Assembly (NCBI GenBank): GCA_000002445.1
Contig: CH464491.1
Location: 3,744,001-3,808,000 of the forward strand
Reading direction: 5' to 3'
DNA: 64,000 nt
DNA from: Trypanosoma brucei
Lineage: Eukaryota
A model generated the notes under the pieces. That model saw nothing but the letters and a program-made list of their open reading frames with translations. It made no database searches and was not told the origin of the DNA. The position numbers were made by a program, and so were the translations under genes. Below are positions 1-64,000 of the stretch, one piece after another. The first letter of the stretch is position 1. Each line of letters starts with the position of its first letter.

Positions 1-145
1 AGAAGTTGAACCTTCGTCATCGGTGTGGTTCGAATAATAATAATTATTATTACACAGAGAAAGGCATTGTTACTAGACACTGAACTTAAATTTCGTTTGC
101 GTGGTTGAGCACACACCTACACATCTTGTGTTGTTGTAACAACCG

Positions 146-1954
146 ATGACGGATGTGACGTACAGTTACTCACGACTCCGCAAGGAGTTTGGGCGGATGC
201 CGGAGTTCCAGGCCAACGAAGGAGAAATTTTGGTGGACATCGCCCCCAACCGCAGTTTAAAAAACCACTATACCCAACTAGATCCCTGTGAGACGGTGAT
301 CCAAAATGTACCATCGCTCTCCGAATCGGGAACAAATACAGAGCGCATTCAACTCAGACACCACGCGCAGTCGCACAGCGAAGGTGGATGGCCGCATGGT
401 GTTGATCCCACTGAGTTTGAGGAAAAAATGAAATACTGCAGGAAGGTAGAGCGCGAGGAGAGTTATCTCTCTTCCTGCCGCCGCCTCATTCAGCAGTGCA
501 CAGATAAGTACGTCAAGCAGAATAACGCCATAGACATTTATGGCACATACTTTCCTGAAGGTCCCCCAGTCGAAGATGAGTCTTTAGGGACAGCATCCGC
601 AAAGATCACCTCTGTGTTCAAGGACCCCAGTGCGGAGAAGCGAACCGCGGCAGCGATTACGTGGCAGAACGATGGTCGGAGGTTTGCAGTGGCGTACTGC
701 CGTTTGCGTTTCCAAAGCAATACCTCTACAATGAACACAAATTCTTTCGTCTGGGACGCACTGAATCCAAATGCACCGGTGGAAACTCTGGTTACTTCAT
801 CACCGTTGTGTTGTATTGAGTACTACACAAAAGACCCCCATATCATTGCCGGCGGAAGCTGGAACGGAGTTGTGCAGTACTGGGACACACGGCAACCGAC
901 GAGGCCTGCCTCCCGTTCCCTCATCGAGACAAGCCACAAGGACCCCGTGTGGGCCGTCAAATGGTTGCAAAGTAAGTCGGGTGAGTTGCTTTCAGTGTCC
1001 ACTGATGGTGACGTCCACGTATGGGACTGCCGTATTCCTGACAAGCCCGTAGAACTTCAGCGGCTCCCGGAAGACTCCGTGAGGTTGCAACCAAAGAACA
1101 ATGAAGGTGGCTCAAAAGGTGTTCTGGGAGGTCTGTGCTTGGACTATGACCCACAGGTGGGTGGTCCGTCGAAGTATATGATTGGAACCGAACAGGGAAC
1201 AATCCTTTCGTGTAACAGGAAGGGAAAAACACAAGCAGATAAACTGGGGCCGAACACATTCAACGGACATCATGGACCTGTGTATTCGGTGCAACGAAAT
1301 CCGTTCTTCTCCAAGTACTTCCTTTCGGTTGGTGATTGGACGGCGCGGATGTGGTTTGAGGACTTTAAATTTACGCCCTTGTTTAGTACCTTTTACCACA
1401 AATCTTACCTCACTAGCGGGGCATGGCATCCCGCACGACCGGGAGTTTTCTTCACAACGCGTATGGATGGTTACCTTGACCTATGGGACTTGATGTTGCG
1501 GCAAACAACGCCTGCGTTGAGCGTCCAGGTTTCTGATTACGCACTGCACACCGCTAAACCCACATCAGAGGGCAAACACATTGCTGTCGGTGGCATTGAC
1601 GGTAATGTAACACTGTTGGAGTTGTCGCCCTCCCTTTACACATGCATGAGTGACGAAAAGTTCCAAATTGGACAACTGTTGGAAAACCAGAGCATCCGTG
1701 ACAAGAACTTAGACCGTGCAGCCAAGGAAAAGAGGACCGCAGCCAGGCAACGTCAGCGTCGCAGCACAGTGCTAGGCGAAAGCCATAAGAGCTCTGATGA
1801 AGTCACAGAGCAGCTTGAAAAAGTTACCGAGGAGTACCAAACCACCGTAAAAAGTGAGAAGGAGCGCGATGACGAGCAACGCACGGAACTGGAGTGCGCC
1901 CGGATGAAATTACTGGAGGACATCAGTGGGGGAATAGATGTTGATTCGGATTGA
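146..1954 (+). CDS. DNAI2: Axonemal outer-arm dynein intermediate chain 2 (DNAI2/IC69 orthologue), WD-repeat protein with charged C-terminal coiled coil
   Basis: ATG at 146; 602 aa. The N-terminus aligns from memory with human DNAI2: YSYSRLRKEFGRMPEF~YVYVKKRSEFGKQCNF, NAIDIYGTYF~NAIDIYEEYF, and SSPLCCIEYYTKDPHIIAGGSWNGVVQYWDTR~[32 protein letters not shown]. WD-repeat signatures are present (WDTR, VHVWDCR, LDLWDL), and the C-terminal tail is K/E-rich. Confidence 0.85.
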   Translation: MTDVTYSYSRLRKEFGRMPEFQANEGEILVDIAPNRSLKNHYTQLDPCETVIQNVPSLSESGTNTERIQLRHHAQSHSEGGWPHGVDPTEFEEKMKYCRKVEREESYLSSCRRLIQQCTDKYVKQNNAIDIYGTYFPEGPPVEDESLGTASAKITSVFKDPSAEKRTAAAITWQNDGRRFAVAYCRLRFQSNTSTMNTNSFVWDALNPNAPVETLVTSSPLCCIEYYTKDPHIIAGGSWNGVVQYWDTRQPTRPASRSLIETSHKDPVWAVKWLQSKSGELLSVSTDGDVHVWDCRIPDKPVELQRLPEDSVRLQPKNNEGGSKGVLGGLCLDYDPQVGGPSKYMIGTEQGTILSCNRKGKTQADKLGPNTFNGHHGPVYSVQRNPFFSKYFLSVGDWTARMWFEDFKFTPLFSTFYHKSYLTSGAWHPARPGVFFTTRMDGYLDLWDLMLRQTTPALSVQVSDYALHTAKPTSEGKHIAVGGIDGNVTLLELSPSLYTCMSDEKFQIGQLLENQSIRDKNLDRAAKEKRTAARQRQRRSTVLGESHKSSDEVTEQLEKVTEEYQTTVKSEKERDDEQRTELECARMKLLEDISGGIDVDSD

Positions 1955-2074
1955 GGGAGCACTCATTAATGTTGTATCCCACCCTCTAGGATATTTATGT
2001 AGATCACTGTTGGTGCCGTAGTTACGTTGTTATAACCGTTCAGTGGCGTCGTTGAAAAAAAAAAAATACTGACG

Positions 2075-2096
2075 TGTATATGTGTGTGTGTGTGAG
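2075..2096. repeat. (TG)n microsatellite in DNAI2 3' flank
   Basis: The sequence tgtatatgtgtgtgtgtgtgag is seen directly. Confidence 0.9.
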
Positions 2097-2495
2097 ATGC
2101 TGTGAAAAGGAAAGACATCTAGAAAAAAAAAGTGAGGCCGGAGGGAAGTGTGGTATAATTTCAATAGAAGGAGCAGGGAGAGAAGTTTTTTTTTCCCCTT
2201 TTCCCATCTTGTGTAGAAAATAAGAAACGGTTGGAATAAAATTGAACATCTCTTTCGTACCAAAAATTCCTTGCACACGATTTCCGTGTTGACGCCTCAG
2301 TCGCCATGTATAACTTGTGTTGCCGATACGTCGGTGAAGCTTAGCTGATTGCCCGCTACTGATGGGGGGAAGCGCCTCTTTTGGTGTTTTCAAGCCAACT
2401 TATTTTCCCACATGTGGTTCTGAACCTTTTGCCAATTTTTTCTTTTTTACACCTGCTCTTTTTTCTTTTTCTTGCTATTTCATTTTTTACCCAAG

Positions 2496-2529
2496 CGCAC
2501 GCAGACACACAAACGCACACACATACAAA
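2496..2529. repeat. CA-rich imperfect microsatellite
   Basis: The sequence cgcacgcagacacacaaacgcacacacatacaaa is seen directly. Confidence 0.8.
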
Positions 2530-2760
2530 AGGCACGTGGCTAATATATTTGTAAGTTGTGCTCTGGTTTGGTACATAAGGGCCTCTCCGTAGCCTCGTCA
2601 CTAGTTTGTGGACCACCGGCAGCGGCGAGCAAGGTGGGAGAAGGTGATAAATCCAGTAAAAAGGAAAAAAAAGGCAGAACAGCGTTGGCTTTGGCTTTTT
2701 AAAAAAAAAAATAAACAGATAAAAAAAGAAAGCATTCGCTGGTTTGAATCGGCAACAACT

Positions 2761-2781
2761 TGATTTTTTTTTCTTTATAAG
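2761..2781 (+). promoter_or_regulatory. Polypyrimidine tract + AG: candidate trans-splice acceptor signal for SmG
   Basis: tgattttttttttctttataag lies about 35 nt upstream of ATG 2815. This is the trypanosomatid SL-addition signal architecture. Confidence 0.45.
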
Positions 2782-2814
2782 GGGATCAGAGGGGAATACG
2801 TTTTGGAATCAACT

Positions 2815-3063
2815 ATGCCCGCCAAGAAGCGCATCGCTAACCTGAACCACTTCATGGAGAAGCGTGTAAAGGTAAAACTGACGAGTGGCCGATCCATCTC
2901 TGGTGAGCTACGTGGTGTCGATGAGTTTATGAGTATTGTTCTATACGATGCTGTCGATGAGACCCCAACATCGGGTACTGTCGAGAACGAAGATAAAACG
3001 TCTCTGGGAACTGCCGTTGTTCGAGGGGCTATGATTGTGGATATTGTCGGTCTTGAAGTGTAA
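2815..3063 (+). CDS. SmG: Sm-fold small nuclear ribonucleoprotein, SmG family (SmG; LSm7 not excluded)
   Basis: The track ORF starts at TTG 2803; the first ATG is 2815 (MPAKKR...), giving 82 aa. Sm1 and Sm2 motifs align to human SmG: [37 protein letters not shown]~[37 protein letters not shown], and [17 protein letters not shown]~IGMVVIRGNSIIMLEAL. The size fits SmG better than LSm7. Confidence 0.7.
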
Positions 3064-3750
3064 TGGCAAATATATTTGCGAGTTCAAATGGTTGCCCTTT
3101 CTTTGTGCGTGTTTGGGGCGGGGTTTGGTGTTTGGGGAACGATTATTCGTGTGTTTGTGTTTATGTTTGGCGAGGGGATGGGGGTTAGACACAATGTGTG
3201 GAAGGAAGAAACTAAAGCAAGCAAATCGTGCGGTACTTCAGGGGATTTTGAATGGTCACCGGCGCTTCAGTTTGATTTAGTGGAGTTGGTCCGCATTACC
3301 TTTGGGGTTTCGCTAGATATGGGGTCTGTAGACCCATAAACAAGGATCAGCAGCGGTGGGTGGAGTTGTTCCGAGTATACAAAAATGAAACGAAAACTCT
3401 GGTGTGCTGCACGACAAAAACGTTCAGACTTGTTTTATCTTGCCGTCTTTTGCCTGGTGCGTTCCATCGTTTCAACGAGATGGTCTTTTATAATCAATCG
3501 AATGGCTTCCACTACCGTAACCAAACACCTTTCCTTACACCACTGTTAATTGATGTATTTATGTATGTATGCGGGCGTTTCTTCCCCCTTGCAAATTGTG
3601 TATGCTACATCTTATGCGAATTAGTGGACTTGTTGTTTTGTTTTCTACATCCTTTTTGTTCAGTTCACGAGCAGGTTTTCTTGTTCGAAGGGATAAGATA
3701 TTCCTTTGCACTGGGCCCATAATCTACATTAGTCACAAAGTTGCAGAGCC

Positions 3751-4314
3751 ATGACCGGTTTTGACACTGTCTGGATCCCTTTTGCGGTGGTTTATCTGTT
3801 GTATCAGATCCCACCAACAATGATGGAGGTATACTCGTACTATAGTCGTGGTGGTCTTGTAAGCATTGAGGATATTAAATTTGATGACACCTTTACTTGT
3901 CATCATCAGTGGCTTAAGGACAAGGATGTGTATTTCAAGAGATTTTGTGACAGACCAACAAGTGAGGCAGGGAAAGCATTCTTCTCTTGGTTGGATTGGA
4001 GTGCCGAAGCATACGATCGTTCCATCTACGTTCTTCGGAGGAACCATGCTCGTCGCGACGGCGAGGTGTCGTTTTTGAAGCGGTACATTTACGGCCCTTT
4101 TGTTTTCAACTGGTCGAAGAAACAGTGGCTGCGAGGTGATGACAGTTGCGGGATGCGCATGCCCGCTTGGGGTGTCGGTGGTGAGGAGCGCGCCCGCGCT
4201 GAATTTGCCGCCGCAAAGGAAAAGGGGTTTGACAAGAACTGGCACTATCAGATCATGCGTAAGATACGCCGCGAACAGGCGCTGAGGACAGCAAAGGAGG
4301 TGCAGGCGCAATAG
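3751..4314 (+). CDS. Hypothetical protein (187 aa), Trp/aromatic-rich N-terminal hydrophobic segment, basic helical C-terminus; no family recognised
   Basis: Clean ATG ORF on the same strand as the rest of the polycistron. It sits between two confident genes, with a plausible polypyrimidine tract and AG upstream. The overlapping antisense ORF 3733-4311(-) is rejected. Confidence 0.5.
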   Translation: MTGFDTVWIPFAVVYLLYQIPPTMMEVYSYYSRGGLVSIEDIKFDDTFTCHHQWLKDKDVYFKRFCDRPTSEAGKAFFSWLDWSAEAYDRSIYVLRRNHARRDGEVSFLKRYIYGPFVFNWSKKQWLRGDDSCGMRMPAWGVGGEERARAEFAAAKEKGFDKNWHYQIMRKIRREQALRTAKEVQAQ

Positions 4315-4920
4315 TAAACATTGTGTGAGTATTGCTTCGTGTCACATTTGCTGTTGTGTAACGGGTGACAGATCTATGGTTCATTAGTTTTTTTTCCGTT
4401 TTGGTTCCTTTTATTGTTCAGGCACACGTGTTTGTGTGCAGGTTTGTTGTGGGTACCAAATCGCGGAGCTAAGTGAGCGCGCTTGGCTTGGGAGCCGCTA
4501 TTTATTGTTTTTGTTATCGGTTACGGTATATTTGTTATTAGCAGTAGACGTACGCGAGCGGGGTGGGAAGAAAAACGTTGGATAGCAAATTTTTTAATGA
4601 GATTGTTTTCTCATGCGTGAGTCATTATATGTTTTGTTGTTGGACACCCTTTGGTGTGTTGTTGTTCTTGAGTGCTTTTCTTGATCTCTTCTCAACATCC
4701 GCTTGCTTGGCATTTTACCCATTTTCTTCCTAACAAATACTCAACCTTGATATGGGGTATACGTGTTGATGGATACGAATATCAAAAAGAAGTTTTTTTT
4801 CTTTCAACACTGGGTGATCTACGCTTCAAGCACGATAATTTTGTTCGGGAAAGGAGTAACGTAGGATCGAGTGAGCCCTTTAAAGGTTTGGGAAGGGAAA
4901 AGGGATAAATAGGTGTCTAA

Positions 4921-4947
4921 CAGTTTCCACCCTGTCCTCTTTTTCAA
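4921..4947 (+). promoter_or_regulatory. Polypyrimidine tract + AG: candidate trans-splice acceptor for the HECT ligase gene
   Basis: cagtttccaccctgtcctctttttcaag lies about 175 nt upstream of ATG 5121. Confidence 0.35.
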
Positions 4948-5120
4948 GGCGAAAACTTGTTGACGGTGCAGGGGAGGGATTGCCATTGTTGTTAGTGGTA
5001 TTTGCTCTTTGTTGCCATATTATAAAGGGTTCACCGAACACAGAGAAAATACATAATAACAGCTGAAAAAAAGAAAAAAAAGTGTACATATAATTAAATA
5101 TACGTTGGGGTGCTCGTTTA

Positions 5121-8100
5121 ATGGAGCATATTCTCAGCCGCCTTATGATGGATGCCGAAGGTGGTGGCTTGCAACGCCAGGCTATGAAGGACGTCATCAC
5201 CGCCAGAGAGAATTTGGCAAGCAACGATGAGGCCCGTGTAACAACAGGTTTGCTTGAGCTTTGTGATTTGCTCAACATGGCAACACCTATAACTATAGGA
5301 TCTATCCGCCCGAATGTGTTTGTTCCTCTTGTGGTGAACTGCATGAAGAAGGATAACATCGACCTTGTTATCCTCGCGGCACGGGCACTTACGTATATGG
5401 TAGACGCTATATCTTCTACGGTATTTGTTCTAGTCTCGGAGGGAGGAATCGACGTACTGCTTCAACATTTTCAAGAGGTGAAGGATATCGAGCTCTCTGA
5501 ACAGTGTTTAACATGTGTGGAGAAGATAACACAGAACTCTGTCTGTGCCGCTACGGTGCTGCAGAGTATGGGTGTGCCAGCTCTTTTGATGTACGTGGAT
5601 TTCTTTAATGCAGCTTCCCAGCGAAAAGCATGGACGAGCGTTGCAGCGATGTGCAGACGCGTTAACGAGTCGAATTTTGGTTGCGTAGAATGTTCACTTC
5701 AAGATATTAGTGCCCGAATTGATCATGATGATGCCAAAATATCAGAGAAAGCCATCACTTGCTTGTATCGTATCATATCGGGGGTTGGTAGTAACCCGGA
5801 ACTTGTGGCACGTGCATTTGGTGACAGTTGTAATCCACTTATCTCTGTCCTTAGCAGACAGGATTTGTCAGAGACAACTTTCACAACGGCACTATCGCTC
5901 ATTGCCTGTGCCATTGATTGCAGCACGGAAGCAGCTCGCCGAACTCTGGAATCTGGGATAGTGGAGTACATGTTTACACTGATCGCCAGTTCCTCCGAAC
6001 AGCAGCAGCGCCAAGATTTGGCCGGGTTCGCGGGTCGTACGGACGGGGTGTCGCGCGCCTCCGCTGCCAGGGAACCGTCAGCCCAACGGGAATCAGTGGA
6101 GACTGTCCCTCAACGAGATAGGCGACTTTCTGTTGAACAGACCAAAGCACTGTGTCTGGCTCTTACCGCTCTGCTGCCGAAGCTTAACAAGGGTTATCTT
6201 GTCCACGGTGACGCCCTTAACAAACTTATCGCAGAAGGACATGGTGAATCCCACCGACACGCCGGTGCTTCATCCTCGGAGGCAGATGAGGGTATGGGAG
6301 GTGATGATGATGAGGACGGGGACGGGGACATGGATGATGATGATGATGAGGAGGAGGAGGAGGAGTGTACTCACGAGGAAATTCTCTCACGGGTATCAGA
6401 ACGGGGTATTCTACTTGAAAATAACGAGAAGTACCGCACATGCCGCCTCAGGCACATGTGTGACGGTTGCGGTAAGTCGTGTATACCCACCAGCTGGTTT
6501 CGCTGTAATAAGTGCAGGGATTACGATTTGTGTGGGCGGTGCCTTCTTATGAACTGGGATAGCCACAGCCCAGACGGAGAGACCCATTCCTTCTGCGACA
6601 TGCTTGTCTTTTTCCCAAAGGTGAGTGATTCAGTAACTCCTGAAGAGGGCAAAGAGTCGAACAACAGTGACTTGACTGCCGAGCGCGAGAGGCTTTATGA
6701 AAGCAACCCACACCTTCTTGCCCTCATCCTTGGCGGTATCCCAACAGTTGTGGCACTGTTCAATGAATCTGAGGCACATCTCGTTCGGAATCATTGCTTG
6801 GCCTTTATTGACCGTGCTGTTGTTCTCGCGACGCCTGAACAATTGGCGGGGATCAAAGGACTCTCGGAGGCTGCTCTGTGCGAGATGATCGTGACGGCGA
6901 TGGTGGATAGCAGCCTCATCCTTAATGTACAGGTCATGTACCTCTGTCGTATGCTGCTGGAGAAGCTTCCCAAAGTGTACTTGCCTTGTTTTGTCCATGA
7001 GGGCGTCACGAATTCTCTAGTGAAGATACAGGAGCAAAATAAGTCGTTCGTGCATTGTAGTGAAGAGCCGACACCCGTTAAAGAACCCCCTTCCTCTGAG
7101 CGCTTCAACTCAGTTTCCGGATGGCGCGAACTGCTAGCAACGGAGGCGGAGGAAATGCTAGGTATGTTCACTTCCCTCAGTGACGACACAAGGATCCTTC
7201 GGTTAAAGGAGGTTGACCGGCTTTTGCGGGGGGGCAAGCTAAAGGAGGCATTTGACTCTCTCCGCGTTGCCCTCCTTGACGAAACTACCGCATTCGAACT
7301 GTCAGCGACTGATGTATTGCACAGTTTAGTGGAGGCTTTGAAGTCTGTGGATGATGTCAAGGCCATAGTGGCACTTCTCAAAACGTTGGCAAAACAGGAA
7401 CCAAACACCACCTCGACTCTGACACGATTTGTTCGGCTTCTTCAAACTGCGCTTTCACACCTTGATCAGTTCCAGTTACCCAATTTTGGCGCTGTGAACA
7501 CCATACAAACACAGATACCCCTTCGGCTCGTCCCACACGTAGCAGGTCACGCACCGAAACCGAAGGCATCCACTCCTCCAGCAAAAGGCAACGCCTCGAA
7601 ACGTGTGGCTTCCGGTTCCACTGCTGGTCCTCCGGTCCCCACACGGGAGGTGGTTACCAGGCGCCCCACAGGCACATCAGCGGCTCGTCCAGCCGCAGTC
7701 ACTAGCAGGAACAAGAAGGACCAATCGGCGTCACCGGCATCTACGAATACGGGTGGTGGAAAAAGTTCAGTGGAGAACCGAGAGGTTAGAGTTAGCGTAG
7801 AACCATTGACAAATCTGGAGGCACTAATGGGATTTGTAGGCTCAAACGTACTTTCCGGGGGTGGGGAATTTATTGGTAGCCCCGTCACTGGTGGTGGCCG
7901 TCGGCGCAACGATGACGACGAGGTGGAAGAGGTGTTGCCCGAGTTAGCCAACGGCGTGGACCCTGAGGGATTACCTAAAAAGAAAAAACCCGTGCAAGAG
8001 AAGTCGTGTAGGCCTGTTTACATGCGTTGCGGGAAATATGTGTTGCCGCCTTCATTGACGATTCTTCAGCTCCTACAGCGCTACCACACTCCATCACAGT

Positions 8101-9950
8101 CTTCTTCCAGAAAACGGAAGGCGCACAGCAAAGGTGCTAGCGCCTCACTGCGCCTTCTTGCGTTGCTAGAGGGCATGCAAACTAATGTGGGAGATATGAT
8201 TACATTACATTACAGTGTAGACCCCTTTGGACCTGAGTACGTCCATGTACCTGCGCTGATCGACGTACCTCTCGGAACACCTGCTCACCCGGTAGAAATT
8301 AAACTACCGTCTGATGATATCACACCGCCCGGGGCGTTTGAAGTGATGCGGGCGCTGCATAATGAGTACCCTTTTAGTAGTCAGTTTCTAACTGTTGCTC
8401 AGAAGGACATCCTTACGCTACTGGGTATTTTACACGCGGCCCTCCGCAACTGGTCGGCACTCATATCTTCAACAGCGGAAGCGACTACATCGGGGGGTGT
8501 GAGCGATGAAGCGTCAGCTCCGTCAACTTCGCTAGGCGAGTTTATTCACGGGAAACTCAATAATAAGGCCATGCGACACTGTTCGAACCTTCTTCTCGCT
8601 GGCCAGCACATGACAACATGGGCGGTCAATTTGGCTCTCGATTGCAACTTCCTATTCTCTTCGATGACGCGTAAGTATCTCTTTGATGTGGGGTTCTGTG
8701 GTTCCATCCGATCCCTTGTCCAAATGCAAGAAAACATGGAGAAATATGGTATGCGTGATACGTTAAATGCCGACCATCAGTTTGTTCGCTCATACCGACT
8801 TCAACGGGAAAAGAAACGTGTGTGGAGGGACAAAGCCTTGGCTTGCGCCATGCATATAATGGGAAAGGAACGTATTAGCGGTTCAGTGGTGCTTGAATTC
8901 GAGTACTACAATGAAAATGGGAGCGGAAGTGGACCAACAATGGAATTCTACACGCTGGTGTCAGATGAGCTACGGGAGACCAAATTACGTTTGTGGCGGC
9001 GGACGGATGAAACACCCGATGACAAGTACTACAGACCGCACGTCGGAGTATATCCGCGTCCTATTCCTCCCTCTTCCCCGGAGCTTGATGACATGGAGCG
9101 GTATTTCTCCCTGCTTGGACGGCTGATCGCCCGTGCACTTCTCGATAAGCGCATCCTCTCCATTCCACTGTCGCCTGTGTTGCTCAAAATGCTGAGGGGC
9201 GATCCGTGTGGGGTGCACGACTTGGCCGATATCAGTGAGTCGCTCGGTGCTTCTGTTTTGGCAATCGCCAGAGCCGCACGCAGGGGAGATGGTGCCGTGC
9301 AGATGCCAAATTCCACGGTGATGTGTTCGGTGGAAGATTTGGGTTTAGATTTCACCCTCCCTGGGGACGAGTTCGTTGAGTTAACCGAGGGTGGCGCATC
9401 CATACCAGTGACTAAGGTGAACGCGATGGAGTACTGTGACGCTGTCACAGAGTTTGTACTACGCCGGGGTGTGGAACGCTTTGTACACGCCTTACGCACT
9501 GGGTTCCACGACTATGTGCCACTTTATGCGCTCCGTATGCTTAGCATAGGTGAGTTGTTCGAGGTGCTGAACGGTCACCCAGCCCGTGTTACCGTCGAAG
9601 AGCTGGACGCCAACTGTCAGGCCGATCACGGCTATACAATGGGGTGCCGTCACGTGCGGCAACTGTTTGAGATCATAGCCTCTCTCACTGAAAAGGAGCA
9701 GAGCGCTTTTTTCCACTTCCTCACCGGCTCCGCGCACCTTCCAGCGGGTGGCCTCGCCAGCTTACGGCCAAAGTTCACCATTGTGCGGAAAGCCTCATCA
9801 GACCCTAACGTGCGTGAGCAGGATCAACTACCGTCGGCTATGACATGTCAGAATTACCTGAAACTTCCCGCGTACGATACCAAGCAGCAGATGGAGGAGA
9901 AACTGAAAATTGCCATCAACGAGGGTTGTGGTGAATTTCTTCTCACTTAA
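5121..9950 (+). CDS. HECT-domain E3 ubiquitin ligase, TRIP12/UPL3/Ufd4-like, with N-terminal armadillo repeats, an internal ZZ-type zinc finger and a poly-Asp/Glu tract
   Basis: 1609 aa. The N-terminal armadillo region resembles TRIP12 (LAARALTYMVDAI...LSEQCLTCVEKITQ). A ZZ finger reads CDGCGKSCIPTSWFRCNKCRDYDLCGRCLL (nt ~6460-6550). The acidic tract DDDEDGDGDMDDDDDEEEEEE lies at nt 6299-6366. The C-terminal HECT domain carries the active-site Cys in LPSAMTCQNYLKLPAYDTK (Cys codon 9846-9848) and ends ...GEFLLT. Confidence 0.9.
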   Translation: MEHILSRLMMDAEGGGLQRQAMKDVITARENLASNDEARVTTGLLELCDLLNMATPITIGSIRPNVFVPLVVNCMKKDNIDLVILAARALTYMVDAISSTVFVLVSEGGIDVLLQHFQEVKDIELSEQCLTCVEKITQNSVCAATVLQSMGVPALLMYVDFFNAASQRKAWTSVAAMCRRVNESNFGCVECSLQDISARIDHDDAKISEKAITCLYRIISGVGSNPELVARAFGDSCNPLISVLSRQDLSETTFTTALSLIACAIDCSTEAARRTLESGIVEYMFTLIASSSEQQQRQDLAGFAGRTDGVSRASAAREPSAQRESVETVPQRDRRLSVEQTKALCLALTALLPKLNKGYLVHGDALNKLIAEGHGESHRHAGASSSEADEGMGGDDDEDGDGDMDDDDDEEEEEECTHEEILSRVSERGILLENNEKYRTCRLRHMCDGCGKSCIPTSWFRCNKCRDYDLCGRCLLMNWDSHSPDGETHSFCDMLVFFPKVSDSVTPEEGKESNNSDLTAERERLYESNPHLLALILGGIPTVVALFNESEAHLVRNHCLAFIDRAVVLATPEQLAGIKGLSEAALCEMIVTAMVDSSLILNVQVMYLCRMLLEKLPKVYLPCFVHEGVTNSLVKIQEQNKSFVHCSEEPTPVKEPPSSERFNSVSGWRELLATEAEEMLGMFTSLSDDTRILRLKEVDRLLRGGKLKEAFDSLRVALLDETTAFELSATDVLHSLVEALKSVDDVKAIVALLKTLAKQEPNTTSTLTRFVRLLQTALSHLDQFQLPNFGAVNTIQTQIPLRLVPHVAGHAPKPKASTPPAKGNASKRVASGSTAGPPVPTREVVTRRPTGTSAARPAAVTSRNKKDQSASPASTNTGGGKSSVENREVRVSVEPLTNLEALMGFVGSNVLSGGGEFIGSPVTGGGRRRNDDDEVEEVLPELANGVDPEGLPKKKKPVQEKSCRPVYMRCGKYVLPPSLTILQLLQRYHTPSQSSSRKRKAHSKGASASLRLLALLEGMQTNVGDMITLHYSVDPFGPEYVHVPALIDVPLGTPAHPVEIKLPSDDITPPGAFEVMRALHNEYPFSSQFLTVAQKDILTLLGILHAALRNWSALISSTAEATTSGGVSDEASAPSTSLGEFIHGKLNNKAMRHCSNLLLAGQHMTTWAVNLALDCNFLFSSMTRKYLFDVGFCGSIRSLVQMQENMEKYGMRDTLNADHQFVRSYRLQREKKRVWRDKALACAMHIMGKERISGSVVLEFEYYNENGSGSGPTMEFYTLVSDELRETKLRLWRRTDETPDDKYYRPHVGVYPRPIPPSSPELDDMERYFSLLGRLIARALLDKRILSIPLSPVLLKMLRGDPCGVHDLADISESLGASVLAIARAARRGDGAVQMPNSTVMCSVEDLGLDFTLPGDEFVELTEGGASIPVTKVNAMEYCDAVTEFVLRRGVERFVHALRTGFHDYVPLYALRMLSIGELFEVLNGHPARVTVEELDANCQADHGYTMGCRHVRQLFEIIASLTEKEQSAFFHFLTGSAHLPAGGLASLRPKFTIVRKASSDPNVREQDQLPSAMTCQNYLKLPAYDTKQQMEEKLKIAINEGCGEFLLT
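6299..6366 (+). repeat. In-frame GAT/GAG trinucleotide repeat encoding poly-Asp/Glu within the HECT ligase CDS
   Basis: The sequence gatgatgatgaggacggggacggggacatggatgatgatgatgatgaggaggaggaggaggag is seen directly. Confidence 0.9.
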
Positions 9951-10520
9951 TAATCGATGCATTGCTGTGGACACCAATGGCCATATGTTCACGCGTATAC
10001 GACCATGTTTGTGCGTGATTGTGTTTAGCACATTGTGGAGAGGAGAGGTGAATTGTCATGAAGTTAGTTTCCTCAATTAGGATGTAATAACAGAGATTGG
10101 CTTTTTGTAGAGAGGCGTGGGCAAGTGAAGCGAAAAGGAAGGTAAGGTTTAAGGGGGAACACACCAAGAGATAATTGGGCACAGCAAAGGTGTGTGCTCA
10201 GTAGAGGAGGCGAAAGCAAAGAGAAGGGGGGAAATGCGCAAATGAGAGGGGTATGTTGGGATTGACCCCATGACTGCCGCGTTTAATGCACAGTTTCTGC
10301 TTCTGCGGCATATAATGACGTTTCGCCTGAAGATTTTGACTTCGCGGCTTCAGGATTAGTATGAAAATTGTTGTTGCTCTTAGTTATTGATGCAGTAGAC
10401 ATTGGGTTCACAACCGGTGGCAGTATGTGCCGCTTATTCACTGGTCTCTTTTACGCCTTGCCGCGCGCGGAACGAGAGCGAAACAAAGCAATAAATTAGG
10501 AAACGAAAAATAAGGCAACA

Positions 10521-10536
10521 ATATATATATATATAT
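10521..10536. repeat. (TA)n microsatellite
   Basis: The sequence tatatatatatatata is seen directly. Confidence 0.9.
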
Positions 10537-10685
10537 ATTTGTATATTGACAGTGTTGGTGCTCAAAATAATGTAGGTATTCGCATTGCCACTGAATAATG
10601 CAATAGTGGCGTTTTCTTTTTTGGTGTAGGGAGGAAGAAAGTCAAATAAGGAGAGAGTTGAATGTGCGCTATTGGAGGTGAGGAA

Positions 10686-10718
10686 GAAGTTGAAGTGAAG
10701 TGAAGTGAAATGAAGCGA
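10686..10718. repeat. (GAAGT)n pentanucleotide repeat, ~6 imperfect units
   Basis: The sequence gaagttgaagtgaagtgaagtgaaatgaagcgaa is seen directly. Confidence 0.85.
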
Positions 10719-11511
10719 ACGGAGGAACGACGATATCATCTGTTGGTTGTGAGTTTCCTCACACAGAAAAAATATGTCCATTTATGTCTTTGCATATGCA
10801 TTTGTGGCTCTGTTATTAATATTATTATTACTGGTAGTTCTTTTTTGCGGCGCGAGATGTGATGTCCTTCATTTTTATCATTTTCAATGATCATTTGGAA
10901 GACTAGTGGCATCTGGCGGCGAGCCGACACCGCAGTGTTTTTTTTTTACCTTCGCCATCAGCATGCCGTAATGTTTGGGCGTAAAGAAGTGATGGTTGAA
11001 GCAGCTGGGGCATTAGCTAAAAATAACAGTTGTATAACTGATGAGAACGACAAACGAAGCAGCAACCACGTTTTCATGGTAGGAAAACGACGTCGCTCCG
11101 CAGTTTTTATTTCTCTCCTACTCATCGATTTGCTACTAAGTACACGTATTTCCTGTGCCTCTCCGCCACTCCACATTCAAACCTACGGAGGGGTCGTACA
11201 CACAGCAACAATAAAAAAAAAAGAAAAATATTCTTTTCTCATCTAATCCTTTCCTCTGCGCATAATCTTTATCATTGCGCTGATTCTGCACCCCTCACAA
11301 TTTTGTTGATATCCTACGTCCCAACGATTTCCCCCCCTTGGTTTTGTTCTTAATTATATGTATATGCTTATTTATATGACGGTAGGGAAGGTGACTGAAG
11401 ATACACGGGCACGGGAGTGCACTTCTTGTTCTTTACCTGTGTCGTCACGCGAGCGTACCATACGGGACCTTGTGTGTACACGATATTTTTTTTTAAAAAA
11501 ATAAAGACAAG

Positions 11512-11526
11512 TATATATATATATAT
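11512..11526. repeat. (TA)n microsatellite upstream of CRM1
   Basis: The sequence gtatatatatatatata is seen directly. Confidence 0.85.
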
Positions 11527-11564
11527 TGTATCTAATAACTATTTAGAACTGTAAGAGAGAGCGG

Positions 11565-14500
11565 ATGGAAGATATTCTCGACTTCAGCAAGCCCGTCGAT
11601 GTGCAGCGTTTCGACCAGGTAGTGCAATACCTCTCAACAGGCTCACCACAAGAGATCGTGAGGGCGCAGGAGGTTCTTACCGCATTCAAGGAGAGACCCG
11701 ACTCCTTTTTACGCGTAGGAGACCTTCTCACCAAATCGGTGAACCTCACGACACGTTTTTTTGCACTTCAGGTTCTGGAGGACGCGATTCTACACCGATG
11801 GAACACATTCACTGCGGAACAGTGTCAGGAAATTCGTAACTTTGTTGTTAACATGATTGTAGGTGAATGCGTGAGCTTCAATCAAATTCGTAGTAGGAGG
11901 GCTCTTCTTATGAAGATGAATAGTGCGCTTGTGTCAATAGCGAAGCGTGAGTGGCCCGTTCGTTGGCCGACCTTCATAAAGGACGTGTGCAGTAGTGCTG
12001 GGCCAGATGAACCTCTTGTAGAAAACAACCTGAACATTCTCCGCATGGTGGGCGAGGAGATATTTGAATTTAGCGAGAAAACTTTAACGACTCGATGGTT
12101 GAAACGAAAGAAGGAGGCACTGCAAAGCGACTTTCAGGCAATTCTTCAATTGTGTCTTTCGATTCTATCCACTAGTGACGAGGCGCTTCTCAAAACCAAT
12201 CTGGAGTGCCTGGAGAAATATCTTTCCTGGGTAGAACCGGCGTCCGTGTTTAACGAGGAATTACTGAAGTATCTTGCGGGACTAATCGCACGGAAGTCTG
12301 CCGTATCGCGCTGCGCGGTGCGTTGTCTTACAGTTGCGTGCTCCGTGGAGACAGATCACGGCTCAGTTGGGGACGCGCAAGCGCAGGTGATGGTTCGTGT
12401 GTTTCGCACAATCCTCGATAATATTATGAACTTACTTCCCACGAATCACTCTTCTGTTGAAGCGCGTATCGTCCAGTTTTCCAACATGGAAGGGAGTGTG
12501 GATGCAGGCTTTGTTGGCGATCTCAATCTTTTGTTGGTTGCGTTTTTGAAGCACTATACGAGAAATATTATGTACGACGATCTCTTGTTGATATCTGCCA
12601 ACCAATTGATCGTGGGAATGAGTCATATTAACGACAAGGAGCTATTCAAATCCTGTGTTGACTACTGGTGGTGGCTTGGTGAAAAGATGGTGCGGTCCGC
12701 ATCACCTACACCGCTACACCGGAAGCTGGCACTTGTACTCAGCAATGTTCGCTTTACTCTCATCAAGAAAATGGCAAGACCGGAGGAAGTCATTATTGTA
12801 GTCGAAGACGGTGAGGTGCGCAGGGTGCACATGAAGGATGTGGAGGAACTACAACTCTACAAATTAATGCGGGAGACGCTTGTTTTTTTAACATACCTCG
12901 ATCCTCAAGATATGCAGGCGATTATGACTAAAATCGTTATGAAGCTTGAAGACCTTAGCGAATGGAGTTGGCACAACTGCAACACATTATCATGGGCAGT
13001 CGGGGCGATATCTGTGGCCCTGACTGAGGAACAAGAATCTTCACTATTTGTAGTTATTGTACGTGGCCTGCTAGATCTTTGTAGCAAGCTACAAGGAAAG
13101 GAAAACCGTGCCGTTGTTGCGAGTGGTATCATGTTTGTTGTTGGGCAGTACCCCCGTTTCCTGCGTGCTCATCAGCCCTTTTTCCGCGCAGTGGTGAAGA
13201 AGGTAATTGAATTCATGTGCGACTTATTCCCTGGTGTGCAGGAAATGGCTGTGGATACTCTTTTGAAGGTGGCCTCGCAGGTACCAGATCAGTTTGTTTG
13301 TGTCAAGAACAATGGGATTTCCCTCGCTGAGGAAACGGCGAAGCGGTGGACTGAAATAACGTCTTTGTTAAAACCCCAACATATGCACACATGTTTTGTT
13401 GCAGCTGGTTGGATGGTGAAGGGAGAGAAGCCAGAGCGGCAGCCGAGTCTGTTAGGCATGTTTCTCCAAGATGCGAACGACAGTTTTAGGATTATTGTGG
13501 AGCGAGCAGCCTCTAAAGGTCCGGCCTTTGGGGAAGACTTTTCTGGTATGGGGGAGTTAATACACATTTTACGTGTCTTTAGCAGCATTGCGTCATCTTG
13601 TGGAACATCGTTTGTGAATGAGATGGGGATTATAATTTACGACCTTCAAGGACTCTATCGTACATTCTTCTCCGCCCAAACTGCCCTAGTTGCGGACCAT
13701 GGAACAGATGCCATGGAGAGGCAGGAGGCACGGTATTTAAGGCTAGCGAAGCGGGAGATCTTGCGAATTTTCGAGTGCTTTGTTGACAATACGGAAGAAT
13801 GTGACTTTGTGGCAACAAATTGCATGCCGAGTATTCTGACAACTGTTCTTGAGGACTACCGTGACTCGCTTCCCATAGTGAAGGAGGCAGGAGCCCTAGC
13901 TCTTGTGACGGCGTGTGTCAACAAGTTGGGCACGCGGTTGGCCGGGGATTGTGCTGCCATTTTGGACCACACGTTTGATACAACCATATCGATGATCTGC
14001 GCAAACGCTGAGGATTTTCCCGAGTTTCGCGTGAATCTTTTCAAACTGCTACACGCACTGAATACTCGCTGTTTTTCCAATTTCTTGAGCTACGCCTCCA
14101 CTAAGGGGGACGTTATAAACGGTATGCTGTGGGTAATCAAACATACAGATTTTGCTATAATGGAGACGGGGTTGAAGACTTTAGATGCTTTCCTTGAGAA
14201 TGTCTCCCGGTCAGAGTTACTTCAACCCTTCTACGATGCCTTTATGCAGCAAATATTTGTCGAGGTTTTGGTGTCCGCTATGGATTCGCTTCATGCCGCA
14301 GGATTCGAACTGCATTGTAGCATCCTCATCAAACTCTTCACTGTGTCTAGCATGTTTCCCGTAGATTTGCCAAAGCTCGGCCGAAACGATATTGAGAGCT
14401 TTCTTTGTGAGAACCTTTCAACCATTGCCACACTCACACCTGTCCTTATTAAGCAGTTTATTGCTGGAGCGTATGAAAAGTATGGAGACCCTGTCGAATT

Positions 14501-14666
14501 CAGGCGGAGCTTTGCAGATTTCCTCATAGAAATGCAGGTTTGGGGTGCTGAGGAGGAAAACAGACTGCAACAAGAGGAAGAACAACGCAGACGGGAGGAA
14601 GATATTCCGGGATTTGCTGCCCTTTCCGTGAAGGGGCCGCCACCAACACCTTCTTTTTATCCCTGA
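11565..14666 (+). CDS. XPO1: Exportin-1 (CRM1) nuclear export receptor
   Basis: 1033 aa. The N-terminus matches the CRM1 importin-beta N-terminal and CRM1 motifs (LDFSKPVDVQRFDQVVQYL..., ILRMVGEEIFEFSEKTLTTRWLKRKKEALQSDFQAI, WPTFIKDVCSSAG). The NES-cleft cysteine that reacts with leptomycin B is conserved in GLLDLCSKLQGKENRA (Cys codon 13081-13083). Confidence 0.95.
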   Translation: MEDILDFSKPVDVQRFDQVVQYLSTGSPQEIVRAQEVLTAFKERPDSFLRVGDLLTKSVNLTTRFFALQVLEDAILHRWNTFTAEQCQEIRNFVVNMIVGECVSFNQIRSRRALLMKMNSALVSIAKREWPVRWPTFIKDVCSSAGPDEPLVENNLNILRMVGEEIFEFSEKTLTTRWLKRKKEALQSDFQAILQLCLSILSTSDEALLKTNLECLEKYLSWVEPASVFNEELLKYLAGLIARKSAVSRCAVRCLTVACSVETDHGSVGDAQAQVMVRVFRTILDNIMNLLPTNHSSVEARIVQFSNMEGSVDAGFVGDLNLLLVAFLKHYTRNIMYDDLLLISANQLIVGMSHINDKELFKSCVDYWWWLGEKMVRSASPTPLHRKLALVLSNVRFTLIKKMARPEEVIIVVEDGEVRRVHMKDVEELQLYKLMRETLVFLTYLDPQDMQAIMTKIVMKLEDLSEWSWHNCNTLSWAVGAISVALTEEQESSLFVVIVRGLLDLCSKLQGKENRAVVASGIMFVVGQYPRFLRAHQPFFRAVVKKVIEFMCDLFPGVQEMAVDTLLKVASQVPDQFVCVKNNGISLAEETAKRWTEITSLLKPQHMHTCFVAAGWMVKGEKPERQPSLLGMFLQDANDSFRIIVERAASKGPAFGEDFSGMGELIHILRVFSSIASSCGTSFVNEMGIIIYDLQGLYRTFFSAQTALVADHGTDAMERQEARYLRLAKREILRIFECFVDNTEECDFVATNCMPSILTTVLEDYRDSLPIVKEAGALALVTACVNKLGTRLAGDCAAILDHTFDTTISMICANAEDFPEFRVNLFKLLHALNTRCFSNFLSYASTKGDVINGMLWVIKHTDFAIMETGLKTLDAFLENVSRSELLQPFYDAFMQQIFVEVLVSAMDSLHAAGFELHCSILIKLFTVSSMFPVDLPKLGRNDIESFLCENLSTIATLTPVLIKQFIAGAYEKYGDPVEFRRSFADFLIEMQVWGAEEENRLQQEEEQRRREEDIPGFAALSVKGPPPTPSFYP

Positions 14667-15076
14667 GGCACAAGGGGTAGGTAGGTGGAGTGTGTTATAA
14701 TTCTAAGGGACTGGGTTTATGTGGTGAAGAGGTCCACATAAAATGGTTAGGGTTCGCGATCTTTCCGCCGTTTGGTTGAACAGAGTGGGGTGGTAAAGTT
14801 TTTTAAAAAAGGAAGAGATGGAAATAAATCCCCACAGCCCAGTTTCCGATCCTTGTTAGGGGAGACAAGACATTGTTTGGATAACTAAACGCCTACCCGC
14901 GAGGCGAGGGTGCTTAAGTCTTATAAGTGTAGCGCCTACTTAAGAAGGTGCATATATGTGCGGGCCCGAACGCGTGAAACGGGAAGAGGAAACATTGTTT
15001 CGTGGAAAAAAGGGGAGGGAGGACATTGGTGTGCCGTTCCCTCGTTGTGAGTGGGCGATACTTGTCTGTCTCTGTA

Positions 15077-15096
15077 TCTGTGTGTGTGTGTGTGTT
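15077..15096. repeat. (TG)n microsatellite
   Basis: The sequence ctgtgtgtgtgtgtgtgtgt is seen directly. Confidence 0.9.
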
Positions 15097-15442
15097 TAAC
15101 TCACTGATGTGTATGCCGTGCAGCAGAAGCGGCTTCCGTCGTTTCTCCCTTTGGCACTGTCTTGTCGTCCAAATGTGTATGGTGCTCTTCTTGTTCGTTG
15201 TCGGCATCACTTGGTACCTTCCACGGGGAAGCTCTGAAATACACTCGTGTTGATGAACATGCAGCTCATGCCTTGGTGATATTTCGTTCCAATTCTTAAA
15301 CAAGTCAGTTTCGTTCCAACTTGGTGTATGACGATGTAACTTGGTTAATACGCAGAGTTACTGGGGTTTATATAAGCGCGTTTCGGCGACCGTCGCTAAT
15401 CTTCACGCACCTTTCCCCCGTTTTGCTCCACACTTCACAGCA

Positions 15443-15498
15443 CTTACCCTTATGTTTCTTTTCACATCTACGTCATTCAGTATAGTTTTTTTGTGCAG
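15443..15498 (+). promoter_or_regulatory. Polypyrimidine tract with two AG acceptors (15479-80, 15497-98) upstream of carrier gene A
   Basis: acttacccttatgtttcttttcacatctacgtcattcag...tttttttgtgcag. The first ATG downstream is 15511. Confidence 0.45.
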
Positions 15499-15510
15499 TT
15501 GTGCGGCTGC

Positions 15511-16551
15511 ATGACAACCGCCCTACGAGATGAGTGTTCCCCCTTACAAATGTATTCCGAACTTAACCCTCCAGTGGCAATTATGGCGGCTGTACCAGCA
15601 GCGGATATGCAACCTGCGGAAACTGATAACAAACCACGGCAGAAGTCACCGTCATCACACATTCTCGCTTCACAACTAGCATCTGCCGTCAGCACTACTA
15701 TGTTTTACCCAATGGATACGCTGCGCATTCGGTACATGTCACAAGACGGCACCATTCAGCGACAGCACAATGGACAGACGTACCGGTCTATTTACAGAGC
15801 TGTGGGTGTGATATGGAAGGAGGAGGGATTGCGTGCTCTCTTTCGTGGATGTCACGTTGCGGTATTGGGGGCTGTTGTAGCGTGGGGCGTGTACATGTTC
15901 GTATACCGCAAATTATGCGAGGTTTATAACGTTTCGTCTTTTGCAAGTAGAACTGGGATGTCTGTTGTGGCCAGCGTTACGTCGGCGCTGTTGACGACGC
16001 CTATTTGGCTCCTAAAAACTCGGATGCAGATTGAGTGTAGGGCTATGGGTACCTGTGGGAGCTACAGCGGCTTCTTCAAGGGTTTCCACCACATGCTCGT
16101 AACAACAGGCGTTCGTTCGCTTTGGCGTGGAGCGTCTGCGCAGCTCCTACTCGTTTTGCCCAATTCGCTCGGCTTTCCTATTTACGACTCGCTAAAGGAC
16201 TGCATAAACCAAAACATAATAGGGATTTCCGCAGAATCCTGTAGTTGGGTGCATGGACGCGACCTAACCGTAATAGAGGCGTGCCTTTGCTCAGTCGTCG
16301 CGAAAGTTTTTGTGGTGACCCTCTCTCAGCCATTCACGATGCTGAAGGTCCGACTGCAGGATCAACGCTGGAATCAAGGGGAGGTAAGATACATGACGAT
16401 TAAACAGTCGATTCCGCTCATCATAAGACGAGAGGGTGTGTACGGCTTCACACGAGGGTTAGCTTCATCACTGTTATACTCGGTTCCGCGTGGTGTTGCA
16501 TATTACGTTCTCTACGAGAAGTCTCTGCAGTTCTTCTCCCGCCGCGTCTGA
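15511..16551 (+). CDS. Mitochondrial carrier family (SLC25) protein, tandem paralogue A; Rim2/pyrimidine-nucleotide or folate/FAD carrier-like
   Basis: The track ORF begins at GTG 15493; the first ATG is 15511, but ATGs at 15583 and 15607 are also possible. Three carrier repeats carry Px[DE]xx[KR] signatures (PMDTLRIRY, PIWLLKTRMQIE, PFTMLKVRLQDQ). Nt 15612-15905 are near-identical to paralogue B. Confidence 0.85.
   Translation: MTTALRDECSPLQMYSELNPPVAIMAAVPAADMQPAETDNKPRQKSPSSHILASQLASAVSTTMFYPMDTLRIRYMSQDGTIQRQHNGQTYRSIYRAVGVIWKEEGLRALFRGCHVAVLGAVVAWGVYMFVYRKLCEVYNVSSFASRTGMSVVASVTSALLTTPIWLLKTRMQIECRAMGTCGSYSGFFKGFHHMLVTTGVRSLWRGASAQLLLVLPNSLGFPIYDSLKDCINQNIIGISAESCSWVHGRDLTVIEACLCSVVAKVFVVTLSQPFTMLKVRLQDQRWNQGEVRYMTIKQSIPLIIRREGVYGFTRGLASSLLYSVPRGVAYYVLYEKSLQFFSRRV
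15612..15905 (+). repeat. 294-bp segment duplicated at 293/294 identity in the downstream paralogue (17333-17626); gene-conversion tract inside carrier gene A
   Basis: Direct comparison of the two stretches shows a single synonymous mismatch (15774 a versus 17495 g). The flanking coding and intergenic sequence is divergent. Confidence 0.9.
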
Positions 16552-17267
16552 TTGGCATCCCCTTACATCATTGCCACTGGCTAATGGTCACTCCCTTAGG
16601 TATGTGCCGCTACATCGTCAAGACGCTTTGGTGCTTGTGTAGAAATTGTTACTCCCTACACAGCAACTTCATTAAACTAAGAGAGGCATTAATATTGCTC
16701 ACTTTCGCCTGAGAAGTTGTTTATCATTATTAACTTACTTGTCACTTTTTTCAGTTATCGTGCCCTCTGTTTTCATCTGTACAGTTTTATCAGTGCAGAA
16801 TTCGTTGCATATTTTTCTGTATTTTCCTGTTATCTGAAGTTACTCCCAAGTTGAAGGGAAATGACTTGTGTACTTCCCCTTCCAGCAGAGGAGGATTGCA
16901 TTGGATTGATGGGGGGGAAGGAAGGAATTAAGAGGGCATGTTTGAAGGGGGGAAATTAAAACGTTAAACATGCCATGAGTTGAGTTTGTAGTAGTCCTGC
17001 TGTACGGTACGGAGAGGTGGGGGTGAGGGGATGTGCTACGGTGAACCGCAAGGCAAAAACTAGGTGAGGGAAGGGACCCCTACACTTGATCTTCAGCATC
17101 TTTCCTCTTGCTTTGAAATACGTTGTTTCTGTCGGAAGTTCTGCGGTCTTCACCTCTCTCATCAATGTTCACTTCTATATGCGCTTTTCACTAAGTGTAG
17201 GTGAAAGCCCGGAGGTTAATTTTTTTCCCCGCGGATATTACCCTGCTTGTATAGTTAATCACTTCAG

Positions 17268-18287
17268 ATGGCACAAAGTACTGCTCGTCACGTAATGAAC
17301 ACGCCGCAGTCCCAACAGGGTCAGAACTTAACACCTGCGGAAACTGATAACAAACCACGGCAGAAGTCACCGTCATCACACATTCTCGCTTCACAACTAG
17401 CATCTGCCGTCAGCACTACTATGTTTTACCCAATGGATACGCTGCGCATTCGGTACATGTCACAAGACGGCACCATTCAGCGACAGCACAATGGGCAGAC
17501 GTACCGGTCTATTTACAGAGCTGTGGGTGTGATATGGAAGGAGGAGGGATTGCGTGCTCTCTTTCGTGGATGTCACGTTGCGGTATTGGGGGCTGTTGTA
17601 GCGTGGGGCGTGTACATGTTCGTATATCACGCGCTGTGCGACCTGTACATCCCAACAAGTAACAAAAGAGCGGGGGACGATTTCTTGTTTCGCACTGTTC
17701 TTTCCAGTATTGCCAGTTGCAGTTGCGCAGTCGTGGGAAACCCTATTTGGCTCCTAAAAACTCGGATGCAGATCGAGGAAATCGCCTCACGTGAGGCGGC
17801 AGTGGCTGGAGCTTCTATCTTTCGAAACAGCAAAAATTACACGTCATTCTTTGGTGGGTTAAGATACGCTATTCAAACTGACGGTGTTTTGTCGCTGTGG
17901 CGTGGTGTCTCCGCACAGGTCCTGCTAGGTTTACCGAACGCACTTAACTTTCCCGCTTATGAGGCACTGAAGTCGTTCTGGTTGCAGCGCACTGACCGAG
18001 AAACCCTTTACAGTTATGAGGCGTGCATTTGTTCAACAGCCAGCAAAACTGCGGTTTCGATCATCGGGTATCCCCTACACGTTGTTAAGACAAGAATGCA
18101 AGATCAGAGAAGTCGCCGAGGTGATTTACAATATGTTTCGTTTCTGCAGTCAGCCTGGCTCGTGCTGCAGACCCATGGATTTGCTGGTTTGTACCGTGGC
18201 ATGGTGCCGTCCTTGCTGCACTCAGTCCCACGTCTCGCGCTCACATTCGTTCTGTACGAGAAGTTAATGCAGCAGAATTTTTTTTAG
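17268..18287 (+). CDS. Mitochondrial carrier family (SLC25) protein, tandem paralogue B; Rim2/PNC-like (NPIWLLKTRMQIEE)
   Basis: ATG at 17268 directly after AG; 339 aa. Carrier signatures are PMDTLRIRY, NPIWLLKTRMQ and PLHVVKTRMQDQ. The segment NPIWLLKTRMQIEEIASRE...FFGGLRYAIQTDGVLSLWRG resembles SLC25A33/36 and yeast Rim2. Nt 17333-17626 are 293/294 identical to paralogue A. Confidence 0.85.
   Translation: MAQSTARHVMNTPQSQQGQNLTPAETDNKPRQKSPSSHILASQLASAVSTTMFYPMDTLRIRYMSQDGTIQRQHNGQTYRSIYRAVGVIWKEEGLRALFRGCHVAVLGAVVAWGVYMFVYHALCDLYIPTSNKRAGDDFLFRTVLSSIASCSCAVVGNPIWLLKTRMQIEEIASREAAVAGASIFRNSKNYTSFFGGLRYAIQTDGVLSLWRGVSAQVLLGLPNALNFPAYEALKSFWLQRTDRETLYSYEACICSTASKTAVSIIGYPLHVVKTRMQDQRSRRGDLQYVSFLQSAWLVLQTHGFAGLYRGMVPSLLHSVPRLALTFVLYEKLMQQNFF
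17333..17626 (+). repeat. Copy 2 of the 294-bp near-identical block (partner 15612-15905)
   Basis: See the partner block. A second 32-bp identical patch lies at 16000-16031 and 17742-17773 (cctatttggctcctaaaaactcggatgcagat). Confidence 0.9.
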
Positions 18288-18770
18288 ATTGGGGCATATT
18301 ATTTAATGCATACGAGGTTAAAATGTTTTGATCCTTTTCTTTTTGCACATTCGTGAACATTCATTTCACTTGTCGGAGGGTATTTTGAGCGCGCTGAAGG
18401 TGCATCGTGTGCTAACATGTAGGGGCATGTAAGCGCGGGCGTGTGCCTGCGTTGTAATGCAATGGTGACTTACCATTTGTGGTGTTGCATGTGTTTTTAT
18501 TGTAAGGTTCTGTCTAATTTGTGAAGGAAATATTGGTCTTTAAGTCAGAGATTTTCATTCGTTGGTTTGTCACACCAATTTGGTGATACCTCATCCAGGC
18601 ACAAGTTTCAGTGCCCTCATTCGATTTTTTTTTTTAACACTTATTCAGCCTTGGTGAATAGCAACTTGTAAGTAGCAGTGACGGGGGGAAGACAACGAAA
18701 ATCAGAAAAGAAAAAAAAACACAGTAAAGAAGCGAACGACGTCTTTAACTTTACTATAGCTGTAGCGGTT

Positions 18771-21581
18771 ATGTCCAAGGAGGCTCCACATCGCTTTCTA
18801 CTGGAGACGCGGTCTCAGCAGCTCCATCGTCTTGAAGCTATACGACGTCGTCGTGAATTGTTGGAGCGTGAATCGCAAAAACCTGTTCAGATGCGATTCG
18901 GCATTGGGGGAAGGGGGCCTTCATGGTCTCCACCACCACGGATTCAATCGCCTGTGGTGACAACGGTGAACGGGGTCCAGAAAAGGCCCGCTGAAACGCG
19001 AAAGGGCTTCTCATCTTGTTCCCGATGTCCACGCAGCTGCGAGCCACGGAAGGCTACCCATGTTCCACTTGTCCGCTCACGATCGGCACCTCACATGAGG
19101 CTTTCTCAATGCTTTGCAACTCGTTCCACTTCAAACCGCCGTACTTCATTAGTGCCGCCGTTCGGATCGCTCTGCAATTTGCAACAAAAGAAAGATACGC
19201 CTCCGATCAAGAGGATGTTGAAGCGACAACGTTCGCGTACAGTGTCTACTTCACCGTCAACTTCACTTACATCAAGATTCCGCAGGCGTACACCTCTGGC
19301 GAGCGCCCGCAACAAGGAGAAGATGACACCATGGAACAACTTTCCTAATACATCGAGATCGGCGCAAATATTAACTCCGCCATTGGGTCCAAAACATGGG
19401 AAAAGAGTTTCCGCCCCGCGCGAAAGGTCACCATCTCCCCTACCGTCCTCTACCCAAACCACTGCGATAAACGGGACGACACACGACGAACAACGGCAGC
19501 CTGCAGTGACGCTGGGTTCAGAAACAGTTTCATCCTCGCCTACCAACCGGTTTCCTCTTCCGAGGTCTCGGAGTGTCTCCAACGCCGAACCTAAGGAAAT
19601 GGTGAATCAGCATGTGGGATCATCCCCATTGAGGTGTGTCTCGGACGAAAATATGGAAACGGTCACCGCATTTCGCGTAAGCGAGTTCCCCACACCGCGC
19701 ACCCCTAAACTTCGTGAGAGTCTGGCCGTTTCGCTGTCCCCAGCAACTTCTCAGGGCGTGTCCATTAAGCAAGAGTTGGTGGCGGAGACTCGCATCAGCA
19801 CTGACAGTTCTCCTCCGGTCGTGAAAGAGGAGGCAACCTGCAACCCCTGTGATGGATTGTTACTGCAGTCGTCTACATGTCAGTCGGTTTTTGTGGGCAG
19901 TTCTTCCGTTCTTACCGGTGGTTTATGTGAAGTTGATATTCATCTCAATGAGGAATCAGATGCGCCCCCACCCTGTGAAATTGAAACCAGTAGGGACAAT
20001 AAGGAGACCAGGGTGAGTGCCGCGGCTTCTCCTGCTGGTGAAAGTGATATCGTTTCAATGTCTCCATCGTCACCAGGATGCAAAGCTGCAGCTGCTTGCA
20101 GACCCTCCGCCATGACGTCGTATACGTTCGATTGCAGCCCCACCACAAGTGAATTCGACGGAACCGAAATTGAGAGGAATTCTCACCGACAGCTCATGTT
20201 TGATATGGAAGAAAGCCAGAGCTCTACTGTGGCAGTTGAGGATAAAAAGAATGCGGATGGTCAGCTGCACCAACACGTTAGTGGTGAAGACGAAGAGTTG
20301 GAAAACGACAGTGACCTAAATAATCGGGAAGAAGAGTTGTGTACTCCAAGGGATAACCGCGGCGAGTGGCTACCTGATACTTTGACGCACGGACTCGATG
20401 CCTCTGCAGAGTCGGAGAAACCACATGAATGTGTGAATGCCCTCTGCACACCCGTGGATCAAATACTGTATTCATCACCGTTGTGTGAAATGGTGTCGCC
20501 ACGGCCGCAAACACCCTTGTTGCAAGTGAGAATGGAGCATAAGCTCACCATGCTCAACACTGCAGAGCGGGAAGATGAGAATTCACGCGGGAGTTTACTG
20601 TTGGTTACCGGTGAAAGTCCCATTCCTCACACACCTGTTCTACAGGAACCGCACACACCGCCTCCAACAGAGGGAGTCCCGCTATTTATTTCTAATACAT
20701 CGAATCTCCCTCGTCCTGTGACACTAATATCGGCACTTCAGTCTCCAATGAGTGCCCGTCGATTGGTCCGTCCAGTGGCTGAATCTCCTATCGGAGAATG
20801 TGCAGTGTGGAATGGGGGAAAGTGGTCTCCCCCGATGCGCACAGACTTAAATAAGGAGCCAACGGTCCAACCGCGGGAAGTAGTTGATCTAGAGCGACGA
20901 TACCTGGAGGCAGGCTCAGGACTACAAGGGGAATCGGTACCTTCGAGTTCCTCATCGCCCTGCTCCGGCTCTCGCTTTAAAAACAAAAAACTGCCTACTG
21001 ATTTGCTAATGGTTTCACATATACTTGAGGCAAGCGAAGAGGCTCACCAGCCAATAACGTCTGAGACATCGTGTTGTACACCGTCACATTCTCAGGGCAA
21101 TGATCAGGCGTCAGGACAGCTGTCAGGAAGTTCATCCACTGCACAGACCGCGGCTTCCCAACCGCGGAAGCATTATTACGAAAAAACTCACTGGGAGCAA
21201 CACCAACTGGGGACCACAGCAAGCAACATTGCGAAGGAACATCGTCGGAGTGAGAAGGTAGTAGGTAAAGTTGAGCTATGCGCCTCAAAGGTTTCAGAGG
21301 CTGTTGCTGCCTCCCTGAATTTCACAGCAGGTGAGAAAAGGGAAAGGGAAGCCAGTTCTGATACTGACCGGACTTCACAATCCCCACACATTTTGAAGGC
21401 GAATGCAGCTCCCAGCCGAGACTTACGACAAGCAGGGGCCTCTCCTCAAGGGTCATCACAATCCTCCACAGGTGACGATCCAATTGGAAGCACTACGCAA
21501 ACGAAACTTGTGTCAGAGAAACGCCACGCAAAGAAACACAGACGCCGGCGCGTTCGTCGCTTCAACAAGGGAGGAAAGTAG
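18771..21581 (+). CDS. Hypothetical low-complexity Ser/Pro/Thr-rich protein with a polybasic C-terminal tail (KKHRRRRVRRFNKGGK)
   Basis: The track ORF starts at GTG 18678; the first ATG is 18771 (MSKEAPHRF), giving about 936 aa. It is a long uninterrupted + strand ORF in a unidirectional array with no recognisable domain. The antisense ORFs inside it are rejected. Confidence 0.55.
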   Translation: MSKEAPHRFLLETRSQQLHRLEAIRRRRELLERESQKPVQMRFGIGGRGPSWSPPPRIQSPVVTTVNGVQKRPAETRKGFSSCSRCPRSCEPRKATHVPLVRSRSAPHMRLSQCFATRSTSNRRTSLVPPFGSLCNLQQKKDTPPIKRMLKRQRSRTVSTSPSTSLTSRFRRRTPLASARNKEKMTPWNNFPNTSRSAQILTPPLGPKHGKRVSAPRERSPSPLPSSTQTTAINGTTHDEQRQPAVTLGSETVSSSPTNRFPLPRSRSVSNAEPKEMVNQHVGSSPLRCVSDENMETVTAFRVSEFPTPRTPKLRESLAVSLSPATSQGVSIKQELVAETRISTDSSPPVVKEEATCNPCDGLLLQSSTCQSVFVGSSSVLTGGLCEVDIHLNEESDAPPPCEIETSRDNKETRVSAAASPAGESDIVSMSPSSPGCKAAAACRPSAMTSYTFDCSPTTSEFDGTEIERNSHRQLMFDMEESQSSTVAVEDKKNADGQLHQHVSGEDEELENDSDLNNREEELCTPRDNRGEWLPDTLTHGLDASAESEKPHECVNALCTPVDQILYSSPLCEMVSPRPQTPLLQVRMEHKLTMLNTAEREDENSRGSLLLVTGESPIPHTPVLQEPHTPPPTEGVPLFISNTSNLPRPVTLISALQSPMSARRLVRPVAESPIGECAVWNGGKWSPPMRTDLNKEPTVQPREVVDLERRYLEAGSGLQGESVPSSSSSPCSGSRFKNKKLPTDLLMVSHILEASEEAHQPITSETSCCTPSHSQGNDQASGQLSGSSSTAQTAASQPRKHYYEKTHWEQHQLGTTASNIAKEHRRSEKVVGKVELCASKVSEAVAASLNFTAGEKREREASSDTDRTSQSPHILKANAAPSRDLRQAGASPQGSSQSSTGDDPIGSTTQTKLVSEKRHAKKHRRRRVRRFNKGGK

Positions 21582-22567
21582 AATTGTCTAATTTCACAAC
21601 GGTTACCGTGTATATACTTCACAACCCTATAATGAACGACGTGGGATACGTCACGTGCCACACCAACAGGAAAGGGGAAAAGGTAAAATGAGAAAATGGA
21701 GTATTATTTAGTTAAACCTACGATGTCAGAGTGGTGGTGAGACGTGTATTAGTCCTCTATTTTTCACCAGGTGGCGCGGCGGTCGGTTGTACATACCCGT
21801 GACCGCGTACTGATGTGTGAAGTGAACACAGCAAAAATGTACCAGAGGAAAGGTGACCAGGGTCACGAAAACCGGTGGTAAGGAGGGGGTGAATATGATT
21901 TAGTGTATTTTTAGTAGATTCATTGTGTAACTTTACTTTTTCTCTACCTCCTTCCCTTTCTTAGAAATTATTTTCTTATTCCTATATTGACCTTTAGAGT
22001 ACCTTAATCATTACTCCGTAGTAGTGGGTGTGAGCAATTTTTAGGTCGTGGGGGTTATTTTTCCTTCATTTTACTTTCTTCAAACAACGGTGAAAGCGGA
22101 AGATATTAAGAAGTAATTCGTTGTTTTTTTTAACGAGAAATAAGGTCTGTCGAGCGCGCTGTGTAAAGCCAAAAAGTGAGTGAATGAAAGTGGACCGATG
22201 GTTCTCAGGAGTTACGATTAAAACTCGTTCGGTTGACTGTCCGGTGCTTATTCATATAAGAAGAAAATGTGGGTGCAAAATCCGCTCTTGTTCTCGATTT
22301 AATAATTCGGTAGTGCTGAAAAGCGTTCCTTGTAGTTTGTGACAACCTCTACATGATAGTTCACAGTGTTCTGTGTGGAGGAGGATACCCAACTACCTCT
22401 ATCTTATTTCGTTAAAACGGAATCGCTTGTTTTGTCTGTTATTTTCACATTTTTATGACTTATCGGCAACCACAGAGACTGTAGATATATAGTTTGCCTC
22501 TCCAACTTAGGTAGGGTCGTAGGAAGCGGTACGGGCAGAGGAGGAGGTAAATCATCGGGTAAAATCA

Positions 22568-24499
22568 ATGTTTGCCTGTCGTCGGCTACTGGGACTAACG
22601 GCAGTTGGTGCCCCGACACATGTGAGATTCAATCACAGTAACAACTCCACAGAATCAACACGAGACACCGACAAAACCGCTGCCTCTGTGGGTGACCCTT
22701 CAAAAGTAGTTTCTTCCGATTCCGCTCAAAAGCTGAATCTTTCCTTAAGGCTCACGGATGCGGATTTCGGCGCGATGGTGAAGGCCACGAAAGCGGCCAT
22801 GGCTAAGGAGAGATTGTGGAGGGACCTGACGGTGGGAAGTGAAGTGGATATCTCTAGTGAATCAGGTCCTAATGTAGCGATTATCCCCAAACACACAGTT
22901 CTGCCTAAACCCCTTGGAGACAGATCCAGTTGCTTTACAACGGTGGCTGCGGAGCCCCAGGGAGCGAGGGTAGATTTGTCAGGTGATACAAGAGACAATG
23001 TGTTGGGTAATGACAATCCTATGAGCTCTACGGTTACAAGCGCGGTTCAAGATCGGACTTTGACACCTGGAGTGCGTTATGGATTGATGGACACGCTACG
23101 GGACTGTCTCATTTCTGGGGATTGGCCAAAGTCGATGCGCATGTTTGAGTCGGCGATTCAAACTGCCTGCAATAATGGTAAGGGCGCAGAGACTTCGTTT
23201 ACCGCCATGAGGAGCAGTGACAGTGTAATAAACAATGAAATGCTTGAGGGGTTGCACCGTTTTAACGCTACGACGCCAGTAGGAAGTTTTGCAATGAATC
23301 TGGAGCGATATCGCGGCATACTTCGATGGAGTGGTGGCCACTACTACTTACTGATGAAGTTGCTGCTTAGCAGACACCGCATTGAGGAGGTGGAAAGGGT
23401 GTGGGATGTGATGAAACGCATCGGTTACGTAGAATATCGCATGAATGAGCGGACGTGTAACCAGTTAATAGCTTTGTGTCGCACAGATACAAAACAGGAT
23501 ATTGTGTCTCCACTTCTACATCCCACGAAGGAAACACATAACCGTGAGAAGGAGTTTCGCACCTCATTAGTACTGGAGTTAGAAAACTGGGCGGAGAAAA
23601 AACATGTAACGCTTAGTGGTCGCAACGAAACCACTGCACGGGTAGCCAGAGTCGCACACATGCTGAGGTCCGAGGGTTCTAAAGATGGGAAGGACGAAGC
23701 AGTGGGTTCTATTGGTCATGGGCTCAGGGTAGGTGACTTTTCCGGTCTTCTGCGGCGATGCAATAGTGAAGAATCAACTGCACGTGTACTCCAAATGATG
23801 GAGAAACTGAATGTTCCACGTGATGGCCAAATATACAGTGCCCTCATAGCCGCGCTTCGGCAACCGCATTATCAACTGTGCGGCAGTGAAGAGAATTTGT
23901 CTCAATCTGATGGAACAAAAGAAGCATACGATGCGCATCGCAAGAGGCGGCTTAAGCGTGCGCGACAGTGGTACGACGAGTGCCCTGAGGAATCCCGTAC
24001 CATTGATGTTTGCAACGAGATGCTTCTTATTACACGCGGTGGGAGTGCTGAGGATGTGGATTATGCCAACCTCCTCACGGATATCCGTGGCACCCCTTTG
24101 ACTATTTTAGGTTCTGATGATACTGGGAGTGACACCATTGCATTTTCGAAAAATGAGGGGCGAAGTAGACCGCAAATTCCTGTCCCAAGGTGGAGAATTC
24201 CACCGAACGGAAGGACGTATGAAGTAATGGTTTTGCATTGCAGGCACCATGAAGAATGGCCTGTTGTGTGGGCGTTGTATGATGAGATGATGGAGCGGAA
24301 CGTCAAGGGGACGCAACGCCTGTATCAGATGCTGCTGGAAATTGTGCAGCGGCACCCTCCTTGTGGACGGGACAGAAACACGGTGGTTTTAGAACTGTAC
24401 GAAGATATGAAGCGCTTCGGTTTGGATGTGACCGATATCAAGAGTACAGCTAGTGTCGTGAATTCTTGGTGTGCTACGCGACGCAAAAGACGGTGGTAA
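22568..24499 (+). CDS. Hypothetical protein with N-terminal mitochondrial-presequence-like segment; C-terminal half has PPR/TPR-like helical repeat character
   Basis: ATG at 22568; 643 aa. The N-terminus MFACRRLLGLTAVGAPTHVRF is Arg-rich, amphipathic and lacks acidic residues. The C-terminal region has helical-hairpin-like segments (YSALIAALRQPHY, TYEVMVLHCRHHEEWPVVWALYDEMMERNVKGTQRLYQMLLEIV). Confidence 0.6.
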   Translation: MFACRRLLGLTAVGAPTHVRFNHSNNSTESTRDTDKTAASVGDPSKVVSSDSAQKLNLSLRLTDADFGAMVKATKAAMAKERLWRDLTVGSEVDISSESGPNVAIIPKHTVLPKPLGDRSSCFTTVAAEPQGARVDLSGDTRDNVLGNDNPMSSTVTSAVQDRTLTPGVRYGLMDTLRDCLISGDWPKSMRMFESAIQTACNNGKGAETSFTAMRSSDSVINNEMLEGLHRFNATTPVGSFAMNLERYRGILRWSGGHYYLLMKLLLSRHRIEEVERVWDVMKRIGYVEYRMNERTCNQLIALCRTDTKQDIVSPLLHPTKETHNREKEFRTSLVLELENWAEKKHVTLSGRNETTARVARVAHMLRSEGSKDGKDEAVGSIGHGLRVGDFSGLLRRCNSEESTARVLQMMEKLNVPRDGQIYSALIAALRQPHYQLCGSEENLSQSDGTKEAYDAHRKRRLKRARQWYDECPEESRTIDVCNEMLLITRGGSAEDVDYANLLTDIRGTPLTILGSDDTGSDTIAFSKNEGRSRPQIPVPRWRIPPNGRTYEVMVLHCRHHEEWPVVWALYDEMMERNVKGTQRLYQMLLEIVQRHPPCGRDRNTVVLELYEDMKRFGLDVTDIKSTASVVNSWCATRRKRRW

Positions 24500-24746
24500 C
24501 CACCTGATATTACCCATCTTTTGCCCTCTCTCAGATTGATATCTCCACTGTGATGGTTAGGTTGTAACGGAATGTTGGGTGCCCCGGCTTGAGGGAATTC
24601 GTGCGTGACTGTGTGTGGTAGCACACCACAAAGTAAATGAGATCCTCCTTGCGGCGCTGAAATTTGTTGCATTGCAATCAACGATTTGGTTTTTTCTGAC
24701 CTATTCATCTCTAAATCATTGTCTCCCGTTATTTCATCTACCTGAC

Positions 24747-24765
24747 ATATATATATATATATATA
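24747..24765. repeat. (AT)n microsatellite
   Basis: The sequence atatatatatatatatata is seen directly. Confidence 0.9.
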
Positions 24766-24968
24766 GCTTTTCTCCGTAGCGCCACCTCCCTCGTAGGTTG
24801 GGTCATTGTAAGGATACCTGGTAACCGCTTGTTTGCGCCCGCCAGGTGTTGTTGGATAAACCGGGCACGTGTGTGTGTGGCCTTAGGCATCTTAGTTAAG
24901 TTCTTGGATAATCTGTTGGCTGTTACGTCAGTGTTTTCAACTGGCTTTCGCCTTCCAAAATCGCAGAC

Positions 24969-25766
24969 ATGGCCACACTTCAAGTGCGAGATTTTGATCC
25001 ACGAACGGCAACGCATTATTATCACTGCATACTCGCAGGTATTCCCCACCCCGTTACTCTACAGTCAATATCCTCCGCAATTGTTCCTGATAGTGAATGT
25101 GAGTCTGTGCAAAACCTCGAGAAAATCGGCTGTCAGATTGTACCATACCGCCTTCATGTGTTTAAGGAAACCCTTTCGCTGAAGTTTGGTGTGGTTGATT
25201 TCTTTATTCATCACTCGACTTCTGGGGAGTCTGCAAATCCCGCCGAGGTTCACGAACTATTTTTACAGTGGTTTGGTTCTTCCTTGACTAGGGGGGTGAT
25301 GTCACTTAATTCGTGGATAAGTTTAGGTCAGCCTCGTGAATTACACTCAGCTACCCCGTTTGTGTCAGCGCTAATGGAGAAGTGCTCGTTCTTCGATGCA
25401 AAAGTGGTTTCTGATATTGAGAAGTTAAGAACGTTTATTCTGTCGAAAGTGCGGTTTGATAATAGGGGTTTGAACGCCCATGCCAATAACAGGTCACGTG
25501 TGGCCGCTTCTGAGGACTCTTCACTTCAAGAGGAACAAACAAGGACTGACTGCGGGAATGACCCGTCCGTCGAGTGGAAAAGTGTTGGAACACTGTCAGC
25601 ATCATCGTTGGATTCACAGGAACTCGCTTGGCTTAGTCGTCAGCACCGTCAGTTTCCGTCCATTGCGCCGGCAAATGAAAGGGAGGCCTCTGCAACGTGG
25701 GAGCTGGAGCCTGTACGCACGTTTCTACAAAAGGCACTGACTCCACTCGTTGAAGTGGTAAAGTAA
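24969..25766 (+). CDS. Hypothetical protein (265 aa), no family recognised
   Basis: ATG ORF on the + strand, with a polypyrimidine tract and (AT)n upstream at 24747-24765. No conserved motif could be assigned confidently. Confidence 0.5.
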   Translation: MATLQVRDFDPRTATHYYHCILAGIPHPVTLQSISSAIVPDSECESVQNLEKIGCQIVPYRLHVFKETLSLKFGVVDFFIHHSTSGESANPAEVHELFLQWFGSSLTRGVMSLNSWISLGQPRELHSATPFVSALMEKCSFFDAKVVSDIEKLRTFILSKVRFDNRGLNAHANNRSRVAASEDSSLQEEQTRTDCGNDPSVEWKSVGTLSASSLDSQELAWLSRQHRQFPSIAPANEREASATWELEPVRTFLQKALTPLVEVVK

Positions 25767-26969
25767 GTCAACTGATTATGTGACTTTTACCAGTGCTGGC
25801 CCACGTCAATGCAGGTTGTTTGTCTCACACTAGTAAATATGTCGGATTGAGCACTCTCCTCAAAAACGTATGGGTATACTGCGTCGGTGGTATGTTGTAC
25901 TTTTCGCCTATTTATCTCCGTGCTTTCGCAGGTCCCTGCACACAAAATGCCAGTTGTAGTGTACACATATGCATATAGACGAGTGCTTTTGTCGTCTCTC
26001 GTTTTCACACATCGCTTCAAAGTTTCATTTGGGGTTGTTGTTCAAGCAGCTACACGCGCTGGTTCCCTGCTTTTCACACCATAACTGTTGTGCTTTTGCC
26101 AACTGACACGTTGATCAGAGCTGCCTCTCAACCCTTTGGAGCTTTTTCCAGCTTCCGTTTGTTCGTTGTGGTGCACGAACCACAGTTAGCCGAGTGGGGG
26201 AATAAAACAATGAACTGGCAGATCATGTTTTTTTTTTGATGGGTGCCGCAGTTATTGCTGGAGCCCGTCCCTTTGGAGGGGTTGACATGAATGCGTTTTT
26301 TTTTCCTTTTCGTTAGTTCTTTCTGTCCCCCTTTCTTGCAGCGTTTACGCATCTGTTGTACTTTGTAGGTCCCTAACGACTGACACGTCTTTAGAGCGGT
26401 AAATTTAAAGAGTTTAAAAAAAAAAACAATTCTGCTCACCTTAAGGTTTGGTACTCCACACCACTAACCGCACACTTTCGCGGTCATACGGTCTTGTGTC
26501 CCAACCTCGCTTTCGATTTTGATCTTCCTCTCTTTCATTGGGGAGTTTTGACTCCATTTTATTTCGCTTCTTCTTTCACTATTGCTTTTTTATGTTTAGC
26601 AGTGGGAGTTCCAATAGCCGCATTAAAGGTGAAGTGTACGTTTATGGTTCCGCGCTCATGGTTTTGGGAAGAGTAGGCTGTTGGCCCTACTAGGTGGTTC
26701 ATGCCGTTGGTTTGGTTACCGCTAAAAAGAAGATAAACACGGTGAGCTGGTGAAGTGTCCACTGTGTGACGGAAAGCAGGTGATTTTTGTTGCACGAATC
26801 AGCGAAAGCGGGGCGGACTTATTCCTGTCCTTTACAATTTTGATTATATTTGCATACCTCTGCTCAACGTGTGATTTAACTTTCGGTGACGTTAGCTTAT
26901 TTTACTTACGCATTCACTTTTCCTTCTTTCTGTTTAGGGCTCTCCTCTCACCATTTCCAGCTTTGATGG

Positions 26970-27995
26970 ATGAGTTACGAAAATTTCGCTGCACATGCAC
27001 ATGATAGAGCGCTCGCCAGTGGAAACATCAAGCCACCTCCACCGGCGTCGTACCTGTTGATATGGTCATTACCCCTGCTGGCTTCCTTCTTTGTTTTTGG
27101 CATTGCTCGACCGCTGGTTGCCGATAGGGAAGTGACTCCAAGTTTGACGCACATCGGCTCCGGGCGTTCGAAACGGTGGTGGGTTGTTCGGTTGCATTTA
27201 TGCGTGTCGACATGGCTTTTATTTTACTGCAACTTTTGTGTATGTGCTTACCTTCTTCTTCCGACACGGGTCCTGCTACGGCTTCGCATGCTTCCGTTGA
27301 GTAACAACACTACGTACGGCTGGTGCATGAGAGAGCTACGCCGTGCTTTGTCCTTTGGCATACATCTCTACGATTGGGACGACAAGATATATACGGGCCG
27401 CATATCTGTGGTGAAGTCCGTTGAGTCATTGGCATCTTCTGATGGCCCTGTAAGGGATGAACTTGCACCAGTTGTTCCTCTAACTAACTCAGAAATGTGG
27501 AAGTACAGAGCGGTGGTTCTTGCAGCGCTGGTTGTCACGCTGTTTACTTTGTACTTTCTAGCATCTATGATATTCCGTTTGTCGCTTGGTTTACCCCCAT
27601 GTGGAGAGCACAGAAGCAACTTGGCACTTCCTCAGGGAAGTGAAGAGGAGGAACACGATGAAGATGATGATAAAAACGATGAGTTTGATATAAGTTTTTT
27701 TAGCGTCGACAGTGAATGGTGGAACATGGGCAACCCCGATGATGCGTGTGTCGATAGCCCAGAGGCGCAGGCAGAGGAAGAGCGTTTGAGATCAAGAGAA
27801 CAAAAGAGACAAAACAGGCAACTCCCCGAAAAGAAGACACAAAGTGTTCGTTCGGTGGTGTGGGAATGCTGGCCATTGTTTGCCTCGGTGTGCTATTCGG
27901 CACTTTATGCAATCAGCGGCGGAGTTGCGCCGTTTATGTGGTGGGTTTTCCCCTCTTCTGTGGTGATTGTAATTGTTGGTTCTGTGCTCGTCTAA
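26970..27995 (+). CDS. Hypothetical multi-pass membrane protein with central acidic (E/D-rich) loop
   Basis: ATG at 26970; 341 aa. There are at least three hydrophobic helices (LLIWSLPLLASFFVFGIA, AVVLAALVVTLFTLYFLASMIF, and the C-terminal VAPFMWWVFPSSVVIVIVGSVLV) and an acidic stretch EEEEHDEDDDKNDEFD. The true start is uncertain. Confidence 0.45.
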   Translation: MSYENFAAHAHDRALASGNIKPPPPASYLLIWSLPLLASFFVFGIARPLVADREVTPSLTHIGSGRSKRWWVVRLHLCVSTWLLFYCNFCVCAYLLLPTRVLLRLRMLPLSNNTTYGWCMRELRRALSFGIHLYDWDDKIYTGRISVVKSVESLASSDGPVRDELAPVVPLTNSEMWKYRAVVLAALVVTLFTLYFLASMIFRLSLGLPPCGEHRSNLALPQGSEEEEHDEDDDKNDEFDISFFSVDSEWWNMGNPDDACVDSPEAQAEEERLRSREQKRQNRQLPEKKTQSVRSVVWECWPLFASVCYSALYAISGGVAPFMWWVFPSSVVIVIVGSVLV

Positions 27996-28827
27996 CCTAT
28001 GCGTTTTCTCCGTATTGGTTACGTTTGGCAAGAACAGCAGCTGGTCTCACAGCTTAGTCTTGCGACTCCAAAATCACAATCTGTAGCGTTCTTGCAGTTG
28101 TGTACGATTTTGAATGCTGCAGAAAGGGAGGTGGCTCTGAGTTTCACATGTCTCAAAAATTTTGAGTGATGCAGCGCGATATCTGACACCGGCAGTGCAT
28201 AGCGTACAGATACTGGACCACCCAGAGGCTTGCGTCCTTTTTCGTTACCTAGGTACATAAACCATATCCCTTCACAATTATTTTTGTAACTTTCATGTGG
28301 GTGATACACTGCTTGCCTTTATCGGAGCGAAATCGTTTTTGTCCGTGGTTCACATGAGGTATGATATGGACTACAGGTAGTTGATTGGGGGCTTGTATGG
28401 CGATAATATGGTGAGGGATGCGTTGCAATTTTGAACTTGTAGATATACGTTGGGTTTAACGTAAATAATTTCGTAAGTGCACGTGCATTTTGGGAGGTTC
28501 ATTCCACAGAACTTTCTTTTTCTGTATTTATTCGGTCAGGTGGTGCTTTTTGGTGTCTTGGTGAAGTTACCTTGACGACAGAACTGCTGTTGGGGCGGAA
28601 TGTCGTCTATTCGTTACATTTTATCTGATGGACAGCCTGGATTTGTTGTTGGTCATTGAGCATGTTGCATTTCTACGACGACACTTAAGGTCTCAGTTTA
28701 CCTTGGGGTTTTGTTTCTTTTTCAACTGGTTGTCGCGTAGACACCTTATGCCGAAAAAAGAAACAACAACAATGGCTTCAAATCATCTACAGTTTTCCCT
28801 TTCCACTTTCCCTTGTACAAAGTGGCC

Positions 28828-30411
28828 ATGAACGGCGTAGAAATAAACGAAAGGGATGCACCAATTATTTGGAAAGAAAAGGCTGTGGGGGTCGTCTGCC
28901 GCAACTTCGATGAGGATATGCAGAATGCTGTGAGGACACTTAAGACCGGTGATGAGCAGAGTGTTGAACGTATGTTGAGGAGTTACAACAACGTAAACTG
29001 GAAAAGTTCTGATGGAAACACGCTGCTTCATTGGGCCGCTACCCTTGGTCATATGTGCGCTGTTAGGTTACTCTTGGATGCGGGGGCCAACTGTGATTCC
29101 CCAAATGTGGTTGGTGCGACACCGCTTCACTGCGCTGCCTTCGGAGGTTCTGTTGCGGTGATTGATGAATTGTTGCTTCGTGGTGCCAATGCGATGGCAA
29201 AAAATCGCAAGGGTCATACGATGTTCGACTTCCTGAAGGACCTGTGGGGTGGCGATTTGTACAAACGTTATGAGGGTCTCGAAAGACTTCTCACGGCATT
29301 GAGTGGAAGTTGCTACGATCTTCCCAGCCCGGTAACAAAGCCGGGAGAACCTCCTGAAGGCACGTTGGCTTCTCAAAGGAGCTTCCGTGGGAAAATTGCC
29401 TCTTGCTTCCTGCAAAATATGCACGAAAGGCAATCAGTTCCCTTTGAAAACTTCCAATACGAGGAACGTGATGAGGATAACGACGATGGATTGTTGCAGA
29501 AGTACCACTTACTGGAAGTGAAGGAATTACTGATGGACGAGTCTGCGAAACGTAATGAGTTGGTTCGTGAACACCTTACTTGGGCTGTTGACGTTATGAC
29601 GCAACTAAGGAATCTTGCATATCCTGTCCGTTGTGTTGAAGAAGTGGTTGAAGTACTTGCTAAGAAAGATTCTCCCGAGGGTGATCGCTGGTTGCTGTTG
29701 CGTGCCAAAGGCGCTAGTGAAGGTTCTGAGGTTTGGGTCCGGTTGAAGGATCTCTGCGAATGTTACCCCACTCGTACTGATGAGCAGGGCCATATTCCCT
29801 CCCTTCGACATTCGCCTGCTCCAACGAATTTGACTAAGCGTTGTCATGCGTATAACCAATCAAATGTTGATGTTTATCGGAATAGTGTTGTACAGCGGGT
29901 GATGCGGTTACTTAAGGATGCCTCGGCGAGGTCGCTTAGGTACCAGAGGAAGCCATTTTCAAATTCTCTTCCTCGTTTTTTAGAGGTATCGGAAGACGAA
30001 AGTGAGAGGGTTTTGCGGAGGGTTGTTAGTTCACCCTGGCACTCTCAGACACCTAAGAGTGACCGTGGATCAGACGCGTCATTTTCAACCGGTGTTCGCA
30101 GCGTAAAGGAAAGCGTAATGAAAAGTAGAAGAAATAGCGGTATTGTGTCTGCTGGTCGTGATTTGTGGGGCGGTGTAAGCCAATCTCCAAAAAGTGTGTT
30201 GCACTCATTCAGCCCCTCCATTTCTCCAGTCTGCAGAGAGAAATTCGATTTGTCTACGAGATCATATGATCCTTTTAGGGCACCAGACTATTGTGCTCCT
30301 ACGGAGTCTAGCAGGCAGCGCGCAGGTGATGGGGGTAAGATAGAGCGGCTTCGCCGCATTTATGCTTCGCAATACTTGAAGCGCAGATTTGACATTTCAA
30401 AGAAATCGTAG
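28828..30411 (+). CDS. Ankyrin-repeat protein
   Basis: The track ORF starts at TTG 28813; the first ATG is 28828, giving 527 aa. There are three to four canonical ANK repeats: GNTLLHWAATLGHMCAVRLLLDAGANCDSPNVVGATPLHCAAFGGSVAVIDELLLRGANAMAKNRKGHTMFDF. Confidence 0.8.
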   Translation: MNGVEINERDAPIIWKEKAVGVVCRNFDEDMQNAVRTLKTGDEQSVERMLRSYNNVNWKSSDGNTLLHWAATLGHMCAVRLLLDAGANCDSPNVVGATPLHCAAFGGSVAVIDELLLRGANAMAKNRKGHTMFDFLKDLWGGDLYKRYEGLERLLTALSGSCYDLPSPVTKPGEPPEGTLASQRSFRGKIASCFLQNMHERQSVPFENFQYEERDEDNDDGLLQKYHLLEVKELLMDESAKRNELVREHLTWAVDVMTQLRNLAYPVRCVEEVVEVLAKKDSPEGDRWLLLRAKGASEGSEVWVRLKDLCECYPTRTDEQGHIPSLRHSPAPTNLTKRCHAYNQSNVDVYRNSVVQRVMRLLKDASARSLRYQRKPFSNSLPRFLEVSEDESERVLRRVVSSPWHSQTPKSDRGSDASFSTGVRSVKESVMKSRRNSGIVSAGRDLWGGVSQSPKSVLHSFSPSISPVCREKFDLSTRSYDPFRAPDYCAPTESSRQRAGDGGKIERLRRIYASQYLKRRFDISKKS

Positions 30412-31691
30412 GTGATTTTACCATGTAAATGTGTGCACACCGTGTTGCGTCGCAATGATAATTGACATATTTGTCTGTTAAAATAGATAGCCCCAATTGG
30501 TTACTGACTGAAGCTTTTTTTCTTTTTAGGCATGTTCCCATATGAGGGTTCGTGTCTGTCTCTAGTACCTTTTTTTTATATTAATAGAATCCTGGGGGTC
30601 GCTATATGTCTTTACCACCACTATTCCTACTACTTTACCTAAGTGTAGTATTTACCTCCCTTTTTTAATCGAAAATATTATATTCGTGTTGTCAATCGAG
30701 CTAATGATGACAGGACACCTTTGTCCTTTCGTGGAATCATCTATCAGCACTTTGATCGTGGAGATGGTATTTTTTTTTCCACTTATTTTCCTTGTTCTTC
30801 TCCGATGAGTTTAGTCAACTTCTTCTGTTTGCTTTCCCTCTTTGTGTTTAAGGGATCACGTAGATTTGTCATTTGTGTCATTTACAATCCTACACAGTCT
30901 GATGGTGGTCTTGCACTATTTTCTTCATTTTCCTTTTCCCCTGTTGTTTGCATTCAGTTTCTGTGGCTCCTAAGGTTTAGTAGTTGCATCATGTGGATTG
31001 GTCGCAAAGACGCGAGAGGACTCAAAAGTTTGTCAGTATGGTTCTTTTACCATTTAGAGGCAACATATTGGTAAAATAAACAGACCTGTCACATTCATCG
31101 GAAAATGGTTCTATGGGGACGCTTTTAAATTCTATTGGCTTCACTTGATTAAGGTTCTATCGATATGGTACTTTCTGTCAGGTAATACAATTGACAAGCG
31201 TTTTTTCTTCTGTATTTACGCTGGTACTGAAAAAAGTGGGAGTCTACTTTGATCGCCGAAATCGCCAGTCATTTAACTTTATCGAATATTACAGAAACTC
31301 ACGTTTTGAGAGTGATGATTCAGCTCACTGGTTGTGATGTATTGTTCAGTTGCTAGCGGTGTTTTGCCGTTTATTTTGAATACCAGTAATGTTTTTCGTG
31401 GGATTTTTTTGAATGCTATTTGATTTCCCCTCCCTGCGCGAGTGCCTTCGTCGATACCAGCGGCGGAAATATATCGAATATTTTGGATGTTGCCATTGTT
31501 TGTGGCATTCTGCGGATAATGTTTTTGAGCCACATGATCCCGCGGTGTGCGCTAGTAGTTCTTTCCCGTTTCTCCTGTTGTTCTATCTCCAGTGCTTAAA
31601 AATTTTACTCTTTCCCTTCCTGCTGCTCCGTTACTTTTCGTATTAGGATCAGCCCTCAACGAGAGTACCATTTGACCACCTGGACGTGAAA

Positions 31692-31709
31692 GTGTGTGTG
31701 TGTGTGTGT
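31692..31709. repeat. (GT)n microsatellite
   Basis: The sequence gtgtgtgtgtgtgtgtgt is seen directly. Confidence 0.9.
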
Positions 31710-31819
31710 TTGTGCAGGGAAACACCTTCCGTTCCCTGTTTTTTAATAACGGTCCCTTGAGTATTCGTTCTCTCTTTCTTTTGGCGTGTATTCGCAAGAG
31801 GATTTGATTGTTGAATTGG

Positions 31820-32887
31820 ATGGGTGACTGCGACAGGTTGAAGTGCCTTATAGGCGAGTTGGATGGGTACGCGCAGGTGCTAAGTGAGCGCGTGCAGCAG
31901 AAGGAAGCTGAGTTGGGACTACTGCTGGTGCAGGTCGCAACCATGGGTGGAGCAGCCCTTCGAGCAGATGGAGGGCAAACCTCCCCGGTTGTCCTCCCGG
32001 AATGCGATCTGCGCATAGCACCACCGCGTCACGCGCACGATCCTGTTACCTCCACAGTGCAGCGGAAGTTATTATCTCCTCTTCCCACTGTAAGGATTTG
32101 TGACCCTACAACTTCTCTCGGTCCCGTAAGTGTTACTGAGCCCATTCGCGTGTGCTCCATGTCTTCACCTGTGGGTACGTTGTCTCCGATAGAGAGGGCT
32201 TGTAGCTCCGGTTACTCCTCTTCCGAAGAGAGTACAATCACAATTATTCGTGCACTAGACGATACTGTGAAACCCCGTACGGTACGGCACGTGCGGTTCG
32301 CTCCGTCCAGATTGAGTAGCTCTCCTCACTGTGCCCGTGTTTCCCCTCCCACGGAGGGAGCTGACCGCGGCGGTGTGTGTACACGGGGTTCATTTTTTCC
32401 TACTCGTTTCACAGTTGCCACACTTGAGAGGCAATATACCGAGTCAGGTGCTTCCACTCAACAATGCGCGGCGGCGTCAGAGTCTGAGTGCCATCGAGGT
32501 GGGGAAATTGCTGCACCTTCCGAGGTTGAGACCGGTGGCGGTCCTAATGATATTGATACCGTACATTATGTTAGGCGACGTGTGACTAGTAGCCGACGCC
32601 CCTCAACTCGCCTGTCTGCAAGCAATACCTCAGTGGAGTTGTTAATTTCAAACAACTCAGCGGCAACTTGCTCTAGTCCCGGCGCGAAAGGTAGAGGTCG
32701 ACATGCTCAGTGTAATATTCCCCGAAAGAGGTGGCGTAAATCCGAGTCACGCGGGGTGAGTGCGGGTACAAGTGCCAGTGTAAGTGCCGCACGACCGAGA
32801 ACTGCGGTTGTCGCGGAGGAGGAGAAAGAGGAGGGAATAGACGCTGGTATTACACTTGCCTGTGGTCCCACCCTGTTTTTCGAGTAA
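31820..32887 (+). CDS. Hypothetical Ser-rich protein with N-terminal coiled-coil segment
   Basis: The track ORF starts at TTG 31808; the first ATG is 31820, giving about 355 aa. No domain is recognised. It has a low-complexity S/T/R composition and sits co-directionally between confident genes. Confidence 0.45.
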   Translation: MGDCDRLKCLIGELDGYAQVLSERVQQKEAELGLLLVQVATMGGAALRADGGQTSPVVLPECDLRIAPPRHAHDPVTSTVQRKLLSPLPTVRICDPTTSLGPVSVTEPIRVCSMSSPVGTLSPIERACSSGYSSSEESTITIIRALDDTVKPRTVRHVRFAPSRLSSSPHCARVSPPTEGADRGGVCTRGSFFPTRFTVATLERQYTESGASTQQCAAASESECHRGGEIAAPSEVETGGGPNDIDTVHYVRRRVTSSRRPSTRLSASNTSVELLISNNSAATCSSPGAKGRGRHAQCNIPRKRWRKSESRGVSAGTSASVSAARPRTAVVAEEEKEEGIDAGITLACGPTLFFE

Positions 32888-33342
32888 TCATCACATACAA
32901 AGTTCTTCACATTATTACGGGATGTGCTATTTCATATCCCGTTCCCCACTTGTTCTCTAGCCCTTTTTCCCTCCTTTTTTAATGTTTTACATTGGTGCTT
33001 TATGTAATAGTGCGGTGACCTGTTATTACGGTTGTCGTTATCCTTAAAAAAAAACCTAATCCGCTTTCCTTCAGTGTGCCCGAATAACGATTCTTTTGCA
33101 GTTCAAGGTGACCGTGGCGCTTGGGGTGGGTCGCGTTGCCTTCATGTGTGGATTTCACCGCAGTGGGTAAATTTGTCTTTTTCCGTACGTTGTGTGTTCC
33201 CACCGCACGCAGTGCCGAGCGAGTGAAGTATTTTTAGGTAGGAGCATACAGACGTTTCGATATTCAGGTGCGCCCCTTTCTCGGTACGTTGGACCCGAAA
33301 GAGTTGTCTGTGTGTTGCTTTTAGTGTGATTTTATTAAAGGG

Positions 33343-34167
33343 ATGTTGACCACCACCGACGTTGGTGGTGTAGTTCGCCGTATCAACGTGGATTACAAAA
33401 AGTTGAAGGCTGCGTACGATCAAAATAATGACAGCCTTTGTCTCAACCTTGTCAACGGCCTGAAAAAACAACTGATTCTTCTACCAACGTTCCTCAATCC
33501 TGCCGCGGCAAGCGCTACGTGGCTGGAGGAAGTTACCCTTACACGTGAAGTTCTGGAGTACGCTGTGTTGGTGAGTGCCCGGTTGGAGGACCTCGCCAGT
33601 TTTGAGTTGTACTTCAACCAACTAAGTGTGTACTACACTGACATTGATCCCACGAAGTTGGAAGAGTCACCCTTGTACTCACTGATACTAGGTTTAAACC
33701 TTGTTCGTCTGCTAGTGGATGACCGCATTGCACAGTTTCACACGGAATTGGAGAAGGTACCCAACCACATATATGCCCCGAATGCCTACGTCCGCTTTGC
33801 AGTGCTGCTGGAGCGGTATCTGATGGAAGGGAGTTACAGTAAACTACTCAACTCCCGCGACCAGGCACCGTCAAAAGAGTATATCCCCATTGTGGGAATG
33901 CTGGAGAAAACGGTGCGCCAAGGTGTTGCCGAGTGTATCCCACACTCCTACGCAAAGTTATCATTTGAACGTGCGCAGAAGATATTGATGGTGGACTCTA
34001 CAGATGCCGTCCGGGAGATTGGTAAGCAGTATGAGTGGGAACTGGGTAAGGATGGAGCCAGCTTCGTTTTCACCCGGAGGGAAGATATCGCAAAAAGGGA
34101 GGTTCCGTTTCAAGAAATGCTCGGTCATCACCTTAACTTTGCCGCTGATCTGCAGCGCATTGTGTAG
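33343..34167 (+). CDS. RPN12: 26S proteasome regulatory (lid) subunit RPN12/PSMD8-like, PCI domain
   Basis: 274 aa, the typical RPN12 size. The C-terminal region aligns with PSMD8: ...YAKLSFERAQKILMVDSTDAVREIGKQYEWELGKDGASFVFTRRE.../...QEMLGHHLNFAADLQRIV versus the human ...AYEKILFTEATRILFF...KKRGWVLGPNNYYSF...QVIEYARQLEMIV. Confidence 0.7.
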   Translation: MLTTTDVGGVVRRINVDYKKLKAAYDQNNDSLCLNLVNGLKKQLILLPTFLNPAAASATWLEEVTLTREVLEYAVLVSARLEDLASFELYFNQLSVYYTDIDPTKLEESPLYSLILGLNLVRLLVDDRIAQFHTELEKVPNHIYAPNAYVRFAVLLERYLMEGSYSKLLNSRDQAPSKEYIPIVGMLEKTVRQGVAECIPHSYAKLSFERAQKILMVDSTDAVREIGKQYEWELGKDGASFVFTRREDIAKREVPFQEMLGHHLNFAADLQRIV

Positions 34168-34485
34168 TCTCCCGGTGTGTAAATGCGTGAGGTAAGAAGG
34201 GAGAGTACCGAGGATGGTGTTAGATAGCAAACTTGGTAAAGTGGACGTACCAGTTCCACTCATTTTTGCGCACAAATGAGTGTGTGACACAAATTTTTGG
34301 TACCGTGCCCCTTTTTCCCGTTTCTATTATTCTTCTGTTTGTGACAACAGCAGACACGCATTCAAATTAATTGTCACTCCTTATTTTAAAAAAAAATTGT
34401 ACGAGTGCTTTGTTTCTGCAATTCTTTTCTGTGTTTGTTTTCGTTTTGTTTGCGAAAAAAAAAGGTTAGTATTCTTTTCGCTTAG

Positions 34486-36954
34486 ATGATGAGTGCAAAA
34501 CTTGGGATCAATTTGAAGGGTCCCGCTGAGGTTTTTATCAAGCATCCTGATGGTTCTGAAACTCGGGTTATTCGGCGGAAAAAGGGCGTCGTACAGCAAC
34601 GCAACGATGTAGACTTGCTAAATCGTGATGAAGAACGGGAAATGGTGTATGCTTGCCCTCCGTATACAGCCAGCTTCAACGCTATGTTGAAGGAGCGGAA
34701 GGAAAAGAACAGTCGTGCCCTTGTAAACGCTGTTTTGGAACGGATGCACGCAGAATCTATTCCCCTCAATGTTATCACCTACAACTCGCTGTTGGAGCGT
34801 GTGGTAGGTGCTTCTGATGATATTGCCTTCGAATTGTATGATGAAATTAGGGAGGACTCTATGTGTGTGAATAGCAATGTTCAACCGGACCTCACTACAT
34901 ATCAGTTGCTCTTTCGCGCTTGTGAGCGCAAAAGCCAGTATCATCGTGCGTTTCATCTGTACATGCAAATGAGGGAGATGCCACACATTGTTCCAGATAC
35001 GACCACATATGACACGTTATTAGGTTTTTGTGCTGCGGTGAAAGATGTTCCCCAAGCCCTTTTCTTTATGGAGGAAATGAAAAAGAACTGCGTAGCTCCA
35101 AGCGTCAACACATACAATTGTCTAATGGGAGCACTTCGGGAAAAGGCACCTTACGAGGAAACTTTACGCGTATACAATGGGATGACAGAGTGGGGTGTTA
35201 AGCCAACTGTACGAACATTCAATACAGTAACTGGAGCTGCACTCATTCACGATGACTATGAGATGGCCTTTCAGTTGTTTGAAGAAATGAAGAAGCAGGG
35301 AGTACTCCCAAATGTTGTTTCATACAACACACTACTCTGTTTGGTACGGCAACGACTCGACTACGTAATGGGGCGCAATGCGTACGCAAGTGTAAAGCGA
35401 ACAAGAGAGCAACAGGCACATGGTATGAAAGCTATTTCTGAACTGACAACGACGCTTTTTCATGAAATGGGCTCGATGGTTGTGGAGCCGAACACCTTCA
35501 CTTTTAACTTAGTAATGGAAATACTCATTGAGTGTGATGATTTTGGTGTTTTCGACATTTATCGCATGATGCAGGAACACTACAACAAAAACAATAACAA
35601 AACGAGCATTATTGAAGAGAAAATAGAGGCAACACGGATGAGTGTTTCTATCATGATGGCGGAGGCAAGCCTCAGTTTAGACAGTAACAAGATTCAACCA
35701 AGGGAGAGAAATCCAAGTATCGATAGCATTTTGTGTTCTATTGACGTAAACAAGGACACATCAAATGCCGCAAACCTGGCCGGACTCCCTTCTCTTGACG
35801 TGATCATGGGTATGGACAACCGAAAGCGGTCTGCACGGATCACAGCTAACGAAATGCAACCGAACGTAGACACTTATCGACTTATTGTCCGCGCATGTTT
35901 GCATTTTGGATTTGCGAAGCATTGCCACTACTTTTATAACGCAATGCTCAACGAGGGTCTGGGTCCCGATTATAATTTCGCACTACTTATGGAAACTGTT
36001 TGTGAAGAGATCCGCGACGTTGAAAAGGCCTTCGCGGTACTTTCCCACGCAAAAATGGCGGGGGTTTATATTGACGTTTCACTATTCAACGCATACCTCA
36101 GAGTACTAGCTGCTGTTGGAGATGACAAACTGCTTTCAATACTGGGTGAGATGGAACTTGGTATTAACTCATTTTGTTCGCAACCGGACGTGGAAACGTA
36201 CAACATAGTGCTACGGTATCATCTTGGTTTGAAGCACTACGACGCGGTAGTGGAACTCTTTGATTCAATGTATGACTCGTACAGGCAAGTGAGACCGAAT
36301 GCCGACACCTATTTGTGGATGTTACAAACACACCGCGCAATGAATGATGCGGAAGCTGCAACGCAATTGCTCGAGTCCATGCACAAGCGGCAAATTCCAG
36401 TTGATATACAACACTATCACGAGTTGATGCGTGTGTACGTTCAGGCGGGCGACGAAAGGTTGTTACAAGTCTTTCAACAGCTCCAAAATGGCGACGACGG
36501 AGAATATCAATACCCAAAGGTAGATGTGATTTGTTTTTCCCTTGTCATGGAATATTACGTTCGACTCAAAGAATGGGATAAGCTGGATGCACTTTTTCAT
36601 AAACTTCTGGGCTACCCGGATATGGAAGCAGATGTTAACTGTTATAACATTATGTTTGACATGTGCCTTCTCTGCGGTAAGTACGTAGAAGCGAAGTCCC
36701 TGTTCAACGAATTGCGCATGAAGTGTGTGAAACCAGATCTAAGAATGTACAACACACTCCTTCACATATTTGCCGCCGCTGCTGATAGCGCGATGTATGA
36801 AGTTTTAGAAACAATGAGGATGAACCATGTAGCTCCAGAGGCTAGCACGTTGTCCATCTTACTGCAATACGCCGAGGGAAGACACCTGGTGTCAGATGCT
36901 GTGGCACGCAATCTTTTCTGGGACCCAACAACGGATCTAAAGGGTCTTCTTTAG
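34486..36954 (+). CDS. Pentatricopeptide repeat (PPR) protein, probably mitochondrial
   Basis: 822 aa with many 35-aa PPR-like units: ITYNSLLERVVGASDDIAFELYDEIRE, TTYQLLFRACERKSQYHRAFHLYMQMRE, TTYDTLLGFCAAVKDVPQALFFMEEMKK, NTYNCLMGALREKAPYEETLRVYNGMTEWGVKPTVRTFNTV, and VSYNTLLCLVRQ. Confidence 0.85.
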   Translation: MMSAKLGINLKGPAEVFIKHPDGSETRVIRRKKGVVQQRNDVDLLNRDEEREMVYACPPYTASFNAMLKERKEKNSRALVNAVLERMHAESIPLNVITYNSLLERVVGASDDIAFELYDEIREDSMCVNSNVQPDLTTYQLLFRACERKSQYHRAFHLYMQMREMPHIVPDTTTYDTLLGFCAAVKDVPQALFFMEEMKKNCVAPSVNTYNCLMGALREKAPYEETLRVYNGMTEWGVKPTVRTFNTVTGAALIHDDYEMAFQLFEEMKKQGVLPNVVSYNTLLCLVRQRLDYVMGRNAYASVKRTREQQAHGMKAISELTTTLFHEMGSMVVEPNTFTFNLVMEILIECDDFGVFDIYRMMQEHYNKNNNKTSIIEEKIEATRMSVSIMMAEASLSLDSNKIQPRERNPSIDSILCSIDVNKDTSNAANLAGLPSLDVIMGMDNRKRSARITANEMQPNVDTYRLIVRACLHFGFAKHCHYFYNAMLNEGLGPDYNFALLMETVCEEIRDVEKAFAVLSHAKMAGVYIDVSLFNAYLRVLAAVGDDKLLSILGEMELGINSFCSQPDVETYNIVLRYHLGLKHYDAVVELFDSMYDSYRQVRPNADTYLWMLQTHRAMNDAEAATQLLESMHKRQIPVDIQHYHELMRVYVQAGDERLLQVFQQLQNGDDGEYQYPKVDVICFSLVMEYYVRLKEWDKLDALFHKLLGYPDMEADVNCYNIMFDMCLLCGKYVEAKSLFNELRMKCVKPDLRMYNTLLHIFAAAADSAMYEVLETMRMNHVAPEASTLSILLQYAEGRHLVSDAVARNLFWDPTTDLKGLL

Positions 36955-37511
36955 AGCGGGTAGAACTCACCTTTGTACATATACGTATGTGCATGTATCT
37001 ATATAAGTATGCGTGTTTGTATTTGACACCACTGCGCAACATGACGTTCGTGTATATCCTCTATGTTAATGTACAATTTGTATCTTCTTGTCTTAATGAC
37101 TTACTTACAGTGGAGTTACTTATACACGGAAACACCGTTCGTAATCTGGAGGCTCTGCGCCCTCCGTTCACGCTTATATCGGTGGTGTTGCTTTCCTGTT
37201 GGATAAAGTGACATTTCGAATTCCTTTTTGTTGCCGAGAGAATATCGTTAGACAATCACTTCGATTTTATTGGATCGCATCTTTTTTTTTTCTTTCCGCA
37301 TGCTGTCAACCTCGCTTCTCTCTTTCCTGTCATCCCTTTTTTTGTTAACATGTGTGTTTGTGTCCGTGTCTAACTTGTGAGAAGCCTGCGAGGGTGCTCA
37401 TTTGCCAACCCAAGGTATATCTTTGGGTACCAATTGAAAGTACAACAAAGGAAAGGAAGAAAATTACAACTTCCACGTTGACCGCTAGTTGACGTTATAC
37501 GATTAAACAAA

Positions 37512-39785
37512 ATGACTATTTTGCGGCGTGTGACATCTGCCGGGCGCCGCCGAGAGCAGGCGTCAAAGGCAGTGCAAACGGAAATGACATATCCACCTGA
37601 TTGTTCAAATCTTGACAACTATGTTGAGGCGTGCGCGGCTAGCCAGTTCCAAGACTTATGTAGACTACGAAGTATGATTGAGGATGCCCTGAAGGAAGTT
37701 GCGTGTTCCGTGTATGACGTCAACTCTTTCAAAGATGTCATTTTTAAACTCGACGATCAATTATCGTCGAAGCTACCCCTAACAGACCTACTACTACTAA
37801 CATCGAAACTCTTTCGGCGTACGGCGAACCTTGGTCGCTTTCTTGCTTGTTTCTTTGCCGTTATATTTGCAGAAGGGCACGCGGACGAACGGTTTCACTT
37901 CACTGAGTTGCGATTGCTTCGGCGAGAGTTGCTCGAACTGAAGGGGAAGTACGCTAAAGTAGAGGAGGAGCGTGTTCGTCTACAACACATGCTGGATGAA
38001 GCCGGTGAGGTCGCCATCAACCACAACAGGACAGTGGAGCTGCTTGAGGCACGAAATGCTGTGCTAAAGTTGCACTCTTTGGGATTGGAGGATCAAATGG
38101 CTTTGCTTTTTTCGCAGATGAACAAAGACATGCAGCGGTATTGCAAAGATGCCTACGATAAGGTTTATAGCGAGTTTGACCAAGATCAGGCTAACATGTC
38201 CAAAGAAGTTTTCCGGCAGTCTATGGACACTCTCAGTGATCAGCTTCGCCATTCTCGGACGCTTATCACCGAAGTTCGTGACCTTGTCATGAATTGTGCT
38301 CAGTCTCCCACTGGAGGGTCTCGCGCGGCCGATCAAAAGATAGCGAAGGAACCAAGCATCCGTTTTAAACTCAAGCAGGTTGAGGGCAACTTTCAACATA
38401 TTGTGGCCCGCTTCTCTGCCGTGAAGGACTTTGTCTCCGAGACAACTCACAACCTCATGAGTGCAATGCAGGAAAGGAAGAATATTCTCTTCCTGGCTCT
38501 GCAGCATATTCGTTTGTACGATATACAGAATTCAAAGATGCGTAAGTGCAAAGCCAGTTTGTCAGAGATGAAACGCCTTGTTAATAACCTTCAAAAGCGT
38601 ATGCCTTTAACGTTTCCACCTGGAACAGTTGCGATAGTGGATCGCATAGGGCACATATCCACGCAAAAGTGGCACGTCGGGTGCACACTCGAAGCAATCC
38701 GTGGCCAGCGAAGTGGAGAACCTGTAGACGATCGAGTCATGGCTGGCTCACCTACGCGGGATGATGCCAGTGACCAAGGGCGGCAGTGCTCCAAGACGCT
38801 TGGTGCATCCGAGCCCCAAGTGCAAAGGTCAACTGCTCAGCACCACCTTACGGGGTTACACGGGCTGGATGACCACTCTGACGAGCACCCCACTACTGAA
38901 ACGCGGAGCATGCCATCGTACGTGAGCAGCAATCACACAACCGCTTTTCAGAGTGTTTACAGTATGATTGACATGATTTCTACTCTGGGCACTCAGATAG
39001 ACGAACTTAACGACAACCTGATGTTTGAGAACGAGGTAAACACCTTCCTCAAAATACTTACTCTCTCAATCCCTACCACTCCTCGTGGCACGGATGAGCT
39101 GAGCAATGCAATTGATGAGGAAGTCAGATTGGGATTAGCTCTTTTCCCTACGGGTGACATTGGTGGAAAGCATCCCCAATCTGTTATGGGAGCCTCTGTG
39201 GTTCCTAACGCAAGTGACCGTGATGGGGCGCCGGTGCTGGCTGGCACTACCAGTGATAGTAAAACAGAGGCGCTCCCACATCAAGAAAGGGTGAAGGACG
39301 GCTCTGTCACATCCTCAGAAACAGAAAAGCAAGTGGTAAAGGAGGTACAAGAAGGTACCATGGCCGAGTTTGCTTCAAAACTGGGATTCCTCCGGCACAC
39401 TTACGAAACTCGCATAGCCGATTTGGAGCGACGCGAGGCAGATTTCCATCGATTCCTTGCTGGGGGTGCTTTTAAACTGAAGGAGAAGCACGATGAGTCC
39501 AAAGACGCAGGTCGGAAGGGTAGTCCCCAAAACCGCAATGTACGGGGCAGGCAGAGATCTAAGGCTGGTTCCGTTTCAGAGGAACGCAAGCAACAGGAAG
39601 ACATGAACCAGTTGGTGCAGGCTCGCTCGGAGTGGCAGCAGTCGAAAGTAGATCTTCAAAACAACAAAAGGTTACGGGAAACGGTAATGAAGGAGATAAC
39701 CAAAATGTCCAATGTGAGCTCAGACACCGGAGAGGTGACAGACTACATTGATAGGAGTGAGAGATCCAACAGCTCAGCTATGTGA
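37512..39785 (+). CDS. Hypothetical coiled-coil protein (757 aa)
   Basis: ATG ORF on the + strand. Long heptad-like charged segments (LRRELLELKGKYAKVEEERVRLQHMLDEAGE; ETRIADLERREADFHRFL) surround a central S/T/D-rich low-complexity region. No enzymatic motif is recognised. Confidence 0.6.
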   Translation: MTILRRVTSAGRRREQASKAVQTEMTYPPDCSNLDNYVEACAASQFQDLCRLRSMIEDALKEVACSVYDVNSFKDVIFKLDDQLSSKLPLTDLLLLTSKLFRRTANLGRFLACFFAVIFAEGHADERFHFTELRLLRRELLELKGKYAKVEEERVRLQHMLDEAGEVAINHNRTVELLEARNAVLKLHSLGLEDQMALLFSQMNKDMQRYCKDAYDKVYSEFDQDQANMSKEVFRQSMDTLSDQLRHSRTLITEVRDLVMNCAQSPTGGSRAADQKIAKEPSIRFKLKQVEGNFQHIVARFSAVKDFVSETTHNLMSAMQERKNILFLALQHIRLYDIQNSKMRKCKASLSEMKRLVNNLQKRMPLTFPPGTVAIVDRIGHISTQKWHVGCTLEAIRGQRSGEPVDDRVMAGSPTRDDASDQGRQCSKTLGASEPQVQRSTAQHHLTGLHGLDDHSDEHPTTETRSMPSYVSSNHTTAFQSVYSMIDMISTLGTQIDELNDNLMFENEVNTFLKILTLSIPTTPRGTDELSNAIDEEVRLGLALFPTGDIGGKHPQSVMGASVVPNASDRDGAPVLAGTTSDSKTEALPHQERVKDGSVTSSETEKQVVKEVQEGTMAEFASKLGFLRHTYETRIADLERREADFHRFLAGGAFKLKEKHDESKDAGRKGSPQNRNVRGRQRSKAGSVSEERKQQEDMNQLVQARSEWQQSKVDLQNNKRLRETVMKEITKMSNVSSDTGEVTDYIDRSERSNSSAM

Positions 39786-40420
39786 CAATCTCTCACTTAG
39801 AGTGGTGCGACGGCACGTGGTTCGCCAAATTTCGTTTAACGCGAGGTGTGTATATATGTACGTATAGAGGTAGGACCTGGAGGAGGGTTGGCGAAGGCCT
39901 AACTTACACATTGTGTGGTCATGCTTTGTTTCCTTCTAATTCTCCTTATTCCCTTTACACTATAACGTAGACATGTTTCACTGAGGTGGATATGTTGGTA
40001 TGGCAAATCCTGCCTCATGTTCCACTGGTGCATTCATTGCTGTCACCGGCGTTTTTGTGCTCTCGTGCAGGTGTGCTTGTGTTGCCAAACAACTGCTTGG
40101 GATCACCCCTATGATGACTTATGTAGAAAATGGGATGGTACATCGGTGAATATATATGTGTGCCGCTGTGGCATACCCATCAACCCTCTCTTCGCACTGA
40201 CCAAAATTTGCCCTGTGATTTTGTGACTCACAGTCTTTACGCGGCCCTGGTTCCCTGGTCAAAATCAAGTTTATCTCTCAGTTTTTTTGTTTTATTCCGT
40301 GGGACACCTACCTGCACGGGTGTGCACAAGAGCCTTAAGTTTGATCGGGAATTTCCCTTTTTTTAAAAAAAAAGCGATTTTGGAAAGATAGTGAGGTGAA
40401 AGAGGCTGAGCAAACTGCAC

Positions 40421-40478
40421 ATATATATATATATATATATAAACTAGTCAAACATCAAATTGAAAAATATATATATAT
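40421..40478. repeat. Two (AT)n microsatellites (40421-40441 and 40467-40478) immediately upstream of the ArfGAP start
   Basis: The sequences atatatatatatatatatata ... aaatatatatatatta are seen directly. Confidence 0.9.
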
Positions 40479-40486
40479 TACTTGCT

Positions 40487-41410
40487 ATGTCACATACTGC
40501 TGAGGATGCCCGTGTATTCCGTGAGATCCTGCAACGTGACGAAGAATGCAAACACTGCTTTGAGTGTGGTGCTTTAAGTCCACAGTGGTGCGATGTGAAT
40601 CACGGTGTTTTTGTCTGCCTGGACTGCAGTGGTGTTCACCGCAGCTTGGGGGTCCACCTTTCGTTTGTGCGTAGTCCCACCATGGATGGATGGACCAACT
40701 GGCGGCCGGAAAAACTTCGCCAGATGCAAATTGGTGGTAACCGGAGAGCCCGCGAATACTTTGAACGAAATGGAGTTCCCAAGGCACCCATCAGAGAGCG
40801 TTACCAATCTCTTGGTGCGCTACGGTACGGTGCCATGTTGGAAGCGGAAGCTCTTGGCCAACCGTTTGATGAGAGCTCGTGGGCACCACCTGAGTGGTAC
40901 GAGCGCATGGTGCAAAGTGAGCGAAACCGACCGAATGGCGAGGGGATGCCTCCGCAAGCACCTCAACAACATCGACCAATCAACGGCATGTGGGGAGAGG
41001 GCCATGGCAGTACGGGAAGTGGTGGTGGTAAGGAGTGGTTGGATACTCTCAGCGGTGGGTGGTCCGTATTTTCAAAGAAGACAAAAGAGATAGCGGAAAC
41101 GGCCGGCGCTCAAGCGCGATCTCTCATAACAGAAACGAATGTCGAGGGTGTAAAGGGCACGTTGGCGTCAGGTTGGGGCGCGATCTCGGGGTTTGCTACG
41201 CAGATGTCGTCGAAGCTTCTGAATAAAAATCAGGAAGATGATTTGAGCGTTTTGTCGGATATGACCCAACATGTAAAAACGGCAGTACAGGATGACAACC
41301 AAGGTTTAGTGGGTCGAAACATGACCCAAAGCCACTCTGAGGTTGGAAATGCGGCTTTTAAGGGTCAAGCAAACCCTTACGATGGGGACTTCCAATCAAA
41401 GAAAGACTAA
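40487..41410 (+). CDS. ADP-ribosylation factor GTPase-activating protein (ArfGAP domain, ArfGAP1-like)
   Basis: The track ORF starts at TTG 40460; the first ATG is 40487. The ArfGAP C4 zinc finger with its arginine finger is present: [46 protein letters not shown]...[17 protein letters not shown]. Confidence 0.85.
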
Positions 41411-41992
41411 AAATAGCCTGTTACATGGTAGTGTATACGACTATTTGTGAATATATGCCGCCTCTTTTTCAACCCGAGTGAGCGGAGCATTGGAACAAGG
41501 TGTCTTGGTGTCGCTTAAGTCTCTATGTGGGCAAGTTGTGTGTGCGTGTGTGGGGAGGGTTCCAGGTTGGTCTACTGTGCAAGTCGCACGCAAATTTTTA
41601 TTCCTGGTTCTAATTTCGCAGCCTGCATAAGGGTAAGTGTCTCTGTTCGTCGAAACTTATATGATTAGCTTTATGTACTGGGGTATACGAAAAAAAAAAG
41701 CGGTAAAGGGTGTTCCCGGTTAGCTTGAGAGTCTCTCCTTTTAGTCAGAGGAAATAAACCGTACGGTAGAGGAAGTGTGTACTGTTCGCCTCGTGCTTTT
41801 TCAGTTTGTCTCAACTCTGACTTCTCTATACTACGGTTTGATACCTTTGCTTTCGTTTCTATTGGGTAACTTGAACAGTTCTACATTCTTTTACTTTATT
41901 TTTATTTTATTCTTCCAACGCCCCCTTGTAAATCATGGGCACTTCCCCTCTTGGCGTTCTTCTCGCTGTTATAATAGCGCTTCACGAGCCGA

Positions 41993-44503
41993 ATGGGATC
42001 CCTATTCAAGCTACGTGACCATTGGTACACTAGGTATGGCGGGGAAGAGTTTAGTCACACACAGCCACTCGCTGTGGGAAATATTGACAATCATGCAAGT
42101 GGGGAGAACAAAATAATTATAGGTTCTTTTTCGGGGTTGCTACGCATTATGCAACCAATGAAGAAGGGTGCGGCCTTACCGGAAGATACACTTCTCGAAA
42201 AGGACCTTGGTGAACCAATCCTGCAGCTAGCATGTCGTCCCTTAGAGTTGAACTCTAAAGGAGTTGCAGCAAACCTATTAGCTGTGCTATTCCCCAAACG
42301 TCTCGCCCTTTTCCGTGTTAGGTGTGGGAAAACTAGGAGTGGAGAAAAGGAAAATTCTGGTGCCTTTAACGCGTCATGTAGCATTCACCTATGTTATAAA
42401 ACGTCCTTGGAGGGACATGCATACAATTTCACGTGTGGTGCTTTTGGTGGTGCTAAGCATGAGATGGTGTGCGTGCAGTCGATGGACGGCCAACTCACTA
42501 TCGTTGATCGCAACCTAGTTTTACTGCGGTTCCTTCTTCCAGAGAAGGAATTTCTTTTGCCGGGGTGTTTAACATACTGCCGTAATAGAGATTGCTTCCT
42601 CACGTGCAACTCCTCAATGAAGGTTCTGTGCTACAAATTTAGTGCGCTTACCAACGACCAGCCACAGACGGAAACTCAGGGCGGCGCTCTCAAGAGCATT
42701 AAGTCTGAGGAACACAAGGAAACTTTGACACCCTTGTGGGCGTTTCCGTTAGGTGAGGATGCAATTGCCATTGAAGTGTGTCGTTTTTCCCGTGGACTTG
42801 CAGAAAACGACGCTGACATCGTTATATTATGTCAGTACGCTTTGTTCGTTCTTAAGCTTAACGGCCAGATGCGGTATTCGAAGCGCCTGGACGTGGCGGG
42901 ATTGTGCCTTACCTCCTACGACGTACCTGCCGCCGGGGCGTCCAATGTCCTCGTTGGAACCGCAACTGGTTCGGTTTTAGTGTTTTCTGATACGTCACTC
43001 GAGTGGAGTGCAAAAATGACTGAGGGTGTTCCCTTGTGCATGGAAGTGACACAACTGATGGAGATGCAAGGGCTTGTTGTATCACTGAACACGGAAGGAA
43101 CTGTTGCAGTCAATTATCTTGGCACGGATCCGGAGGAGGAGCCAATTCAACCACTGCAGAGCAAAGAGGTAGATTACGCTGAAGCTGTTGATGAACTTCG
43201 ACGGGTGCAGCAAGCCATCAAGCGAATAACAAACGCGGAAGATGGTACGAGCAAGACGCGGGAGGCAGAAAAGGTATTGGAGGTGACTTGGGATGTTATT
43301 GGAGATGAAGAGAATTCTCCTGCAGAGGTCGTGGTGCTTCTAGTAATTCGAAATTGCAGCAAAGACATGACGGCGTTCCGAGTCACAGCACTTCTGCAGG
43401 TTGTAATACCTATTGAAGTGGATGCTCATAAACACACCATAGAGAGCATCACACCGGGTGGCAGTGCCCGCATTACAGTGCGATTCAGCACACCAAGCAG
43501 TCTAAATTATGTCATTCCCTCTTCCCTTGACGCACGAGTTGTGATCCTGTACACATGTGGCCGCACCACCGGGTGTAGTGTAGGTACCACTATACATCTT
43601 CCCTTTACCCTTGTGGCCCAGCCGATACCTTATGTGGATGCTTCAAATTTTGTGTTACAGTTTGACACAAACAAATCTGAACCCCCATCACTCATAGACG
43701 TCTTCACCGATTTTGCGCAAAGCGAGCACATATCGTCCAACTTGCTAGCAATACAGTACGTAAACGGTGCGCACGCAGTCCTTTTCGTATCGAGGAATGC
43801 TGGGAGGTTTCGATTGCAAGCCTCAACAATGGAGGCGTTGTGGCTCTTTACCTTCGAGTTACATGCAAGGTTACTTACTTTTTATGATTCGGAGGTGCAG
43901 TTCACCTTTCCAAATCCTATCCCATTGGATGATTACTTTCGGGTGATTGATGAGCACGTTGAGACGAGGAAGCAGCTCAACACGGCGAAGAATACACTTG
44001 CGCGGGCTTCTCAAATGTTTTTCGCAGTGCAAAAGCGTCTCTTGGCTCTTTTTCGCACTAACAGTTCAACATCTGTTGCACTAACAAGTACTCTGTTGGG
44101 GGCTTGCTACGGTAACCTTCAGCGGTGCACAGACACCGTTTGTCGACTTATCTTGCAAAGGAAAAAGGCGGCAGCATCACTGTGCTGCTGCTCAAGACTC
44201 GTTGTAATGGATTTGCTAATAAAGTGCCAAAAGACGCTGACTGATCCCGAGGATATTCATCTCATCGAGTCGATCTTTACATGTTCCATTGACGCTGATG
44301 ACGAATTAGACTGGGAAGAGAGCACCGATGCAGCGCTGGGTCGGCTTGTCGTAGGTAATAAAGGAAGCTGTGACTTCATACCGGCAGATCTTTCCGCCAA
44401 CGATGGTATGTTTGTAGAACCCAACGTCGAGCGCTTGAGGAAGCGGATTACTGAGTTTTTCGACAAACTTCTCAGTGGAGCATTGACCTCCTTCCTGAAG
44501 TGA
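41993..44503 (+). CDS. BBS9: BBSome subunit BBS9 (PTHB1)
   Basis: 836 aa. The N-terminus aligns with human BBS9: MGSLFKLRDHWYTRYGGEEFSHTQPLAVGNIDNHASGENKIIIGSFSGLLRIMQP versus MSLFKARDWWSTILGDKEEFDQGCLCLANVDNSGNGQDKIIVGSFMGYLRIFSP. Confidence 0.8.
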   Translation: MGSLFKLRDHWYTRYGGEEFSHTQPLAVGNIDNHASGENKIIIGSFSGLLRIMQPMKKGAALPEDTLLEKDLGEPILQLACRPLELNSKGVAANLLAVLFPKRLALFRVRCGKTRSGEKENSGAFNASCSIHLCYKTSLEGHAYNFTCGAFGGAKHEMVCVQSMDGQLTIVDRNLVLLRFLLPEKEFLLPGCLTYCRNRDCFLTCNSSMKVLCYKFSALTNDQPQTETQGGALKSIKSEEHKETLTPLWAFPLGEDAIAIEVCRFSRGLAENDADIVILCQYALFVLKLNGQMRYSKRLDVAGLCLTSYDVPAAGASNVLVGTATGSVLVFSDTSLEWSAKMTEGVPLCMEVTQLMEMQGLVVSLNTEGTVAVNYLGTDPEEEPIQPLQSKEVDYAEAVDELRRVQQAIKRITNAEDGTSKTREAEKVLEVTWDVIGDEENSPAEVVVLLVIRNCSKDMTAFRVTALLQVVIPIEVDAHKHTIESITPGGSARITVRFSTPSSLNYVIPSSLDARVVILYTCGRTTGCSVGTTIHLPFTLVAQPIPYVDASNFVLQFDTNKSEPPSLIDVFTDFAQSEHISSNLLAIQYVNGAHAVLFVSRNAGRFRLQASTMEALWLFTFELHARLLTFYDSEVQFTFPNPIPLDDYFRVIDEHVETRKQLNTAKNTLARASQMFFAVQKRLLALFRTNSSTSVALTSTLLGACYGNLQRCTDTVCRLILQRKKAAASLCCCSRLVVMDLLIKCQKTLTDPEDIHLIESIFTCSIDADDELDWEESTDAALGRLVVGNKGSCDFIPADLSANDGMFVEPNVERLRKRITEFFDKLLSGALTSFLK

Positions 44504-44850
44504 GTATAAATGACGCTACCACCTGCGTTGGATCTTTTTGCGAACATCCGACCCACGCGCGGACAAATATGCAAAGTTTGAAAAAAACAGAAAGAAACGG
44601 AGCCGACAATGCGTCGAGTGGCGATTTCACATTTTTGTTTTCCGTCTTGGTTTGCCGTCAGCTACTTTGGAGAATTTCTCTGTGCTAAATTGTTGTTACC
44701 ACTGTTTCATTTTCATTTTTTTCCTTTCCGACGGCTACAGCTTTGCCCCCTTTTCCCTTTCAATTTATCCTTTCCTGCTCCCCAAATCCCCTTGAGAGGA
44801 AGATCTTCAGTGTCTCCTTGTATTACTGGGAAGGGGGCGAAGACGAAGAA

Positions 44851-46179
44851 ATGGCTAGTGTTTTACCATCCGCTCCACCGGGATCGGCTGTTATTTCCTC
44901 TAAGAGGAGGTCTCGAAGGGGCGCTCAAAGGTTGGCAGGCAAGCAACCCGATGTCAAACATATTGGTGTAAGTCAAACGGTTATTGACAGACTCGATTTG
45001 ATGAGTTTACACCAGGAGCTCCTGGAAACATTTTCCACATTTGACGTGCAAGGGGGGATGCGGCGGAAGGGTCAAAGGGGATCCTTTGCCTCTAAATTCA
45101 ACCATGTACCCATAGCAAAAGGAATCGTGAACAGAACTAATTCTTGTTTTATGAACGCAATGCTCCAGGCAATAATTTTTACCCCGCCCCTTGCTCAATT
45201 GATCATTTCTGCTTCCGACAGTGAGTTGTGCCCAACACTCTCTGCGTTAGGCAAGTGGATGTTGAGTTATTGGACGAAACCAGCTAATCAATCTATTAGC
45301 CCCCCTCAACTCTCCGTTGCTCAGTCTGCAAATGAGGGAGTCGCCTCGACGTACTTGCTGTTGGCCAGAATGAACGGCTATGCGCAAGAAGATGCGCTTG
45401 AGTTTTTACAGCATCTTCTCGATACGATAAATACTGAGCTGTGCTCTTTGGAAAAACATTACTGTAATCGTGCTGCGATTGATAGTGGCGATGAAAAAGG
45501 ATGGACATTTGTGCATGGGCGTGAGCGCCGATCGTTGCGCGAGGAGAAAACAGGACCCCACTCGATTCTACTCGACGCTGTGTTTGGTGGTACGATACAA
45601 AGCCACTTGAAGGGAAAGAGCCGTGTCCGAAGCCACGCCTCCGTTGTTTTAGATCGCTTCTTTGTGTTACAGGTTGATGTTGGTTTTAATGCTGAGTGCA
45701 CGTTGGAGGAGGCCCTCGAACGCACACTCCAGACAGAGAAAGTGTACGATGATTCACGTGCGAAAGACTTGGTAAAGACAATGAAACTGCACCAGCTGCC
45801 GCTAGTGCTCTTCGCCCAACTACGGAGATGGGCCGTGACAGCTGAGGGTGAACTTGTAAAACTCGATAACATTGTACGCTTTGGAAAGACGCTGGTGTTG
45901 CCCAAGTCTATATGCTCGGATGAAACGTTGAGCGGGACGGCAAGAACGTATCAACTTGTTGCGTTTGTGGCTCACCGTGGCTCCGCGACGGGTTGTGGCC
46001 ATTATGTGACGTATATTGTGAACGCGTCTTTACCTGAGAACGCGCGTTCTAATTCATTGGTTACCGGGGGAGAAGAAGTGCTTACACTCTGCAATGACGT
46101 GCGGATTTCACATGTCACCATGCGGGAGGCGATTGAAGGCGAAGCGGCGTACTTGTTAGTGTACCAGCGCAAGACATGA
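44851..46179 (+). CDS. Ubiquitin carboxyl-terminal hydrolase (USP/UBP family deubiquitinase)
   Basis: The track ORF starts at TTG 44743; the first ATG is 44851 (MASVLPS). The Cys box is NRTNSCFMNAMLQAIIFTPPL (Cys codon 45145-45147). The His box is YQLVAFVAHRGSATGCGHYVTYIV. Confidence 0.85.
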   Translation: MASVLPSAPPGSAVISSKRRSRRGAQRLAGKQPDVKHIGVSQTVIDRLDLMSLHQELLETFSTFDVQGGMRRKGQRGSFASKFNHVPIAKGIVNRTNSCFMNAMLQAIIFTPPLAQLIISASDSELCPTLSALGKWMLSYWTKPANQSISPPQLSVAQSANEGVASTYLLLARMNGYAQEDALEFLQHLLDTINTELCSLEKHYCNRAAIDSGDEKGWTFVHGRERRSLREEKTGPHSILLDAVFGGTIQSHLKGKSRVRSHASVVLDRFFVLQVDVGFNAECTLEEALERTLQTEKVYDDSRAKDLVKTMKLHQLPLVLFAQLRRWAVTAEGELVKLDNIVRFGKTLVLPKSICSDETLSGTARTYQLVAFVAHRGSATGCGHYVTYIVNASLPENARSNSLVTGGEEVLTLCNDVRISHVTMREAIEGEAAYLLVYQRKT

Positions 46180-46412
46180 AATTTGTCTTTTTATCGTAGT
46201 TCATGTGAGTATGCGAGATGAACTGTATAAGTGTACTTTCTCGTTGCTTCACGCCACGTGTATATATTATATACTGAGGACGAATTTAAACACCGCTTCT
46301 GCTTGTGCAAATGTGTGACTCATTATTTGTGGGTTAAATGTACCGGCTCCCATACCTTCGCTTGTAGTTGTGGTTTTCGAATGGTGAACCACTCGAAGGA
46401 GTAGTTTTCTCT

Positions 46413-46452
46413 CCTCTTTTTTTTTTTTTTACCTCTCTTTCTTTTTTTTCGT
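46413..46452 (+). promoter_or_regulatory. Long T/C tract: candidate trans-splicing and polyadenylation-coupling signal between USP and RPB7
   Basis: The sequence ctctcctctttttttttttttttacctctctttcttttttttcg is seen directly. Confidence 0.4.
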
Positions 46453-46621
46453 GTAGGTGATCGTGTAGAAGTTTAGCTTCCGCGTTTCACGGTACATATT
46501 TTCCGTACGTGCACCAGCAAGTGCACATAAAAAGACCTGTGATTCCTGCGTGTGTGAATAAAAATTTTAGAGTCCAGACTCTGGAGTACAGACGCTGTGG
46601 AGCTGTAAAGAAAAAGAAGGT

Positions 46622-47194
46622 ATGTTCTACAAAATGAAATTGGAGAGGAATATAAAAGTGGAGCCTCATCTTCTAGAGCGGACCTTACACCGCCATCTTG
46701 AAGAGTACCTTCGTAAGGCGGTTGAGGGGACGCCGCTGCACCTATCGCTAGGAAATGCGTTGCGAAGTGGTTTGGCCCGCACAAATCAGAATTCTTCGGC
46801 GGTCATTATTGCCGTCCTCGACATATTAAACACAAGTTCGCTGGAAGGAAGGGTGTTGGATGACGGGAGCGTGTCCTTCTTCGTGAAGTACGAGGGGCTT
46901 GTGTTTAAACTTCACCGTGGTGAGGTAATTGACGTGATAGTCAGTAGTGTGGAGCGTGAGGGCTGGTGGGGTGACGTAATGGGCGTCGGGCGCATGTACA
47001 TTAGTCGTGGACAAATGGGCAATGAGTGGGTTTACGAAAGTGATGGTATGAGGGGTATTTGGATCACAAAAGATGGCGCACGGTCCGTAAAGGAGGGGGA
47101 AATTGTTCGCGTACGTGTGGTTGCGGAGACACCACAGTCGGAAGGCGTACTGGCAGTTGGTTCGATGGTAGGGAATTATTTAGGACCACTGTAG
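46622..47194 (+). CDS. RPB7: DNA-directed RNA polymerase subunit of the Rpb7/E family (most likely RPB7; RPC25 not excluded)
   Basis: 190 aa. The N-terminal RNP-like and S1-like regions align with eukaryotic Rpb7: MFYKMKLERNIKVEPHLL...YLRKAVEGT, and SVSFFVKYEGLVFKLHRGEVIDVIVSSVEREGWWGDV~[35 protein letters not shown]. Its position relative to CRM1 fits my unverified recollection of T. brucei chr 11 synteny. Confidence 0.7.
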   Translation: MFYKMKLERNIKVEPHLLERTLHRHLEEYLRKAVEGTPLHLSLGNALRSGLARTNQNSSAVIIAVLDILNTSSLEGRVLDDGSVSFFVKYEGLVFKLHRGEVIDVIVSSVEREGWWGDVMGVGRMYISRGQMGNEWVYESDGMRGIWITKDGARSVKEGEIVRVRVVAETPQSEGVLAVGSMVGNYLGPL

Positions 47195-47468
47195 TGTTGA
47201 TTGTAATGAAAGTGGCAAACTGAGAGAAATGTGGATGAGGAAATGCAAGAACAGCGGAGAGGGACTGAATCACAGTTTTAAATGATTATAAATGCATATA
47301 TGCATCTTTCAGTCAACGCATGCGCGGACTTGTGCACATACAGTGCTATCGGCTATTTTTTAGAACATGTGCGTTTGTGCAAATGATGACTTCTACCTCT
47401 ACTAGTGACTAGTCTTTATTTTCCTAAATATTTTCTTCTGGTTAAGTGTATTGTAAACTAAAGGAGAG

Positions 47469-47759
47469 ATGCAACATGACAATGTTGGAGACCGGGAGTC
47501 GAAGCGCACCAGTGAGTTAGACGACAAGAGGCGTTCTGCGTATCGATGGTCACTTGCGATACTTGGACTGGCCACTGTTGTTACCTTTGCATTCGCCTGG
47601 CGGAAGTTGTACCGATTTAACCAACGTGAGTTGGTTTTGCAACGGAAACTGCAAATGGATAGGTCACTTGCCGCCGCTCTGGCGGAGGTGCCCGGTCGCC
47701 GTTTTACGGTAATGGATGTAAACCCAGAAGCTCTCCGTAAGAGCGCACTAATCACATGA
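47469..47759 (+). CDS. Possible small single-pass membrane protein (96 aa), hypothetical
   Basis: An ATG ORF inside a 1.3-kb gap. It has a charged N-terminus, one clear hydrophobic helix (WSLAILGLATVVTFAFAW) and a basic C-terminal tail. The composition is protein-like, but there is no homology evidence and it could be UTR. Confidence 0.3.
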   Translation: MQHDNVGDRESKRTSELDDKRRSAYRWSLAILGLATVVTFAFAWRKLYRFNQRELVLQRKLQMDRSLAAALAEVPGRRFTVMDVNPEALRKSALIT

Positions 47760-48528
47760 AAGAAGCGTAGAACAGACATTGTTCTGCGGGCGATGCCGCG
47801 ATGGGGAAGATGATTGTGTCAAATGTGCCACTTTAGTCTTTATCGTTCCTGCGCATATTGTTCAAAGTTTTTCTTAATCTTTTTTTTCTACTCGGCGCGG
47901 ACGAAATTATAGCATATATATATATACATATTGCCCTGTTAACGCGTTTACGTTAGTTTTTCTGAGCTTCCTGTTCACTAACAGTGCAAGAACCATCAAG
48001 CGGCACTTAAAGTTTTCTCTGCGTGCTCTTCTTCTGTTGTATACACATATGTGTGGCTTGTGATAATGATTTAGTACGTTACATAGAGTTAGGAGCTGTG
48101 ATAGTTGGTTGAGAGTGGTTGTGTACCTGTTTTGAGCAGCGTGCGTGAGAAGCACCCGTTAGCTGCTATACTGGTTTCACAACAGGCATCAAAACGCAAC
48201 GCGCAAACTGAATAAGGTGAGTTGAGGGAATAACAGGAGATATTCAGTTTGTTGAGAGCTGCCGATTTTGAACCTCACCAAGGTAAAATAATAATAGTGG
48301 ATCCGCATCTTCCCTCTTGAGGTAGTGGTAGTGAGCGAGCGTTAGCAATACGGTCGTGTCACTCTTTGCAAGGGAAAAGGTGGGGACGTGTAACCAACCT
48401 TGTCCTTTACACACGACTCCGTGTTTTGTTACCTCACAACCACGTTTCATTCACCGCTGAGACGTGACCACTGAAGTCACATATACTCTTGCTGATAGGT
48501 GAGAAAGGTGATTGTGGGTTTCTTGGTA

Positions 48529-49809
48529 ATGTCAAGCGGTTGCGCACCACATTACCGAACTAATTTATGTCCACCATTACGCGAACTGAAAAGCAACGGT
48601 GAAGAAGTCGATACTTATGCAAATATGTGGCAGTACCATTGTGAGCGTCGCGGGGAAATCCAGGTTGGTGAAACGATTGGCTACGGCGGTGACCGTGGTT
48701 CTATGGTCTACAGCGTCGTGCGTTGTTGTTCTCCAGGACTAAGCAGCGTGAACTGCCAACTTGTTCTTAAAGTGTACTCTACGGAGATCAACGAGAATGA
48801 ATTTGAGTTTATTAAAATACTTTTGGGACTCGATGATCATCAGTCAGAGGATGCAGTTATGCGGAAAAGCATATGCCGGACACTGCCGTACTTGGTGTTG
48901 CCCATGGCGACCGTCCGTGTTGATGGAGTCGATCGTGGAATTCTCATGGCGAAACGAGAAAGGAACCTAAAGGAGTTACTCATCTATGCATCAAAGCGAC
49001 ACGGGAGCAGAGGTAATGCCATAATAAATCGCTGTGATGACACTATGGGTAACCAAGAAAGTAGGGAGGGTGTGAACTACCAGCGAACTGCGTTTCGCTG
49101 GAAGAAGGACTTTTTACCAATTCTACAGATGGAGGTCATCATCGCCATCTCGTTTCAACTCGTACTTGCAACCGCTTGTTTGAATGAGGAGCTTCCTCAC
49201 ACTGTGAGCGGCATTTCCTACAGTGGTTTCGCGCACAATGATATTCATCTTGAAAACATACTAGTGGAGGAAAAGGAAGGTCGTGTTGCTCTCTGTGATT
49301 TTGAACTCGTAAGTTCAAGCCCAGGAAGCAGTAGTGACAAAGGACCGCGACTTCAGCCACCACAAAGGAGACTTCCGCCTCCGTGCAGGCGTTCTCCACG
49401 TGACTTCTTCTGCCGGAAAGCAGACTCATGGGGCATTGGTCTTGTAATCATTTCACTTCTTACGGGCATTGATCCACTTTTTGATAGCACTGTTGTGTTG
49501 GATGATTTCGGTGAGGGCCCAATACTTAGGAGTCATGAATTCTACAAGGGCAACCTTCAGGTGCTTGACTGGGAGCAGAATATAAAACCGCACGTGGAGA
49601 AGCTACTTATTCACGATGATCCAACTGGCAGACGACTGAAGGAGGCGCAACCCCTTCTACATTTGTGCTCTAAATGCCTCGTGAATAACCCTCGAGCAGA
49701 CCCGTGTATTCCAATCGAGTTACTTTCCGATCCTGTCTTCAGTTGTTTCGTCAGCAAAGAGAAGGTGTCTGAAAATATCTTGATCTCGTGGATAAAGCAG
49801 ATTGGTTAA
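48529..49809 (+). CDS. Protein kinase-like protein, predicted pseudokinase (degenerate catalytic loop and DFG)
   Basis: The track ORF starts at GTG 48499; the first ATG is 48529. A glycine-rich loop is present (GETIGYGGDRGSMVYSV), followed by a beta-3 candidate Lys (LVLKVYSTE). The catalytic loop is HNDIHLENILV, so HRD has become HND and the loop Lys is replaced by His. The activation-loop anchor is DFE rather than DFG. There is a proline/Arg-rich insert (PQRRLPPPCRRSPRDFF). Confidence 0.65.
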   Translation: MSSGCAPHYRTNLCPPLRELKSNGEEVDTYANMWQYHCERRGEIQVGETIGYGGDRGSMVYSVVRCCSPGLSSVNCQLVLKVYSTEINENEFEFIKILLGLDDHQSEDAVMRKSICRTLPYLVLPMATVRVDGVDRGILMAKRERNLKELLIYASKRHGSRGNAIINRCDDTMGNQESREGVNYQRTAFRWKKDFLPILQMEVIIAISFQLVLATACLNEELPHTVSGISYSGFAHNDIHLENILVEEKEGRVALCDFELVSSSPGSSSDKGPRLQPPQRRLPPPCRRSPRDFFCRKADSWGIGLVIISLLTGIDPLFDSTVVLDDFGEGPILRSHEFYKGNLQVLDWEQNIKPHVEKLLIHDDPTGRRLKEAQPLLHLCSKCLVNNPRADPCIPIELLSDPVFSCFVSKEKVSENILISWIKQIG

Positions 49810-50153
49810 AAGTACTGGTGTTGGTGGAATATGTAATTTGTGGGGATTTGAACAAGTTACATGAGCGTTTCTTTCCTATATGTTGGTCTCTATCCATGTA
49901 CTAACATCGTATGAGGCATTTTTCATTAGCTGCATTTTCGTTGCATCTCCTCTTCACCAAAGTCTCATGTGAATGGAGAATATGAGGGATGTAATTGTAT
50001 TTTGCTGCGCAGCTACGCACCACGTTAGTCACCCATATGACTGTCTCATCTCCGGTAGGGCTGTAAAAGGAGTGACACAAATTGACGATGTAACTTCGTC
50101 CTTTGGCATGTGGTGTGTTGGTGTTCTTTTTATGAGGTGAATATGTGTCGTTT

Positions 50154-50182
50154 TTTGTTGTTGTTTTTGTTGTTGTTGTTGT
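50154..50182. repeat. (GTT)n trinucleotide microsatellite
   Basis: The sequence ttgttgttgtttttgttgttgttgttgtc is seen directly. Confidence 0.85.
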
Positions 50183-50572
50183 CGCGTCTGTGCGGCTGGG
50201 TGTGATGGGGGAGGGCCACATGCGGTGGTGTGACATGCCGCTAACTAATGTGCATATATAAGCATGCAAGTGGTGAGAAACATGCTGTACCCTGATGCAC
50301 GTTGTGTGTGAATGGACTGTTGGAAGAGTTGACGTTTCCGTCTTGGGAAGAGAGCTGAAACGTTTGTATATTTTTCTTTTTTTTGTTTTGCCTCTCATAT
50401 CCAGGATATTTTATCTTAATAGTGAGGCTTGTGCACTTGGCAAAGCGTAATGTCCCAGAGGCCCAGCAACACAACATTTTGTTTTATGCACGATCTAGTG
50501 TGCCAATGATAGTGTTATGGGTAGCGAGAACATTAGTGAGTCTACAAGCGATAGGTGTGTGCGCGCGCTCGC

Positions 50573-50589
50573 GTGTGTGTGTGTGTGTG
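50573..50589. repeat. (GT)n microsatellite
   Basis: The sequence gtgtgtgtgtgtgtgtg is seen directly. Confidence 0.9.
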
Positions 50590-50700
50590 ATAAAGGAACA
50601 ACGAGGGAAGAGGGCGAAAAAAAAACAAAGCAAGATTGGGAGCTTCAGCTCTCTCTATATTTGGTTGCATGAGAAAAAGAGGTCCGGCGGTGTGTGCGTG

Positions 50701-50735
50701 GGCAGGGGAGGGGGAAGGGGAGGCGGAGTGGGAAT
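50701..50735 (+). other. G-tract with four G3+ runs (potential G-quadruplex on the sense/transcribed strand)
   Basis: ggcaggggagggggaaggggaggcggagtggg has runs GGGG, GGGGG, GGGG and GGG with loops of 1, 2 and 9 nt. Confidence 0.5.
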
Positions 50736-51249
50736 GCGGCAGTAAAGTTGTTGACCAATATTAATACTTCGCGTGTGTAAGATGTTAGACTCCTCTCTTT
50801 TTATTTTGACCCGCTTGTACCTGCGTGGGGAGACCCGTCTCGCACTTTCTTTCCCTCCATTGACCTTTTCTTCATCTTTGCTGTTTTGCTTCCGCGCTCC
50901 CTTGTCTTTCTTTCATTTGGATACCGTCGTTTCCCTGTTATTACGCGGCACACCATTACAGTGAAGATTGCAACCTTCTTGGCAACAAATTGTTTAGGGA
51001 AGAACAATAATATTGTTGTGTGAAAAAAGGCGCTTTGACACTGCGATATGTCACGCGCCACTCTGCTTTGACCGCATAGGCAAATGAATGTTTCGTCATT
51101 AACCTTTCTATTGACATTTTGTTCTGCTTGTTAGTGATTTTTTTTTCTATTTTATTGGTGTATTTACCTGTGTTCCAAAACTCAGTCGTTCGTACACCTG
51201 CCTCGTTGCAATTTGAGGTCCGTTTCGCATGTGTTTCTTCATAAAAGCT

Positions 51250-51278
51250 CTCCATACGTGTCCCTTCCCTCCCTCCAG
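51250..51278 (+). promoter_or_regulatory. Polypyrimidine tract + AG upstream of peptide deformylase
   Basis: The sequence tccatacgtgtcccttccctccctccag is seen directly. Confidence 0.35.
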
Positions 51279-51541
51279 GCAGCACTCTTAAAATCATCAT
51301 TGATTTTTTGTGCACATGTTGTCTTCATTCCTTCGTGTATGTTTCCTGCTCGACCTACTTTTTGTTCAACCCAACTGGCAATCTTCCGTCACATCCTTTC
51401 ACTTTGGTTGATCTATTGTTATCCTTTTCGATATATGTGTATGCGTTTGCATGGAATTGGGCTCATAATCATTATACTAGCGTAGCCACATTATCACTGT
51501 AATACCGTGGCTGGGGAAGAGTGTAACTTAGTTCCTGGGCT

Positions 51542-52324
51542 ATGTTACGGCATTTGTTCCGATGTACTGCGGCTTGGGCCCCAAAGCGGTCGGCCACTCG
51601 AGAGCAGCGGCTTAAGGAGCGTGTGGCAGCCAGAATGGAACTTGAGGCACAGGTTAAATCACGAGTGGCATGTTACCCCCATCGTTCACTAACACGTCCG
51701 GCACTGCGATTAGAAAGACATCAGGTGAATACTCCACTCTTTCATTCGCAACTCCTTAACCTCAACAAGATGGCAACTGACCTTCAGTGTATTTCGTTTA
51801 GCGCACCGAAAGGCCACTGGGATGCTGCCATTGTTCTTATAAAGGGTCATCCAAATGAGGCAAATTTCGAGGTTTGGGTGAACCCCACCGTACCCGGTTA
51901 TGATGATCGTCACTCTATAGCACCAATGTATGGCATGTGGGAAAATTGCATCTCATGCGGAGCCTGTACGGCGTGGGTCATTCGACCACAATCCATCACC
52001 TGCAGTGGCTTGGACGAGTACGGGAACGAGAAAACTGAAGTACTTGATGGCATGCGTGCGCGCTGCCTCATGCATGAGTTGGATCACTTGAGTGGGAGGA
52101 CTATCCTTGATCAGGCACAGGGACCAGAGTTCATCGTAAGTGGAATTGCAATGGGTCAGAGGGATCTGTGGCCCCCAAATTTCCCTTCTGCAGAAGCGTA
52201 TATGACTTCCCCCCATCAGTTCTTTGATTATGTCAAAAACGGACCAATTATCCCACCAGGAATGGAGTGGTTTTATGCGCAAAGTATGAATCAGCAGTTT
52301 GAGGACGCTCGCCTGAGCCACTAA
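51542..52324 (+). CDS. PDF: Peptide deformylase (mitochondrial-type PDF)
   Basis: 260 aa. The N-terminus MLRHLFRCTAAWAPKRSATREQRLKER looks like a presequence. PDF motif 3 (HEXXH) is HELDHLSG at nt 52074-52088. The motif 2 metal-ligand Cys lies in MWENCISCG. Motif 1 is divergent (GHWDAAIVL, with no Gln). Confidence 0.85.
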   Translation: MLRHLFRCTAAWAPKRSATREQRLKERVAARMELEAQVKSRVACYPHRSLTRPALRLERHQVNTPLFHSQLLNLNKMATDLQCISFSAPKGHWDAAIVLIKGHPNEANFEVWVNPTVPGYDDRHSIAPMYGMWENCISCGACTAWVIRPQSITCSGLDEYGNEKTEVLDGMRARCLMHELDHLSGRTILDQAQGPEFIVSGIAMGQRDLWPPNFPSAEAYMTSPHQFFDYVKNGPIIPPGMEWFYAQSMNQQFEDARLSH

Positions 52325-52689
52325 CAACTTGTGGGGGTACGTCCTGAAGCCGGCTTGCTGTGCGTTTCTGTGTGTGTTTTTTGTTTTCGCTTTCGAATGG
52401 AAGTGGTGATAATGACGATCGAAATATGTTGTTGTTTGTATGGTTACATATGTTGTTACCGCACACTTTGAATCGCTTTTTGGCAAAAATAATTTCTCCC
52501 CATGTTCGTTGGTTTACCGTAGTGTTGTGCTTTCCTACCAGATCTGTGCGACAGTCGTCGAACTACTCTCCTCTGTTCTATTTCTTATGTTTACTTAACG
52601 CAAATTTGTAGGACGCGTGAAACGAAAGCAGTTCTCAATTCGCGACTGAAGGAAAGTATATTTATTGGTTTTGGAAGAGCGCTAACCTC

Positions 52690-54360
52690 ATGCCGGTTAC
52701 GACACACTTTTCTAGCATTGGCGTTAAGCAGTCTGAAGTCATCGAGACTGCTACAACATTGGGATGGACAAATGATCATCAAGCGCAGGATTATCTCCAG
52801 AAACTGTTGATCATCGGTCGGCCTATCCTTAGAGCACACAACTGGAAGATACACCGCTTGAAAGAATTTTACCCGCGTAGCGCGCGGCTGCTGGGGCAAA
52901 ATTTTAATAGAGGGGAAGAAGTGTGTGTTAGATTTCGTGTACCCAAGGAGAAGAACACATTTTTCCCATTTCATGAGGTGGTTTGTACTTTTTTGCATGA
53001 GCTTGCCCACTGCAAGTACTCCAAGCACGACCGGCACTTTTGGGAACTGTACACAGAGCTTTCAGTGGAGTGTTGCAGATTAGATCTAAATGCTTCGCTA
53101 GAGAGGGAAGCTGCTGCCCCACCAGATCGTCGTCATACAGGCAGTGGTAGGCGTCTTGGCGGGAGCAGAATAGTTCCACTTCCTCGCGAGCCAGAGGCGA
53201 TGCGGCGCATTCTTTCTGAGGCTGCGGAGAGGCGCCGGCAATCGAGTGAAAATGGTCAGTGTTATGGATGTGCACACGACAAAACGGGAGTAGGGAGTGA
53301 GTTGAATGACGGTTTGTGGACTTGTGATAACTGCGATGGCGTCATTGATGCTCTGCGTGGAAAGTGTGAGTTCTGTGTGGAGGTGGGCGACTCAACCGAA
53401 CAAGTTGAGGAGTGGAGTTGTAAACGGTGTTCTTTTCATAATCACTGTGCTCTTGTGCAGTGTGAGGCGTGCGGTCGCTTCAAGTCAGGACGTACAGCTG
53501 ACGGAACGAACACTGTTCATACCGTGAAAGCGTTGGCAGCGTCGTCCGACCACTTGCTCTTCACCATGACTTTGGGCCGAGTAGCTGATGCGTTAGCTCC
53601 TATCCTACAGGAAATGCGGTGGAGTGTGGCATGTCTTGAGGAATTCGCGCCTCCATTGAAGCGTGTGATGTCAAGATCTAGTTTCAAGAATAGCAACGAG
53701 TGCGACACACTGAGCATTCGCCTCCGCTCACCGAATAATCCCCACGAGCCTTTGACATTTACCTGTGTGCTGGCGCATGCACTGCATCAGTTGGCGCATC
53801 TGACAGAGAAGAACCATGGCGCAAACTTTGTTCACACGTGGATAGCTATGATTCACCGTTTTCTCACTGAAACAAAGGCGTTTAGTGACGATTTCATAAG
53901 TAGTCAAGAGCAAGAAGACCTTCTCTGTTTGGCAATGGAGTTGGAATTACTTCTTAATGGATTAAGTGGGAGAGATACTGCGCTTTGTGACGATTTGTTA
54001 GACAATGTTCCTCATCTGCAGCGACTTTTTGAGAACTGTGCCACCTTTGTTAAACGTGAGCGCCTTTTTACCGTTGCTACAACCCGTGAGGCCGGTGTGG
54101 TAGGACACAGTAAGCACTTGGAACTGTGGCAGTGCAGAAGATGTAGCGTTAACAACAATGGTGGTTTCATCATATTCTGTGAAGTGTGTGGCGCGCCCCG
54201 CCAGCTTTCAGTGCTACTTCGTACATCTCGCACTGTTGCCGTTCGTGCTGCTAGTAACGAAACGGTTATTGACATTTCCGATGATGACGGTGATGATGGT
54301 TCCGCGACGTCAGCAGGAGAGGCAACGATTTCCCCCGGTGTCGTCTTCATAATTGATTAG
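52690..54360 (+). CDS. WLM (Wss1-like) zinc metalloprotease with RanBP2-type zinc fingers; second, degenerate WLM-like module downstream
   Basis: 556 aa. The WLM core carries an HExxH...H signature, HEVVCTFLHELAHCKYSKHDRHFWELY (HELAH at nt 52996-53010). The RanBP2 fingers are WSCKRCSFHNHCALVQCEACG (nt ~53411-53480) and WQCRRCSVNNNGGFIIFCEVCG (nt ~54121-54200). A further C4 candidate is WTCDNCDGVIDALRGKCEFC. The second module, LAHALHQLAH...HTWIAMIHRF, lacks the catalytic Glu. Confidence 0.75.
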   Translation: MPVTTHFSSIGVKQSEVIETATTLGWTNDHQAQDYLQKLLIIGRPILRAHNWKIHRLKEFYPRSARLLGQNFNRGEEVCVRFRVPKEKNTFFPFHEVVCTFLHELAHCKYSKHDRHFWELYTELSVECCRLDLNASLEREAAAPPDRRHTGSGRRLGGSRIVPLPREPEAMRRILSEAAERRRQSSENGQCYGCAHDKTGVGSELNDGLWTCDNCDGVIDALRGKCEFCVEVGDSTEQVEEWSCKRCSFHNHCALVQCEACGRFKSGRTADGTNTVHTVKALAASSDHLLFTMTLGRVADALAPILQEMRWSVACLEEFAPPLKRVMSRSSFKNSNECDTLSIRLRSPNNPHEPLTFTCVLAHALHQLAHLTEKNHGANFVHTWIAMIHRFLTETKAFSDDFISSQEQEDLLCLAMELELLLNGLSGRDTALCDDLLDNVPHLQRLFENCATFVKRERLFTVATTREAGVVGHSKHLELWQCRRCSVNNNGGFIIFCEVCGAPRQLSVLLRTSRTVAVRAASNETVIDISDDDGDDGSATSAGEATISPGVVFIID

Positions 54361-54891
54361 GCAACAGCAAATATATATATACATATATTGTATGTTTGAG
54401 GGGCATGTGTGCCTCCTTCTTCCTTTTCACTCTTATTTGTATTATTGCACTACAGACTTGCATAAAGCGGTCAAGGCAAGTTATTTTGTTCCTTTCACGA
54501 GTTTAAATATTTTCTTTCATATGGCGTAAATTGTAAAACCCATTTCTCTTTTAATCTGGTTTACTACGCGTGCATGATTTTTGCTCGATGCCCTCATCAT
54601 GCGGATGGATTTCTATGCGTTTGTACACCCTGCGGACGTTTTTTTTTTGTTGCTGGTACGTGCATTTGTTTGTTTTCAACAACGAAGCGGCGTGCAGTAG
54701 GTAGGTACTGGTTTGTACTACTATCCCACACCGAAATTAGGGGGTTAATTTATTTTATTCTATTTTTGTAATGTCGTAGCAACAACTTACATACCAGATT
54801 CTGCCGTTCCTTCACTTCGAATTGCCTTGTTTCATTCTCCTCCTTGTTTGCCTCATTGTTCTTCTATCTTTAGATTTAGTACGACCTCTCG

Positions 54892-56595
54892 ATGGATACC
54901 GCGTACGCGACCCTCTTCAGCAAGTACAGAGAGGCTGCCGTATTAGCCTGCGATGAAATCGGCATTGAGCCGAAGGATTTGTTGTATAGGGCCAAGAAGT
55001 CTTTCAAACAGTCAGACAACGACAGCTCCAGTGCGATCCTCGTGCGGTACACGCTAAATGAGCGCACGAGACAGAACCGAATTCGGCAAGTGCTCGTTAT
55101 TAGGAACAAACTTGTTCTTCAGGGCAACGTATCTGACAGGTGGAAGAAACGATGCCAACAGTACCCTGACGCACCGCGAGCACCACGGATACCGAAGGCA
55201 GTGTTAGAGAAGTTGTTAGCACAGTTGGAAAAGGAGCGAGAAGATAAGAGCGATGAGGTAGGCAGTGCTCACCCTTCATCGCCAGCGTTTTCTCTTACGG
55301 GGGAAATACATAAAGGGCTTAGGTTGAGAAGATCATTGGGGAGGAGTGGTGGTGCATCTTTTGTTCGTTCACCTTCGGGAACCGAAACTTTCCGCTCACC
55401 GATGGCGGGGTCGCCTATGCACATGAGTCGAACCTCACCAACAGCAGCTGCTGCTCGAGGTAGGAGGGGTAGTAAAGTACTATTTGGGAGAGAACTCGAG
55501 GTGAAGGACCTTGAGGTACGCCGTGGGGGTCACTCTGCCACAGCTCCCATCATAAAATACTCTGAGGAGTGTCGTTCCAGCCCTTCTCGCAGCAGGCAGT
55601 CGGGGAGGAAAGCGCGTAAACATGGACCTGTCCCCCCATCTGACCCTCCACTATTTCCTCCGATTCCGCGGCACGGGCGCAGTGATGAAACGCTCGCTCA
55701 AGAGGCGGAAGATCTCGAGAGGTATCGACACACTCTTTCACTGTACGCAGTCGACAGCGCCTCATTACTAGAAAAATTCATGGAACAAACTGCCAAAAGG
55801 GGACTGAACGGCAGTAATACCGAGTCGAATGCTACGGCGCAAGATTCGGCACGCTCAAAGAGTGCTGCGCAAGATGGAGAAGTGGAGGCAACCAAGAAAG
55901 GGAAGAGGAGCGATATCGTGTGTTTGCCACAGAGAACAGCGCAAGAACGGAGGACTGCGGTTTTTATGCGCTTAGCGAGAATGCAATTGGCCCGTAACAT
56001 GGATGAATTCAGGAAGATGAAAATTTACCTCGGTGAAATGGATGAAATTGGACAAGCAGGTACCATCGTAGCATCTATCAGAGCTCGCGCCAACATAAAT
56101 AAACCTCCCACACATGAAGAATACATGGAAACACTGCGGGACAAAGAGCGCCAGCGTGAACTTCGACTCCAGCGTGAGAAGAAAGAGTTCCAGCGGACTT
56201 TGAAACTGCACGAAAAGAAGGAGCGCAGTGCGAAGAAAGTTCTTGAAAAGATAAAGAGCAAGTGGACAAATGTACGTTTGGAGGCTCTGACCACCAAGCG
56301 TGACATTGCTCTAACAAACCGCAAACGCGCGGACAGACGACTAAAAATGAAACAAGATCATTATTGTGTGCGTCTTTCCAAGAAGGAAATGGAGGCTGAA
56401 GAACGTCGCAGAAAACTATTCCGAACCATCTCCATGAAGCGGTATGAACATGACCAGGAGGAACTCTTCCGCAAAAACATAAAGGGGAAAATAATGGAGA
56501 TGGATAGACTGAAAAACTGGCGTAGTGAATCCCTTGCGCTGCCAGATGTATCACCACACTCAGAAAAGAAAAAAACAATACTTTGTCCCTTGTAA
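54892..56595 (+). CDS. Hypothetical basic coiled-coil protein (567 aa)
   Basis: ATG ORF on the + strand. The C-terminal half is strongly K/R/E-rich with heptad character (KERQRELRLQREKKEFQRTLKLHEKKERSAKKVLEKIKSKW). No catalytic motif is recognised. Confidence 0.55.
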   Translation: MDTAYATLFSKYREAAVLACDEIGIEPKDLLYRAKKSFKQSDNDSSSAILVRYTLNERTRQNRIRQVLVIRNKLVLQGNVSDRWKKRCQQYPDAPRAPRIPKAVLEKLLAQLEKEREDKSDEVGSAHPSSPAFSLTGEIHKGLRLRRSLGRSGGASFVRSPSGTETFRSPMAGSPMHMSRTSPTAAAARGRRGSKVLFGRELEVKDLEVRRGGHSATAPIIKYSEECRSSPSRSRQSGRKARKHGPVPPSDPPLFPPIPRHGRSDETLAQEAEDLERYRHTLSLYAVDSASLLEKFMEQTAKRGLNGSNTESNATAQDSARSKSAAQDGEVEATKKGKRSDIVCLPQRTAQERRTAVFMRLARMQLARNMDEFRKMKIYLGEMDEIGQAGTIVASIRARANINKPPTHEEYMETLRDKERQRELRLQREKKEFQRTLKLHEKKERSAKKVLEKIKSKWTNVRLEALTTKRDIALTNRKRADRRLKMKQDHYCVRLSKKEMEAEERRRKLFRTISMKRYEHDQEELFRKNIKGKIMEMDRLKNWRSESLALPDVSPHSEKKKTILCPL

Positions 56596-57643
56596 TTACT
56601 ATAAAGGATGTAAATGTACAATAAAAATAACTACCTCTAGTTCACTTATGTTTGGCTTTTTGCTTTTATTACGGTTTAATTTCCTCTGTTGAGTAAGCGG
56701 CGAAAAGGAGATCATTGAGCGGTGAGAAATGTATCATATGTTTCTTTAATTTCTGTTTTTCGTGTTCGTGCATTCTTTTTTTTAAAAAAAAGAGTGCGGT
56801 AAAAGAAAATTTTAAAATGTCGTTGAAATGAGTGTATGGGTACGAGACTGCTTGACCTACCCTTTTCCGCGAGTGGCGGAAGTTTCGTTACCGTTGAATC
56901 TTTTTTTTTTGTTTGCTCTCCCTTCTCTTTTATACTTTTTACTCAGCATATAATGTGCATCTGTACGTTTGGTAATCTTTCCGTCTCTTCCCTCAGATAT
57001 TTTTTTGAGACGACGTGTGAGCTTCTGTTTATTTACCCAAAATTCTCAAAAAGCCGCCGCATGTAGTTGCAGCTGCTGCCTCTTTCTGTGTATTTTCGTT
57101 TATTCGTGTTCTTTTTTTTTTCAACTATCGGTTAGAATTTTTTTTTTTACTCTCCCCTCACCCATCAAAAATAACTTCCCCCCCCTTTCTTGATGAAGTT
57201 TGTTAACATTCCCTCGCATATCGTCGCTGTTCTGTGTGTTATCTGAGCTATAGAACTCGCATTACAATCTTACTTGAATATATAAGCATACATTTTCTCA
57301 TTGGTGACCATTCTATTTTGCTATGTTATTTCACAACCGAATGGCTGTGTTGGTTTTTCTTCTAATTTACTCCTTGTAACGTATCAGGAGTAACCAAAAT
57401 AAAGCGTAAGGTAACTAAAATTAAACGAAAGGGACAAGGTACCACTCCGTTTCACCGCACACACATTCTTGCGCGATCTTGAACGAATTAAATTACACCC
57501 ATTCTTATTAACAGATAGTTATAGTCTATATCCGTGTTTTGTTAATTATTTTTTTTTGTTTTTGGGTTGAAAGTCTCGCTTGAACTTTCACTCTATATTT
57601 GCCTGGTTATTTGGTGTTTAGGCTCGTTGCCTTTCTGAAGCTG

Positions 57644-59434
57644 ATGGAAAATTTGGTGGACGTTGGAAAATCCAATGGAACAACCAATGGCGCTGCTACA
57701 CGCCGTGGTAAAACCCAGTGTACTGAATGGAGGGGGAAATGCAAACGACAAAAGGTAAACAAACAACTGAGTGGTGGTGCATCCATTGGTTTCCCACCAC
57801 GGTTAACTAACGAACATATTGTCCCCCCCTCCAACGCGGCAAAAGGCGGTAAGGAACCGAATTCCACTGCCTTAACAGAGTCCGCAAATCACGGTTCTGT
57901 GCCGAAGGACGTTCCGTGTTTCCAGCAGAGTAATGATAGTCTCAGTTGTGGTTTGGCGTCTTCTCGTATAACTTTTGTCTTACCATGTTCCGCATCAGAC
58001 GAAAATAAAGTCGTAACTCCTGTGTACCTGCATATCTATGAGCTAAGTCATGGAATTCTGCATCGGCACAGCAAAAAAGTAACGGGGAAATACGTTAAGG
58101 GTGTTTATCATAGTGCTGTGGTGTGCTACGGAATGGAGTTTTTCTTTGAAGGTGGCATAACAGTTACTTGTGCTGGTCGAACGCGCTTCGGTGAGAAGTT
58201 TGACAAGGTCGAAATTGGGCACACCAATAAACCGCTTAGCTCTTTCCTGGATTGGGCAGGTCAACGTTCGAGGAGCACATACATTTTCCATTCTTATCAT
58301 CCAACGGAGCACAATTGTCACACGTTTACCTCGGACGCAATCAGTTTTCTCATGGGACCTGAAGCATCTTTGCCATCGTACCTAACGGAAACCATCGACA
58401 CGATTGTGAAAACACCCGTAGGGACCGGTGTGGTGGAGCTGCTGGTGCATTTTTTGGGAGGTATGAAATATGTGGCTGCTGAAAATCAGAGAAGGCGAAT
58501 GAGTGAGCGGAAGGCCTGCCTGACGAGGGCGAGGAGGTGCATTGCCAATAATGTCATTAATACAACTCCTCCAGCGAGTGTTACACTGTTTCGTGTGAGT
58601 GACCCCTCAAGTTGTCATCGCACCCTTGCTGCGGTAGAACCCTATGGAAGGCGGTTGTTGGAGCATAAGGCCATAGAGCCACCAGCGATGAATTTCCTGC
58701 GATGTGTGCAAGGTTTATGCGCGGGAGTTGAGTTCATTGATCCAGATTATGTTACTGAATACGTCAACCTTGCAACATATGCGCTCATACACACAACACC
58801 AACACTCAGGGGGCCCATACTGAACAGCCTGCGGGTTGCTGTTCTTCACAAGATGGTTTCATGTACCTGTGCTTTTCATCCTCTCCTTCTCTGTGCTTTA
58901 TCTGAGACTGTCCGTAACTTTATGAACCTGACGGCGGAGGGCAGGCTTGCGTTACTGCGTCTTTTGTGCAATATGGGTGGTAGCATCCATGGGGCTGTGG
59001 CACTGAGTTCTGCTGAGTACTCACAAATGTGGGTGGCGGCCGCTGGGCAAGCCGTGATGGATTATAGAAACCCTGCTATCGTTTATACGGGAGCCGCACT
59101 AATTGCCAACCTTGCTGTGGCATTTGTTCTAACCGAAAATTTTGTTTCAAAAACTGTGGAATACCCCCATATTTCTGACCAGTGTCAAAACCTCATTACT
59201 GTGACACTTTTTTACCTTGGGTCTTGGCCGAGGGAACGTGTCCCGGAGGCGGCAACAACTTTGATGTTGTTTGCCCTTTTTATTTTGCTTTCATCTTCTT
59301 TTGATGCTTCTAGAGCGGCCAAACTTCATCCTTTCCAACTGAATTTTGACTGCTTGATCAGGGAGGTACGGACGTTGGAGAGCTCAACCCTCATCCGCAT
59401 GCTGCAGGACATTTTAAGGTGTCCCCACGCATAG
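57644..59434 (+). CDS. PPPDE/DeSI-family cysteine isopeptidase (DUF862) with ~400-aa C-terminal alpha-helical (ARM/PUL-like) extension
   Basis: The track ORF starts at TTG 57599; the first ATG is 57644. The PPPDE core is VYLHIYELSHG...YHSAVVCYGMEFFFEGG (His codon 58108-58110) ... HPTEHNCHTFTSDAISFL (Cys codon 58316-58318). The C-terminal 400 aa is helical and repeat-like, with no transmembrane segment. Confidence 0.75.
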   Translation: MENLVDVGKSNGTTNGAATRRGKTQCTEWRGKCKRQKVNKQLSGGASIGFPPRLTNEHIVPPSNAAKGGKEPNSTALTESANHGSVPKDVPCFQQSNDSLSCGLASSRITFVLPCSASDENKVVTPVYLHIYELSHGILHRHSKKVTGKYVKGVYHSAVVCYGMEFFFEGGITVTCAGRTRFGEKFDKVEIGHTNKPLSSFLDWAGQRSRSTYIFHSYHPTEHNCHTFTSDAISFLMGPEASLPSYLTETIDTIVKTPVGTGVVELLVHFLGGMKYVAAENQRRRMSERKACLTRARRCIANNVINTTPPASVTLFRVSDPSSCHRTLAAVEPYGRRLLEHKAIEPPAMNFLRCVQGLCAGVEFIDPDYVTEYVNLATYALIHTTPTLRGPILNSLRVAVLHKMVSCTCAFHPLLLCALSETVRNFMNLTAEGRLALLRLLCNMGGSIHGAVALSSAEYSQMWVAAAGQAVMDYRNPAIVYTGAALIANLAVAFVLTENFVSKTVEYPHISDQCQNLITVTLFYLGSWPRERVPEAATTLMLFALFILLSSSFDASRAAKLHPFQLNFDCLIREVRTLESSTLIRMLQDILRCPHA

Positions 59435-59826
59435 CATTCGCAGCGTGGTCGCCTCCTCCCCTCTCCTCTAATTCGGAAGCGAGGGGAAGAATAATTGTGT
59501 GAAGAATCTTTTTTTTTATCGTAACGTTTCTATCGGCAAAAGGGTGATGGTGCTCAACGCTTCCATGGGTGAAAATGCTATCACCTGTAACAGTTAGTTA
59601 CACGGTTGTTGTTTTTTTATGTGCAGAGCTCGCATATGGCCTCTGCCCTCCCTGCTGACCATCGTATCGCATTGGTTCCCTTCTGAAACTTCTTTTTTTT
59701 CTTCCTTTTCTGCTTAGGGGCGGGCATCGACGTACCTTTCGTACTTGAATACAAGTACTGAATCACCTGTGGTGCACAAGTGCCGTTCCCACATTTCCTT
59801 TGATTGGTCTTCATATTTAAATTTTG

Positions 59827-59860
59827 GTCCCTTTTTTTTTTTTACAAAAAATCGTACGGT
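59827..59860 (+). promoter_or_regulatory. Poly(T) tract + AG upstream of CPSF160
   Basis: gtcccttttttttttttacaaaaaatcgtacggtag lies about 60-90 nt upstream of ATG 59922. Confidence 0.45.
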
Positions 59861-59921
59861 AGTCATTTTAACCGAAAAGAAACCGGTAGTCCTTCCTCCC
59901 CATTACCTGTGTTGAACCACA

Positions 59922-62900
59922 ATGCTGCATGCAACTGTGGCGCCGTCGTTACCCGCGTCTGCAGTCACACACTCCGTATCGGGACGATTCTCTGAAGGTT
60001 TACCGGACAATGTTAGGGAATTGTTTATTTTCAAGAAGAATCACGTAGAATTGTGGCGTGTACCACAGGATCTGCCATCTGGTGAGAAGCGACTCTTATA
60101 TGTCACAGGGATACAATTGAATGCCCCGCCTGCATGTGTTGCAGTATGCAGGCCGACTGGATTTAGTGTGGATGTTCTTGTGATGTGCTTTGACGATTTT
60201 CATGTATCATTTGTCCAGTACGACCTGCTGTCGATGCGTCTCCGTACAGTGTTGCTTGTACAGTTGGATGACCGTGAGGTTTCACGCGACATGACACCTC
60301 TGGAACCTATCATGCGAGCAGATCCCACTGGAAGGTTTGTGATTGTGTTGGCTCGGCGACGGCACTTATTCCTTCTTCCGCTGTTGGGGCCAATGACATC
60401 CGAGGGCGCCTTGAAATCCGAGGCACAGCAGCCCGACAATGCTGAGGAACCAAATATCCCGGGTGCCACCCCTTCCGCATTGGGCGTTGCAGATGACTGG
60501 GGTGACGAGGGGGATTACGATGAGGAAACTAAAGAAAATAAGGTGGCAGAGTCGAGTGACGCCGCATGTGGAGGCGCGTCACCTGAGGAAAACAGCTCAA
60601 AGGTTGTCGGATCATCAAGTGTGCTTCTACGCATTGGCGCTATTTCCATGTTCACCCTTTCAAAGGTTCTGAAGAGTTCGATTCGCTATGTACGCGACGT
60701 GCAGTTTATCGGTACCCTCGGTGAACCTCTGTTAGCCATATTGTGTGAGCGGAAGCCAACATGGGCCGGGCGGGTGAAACTCGTGGAGTGGCGTACAAAA
60801 GCGGTTGAGTCGAATATGCTTTCTCAGCAAGTTACTTGGGTGCAGATCTCCGGTACGGCGAGTGCCCTCCCGAAGCTATTACTCGTTGGGGAGGTTGATG
60901 GTGTCCCTTACAACGTAACTCACATGTTACCGGTGGGCTCTATCTCACAGGCCATGTCGGGTGTAATTTGCTTCGGCGTTAACACGATTATGCACATCAC
61001 AACGAGGCGAGGTTATGGTGCCTACTGGAACGAAACAGGGAAGGAAGAGTGCACCAGTTCCAAGTCGTCTGCTGTCTCTTATGGTAAGATAAACTGGTGT
61101 GACAAAAAACTGGAGTCTTCAACCGCATTATTCCGAGTGAACCTTTCGTTGGCTAATTGTGTGGCGGCCACATTAGAGGGTAAGGATGATGAAGGGTCGT
61201 TACAAGCTGTTGCTGTGTCAGAGGACGATGGTGTCGTTCTGATGCTTCAGTTCCTCTCTCAGGGATCCAACATTCACGACATACGCATTGCCGTATTGAC
61301 ATCCGGGTGCTACTGCTCGAGCATAACTCCAATAAGTGAACGTCTAATGTTTCTGGGTTCCGCGGTAAGTGACTCTTGTATAGCAACCGTTCGCCCACAA
61401 GGCAGCAGCATGGAAAGTCGTTTCCAAGTTGTGGAGAGTATGGAGGCGATAGGTTCAATTAGGGATGTTGATGTTGTCGACTGCAGCGCCTTACCTGACG
61501 GGGGATCCAACACAACACCTCGCTCCGAAGCGGGTGGCTCGTGGCTTGAGGAGACGCCGTTTGCTGAGCTTGCTGGAATGACTTCGCTGGATCCTATGCC
61601 AAATCTGTCTTCCATGGATTGTCGTGCAGTGATGGATTTAGCAGTGTGTGCAGGACAGGGCAGTTCTGGTTGCATATATGTGCTGCGTCAGTCGATACGA
61701 AATGCGGTTGTTCGCCGTGAGAAAGTCAACGCTGTGTCAGCTTTCTTTTTGGAGCTACCGCGTAACCCCAAACGGCTGCGAACAGAGGGGGATGATAGGG
61801 AAGGGGCAGCTCAGAACGTCGCGGGACCGCCCTCACGACTTTTACTGACCGGCCTTTCTTTTACCATTCCGTTCACTGTTCGGGGGGAGTCGGTACAGCA
61901 AGAACGGCATTCGGAGTTCATTGCTAATTGTCGTACTGTTTTTGCGGCGGGGGTTCCGTGGTTGGGTGCCTTGCTTCAGCTGACGGAAAAGGAGGGTCGA
62001 ATTATATCGTCTAATGGACGAAAATTACTCCACCGCTTCTCCTTTTCCGGTGAGCGGGATTTGGATGAGAACAGGCAGGTTAAATCTGCATGTCTTGCCC
62101 CTGAGTTGCAAGCTTTATTTGTTCTCCTAGACGGTGGAGTGTTGTTGCAGTTCACGCTTTCAGAGATGGGAGGAGCGCCGCAGAGGAAGGAATTCGCTGC
62201 AGGTGTCGTGGCTTTTACACTCTGGAGGGAGCCCAAGTCCATCATTATGTTTATGTCAAGTCTCACAATGATGATTCAAGATGCGGAAACAGGAAGTATA
62301 CAATGGATAATCCCTCAGATGGGTACGTTGCCTCCGTACACTGTTTCGGAGGAACCAGTTGCTGAGGCAACAAAGGAACCATCTGCCAGTGACGATCTTC
62401 CCCACGTGACACACGTGGAGGTGTTGAACTTACTAGAAGAATCCGCTACCGATCCTGGTGGGATCGTGGCAACCGCCCTTCTTGTTGTACTTGGTACGGG
62501 TGAGTTGGCTGTATATCACGTTGTGGGGCCTGATAAGTTTGGTCCACTCCGCCTAATCAAGAAGTTTCACCACTTTCTTGATACGAAAGCCGTCCGTGAA
62601 GTTATCGAATCTATTGAGGCGAAAAAGATGCGCCTGCAAAGTGAGCGTACCATGATAGAGAACGACACGCAGTCGGTGCGACACTGCAGCCGGCGCATTA
62701 TACCATTTGCAGCTGTGGCGGGCCAATCTGGAGCATATGTCTGCGGACAACATCCATTGTTTCTCATGTGGGACAACCGTACCCGTCAACTCGTAGCGTA
62801 TCGTCACCAGGCCCCTGGACTCGTACGCGGCTTCGTTCCATTTACATCTATGCCTGGGGGTTTCATTTACTGTTGTGAGGGATTTGTTGATTTCGCCGTT

Positions 62901-64000
62901 ATGAATACCTATTGCAGTCCAGGTGGAAATGGGTGGCTGAGGCGACGTATCCACATTGGCGCAACACCGCATTTCATTGTGTACGACCCCCCAGGGAGAA
63001 GCTGTTTCGTCGTAACTTCAAAAAAAGTACCATTTCGTCCTCAGCGTGCATCTTTTGACGTACAACTGAAGATTCAGTACGATGAAGATTCGAACACTGT
63101 TCAGAGTGTAACAACGGAGGCACCCGTTTGCAACATGCCGGCCATTAAGCCAGGCACTGGTGTGCGGGTACCTTTGACAGAAAGGTTTGAAGTACGCCTC
63201 CACTCGACATTTAAGAAGGGATGGGACTGTACAGATAAGTTAATGCTTGACGAAAATGAGAAGGTGCTGGGCGCACAAATGGTTGAGATACACCAAGACG
63301 CAAACGCAGACGGGTCAGCTACGGCACCCGTATGTGTCGTATGCACTGCATTTCCCTTGGGGGAGGATGTTACGTGCAGAGGCCGCATCATTTTGTTGGC
63401 GTCCAGGAACATTAAGGGAAGGCGCTCTATTGTACAACTTCACTCCGAACCACTGAATGGTCCGGCAACTGCGGTAGCGGGAATCTGTTCCCAAATTGCA
63501 GTCGCAGTGGGTGGAACGATCAAAATATTTCGCTACGATTGGGAAACAAAGAAATTGGTGGTGAGTGCCTTCCTGTACGCGGGAATGTACGCAACGAGGT
63601 TATCTGTCTTTCGAAACTATATTATTTATGGTGATCTTTGCCGTTCTTGCTCGATGGCACGCTTTAACGAGGAGAACCACACTTTAACTGTGTTGGGTAG
63701 GGACCGTAGTGCGGTGTCCGTTGTCCACTGTGACATGATGTACCACGACCGTGCGTTCGGTATTCTTTGTTCCGACGATGAACGTAACGTGCTAATAATG
63801 GGATACACTCCACGCGTGCAGGAAACGGATGCAGGCACGCACCCCAAAGTCCTCGAGTCGGTTCTCTCACTTGATGGTGAGTACCGGCTACCCAGCGGTA
63901 GTCTTGTGAAATCCCTTCGCTTCCGCTCAACTGCGGGAAATTCCAGCGTGACTCTGTACGTAAGTAACTACGGTGAAATTGGCTTTATCGTGCCCATCGG
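59922..64000 (+). CDS. CPSF160: Cleavage and polyadenylation specificity factor 160 kDa subunit (CPSF160/CPSF1), 5' portion; continues beyond window end
   Basis: Open frame from ATG 59922 to the window edge, about 1359 codons, with no stop found on manual reading. It is absent from the track because it has no stop. The N-terminus aligns with CPSF160 (VSFVQYDLLSMRLRTV...RADPTGRFVIVLARRRHLFLLPL~LSVVEYDPGTHDLKTL...[23 protein letters not shown]). A C-terminal CPSF_A-like segment reads GDLCRSCSMARFNEENHTLTVLGRD~[25 protein letters not shown]. Confidence 0.8.
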   Translation, partial: MLHATVAPSLPASAVTHSVSGRFSEGLPDNVRELFIFKKNHVELWRVPQDLPSGEKRLLYVTGIQLNAPPACVAVCRPTGFSVDVLVMCFDDFHVSFVQYDLLSMRLRTVLLVQLDDREVSRDMTPLEPIMRADPTGRFVIVLARRRHLFLLPLLGPMTSEGALKSEAQQPDNAEEPNIPGATPSALGVADDWGDEGDYDEETKENKVAESSDAACGGASPEENSSKVVGSSSVLLRIGAISMFTLSKVLKSSIRYVRDVQFIGTLGEPLLAILCERKPTWAGRVKLVEWRTKAVESNMLSQQVTWVQISGTASALPKLLLVGEVDGVPYNVTHMLPVGSISQAMSGVICFGVNTIMHITTRRGYGAYWNETGKEECTSSKSSAVSYGKINWCDKKLESSTALFRVNLSLANCVAATLEGKDDEGSLQAVAVSEDDGVVLMLQFLSQGSNIHDIRIAVLTSGCYCSSITPISERLMFLGSAVSDSCIATVRPQGSSMESRFQVVESMEAIGSIRDVDVVDCSALPDGGSNTTPRSEAGGSWLEETPFAELAGMTSLDPMPNLSSMDCRAVMDLAVCAGQGSSGCIYVLRQSIRNAVVRREKVNAVSAFFLELPRNPKRLRTEGDDREGAAQNVAGPPSRLLLTGLSFTIPFTVRGESVQQERHSEFIANCRTVFAAGVPWLGALLQLTEKEGRIISSNGRKLLHRFSFSGERDLDENRQVKSACLAPELQALFVLLDGGVLLQFTLSEMGGAPQRKEFAAGVVAFTLWREPKSIIMFMSSLTMMIQDAETGSIQWIIPQMGTLPPYTVSEEPVAEATKEPSASDDLPHVTHVEVLNLLEESATDPGGIVATALLVVLGTGELAVYHVVGPDKFGPLRLIKKFHHFLDTKAVREVIESIEAKKMRLQSERTMIENDTQSVRHCSRRIIPFAAVAGQSGAYVCGQHPLFLMWDNRTRQLVAYRHQAPGLVRGFVPFTSMPGGFIYCCEGFVDFAVMNTYCSPGGNGWLRRRIHIGATPHFIVYDPPGRSCFVVTSKKVPFRPQRASFDVQLKIQYDEDSNTVQSVTTEAPVCNMPAIKPGTGVRVPLTERFEVRLHSTFKKGWDCTDKLMLDENEKVLGAQMVEIHQDANADGSATAPVCVVCTAFPLGEDVTCRGRIILLASRNIKGRRSIVQLHSEPLNGPATAVAGICSQIAVAVGGTIKIFRYDWETKKLVVSAFLYAGMYATRLSVFRNYIIYGDLCRSCSMARFNEENHTLTVLGRDRSAVSVVHCDMMYHDRAFGILCSDDERNVLIMGYTPRVQETDAGTHPKVLESVLSLDGEYRLPSGSLVKSLRFRSTAGNSSVTLYVSNYGEIGFIVPI

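What the first reader, a model, noticed from the sequence alone, without database searches (positions are those of the whole stretch)
15493..18287. Tandem mitochondrial-carrier paralogues share a 294-bp block at 293/294 identity plus a 32-bp identical patch, embedded in otherwise divergent genes
Nt 15612-15905 and 17333-17626 differ at one synonymous site. A second exact patch (16000-16031 / 17742-17773) covers the PIWLLKTRMQ signature. The N-terminal extensions, the remaining coding sequence and all flanking intergenic DNA are divergent, and the second patch is offset by +21 nt relative to the first. This is the footprint of recent, patchy gene conversion between tandem paralogues that are otherwise free to diverge. 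One possibility is that the substrate-specificity regions are subfunctionalised while the first carrier repeat is homogenised. It also means short reads or probes from the first 100 codons cannot distinguish the two genes.
Basis: seen in the sequence. Interest (0 to 1): 0.6.

Follow-up and report, generated by a model that had tools for sequence, protein, structure and literature searches.

The report
Segment-limited gene conversion between carrier paralogues
Two ancient, side-by-side mitochondrial carrier genes of Trypanosoma brucei keep their first ~100 codons almost identical by repeatedly copying that segment between each other, and the same happens independently in nearly every Trypanosoma species examined; it is a clean example of a known process, not a new one.

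Summary
Window 15612-15905 and 17333-17626 match at 293/294 nt; the one difference is a synonymous GGA/GGG. Window 16000-16031 equals 17742-17773 exactly.

The genes are two tandem mitochondrial carriers of T. b. brucei TREU927 chromosome 11. I call them a (15511-16551) and b (17268-18287). By inference, b is TbMCP2, Tb927.11.14360. Outside the block they are saturated at synonymous sites (pS 0.72-0.77), against about 0.014 inside.

The CRM1-a-b arrangement is also present in Leishmania and Phytomonas, so the duplication is old.

- Eight Trypanosoma species have a near-identical a/b tract of about 180-296 nt at the same place (three T. brucei-group assemblies, vivax, theileri, melophagium, cruzi, rangeli, conorhini). 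T. congolense shows it at protein level only.
- The tract sequence differs between species. Orthologue pS in the core is 0.37-0.9.
- Trees flip: paralogues pair by species in the core and split a versus b elsewhere.
- SNPs among T. brucei-group assemblies show conversion intermediates.
- T. grayi, Phytomonas, Leishmania and relatives are not homogenised.

This is recurrent interlocus gene conversion limited to one segment, a known kind of process. Practical consequence: reads, probes or RNAi fragments within the block cannot tell the two genes apart.

The parts
15511..16551 (+). Carrier gene a, 346 aa. The ORF is open from GTG 15493. Inferred to be Tb927.11.14350.
   Evidence: It is 100% identical to the TREU927 protein P0007 and has three Mito_carr repeats. 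It is the a-type orthologue across trypanosomatids. The gene number is inferred from its neighbours.
17268..18287 (+). Carrier gene b, 339 aa. Inferred to be TbMCP2, Tb927.11.14360, a putative folate-type (SLC25A32-like) carrier.
   Evidence: It is 99% identical to the T. b. gambiense protein P0001 and has three Mito_carr repeats. The downstream gene is MAP103, Tb927.11.14370, and MCP2 is Tb927.11.14360. The L. donovani b-type orthologue is named MCP2.
15612..15905 (+). Converted block, copy in gene a (codons 34-132). It covers the end of the N-terminal extension, helix 1 with its signature motif, the matrix loop and matrix helix, and helix 2, i.e. the first carrier repeat.
   Evidence: 293/294 identity with 17333-17626. 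pS is 0.014. The Pfam repeat 1 coordinates and the alignment to ADP/ATP carrier structures place the helices.
17333..17626 (+). Converted block, copy in gene b (codons 22-120).
15774..15774 (+). The only a/b difference in the block: GGA in a, GGG at 17495 in b. This site is polymorphic among strains.
   Evidence: In T. b. gambiense and in GCA_003543875.1, gene a carries G, so this site is identical in a and b there.
15906..15999 (+). Unconverted spacer in gene a (94 nt), encoding the end of helix 2, the cytosolic loop and helix 3. The b counterpart is 17627-17741 (115 nt), which accounts for the +21 nt offset.
   Evidence: Gene b has a 7-codon insertion here. Every species' tract ends just before this indel-bearing loop.
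16000..16031 (+). Second exact patch, copy in gene a. It encodes PIWLLKTRMQI, the signature motif of repeat 2, and carries the b-type residues LLKT.
   Evidence: It is identical to 17742-17773. The longest exact a/b run outside the main tract in any other species is 17 nt.
17742..17773 (+). Second exact patch, copy in gene b.
16552..17267 (+). Intergenic spacer between a and b (716 nt). It is not homogenised.
   Evidence: BLASTN finds no a/b similarity in the flanks.
11565..14666 (+). Exportin-1/CRM1 gene. It is the upstream synteny anchor that identifies the orthologous locus in the other species.
   Evidence: CRM1 Pfam domains lie upstream of the a-b pair in the loci fetched with their upstream flank, L001-L011 and L014; L012 has no gene called upstream of a and L013 starts at gene b.

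Best explanation
The block and the patch are footprints of interlocus (non-allelic) gene conversion between two ancient tandem paralogues.

The conversion is recurrent and confined to the segment that encodes the first carrier repeat. When a DNA lesion in one copy is repaired by homologous recombination, the other copy 1.7 kb away serves as template. Sequence is copied without crossing-over, so both genes keep their own 5' and 3' parts and the copy number stays at two.

I infer that the tract sustains itself. T. brucei recombination needs about 50-200 bp of closely matching sequence and is impeded by mismatches. An already identical segment of 180-300 bp is therefore a good substrate. The saturated flanks, and the indel-bearing loop after helix 2, are not. 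Each conversion resets identity inside the tract and stops at its edges.

Selection on the diverged repeats 2 and 3 probably removes longer conversions. Those repeats carry paralogue-specific residues conserved across all trypanosomatids.

The 32-nt patch is a separate micro-conversion, or the remnant of one, at the signature motif of repeat 2.

Shown: the conversion, its recurrence, its boundaries and its occurrence in both directions. Inferred: the homology-limited mechanism and the role of selection.
For: 1. Synonymous divergence, a vs b, in the common core against the rest of the gene:
- T. brucei group: 0-0.05 vs 0.72-0.73.
- T. vivax: 0 vs 0.72.
- T. theileri: 0.085 vs 0.68.
- T. melophagium: 0.05 vs 0.75.
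- T. cruzi: 0-0.025 vs 0.80.
- T. rangeli: 0.025 vs 0.76.

2. Near-identical a/b tracts (T. vivax extension):
- T. brucei group: 293/294, 295/296 and 296/296 in the three assemblies.
- T. vivax: 183/184, or 286/288 with its upstream extension.
- T. theileri 216/224; T. melophagium 218/225.
- T. cruzi 177-178/179; T. rangeli 186/188; T. conorhini 187/187.
- T. congolense, protein only: 56/56 in the core and 26/27 in helix 1.

3. The nucleotides are not constrained. Orthologue pS inside the core is 0.37-0.44 (theileri-melophagium), 0.44-0.50 (cruzi-rangeli) and 0.72-0.74 (brucei-vivax), about the same as outside it.

4. The trees disagree. In the core, a and b of one species are sisters, with bootstrap 96-100% in six species. 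In the rest of the gene that grouping gets 0% and the a|b split gets 86%.

5. Site patterns, concerted: orthologous:
- In the tract: 22:4, 26:0 and 53:0.
- In the rest: 2:172, 5:145 and 20:52.

6. Intermediates are visible among three T. brucei-group assemblies:
- Site 15837/17558 is T/T, C/T and C/C.
- Site 15870/17591 is G/G, G/G and A/A.
- Site 15774/17495 is A/G, G/G and G/G.

7. It is a non-crossover process. CRM1-a-b synteny holds wherever the upstream flank was fetched, every genome examined has two copies, and a-type and b-type sequence is kept on both sides of the tract.

8. Boundaries:
- The 3' edge always lies at the end of helix 2, before the loop with the indel.
- The 5' edge is clade-specific. 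In brucei, congolense and vivax it lies in the N-terminal extension. In theileri and melophagium it lies at YPFD. In cruzi, rangeli and conorhini it lies at (R)FMSQDG.

9. Conversion ran both ways. The shared block mixes a-type residues (FYP.DTLR, RALFRG, YRSLC) with b-type residues (GQTY[HR]SI, GCH), judged against five non-Trypanosoma genera.

10. Recombination in T. brucei rises linearly with substrate length from 50 to 200 bp and plateaus near 200 bp. It is impeded by mismatches, and short-patch mismatch repair occurs (PMC1904282).
Against: - The mechanism was not observed directly. Recombination dependence, initiation sites and tract lengths are inferred from sequence patterns.
- A purely neutral, homology-limited tract should eventually decay, as it apparently did in T. 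grayi. Its persistence in 9 of 10 sampled Trypanosoma species may need either a high conversion rate or selection for identity.
- In T. brucei the 5' edge lies inside the poorly conserved N-terminal extension. How homology arose there is not explained.
- There is no GC3 enrichment in the tracts, so GC-biased conversion leaves no visible signature.
- The 32-nt patch is below the ~50 bp efficiency threshold for T. brucei recombination, so its origin is uncertain. It could be short-patch repair of a longer heteroduplex, a remnant, or the short-substrate pathway.
Confidence: 0.88

Rival explanations
1. Identity of repeat 1 is itself favoured by selection. Conversion supplies the variants, and selection fixes those that keep the first repeat of both carriers the same. 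The reason could be a shared partner, a shared import or insertion signal, or a shared regulatory site. This adds a layer to conversion rather than replacing it.
For: - The tract persists in 9 of 10 Trypanosoma species with clade-stable boundaries.
- The core is the best-conserved part of the protein even where it is not homogenised (pN 0.28-0.30 vs 0.40-0.43 in Leishmania and Phytomonas).
- The unusual loop MSQDGT.QRQHNGQTY is conserved in both paralogues of all trypanosomatids.
Against: - T. grayi and all five non-Trypanosoma genera manage with 55-75% identity in the core, so identity is not generally required.
- Nothing here shows a shared partner.
- Neutral, homology-dependent conversion already predicts the pattern.
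Confidence: 0.15
2. The nucleotide identity reflects purifying selection on an embedded RNA or DNA element, or on codon usage, rather than sequence exchange.
For: The tract encodes the most conserved part of the protein.
Against: - Orthologues differ at synonymous sites in the tract as much as elsewhere (pS 0.37-0.9).
- There are 22-53 species-specific substitutions shared by both paralogues.
- Paralogues in Leishmania, Phytomonas and T. grayi are saturated in the same segment (pS 0.64-0.76).
Confidence: 0.01
3. Assembly artefact: a collapsed or chimeric assembly copied one gene's 5' part onto the other.
For: Identical 294-bp repeats 1.7 kb apart can confuse short-read assemblers.
Against: - The same mosaic is present in TREU927 (the window), T. 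b. gambiense DAL972 and GCA_003543875.1, each with its own SNPs.
- It is also present in seven other species assembled independently.
- The unique flanks on both sides are intact.
Confidence: 0.01
4. One single ancient conversion in the Trypanosoma ancestor, followed by slow evolution of the segment, with no ongoing exchange.
For: All Trypanosoma, including T. grayi, share b-type GCH and GQTY[HR]SI in copy a. This fits at least one early event.
Against: - Tract sequences are species-specific, and a and b are sisters within each species (bootstrap 96-100%).
- Paralogue pS is at most 0.085, while sister-species orthologue pS is 0.37-0.50.
- Intermediate SNP states occur within the T. brucei group.
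Confidence: 0.01
5. Reciprocal exchange rather than conversion: unequal crossing-over or a double crossover between the tandem copies or between alleles.
For: Tandem direct repeats can undergo unequal sister-chromatid exchange. A double crossover cannot be told apart from conversion in the final sequence.
Against: - A single unequal crossover would change the copy number and fuse an a-5' end to a b-3' end. Every genome examined has exactly two copies, with a-type and b-type sequence on both sides of the tract.
- A repeated double crossover within 300 bp is less parsimonious than non-crossover repair.
Confidence: 0.05

Closest known systems
Partial gene conversion in T. brucei tandem gene arrays (Jackson 2007, BMC Evol Biol 7:54, PMC1855330). 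From my own knowledge, the classical PGKB/PGKC conversion in T. brucei is a similar case.
   Same: Same organism, same tandem head-to-tail arrangement in a polycistronic unit, and the same process of chimaeric copies produced by partial non-reciprocal exchange. Jackson found this in 21 of 47 arrays.
   Different: This pair appears only in that paper's catalogue (Table S3, array 118, chromosome 11i, 2 copies, 1041 bp). It was not analysed, because only arrays with >3 copies were studied. Here the paralogues are ancient and otherwise saturated, and the converted segment is a fixed sub-genic domain maintained in parallel across most of a genus.
Regional concerted evolution with 'islands of divergence' between old paralogues. 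Theory, from my own knowledge: Walsh 1987, Teshima and Innan 2004. Examples in the held library: GOT1 paralogues in Tigriopus (PMC3728101) and HMA4 in Arabidopsis halleri (bioRxiv 10.1101/2025.10.29.685298), both found.
   Same: Mosaic genes in which one part is homogenised by interlocus conversion while other parts stay diverged. Boundaries are set by homology and selection. Some lineages escape (T. grayi here).
   Different: Here the homogenised part is the minority: an island of identity in a sea of saturated divergence. It corresponds to one structural repeat of a three-repeat transporter. T. theileri and T. melophagium keep a small a/b-specific island (AMMSW vs AVAAW) inside the tract.
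Mitochondrial carrier family, folate/FAD/NAD/pyrimidine-nucleotide branch (SLC25A32-like); TbMCP2.
   Same: Three Mito_carr repeats. Homologues carry the KEGG/JGI label SLC25A32. TbMCP2 is reported to branch with human SLC25A32, to be mitochondrial, and to be a hit in antifolate RNAi screens (PMC5114424). From my own knowledge, a Trp in place of the acidic residue in the second signature motif (PIW) is typical of this branch.
   Different: No transport data exist for either paralogue. Which substrates a and b carry, and whether they differ, is unknown.

Membership tests
Interlocus (ectopic) gene conversion / segmental concerted evolution | A tract of paralogue identity whose synonymous divergence is far below that of the flanking coding sequence | tested here: met
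   pS is 0.014 in the block and 0.72-0.77 outside it. Four-fold sites differ at 1/53 vs 30/40, p = 1e-14. The permutation test gives p < 5e-5.
Interlocus (ectopic) gene conversion / segmental concerted evolution | Phylogenetic incongruence: paralogues group by species in the tract and by orthology outside it | tested here: met
   NJ bootstrap for within-species a+b pairs is 96-100% in the core and 0% in the rest. The a|b split has 86% support in the rest. Site patterns agree.
Interlocus (ectopic) gene conversion / segmental concerted evolution | Orthologues are not unusually conserved at silent sites in the tract, which excludes nucleotide-level constraint | tested here: met
   Orthologue pS in the core is 0.37-0.9, similar to the rest of the gene.
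Interlocus (ectopic) gene conversion / segmental concerted evolution | Non-reciprocal and non-crossover: copy number and both flanks are preserved | tested here: met
   There are two copies in CRM1-a-b synteny wherever the upstream flank was fetched, and a- and b-specific sequence lies on both sides of the tract. Non-reciprocity itself cannot be seen in end products.
Interlocus (ectopic) gene conversion / segmental concerted evolution | Direct demonstration of the recombination event (RAD51/BRCA2 dependence, donor-to-recipient transfer) | not testable with these tools
   This needs experiments. The SNP states T/T, C/T and C/C among strains are the closest indirect evidence.
Mitochondrial carrier family (SLC25, Pfam PF00153) | Three tandem ~100-residue Mito_carr repeats | tested here: met
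   Both proteins have three matched stretches, E 3.8e-50 and 8.8e-52. They also match solved ADP/ATP carriers and UCPs.
Mitochondrial carrier family (SLC25, Pfam PF00153) | Signature motif PX[DE]XX[KR]X[KR] on each odd-numbered helix | tested here: inconclusive
   Repeat 1 has PMDTLRIR, which is canonical. Repeat 2 has PIWLLKTR, with Trp in place of the acidic residue. Repeat 3 has PFTMLKVR in a and PLHVVKTR in b, with no acidic residue. The motif is complete only in the converted repeat.
Folate-type carrier (SLC25A32 / TbMCP2) | Orthology or phylogenetic placement with SLC25A32 | not tested
   Only second-hand evidence: source annotations on homologues and the statement in PMC5114424 citing Colasante 2009. 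The Colasante paper is not held in the library.
Folate-type carrier (SLC25A32 / TbMCP2) | Demonstrated folate (or FAD/NAD) transport | not testable with these tools
   I found no transport data. The RIT-seq antifolate hit is indirect, and the shared 294-bp block may make it ambiguous between a and b.

The most novel reading that the evidence does not exclude
The first carrier repeat is kept identical in the two transporters because Trypanosoma needs it to be identical. Possible reasons are one shared partner, one shared insertion or regulatory determinant, or a site-specific initiator of recombination inside the segment. On this reading the tract is a selected, domain-level 'co-evolution by conversion' module maintained since the origin of the genus, not a neutral by-product of homology-dependent repair.
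Probability: 0.12. Interest if true: 0.7.

Novelty: new member of a known kind. Interest (0 to 1): 0.42.

Why it matters
1. Evolution. This is an unusually clean natural experiment on how old paralogues stay partly locked together. One structural repeat of a transporter evolves in concert in at least nine species, while the other two repeats have stayed orthologous since before the trypanosomatid radiation. The 5' boundary is specific to each clade, and one lineage (T. grayi) has escaped. That makes it useful for estimating conversion rates against mutation rates and for testing homology-threshold models in trypanosomes.

2. Phylogenetics and annotation. Trees or orthology calls built on the N-terminal third of these proteins will wrongly suggest species-specific duplications.

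3. Practical work on T. brucei. Any read, probe, primer, RNAi fragment or guide that lies within nt 102-395 of gene a or nt 66-359 of gene b hits both genes. The RIT-seq antifolate hit assigned to MCP2 (PMC5114424), and any knock-down of either gene, should be re-examined with paralogue-specific 3' sequences.

Tried and rejected
- GC-biased conversion. GC3 in the tracts is not consistently higher than in the rest of the genes: brucei 0.52 vs 0.53-0.55, vivax 0.65 vs 0.54-0.55, theileri 0.15-0.17 vs 0.28-0.32. No signal.
- T. congolense DNA. The look-up of P0002 found no contig, so T. congolense is covered at protein level only.
- Colasante et al. 2009 (the carrier inventory) is not held. A search for Tb927.11.14350 found no paper. 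The name of gene a and the assignment of MCP2 to gene b therefore rest on neighbouring gene numbers and on the Leishmania 'MCP2' label.
- T. conorhini. The two genes sit on different contigs, and I suspected a break at the repeat. The break is in the intergenic spacer, and the contig ends overlap by ~40 nt. It is not caused by the tract.
- Third copy. BLASTN and TBLASTN against the whole window find only the two genes.
- Microhomology at the 5' junction. A 9-nt GAACTTAAC lies directly upstream of the block in b and 44 nt upstream of it in a, in different reading frames. It is too short to interpret and I did not pursue it.
- Structure prediction and fold search were not used. The family assignment is unambiguous from Pfam and PDB sequence matches.
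- Purifying-selection, assembly-artefact and single-ancient-event explanations were considered and rejected (see rival explanations).
Full report
**1.

The window contains two head-to-tail ORFs. One runs 15493/15511-16551 and the other 17268-18287, both on the + strand. Each has three Pfam Mito_carr repeats (E 3.8e-50 and 8.8e-52).

- The repeat finder and direct comparison give 15612-15905 vs 17333-17626 at 293/294 identity. The single mismatch is 15774 A / 17495 G, which is GGA vs GGG, both Gly.
- A second, exact 32-nt match joins 16000-16031 and 17742-17773 and encodes PIWLLKTRMQI.
- The two matches are offset by 1721 and 1742 nt. Between them lie 94 nt in the first gene and 115 nt in the second, which do not align.
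- BLASTN of the two loci with their flanks finds nothing else in common, and the window holds no third copy.
- Shuffling mismatch positions 20,000 times never gives an exact run longer than 39 nt, against 162 observed.

**2. Which genes these are**

The first gene, read from ATG 15511, is 100% identical to a T. b. brucei TREU927 protein. The second is 99% identical to a T. b. gambiense protein. I call them a and b.

- Upstream lies exportin-1/CRM1 (11565-14666).
- Downstream (18678-21581) lies the ~103 kDa protein MAP103, Tb927.11.14370.
- MCP2 is Tb927.11.14360 (PMC5114424), and the Leishmania b-type orthologue is labelled MCP2. So b is most likely TbMCP2 and a is most likely Tb927.11.14350. 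This assignment is an inference from gene numbering.
- TbMCP2 is reported to branch with the human folate carrier SLC25A32 and to be a hit in antifolate RNAi screens.

**3. The identity comes from sequence exchange, not constraint**

- Nei-Gojobori pS is 0.014 in the block (1 difference over 71 synonymous sites). In the remaining aligned codons it is 0.77, which is saturated, with pN 0.40.
- At four-fold degenerate sites, 1/53 differ inside the block and 30/40 outside (Fisher p = 1e-14).
- The decisive control is the orthologue comparison. Between species, the same segment is as diverged at silent sites as the rest of the gene. Core pS is 0.37-0.44 for T. theileri vs T. melophagium, 0.44-0.50 for T. 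cruzi vs T. rangeli and 0.72-0.74 for T. brucei vs T. vivax.
- A nucleotide-level functional element or codon constraint is therefore excluded.

**4. The duplication is old and the locus is syntenic**

I fetched the orthologous loci:
- T. vivax, T. theileri, T. melophagium, T. grayi, T. rangeli and T. conorhini;
- three T. cruzi strains;
- T. b. gambiense and a further T. brucei-group assembly, GCA_003543875.1;
- Phytomonas EM1 and Leishmania major.

Where the upstream flank was retrieved, all show CRM1, then carrier a, then carrier b. In GCA_003543875.1 (L012) no gene is called upstream of a. In T. conorhini the two genes are on separate contigs whose ends overlap.

Outside the first repeat, a-type and b-type proteins carry diagnostic motifs across all these taxa. 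Examples are SPIWLIKSRMQIEEA and LKVRLQDQRWN.GEVKY in a, against NPIWLLKTRMQLEE and LKTRLQDHRSRCGELQY in b. A neighbour-joining tree of that part splits a from b with 86% bootstrap. The duplication therefore predates the split between Trypanosoma and Leishmania/Phytomonas.

**5. The same segment is homogenised, independently, in almost every Trypanosoma**

Near-identical a/b tracts at the homologous position (T. vivax extension):

| Genome | Identity |
|---|---|
| T. brucei TREU927 (window) | 293/294 |
| T. b. gambiense | 295/296 |
| GCA_003543875.1 | 296/296 |
| T. vivax | 183/184 (286/288 with an upstream extension containing a 1-nt indel) |
| T. theileri | 216/224 |
| T. melophagium | 218/225 |
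| T. cruzi | 177-178/179 |
| T. rangeli | 186/188 |
| T. conorhini | 187/187 |

For T. congolense only proteins were available. They are identical at 56/56 core residues and 26/27 helix-1 residues.

The tract sequence differs from species to species:
- In the core, a and b of the same species are sister sequences, with 96-100% bootstrap in six species. In the rest of the gene that grouping has 0% support.
- Sites where both paralogues of one species share a state that differs from both paralogues of the other species outnumber orthologous sites 22:4, 26:0 and 53:0 inside the tract. Outside it the counts are 2:172, 5:145 and 20:52.

At least one conversion must therefore have happened after speciation in each lineage.

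The segment is not homogenised in:
- T. grayi (core pS 0.65, 75% protein identity);
- Phytomonas and L. major (pS 0.64 and 0.76);
- Leptomonas, Novymonas, L. martiniquensis and an unnamed trypanosomatid contig, at protein level (55-64% core identity).

**6. The process is still running**

Three T. brucei-group assemblies differ at three sites in the block, and each shows a stage of spread from one copy to the other:

| Site (a/b) | Window | T. b. gambiense | GCA_003543875.1 |
|---|---|---|---|
| 15837/17558 | T/T | C/T | C/C |
| 15870/17591 | G/G | G/G | A/A |
| 15774/17495 | A/G | G/G | G/G |

These independent assemblies also rule out an assembly collapse.

**7. Anatomy of the tract**

- In T. 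brucei the block covers codons 34-132 of a and 22-120 of b. That is the last ~15 residues of the N-terminal extension, helix 1 with its PMDTLRIR motif, the matrix loop MSQDGTIQRQHNGQTY, the matrix helix, and helix 2. In other words, it is the first carrier repeat.
- The 3' edge lies at the end of helix 2 (…YMFVY / YRSLC) in every species. This is just before the loop where b carries an insertion relative to a.
- The 5' edge is clade-specific. In T. brucei, T. congolense and T. vivax it lies in the N-terminal extension. In T. theileri and T. melophagium it lies at YPFD. In T. cruzi, T. rangeli and T. conorhini it lies at (R)FMSQDG.
- Sister species thus share boundaries while having different tract sequences. 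This is what one expects if homology set up before speciation defines where later conversions can occur.
- Judged against the five non-Trypanosoma genera, the shared block mixes a-type residues (FYP.DTLR, RALFRG, YRSLC) with b-type residues (GQTY[HR]SI, GCH). Exchange has therefore run in both directions (by inspection).
- In T. theileri and T. melophagium a small a/b-specific island (AMMSW vs AVAAW on helix 2) survives inside the tract in both species. It accounts for the four orthologous sites and may mark residues under paralogue-specific selection.

**8. The second patch**

- The 32-nt exact run in T. brucei compares with a maximum of 17 nt outside the main tract in any other species, and at most 12 nt in most.
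- Copy a of T. brucei and T. congolense has the b-type LLKT where other a-type genes have LIKS or IKT. This points to a small b-to-a transfer.
- T. vivax (MQIED) and T. cruzi (RMQLED) have 17-nt runs at the same motif.
- In GCA_003543875.1 the patch already carries one difference (16012 C>T).
- I read it as a micro-conversion or a remnant of one, with less certainty than for the main block.

**9. Mechanism**

The following is inferred, not shown.

- T. brucei homologous recombination rises linearly with substrate length between 50 and 200 bp and plateaus near 200 bp. It is impeded by base mismatches, and short-patch mismatch repair can accompany it (Barnes and McCulloch 2007, PMC1904282).
- A 180-296 bp identical segment 1.7 kb from its partner is therefore a near-optimal repair template. 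The saturated flanks, and the loop indel at the 3' edge, are not.
- Each conversion restores identity within the tract and ends at its edges, so the island maintains itself.
- A lineage in which enough mismatches accumulate between events would escape. T. grayi may be such a case. Its core pN (0.12) is lower than in Leishmania and Phytomonas (0.28-0.30), which is consistent with an older homogenisation that has decayed.
- Selection against conversion in repeats 2 and 3 is plausible, because a/b-specific motifs there are conserved across all trypanosomatids. It was not tested.
- I found no GC3 shift that would indicate GC-biased conversion.

**10. Comparison with what is known**

- Partial gene conversion in T. 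brucei tandem arrays is established. Jackson (2007) found chimaeric copies in 21 of 47 arrays.
- That paper's catalogue lists this very pair as array 118 (chromosome 11i, 2 copies, 1041 bp, span 2777 bp). Only arrays with >3 copies were analysed. I found no paper describing this mosaic.
- Regional concerted evolution with islands of divergence is also well described in other organisms.
- The finding is therefore a new, well-resolved member of a known kind.
- The less common features are that the homogenised part corresponds to one structural repeat of a three-repeat transporter, that it is maintained in parallel across nearly a whole genus with clade-specific boundaries, and that the genes are otherwise saturated.

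**11. Consequences**

- Orthology and phylogeny based on the N-terminal third of these proteins will be misleading.
- Short reads, probes, primers and RNAi fragments within the block cannot separate the two genes.
- This bears on the antifolate RIT-seq hit attributed to MCP2 and on any knock-down of either gene.

**12. Verdict**

Novelty: new member of a known kind. Interest is moderate.

Noticed in passing
L001 about 4384-4490 (T. vivax gene a, upstream of the annotated start at 4487): The a/b identical tract continues ~100 nt upstream of the annotated Met of T. vivax gene a. It contains a 1-nt deletion relative to b (ACGTTGG-GTTCTAC vs ACGTTGGCGTTCTAC). As a result the annotated protein (266 aa) starts at the internal MSQDGT and lacks helix 1. 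This is either a sequencing indel or a real frameshift that truncates carrier a.
   Followed up: partly
L004 5399-5614 (T. cruzi, GCA_003177105.1): Gene a is called as only a 71-aa fragment in this T. cruzi assembly, whereas two other strains have the full 329 aa. It is probably due to frameshift errors in the assembly. I did not check.
   Followed up: no
L002 and L006, alignment columns ~168-174 (T. theileri and T. melophagium, helix 2): Inside the homogenised tract, a small paralogue-specific island (a: GAMMSW/GAMVSW; b: GAVAAW) is kept in both sister species. T. grayi a also has the a-type IMSW. These are candidate residues under paralogue-specific selection that resist conversion.
   Followed up: partly
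window 15612-15905 compared with L011 and L012: SNP density among the three T. brucei-group assemblies looks higher in the block of gene a than in the rest of its CDS. About 3-4 SNPs fall in or at the 3' edge of the 294-nt block, against about 3 in the other 747 nt. This would fit conversion-associated diversity, but the numbers are too small to test.
   Followed up: no
window 15559-15567 and 17324-17332: The 9-mer GAACTTAAC abuts the 5' edge of the block in gene b and lies 44 nt upstream of the block in gene a, in a different reading frame. It could be microhomology at an old junction or coincidence.
   Followed up: no
window ~15000-15080, 16745, 16910, 17018: Simple-sequence stretches in the intergenic regions vary in length between T. 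brucei TREU927, T. b. gambiense and GCA_003543875.1. They include TG/TC-rich repeats upstream of gene a and a T run and a G run between a and b.
   Followed up: no
window 15493-15510: The mechanical ORF of gene a starts at GTG 15493, but the annotated TREU927 protein starts at ATG 15511 (346 aa).
   Followed up: yes
window 16000-16023 / 17742-17765, and repeat 3 of both genes: Only repeat 1, the converted one, has a canonical PX[DE]XX[KR]X[KR] motif (PMDTLRIR). Repeat 2 has Trp in place of the acidic residue (PIWLLKTR). Repeat 3 has PFTMLKVR in a and PLHVVKTR in b. The matrix salt-bridge network would therefore be incomplete in both carriers.
   Followed up: no
L007 (T. grayi) 4669-5643 and 6001-6966: T. 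grayi is the only sampled Trypanosoma without a homogenised tract (core pS 0.65). Its core pN (0.12) is well below that of Leishmania and Phytomonas (0.28-0.30), and copy a carries the b-type GCH. This suggests an old conversion followed by escape.
   Followed up: partly
L012 (GCA_003543875.1): I labelled this T. brucei-group assembly 'Tequ' in my scripts on the guess that it is T. equiperdum. The tools did not give the organism name, so that label is unverified.
   Followed up: no

Follow-up and report, generated by a model that had tools for sequence, protein, structure and literature searches.

Wss1 of Saccharomyces cerevisiae combines a WLM metalloprotease domain with a SHP box, a VIM and two C-terminal SIMs, the SIM1/SIM2 tail (PMC4559962). 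The roles of its residues His115, Glu116, His119 and His125 have been described, and the E116Q exchange is the standard catalytically inactive laboratory mutant (PMC5557861). Consensus sequences have been given for SHP, h(x)1-2[F/W](x)0-1GxGx2L, and for VIM, Rx5AAx2R (PMC5389986). The yeast protein is 269 aa long, possesses a single WLM domain and is devoid of zinc fingers. A fusion of the protease with fingers is found in WLM proteins of fungi and choanoflagellates (for example the Penicillium 'Zinc finger, RanBP2-type' / WLM domain-containing protein, P0081 cluster), each with a single active WLM domain. Judged from such proteins, the joining of WLM and RanBP2-type fingers is in itself an already known and widespread architecture.

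Active enzymes that are accompanied by an inactive relative have been described elsewhere. Two examples are the MPN+/MPN- pairs Rpn11-Rpn8 and CSN5-CSN6, which are active and inactive metalloproteases of the ubiquitin system, and the 'prozymes' of trypanosomatids, such as the AdoMetDC prozyme and the deoxyhypusine synthase paralogue. The partners in these systems are separate polypeptides with unrelated folds, and activation through heterodimers has been demonstrated. The Trypanosoma brucei protein described here would likewise have kept a dead paralogue from a duplication beside the active twin. It differs from these systems in that a single polypeptide carries both copies.

The analysed window is a stretch of 64,000 nucleotides of T. 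brucei contig CH464491.1, to which all positions refer. It contains a complete coding sequence of 556 aa plus stop codon at positions 52690..54360 of the forward strand, taken from the listing of open reading frames, and the coordinates agree exactly with the 556-aa frame of the original prediction; all features given below lie on the same strand. The encoded protein shares 99% identity with T. brucei 'ORF556' (Q9GU92, P0001), and its N-terminus is in register with all orthologues in an alignment of eight Trypanosoma species (alignment A1; motif patterns were counted in 10 Trypanosoma sequences). The whole protein matches the Pfam WLM profile (PF08325) in two stretches with E=6.9e-47 (160 bits, cut-off 26). 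No profile match to a SprT-like protease domain was obtained in ORF556 and its orthologues, the only SprT trace being a Zn_ribbon_SprT match at 0.025 in a single orthologue. These profiles place ORF556 in the WLM branch, outside the SPRTN branch, and identify it as a Wss1-family WLM protein, the Trypanosoma orthologue of yeast Wss1. Its motif and domain matches are, by their scores, beyond chance. The full-length AlphaFold model reaches a pTM of 0.49. Compared with yeast Wss1, the accessory order of protease, SHP, VIM and two C-terminal SIMs appears to be the same; ORF556 adds three RanBP2/NZF fingers, a predicted dead WLM domain and an acidic helical extension, and its SHP is off-consensus.

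The N-terminal module 1 (aa 18-132, positions 52741..53085), delineated by Pfam WLM and phmmer, is predicted to be an active WLM metalloprotease. The best Pfam WLM stretch of the protein (aa 26-165) falls in this region, and a phmmer search of the PDB retrieved yeast Wss1 (5xbn) with E=1.1e-13. Module 1 resembles this structure in its WLM fold and its HExxHx5H site. In alignment A1, the motif HELAHCKYSKH (aa 103-113, positions 52996..53028) is invariant in the eight species, and its zinc and catalytic residues H103, E104, H107 and H113 align with His115/Glu116/His119/His125 of Wss1. Both the intact HExxH...H signature that had been read from the sequence and the assignment of this module to the WLM family are borne out by the alignment and the profile searches. 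Mean pairwise identity of the module among the eight Trypanosoma species is 0.71.

A second WLM module (module 2, aa 276-398, positions 53515..53883) was recognised by Pfam, AlphaFold and Foldseek. Scanned alone, it matches Pfam WLM with E=7.5e-12 (46.2 bits, cut-off 26), and a profile of the eight species scored best in the PDB with the E116Q mutant of yeast Wss1 (5xbv, E=6.6e-12). In BLASTP the two modules share 28% identity (E=1e-9). The AlphaFold model of module 2 (pLDDT 80.7, pTM 0.82) superimposes on Wss1 5xbn in Foldseek with a TM of 0.86 and an rmsd of 2.2 Å over 126 columns (E=1.9e-8), and Wss1 structures were the only matches with E<=0.001. By profile and predicted fold, module 2 is a true WLM domain, as originally proposed, and the unrelated helical region that had been considered as the alternative does not agree with the superposition.

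The corresponding motif of module 2 is HQLAHLTEKNH (HQxxHx5H, aa 366-376, positions 53785..53817), established from the DNA and alignment A1. The three zinc histidines H366, H370 and H376 remain, and Gln367 (codon CAG at 53788-53790) stands in the position of the catalytic Glu. The original prediction of a dead WLM-like second module was correct in noting the absence of the Glu; it went too far in calling the residue missing, as a Gln occupies its place between retained histidines. HQLAH is present in 10/10 Trypanosoma sequences, and H366, Q367, L368, A369, H370, H376, F380 and W384 are invariant in A1. Module 2 shares the fold of the Wss1 E116Q mutant and bears the same change naturally; it is predicted to be inactive, though it belongs to the WLM fold family.

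No active HQxxH gluzincin is known to us, and it is very improbable that module 2 is partly active despite Gln367, via Glu373 (HLxERxH) or some other chemistry, which would give the protein two active sites of different specificities. Such an activity would be in keeping with the three invariant metal ligands and with a Glu found three residues before the third His in most species ('LTEKNH', 'VERHH'). This alternative Glu is, however, absent in T. melophagium (HLVVRNH), and the exchange of Glu for Gln at this position is just the one used to inactivate Wss1 (PMC5557861; entries 5xbv and 5ln5).

Module 2 has diverged more rapidly than module 1 (mean pairwise identity 0.46 versus 0.71), and its counterpart of the active-site strand LLGxNxNxG is not conserved, which weakens the idea that the module holds substrates. 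Both features would suit a neutral duplication relic that folds and has no function, in which case the protein would work like the single-WLM orthologues of Leishmania; a single WLM domain is evidently enough for other trypanosomatids. We regard such a relic as quite unlikely. Because the identity of module 2 in the Trypanosoma alignment is like that of the zinc fingers (0.47-0.49) and above that of the linkers (0.32-0.34), and because its fold is predicted with confidence, the module does not resemble a decaying sequence. It is kept in 10/10 Trypanosoma sequences, which represent salivarian, stercorarian and crocodilian (T. grayi) lineages, and the invariance of H366, Q367, H370, H376, F380 and W384 points in the same direction: a dead site that drifts is not expected to keep one Gln together with three zinc ligands.

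Module 2 is followed by an acidic helical extension (aa 399-465, positions 53884..54084), defined by AlphaFold and charge, in which three to four helices are predicted with moderate to high confidence and whose net charge ranges from -8 to 0 across species. Module 1 is without a counterpart of this extension. Module 2 itself is near neutral (net charge -3 to +2); given this charge and the acidic helices behind it, a function as DNA-binding module was considered and appears unlikely.

When the N-terminal half of the protein was aligned with the C-terminal half, the two were colinear (probability 98.5%, E=3.1e-15), and the acidic extension was found to sit where the linker with SHP, VIM and finger 1 would be. 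This colinearity points to a duplication that comprised the entire unit and took place in the Trypanosoma lineage. The origin of module 2 was examined in addition by sequence distances and a neighbour-joining tree. The distances are 0.73-0.77 to fungal and choanoflagellate WLM domains and 0.81-0.86 to kinetoplastid module 1, all of them near saturation. Module 2 is no closer to kinetoplastid module 1, so that an internal duplication is unproven by sequence distance, and the colinear halves would be the better evidence of a unit duplication than distances and tree. The most likely course would be an in-frame duplication of a unit of WLM, linker and NZF in the Trypanosoma lineage, after which the second copy would have lost catalysis via the Glu to Gln exchange, lost the SHP/VIM segment too, and kept the WLM fold and the three zinc ligands. 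With fold and ligands kept and the Glu gone, module 2 may be described as a zinc-retaining pseudoprotease.

To follow the distribution of this arrangement, 1.84 billion representatives were searched exhaustively with HMMER, and the best 155 matches were considered. Among these 155, full-length matches were Trypanosoma proteins only, and module 2 was confined to Trypanosoma sequences. A word-index homologue search returned eight Trypanosoma proteins only, and queries with the WLM domain alone gave unrelated short WLM proteins; the Leishmaniinae orthologues, beyond the reach of the word-index search, came from the exhaustive HMMER search. One WLM domain only is present in the orthologues of Leishmania martiniquensis (P0016), Leptomonas seymouri (P0022), Lotmaria passim (P0019 cluster) and Angomonas deanei (P0032), and P0012 and P0159 are syntenic members of the same group. 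The positional kinetoplastid orthologues on two loci (L001 and L002) also have one WLM domain only; the genes that flank them match those in the 64-kb window, with peptide deformylase upstream and ORF567 and a PPPDE peptidase downstream. The WLM domain of the single-WLM orthologues is 46-53% identical to module 1, and they share with ORF556 a VIM, one or two fingers and/or an acidic SIM tail, some sequences missing some of the patterns. Unlike ORF556, they are without module 2, the helical extension and the third finger, and several possess a canonical FxGxGxRLGG SHP. By these comparisons, the tandem of active and predicted dead WLM domains occurs in all sampled Trypanosoma and is absent from the examined Leishmania-group relatives.

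Two metagenomic proteins show related arrangements. In P0149 (335 aa), a HELAH..H module precedes a HQLCH WLM module, again with Gln for Glu, and a C-terminal NZF; it differs in that the third zinc histidine is lost, whereas Trypanosoma module 2 keeps all three. P0028 (382 aa) comprises three WLM modules, the first of which is degenerate (HALCF). Neither sequence is kinetoplastid-like, and both appear to be independent tandems of active and dead WLM domains. The E-to-Q tandem of P0149 hints that the paired solution evolved more than once.

At least two RanBP2-type fingers had been predicted behind the first module. They were located at aa 210-229 (finger 1, RanBP2-type, C212/C215/C226/C229, positions 53317..53376; alignment and profile) and aa 242-261 (finger 2, NZF subtype, W242/C244/C247/F249/C258/C261, positions 53413..53472; profile), and an unlisted third one follows the acidic extension at aa 480-500 (finger 3, NZF subtype, W480/C482/C485/C497/C500, positions 54127..54189; alignment and profile). 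All three fit the scaffold W-x-C-x2-C-x(10)-C-x2-C with invariant Cys residues, the spacer of finger 3 being 11 residues long; W480 of this finger is invariant as well. In profile searches against the PDB, finger 1 matched the RanBP2-type finger of ZNF265 (1n0z, E=2.2e-4); the T. brucei copy of this finger is the most divergent one and has lost N-x-N. Finger 2 matched the NZF of TAB2/TAB3 (E=1.6e-6) and of Npl4 (E=0.005), and as a single sequence that of TAB2 (E=0.002). Finger 3 matched the NZF of TAB2 (E=5e-6), Npl4 (E=4.6e-5) and HOIP (E=1.1e-4). The Pfam zf-RanBP profile (PF00641), proposed as a check, supports the assignment at the family level, in line with the PDB profiles, as it matched in 3/8 orthologues (best E=8e-7); it does not do so for the T. 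brucei protein itself, whose fingers score below threshold (E=3.9 and 0.11). Ubiquitin-binding NZFs carry the signature T-F followed by a hydrophobic residue. Finger 2 reads C-S-F...CEAC, and finger 3 of T. brucei C-S-V...CEVC, for which most species have C-S-F...CEMC, with Ser in both where the ubiquitin-contact dipeptide has Thr. By their PDB profile matches, fingers 2 and 3 resemble the ubiquitin-binding NZF type of TAB2 and Npl4.

Beyond the third finger and the Trypanosoma-only tandem, motifs of the VCP-binding and SUMO-interaction-like type were found that the original prediction had likewise not listed. A degenerate SHP-like box, HTGSGRRLGG, was recognised by pattern at aa 149-158 (positions 53134..53163). 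It keeps GxGx2LG and lacks the consensus aromatic residue in T. brucei; R155, L156 and G157 are invariant in A1, and the GxG is lost in T. theileri and T. melophagium. The strict SHP consensus was found in 0/10 Trypanosoma sequences, and the canonical FxGxGxRLGG stands at the equivalent place in several non-Trypanosoma orthologues. The VIM, MRRILSEAAERRRQ (aa 171-184, positions 53200..53241), matches the consensus as R172-x5-AA-x2-R182, with A178 and A179 in its centre. The pattern Rx5AAx2R occurs at the same position in 8/10 Trypanosoma sequences, R172 and R182 are invariant in A1, and AlphaFold predicts with low confidence a helix over this segment (aa 168-187). As the SHP box is degenerate, binding of VCP may depend on the VIM alone or be weak.

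Two candidate SUMO-interacting motifs were identified by pattern only at the C-terminus. SUMO-interaction-like motif 1 consists of VIDI followed by SDDDGDDG (aa 526-537, positions 54265..54300); its hydrophobic core and acidic run are found at the same place in 10/10 Trypanosoma sequences, and many of the single-WLM orthologues possess them too. SUMO-interaction-like motif 2, VVFIID, forms the extreme C-terminus (aa 551-556, positions 54340..54357), and a hydrophobic beta-type C-terminal run is present in 8/8 Trypanosoma species; by its place it recalls the SIM1/SIM2 tail of yeast Wss1 (PMC4559962).

Taken as a whole, the locus is best explained by a Wss1-type chromatin protease that works with VCP and carries a fused, zinc-retaining pseudoprotease derived from duplication, a reading to which we assign a probability of about 0.6. 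ORF556 would most likely act with the VCP/Cdc48 unfoldase to degrade chromatin-trapped proteins, among them DNA-protein crosslinks and proteins marked by SUMO or ubiquitin, and could in this way take part in DNA repair. Cutting would be performed by module 1, VCP would be docked by the VIM helix and possibly also by the weakened SHP box, ubiquitin chains would be read by the NZF-type fingers 2 and 3, and SUMO by the acidic C-terminal SIM-like motifs.

A different emphasis would be given by a SUMO- or ubiquitin-chain protease or isopeptidase that acts on soluble or organellar conjugates and is not mainly a crosslink protease, with module 2 as a non-hydrolysing site for SUMO or ubiquitin C-termini. 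The searchable literature yielded no experiments on trypanosome ORF556, only two in-silico surveys; both class it with deubiquitinases, as a predicted 'WLM DUB' (PMC5976635, PMC9552668). The zinc site of the yeast Wss1 WLM domain binds the SUMO C-terminus, and its SIMs bind poly-SUMO (PMC4559962). ORF556 combines three fingers with two SIM-like motifs, is without an identifiable basic DNA-binding module, and has a near-neutral module 2 and an acidic helical extension, all of which would be compatible with such a role. On the other hand, the established activity of yeast Wss1 is the DNA-dependent proteolysis of crosslinked proteins (PMC7782752), and module 1 and its linker are basic (pI 8.5-9.1, up to 11), so that this part may bind DNA. 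A conjugate-directed enzyme of this kind seems unlikely.

For the chromatin protease favoured here, the most likely role of module 2 would be that of a partner to module 1 that does not itself cut. Its complete yet inert metal site may hold polypeptides or the C-termini of SUMO and ubiquitin, or the module may pack onto module 1 as a control; a regulatory or substrate-binding function, as originally suggested for the dead module, is plausible. The more specific proposal that module 2 acts as a fused 'prozyme', either as an on/off switch of module 1 in cis or as a presenter of substrates via its inert zinc site, is tentative, and we consider it possible rather than probable.

As a drug target specific to the parasite, ORF556 has already been proposed by one of the trypanosome surveys (PMC5976635). 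Its annotation as 'WLM domain-containing protein' or 'DUB' should give way to 'Wss1 orthologue: active WLM + VIM + 3 RanBP2/NZF fingers + inactive WLM + SIMs'. To our knowledge, a WLM counterpart of the protein is absent in humans, which use SPRTN instead. In trypanosomes, the metabolism of kinetoplast and nuclear DNA is rich in topoisomerases, and frequent protein-DNA adducts are expected. Proteases of the Wss1/SPRTN type are dangerous and their control is understood only in part; a natural protease with an inactive twin would offer a handle on the restraint or targeting of a WLM domain. If the prozyme interpretation is true, the regulation by dead paralogues that is typical of trypanosomatids would reach genome-maintenance proteolysis, and ORF556 would be the first member of the Wss1/SPRTN class for which a pairing of active and inactive domains is described.

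The WLM/Wss1-family gene lies at 52690..54360 on the forward strand and encodes a 556-aa protein, which is 99% identical to T. brucei 'ORF556' (Q9GU92) and currently annotated as WLM domain-containing. According to published surveys, each Trypanosoma genome has a single WLM gene (PMC5976635), and orthologues with 37-43% identity were retrieved from T. congolense, T. vivax, T. cruzi, T. rangeli, T. conorhini, T. theileri, T. melophagium and T. grayi. Direct reading of the protein located the motifs quoted in the original prediction at the positions given there. Pfam WLM matches the whole protein with E=6.9e-47, best over aa 26-165, and phmmer searches of PDB sequences recovered Wss1 of yeast (5xbn, E=1.1e-13) and S. 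pombe (E=5e-10). In the N-terminal WLM domain (module 1, aa 18-132), the motif HELAHCKYSKH (aa 103-113) aligns by phmmer residue for residue with the yeast Wss1 zinc site, formed by His115, Glu116, His119 and His125 (PMC5557861), and is invariant in an alignment of eight species. Module 1 would be the catalytic centre of the protein.

The downstream WLM-like stretch (module 2, aa 276-398) had been described as a dead WLM module, with an unrelated helical region as the fallback. Taken alone, aa 277-475 match Pfam WLM (E=7.5e-12; 46 bits, cut-off 26), and the two modules match each other directly at 28% identity (E=1e-9). A module 2 profile built from eight sequences found yeast Wss1 as the sole strong match in the PDB. 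The top entry was the engineered inactive E116Q mutant (5xbv, E=6.6e-12), a result explained by the natural HQLAH of module 2. The AlphaFold model built for aa 270-465 (pLDDT 80.7, pTM 0.82) superimposes on 5xbn with a TM of 0.86 and an rmsd of 2.2 Å, and four Wss1 entries are its only Foldseek matches at E<=0.001. Since module 2 scores as WLM in domain and profile searches and its model adopts the Wss1 fold, the helical-region fallback is refuted.

The catalytic Glu is absent from module 2 as originally predicted, to which can be added that Gln367 takes its place and that all three metal ligands are kept. H366, Q367, L368, A369, H370, H376, F380 and W384 are invariant in the eight-species alignment, and HQLAHx5H occurs in all ten Trypanosoma sequences retrieved; the Gln367 codon, CAG, is a single base away from GAG. 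Judged from these residues, the site has lost its general base alone and retains its three ligands. Module 2 is predicted to be incapable of hydrolysis by the normal mechanism, because replacing this Glu with Gln is the standard way of inactivating Wss1 (PMC5557861). Conservation indicates that the module is under constraint despite its dead site, since its mean pairwise identity (0.46) is about as high as in the fingers and higher than in the linkers (0.32-0.34). The LLGxNxNxG strand motif, which lines the module 1 cleft, is not conserved in module 2, and three or four predicted acidic helices follow module 2 without counterpart after module 1. The near-neutral charge and this acidic extension speak against DNA binding by module 2. 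After module 2, aa 446-458 (about 54025..54063) form an invariant stretch around C450, K455, R456 and R458 with the consensus LFADCGTAVKRER. It lies opposite finger 1 (WICxRCGNVN) in a half-versus-half alignment, with weak similarity, and may be what remains of a lost zinc finger.

When the full-length profile was run exhaustively with HMMER against 1.84 billion representative proteins, it yielded 2586 matches. End-to-end matches came from Trypanosoma proteins alone, with at least 582 bits; the first match below them reached 262 bits, mainly via the WLM domain. Domain parsing of the best 155 of the 2586 matches found two modules with HQxxH in Trypanosoma only. The next-best proteins have one WLM domain, most with a VIM (a Cdc48/VCP-binding motif), one or two fingers and/or a SUMO-interaction (SIM) tail, and single-WLM proteins include those of Leishmania martiniquensis, Lotmaria passim, Leptomonas seymouri and Angomonas deanei. 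Two contigs of other kinetoplastids carry positional orthologues: L001 with WLM (402 aa), an ORF567 homologue and a PPPDE peptidase, and L002 with a kinase-like gene, peptide deformylase and WLM (464 aa), ordered as in the window. Within the T. brucei protein, the N-half (aa 26-266) and C-half (aa 285-505) form one colinear HMM-HMM alignment (probability 98.5%, E=3.1e-15) that pairs module 1 with module 2 and finger 2 with finger 3. The simplest history suggested by this colinearity is that the whole WLM-linker-NZF unit (NZF being a RanBP2-type finger subtype) was duplicated in frame in the Trypanosoma stem lineage, after which the second copy would have lost catalysis and the SHP/VIM segment. 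Distances give no confirmation of duplication; they are near-saturated and put module 2 at least as far from kinetoplastid module 1 as from fungal WLM domains, so that module 2 may instead have been gained by fusion with a now-lost paralogue.

Where at least two RanBP2-type fingers had been expected, pattern matching revealed three (W-x-C-x2-C...C-x2-C; aa 210-229, 242-261 and 480-500). Pfam zf-RanBP stays below threshold in the T. brucei protein, and of eight orthologues it matches three (best E=8e-7). The profiles of fingers 2 and 3 match NZFs that bind ubiquitin, namely those of TAB2/TAB3 (1.6e-6 and 5e-6, respectively), Npl4 and HOIP, and finger 1 matches the ZNF265 RanBP2 finger (2.2e-4). 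Between module 1 and the fingers, MRRILSEAAERRRQ fits the VIM consensus Rx5AAx2R, both arginines being invariant in the Trypanosoma alignment. Upstream of it lies HTGSGRRLGG, which resembles the other Cdc48/VCP-binding motif, SHP, and lacks the aromatic residue. A pattern search found the strict SHP consensus in no Trypanosoma sequence; several single-WLM orthologues outside Trypanosoma have the canonical box FxGxGxRLGG. In all Trypanosoma sequences the SHP region (aa 143-160, about 53116..53169) has degenerated, with both glycines lost from T. theileri and T. melophagium, and this decay coincides with the gain of the dead module. The C-terminal tail, with VIDI-SDDDGDDG and terminal VVFIID, is SIM-like, a pattern kept across all species. 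The resulting order (WLM, SHP-like, VIM, two SIM-like) is that of yeast Wss1, which has WLM, SHP, VIM, SIM1 and SIM2 (PMC4559962).

The window resembles a trypanosomatid polycistronic unit, all long ORFs listed between 42 and 64 kb lying on the forward strand. The immediate upstream neighbour of the WLM gene is a peptide deformylase gene (51542..52324, +, Pfam E=1.3e-26), an adjacency kept on L002 (4781..5548). A weak protein-kinase-like ORF (48499..49809, +; 30.4 bits, just below the Pfam cut-off of 31.7) has a counterpart in the matching relative position on L002. Directly downstream, ORF567 (54892..56595, +, 567 aa) has no Pfam match, and its C-terminal third is rich in lysine, arginine and glutamate; its homologue adjoins the WLM gene on L001 (1708..3408; end-to-end, 23% identity, E=3e-20). 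Two genes downstream of the WLM gene lies a 611-aa PPPDE/Peptidase_C97 protein (ORF611, 57599..59434, +, Pfam E=2.9e-20), a member of a family of putative deSUMOylating/deubiquitinating peptidases. Its L001 counterpart (3696..5633) is 33% identical (E=1e-94), and the order WLM, ORF567, PPPDE is common to both loci. Together with a UCH-type deubiquitinase (44743..46179), three ubiquitin/SUMO-system peptidases fall inside 15 kb, which is probably a coincidence given polycistronic trypanosome arrays. Also present are a PTHB1/BBS9 homologue (41993..44503, +, E=2.9e-117) and an Rpb7/Rpc25-like SHS2-domain protein (46622..47194, +).

WLM proteases and their fusion to RanBP2 fingers are already well known, and Penicillium proteins combine both as the T. 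brucei protein does. In the literature searched, the gene appears only in in-silico lists, as 'WLM DUB' (PMC5976635, PMC9552668), and no description was found of a dead second WLM domain that keeps its zinc ligands, of the restriction of this tandem to Trypanosoma or of the full Wss1-like motif set. Homology and motif layout suggest that the protein is probably the trypanosome Wss1. In line with the family function (PMC7782752, PMC4559962), it would be a zinc protease that cooperates with VCP/Cdc48 to act on chromatin-trapped proteins marked by SUMO or ubiquitin, mainly DNA-protein crosslinks. Module 2 is favoured as a non-cutting partner. Its inert zinc site might hold polypeptide or SUMO/ubiquitin C-termini, or it could regulate module 1 intramolecularly; in yeast, the WLM zinc site is reported to bind the SUMO C-terminus (PMC4559962). 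Similar tandems occur in two unrelated proteins from Logan/ENA assemblies. P0149 (335 aa) has a HELAH..H module, a HQLCH module (Glu to Gln) and a C-terminal NZF, but its second module has lost the third His, whereas Trypanosoma module 2 keeps all three; P0028 (382 aa) has three WLM modules, the first degenerate (HALCF). The active-plus-dead WLM arrangement may therefore be a recurrent solution.
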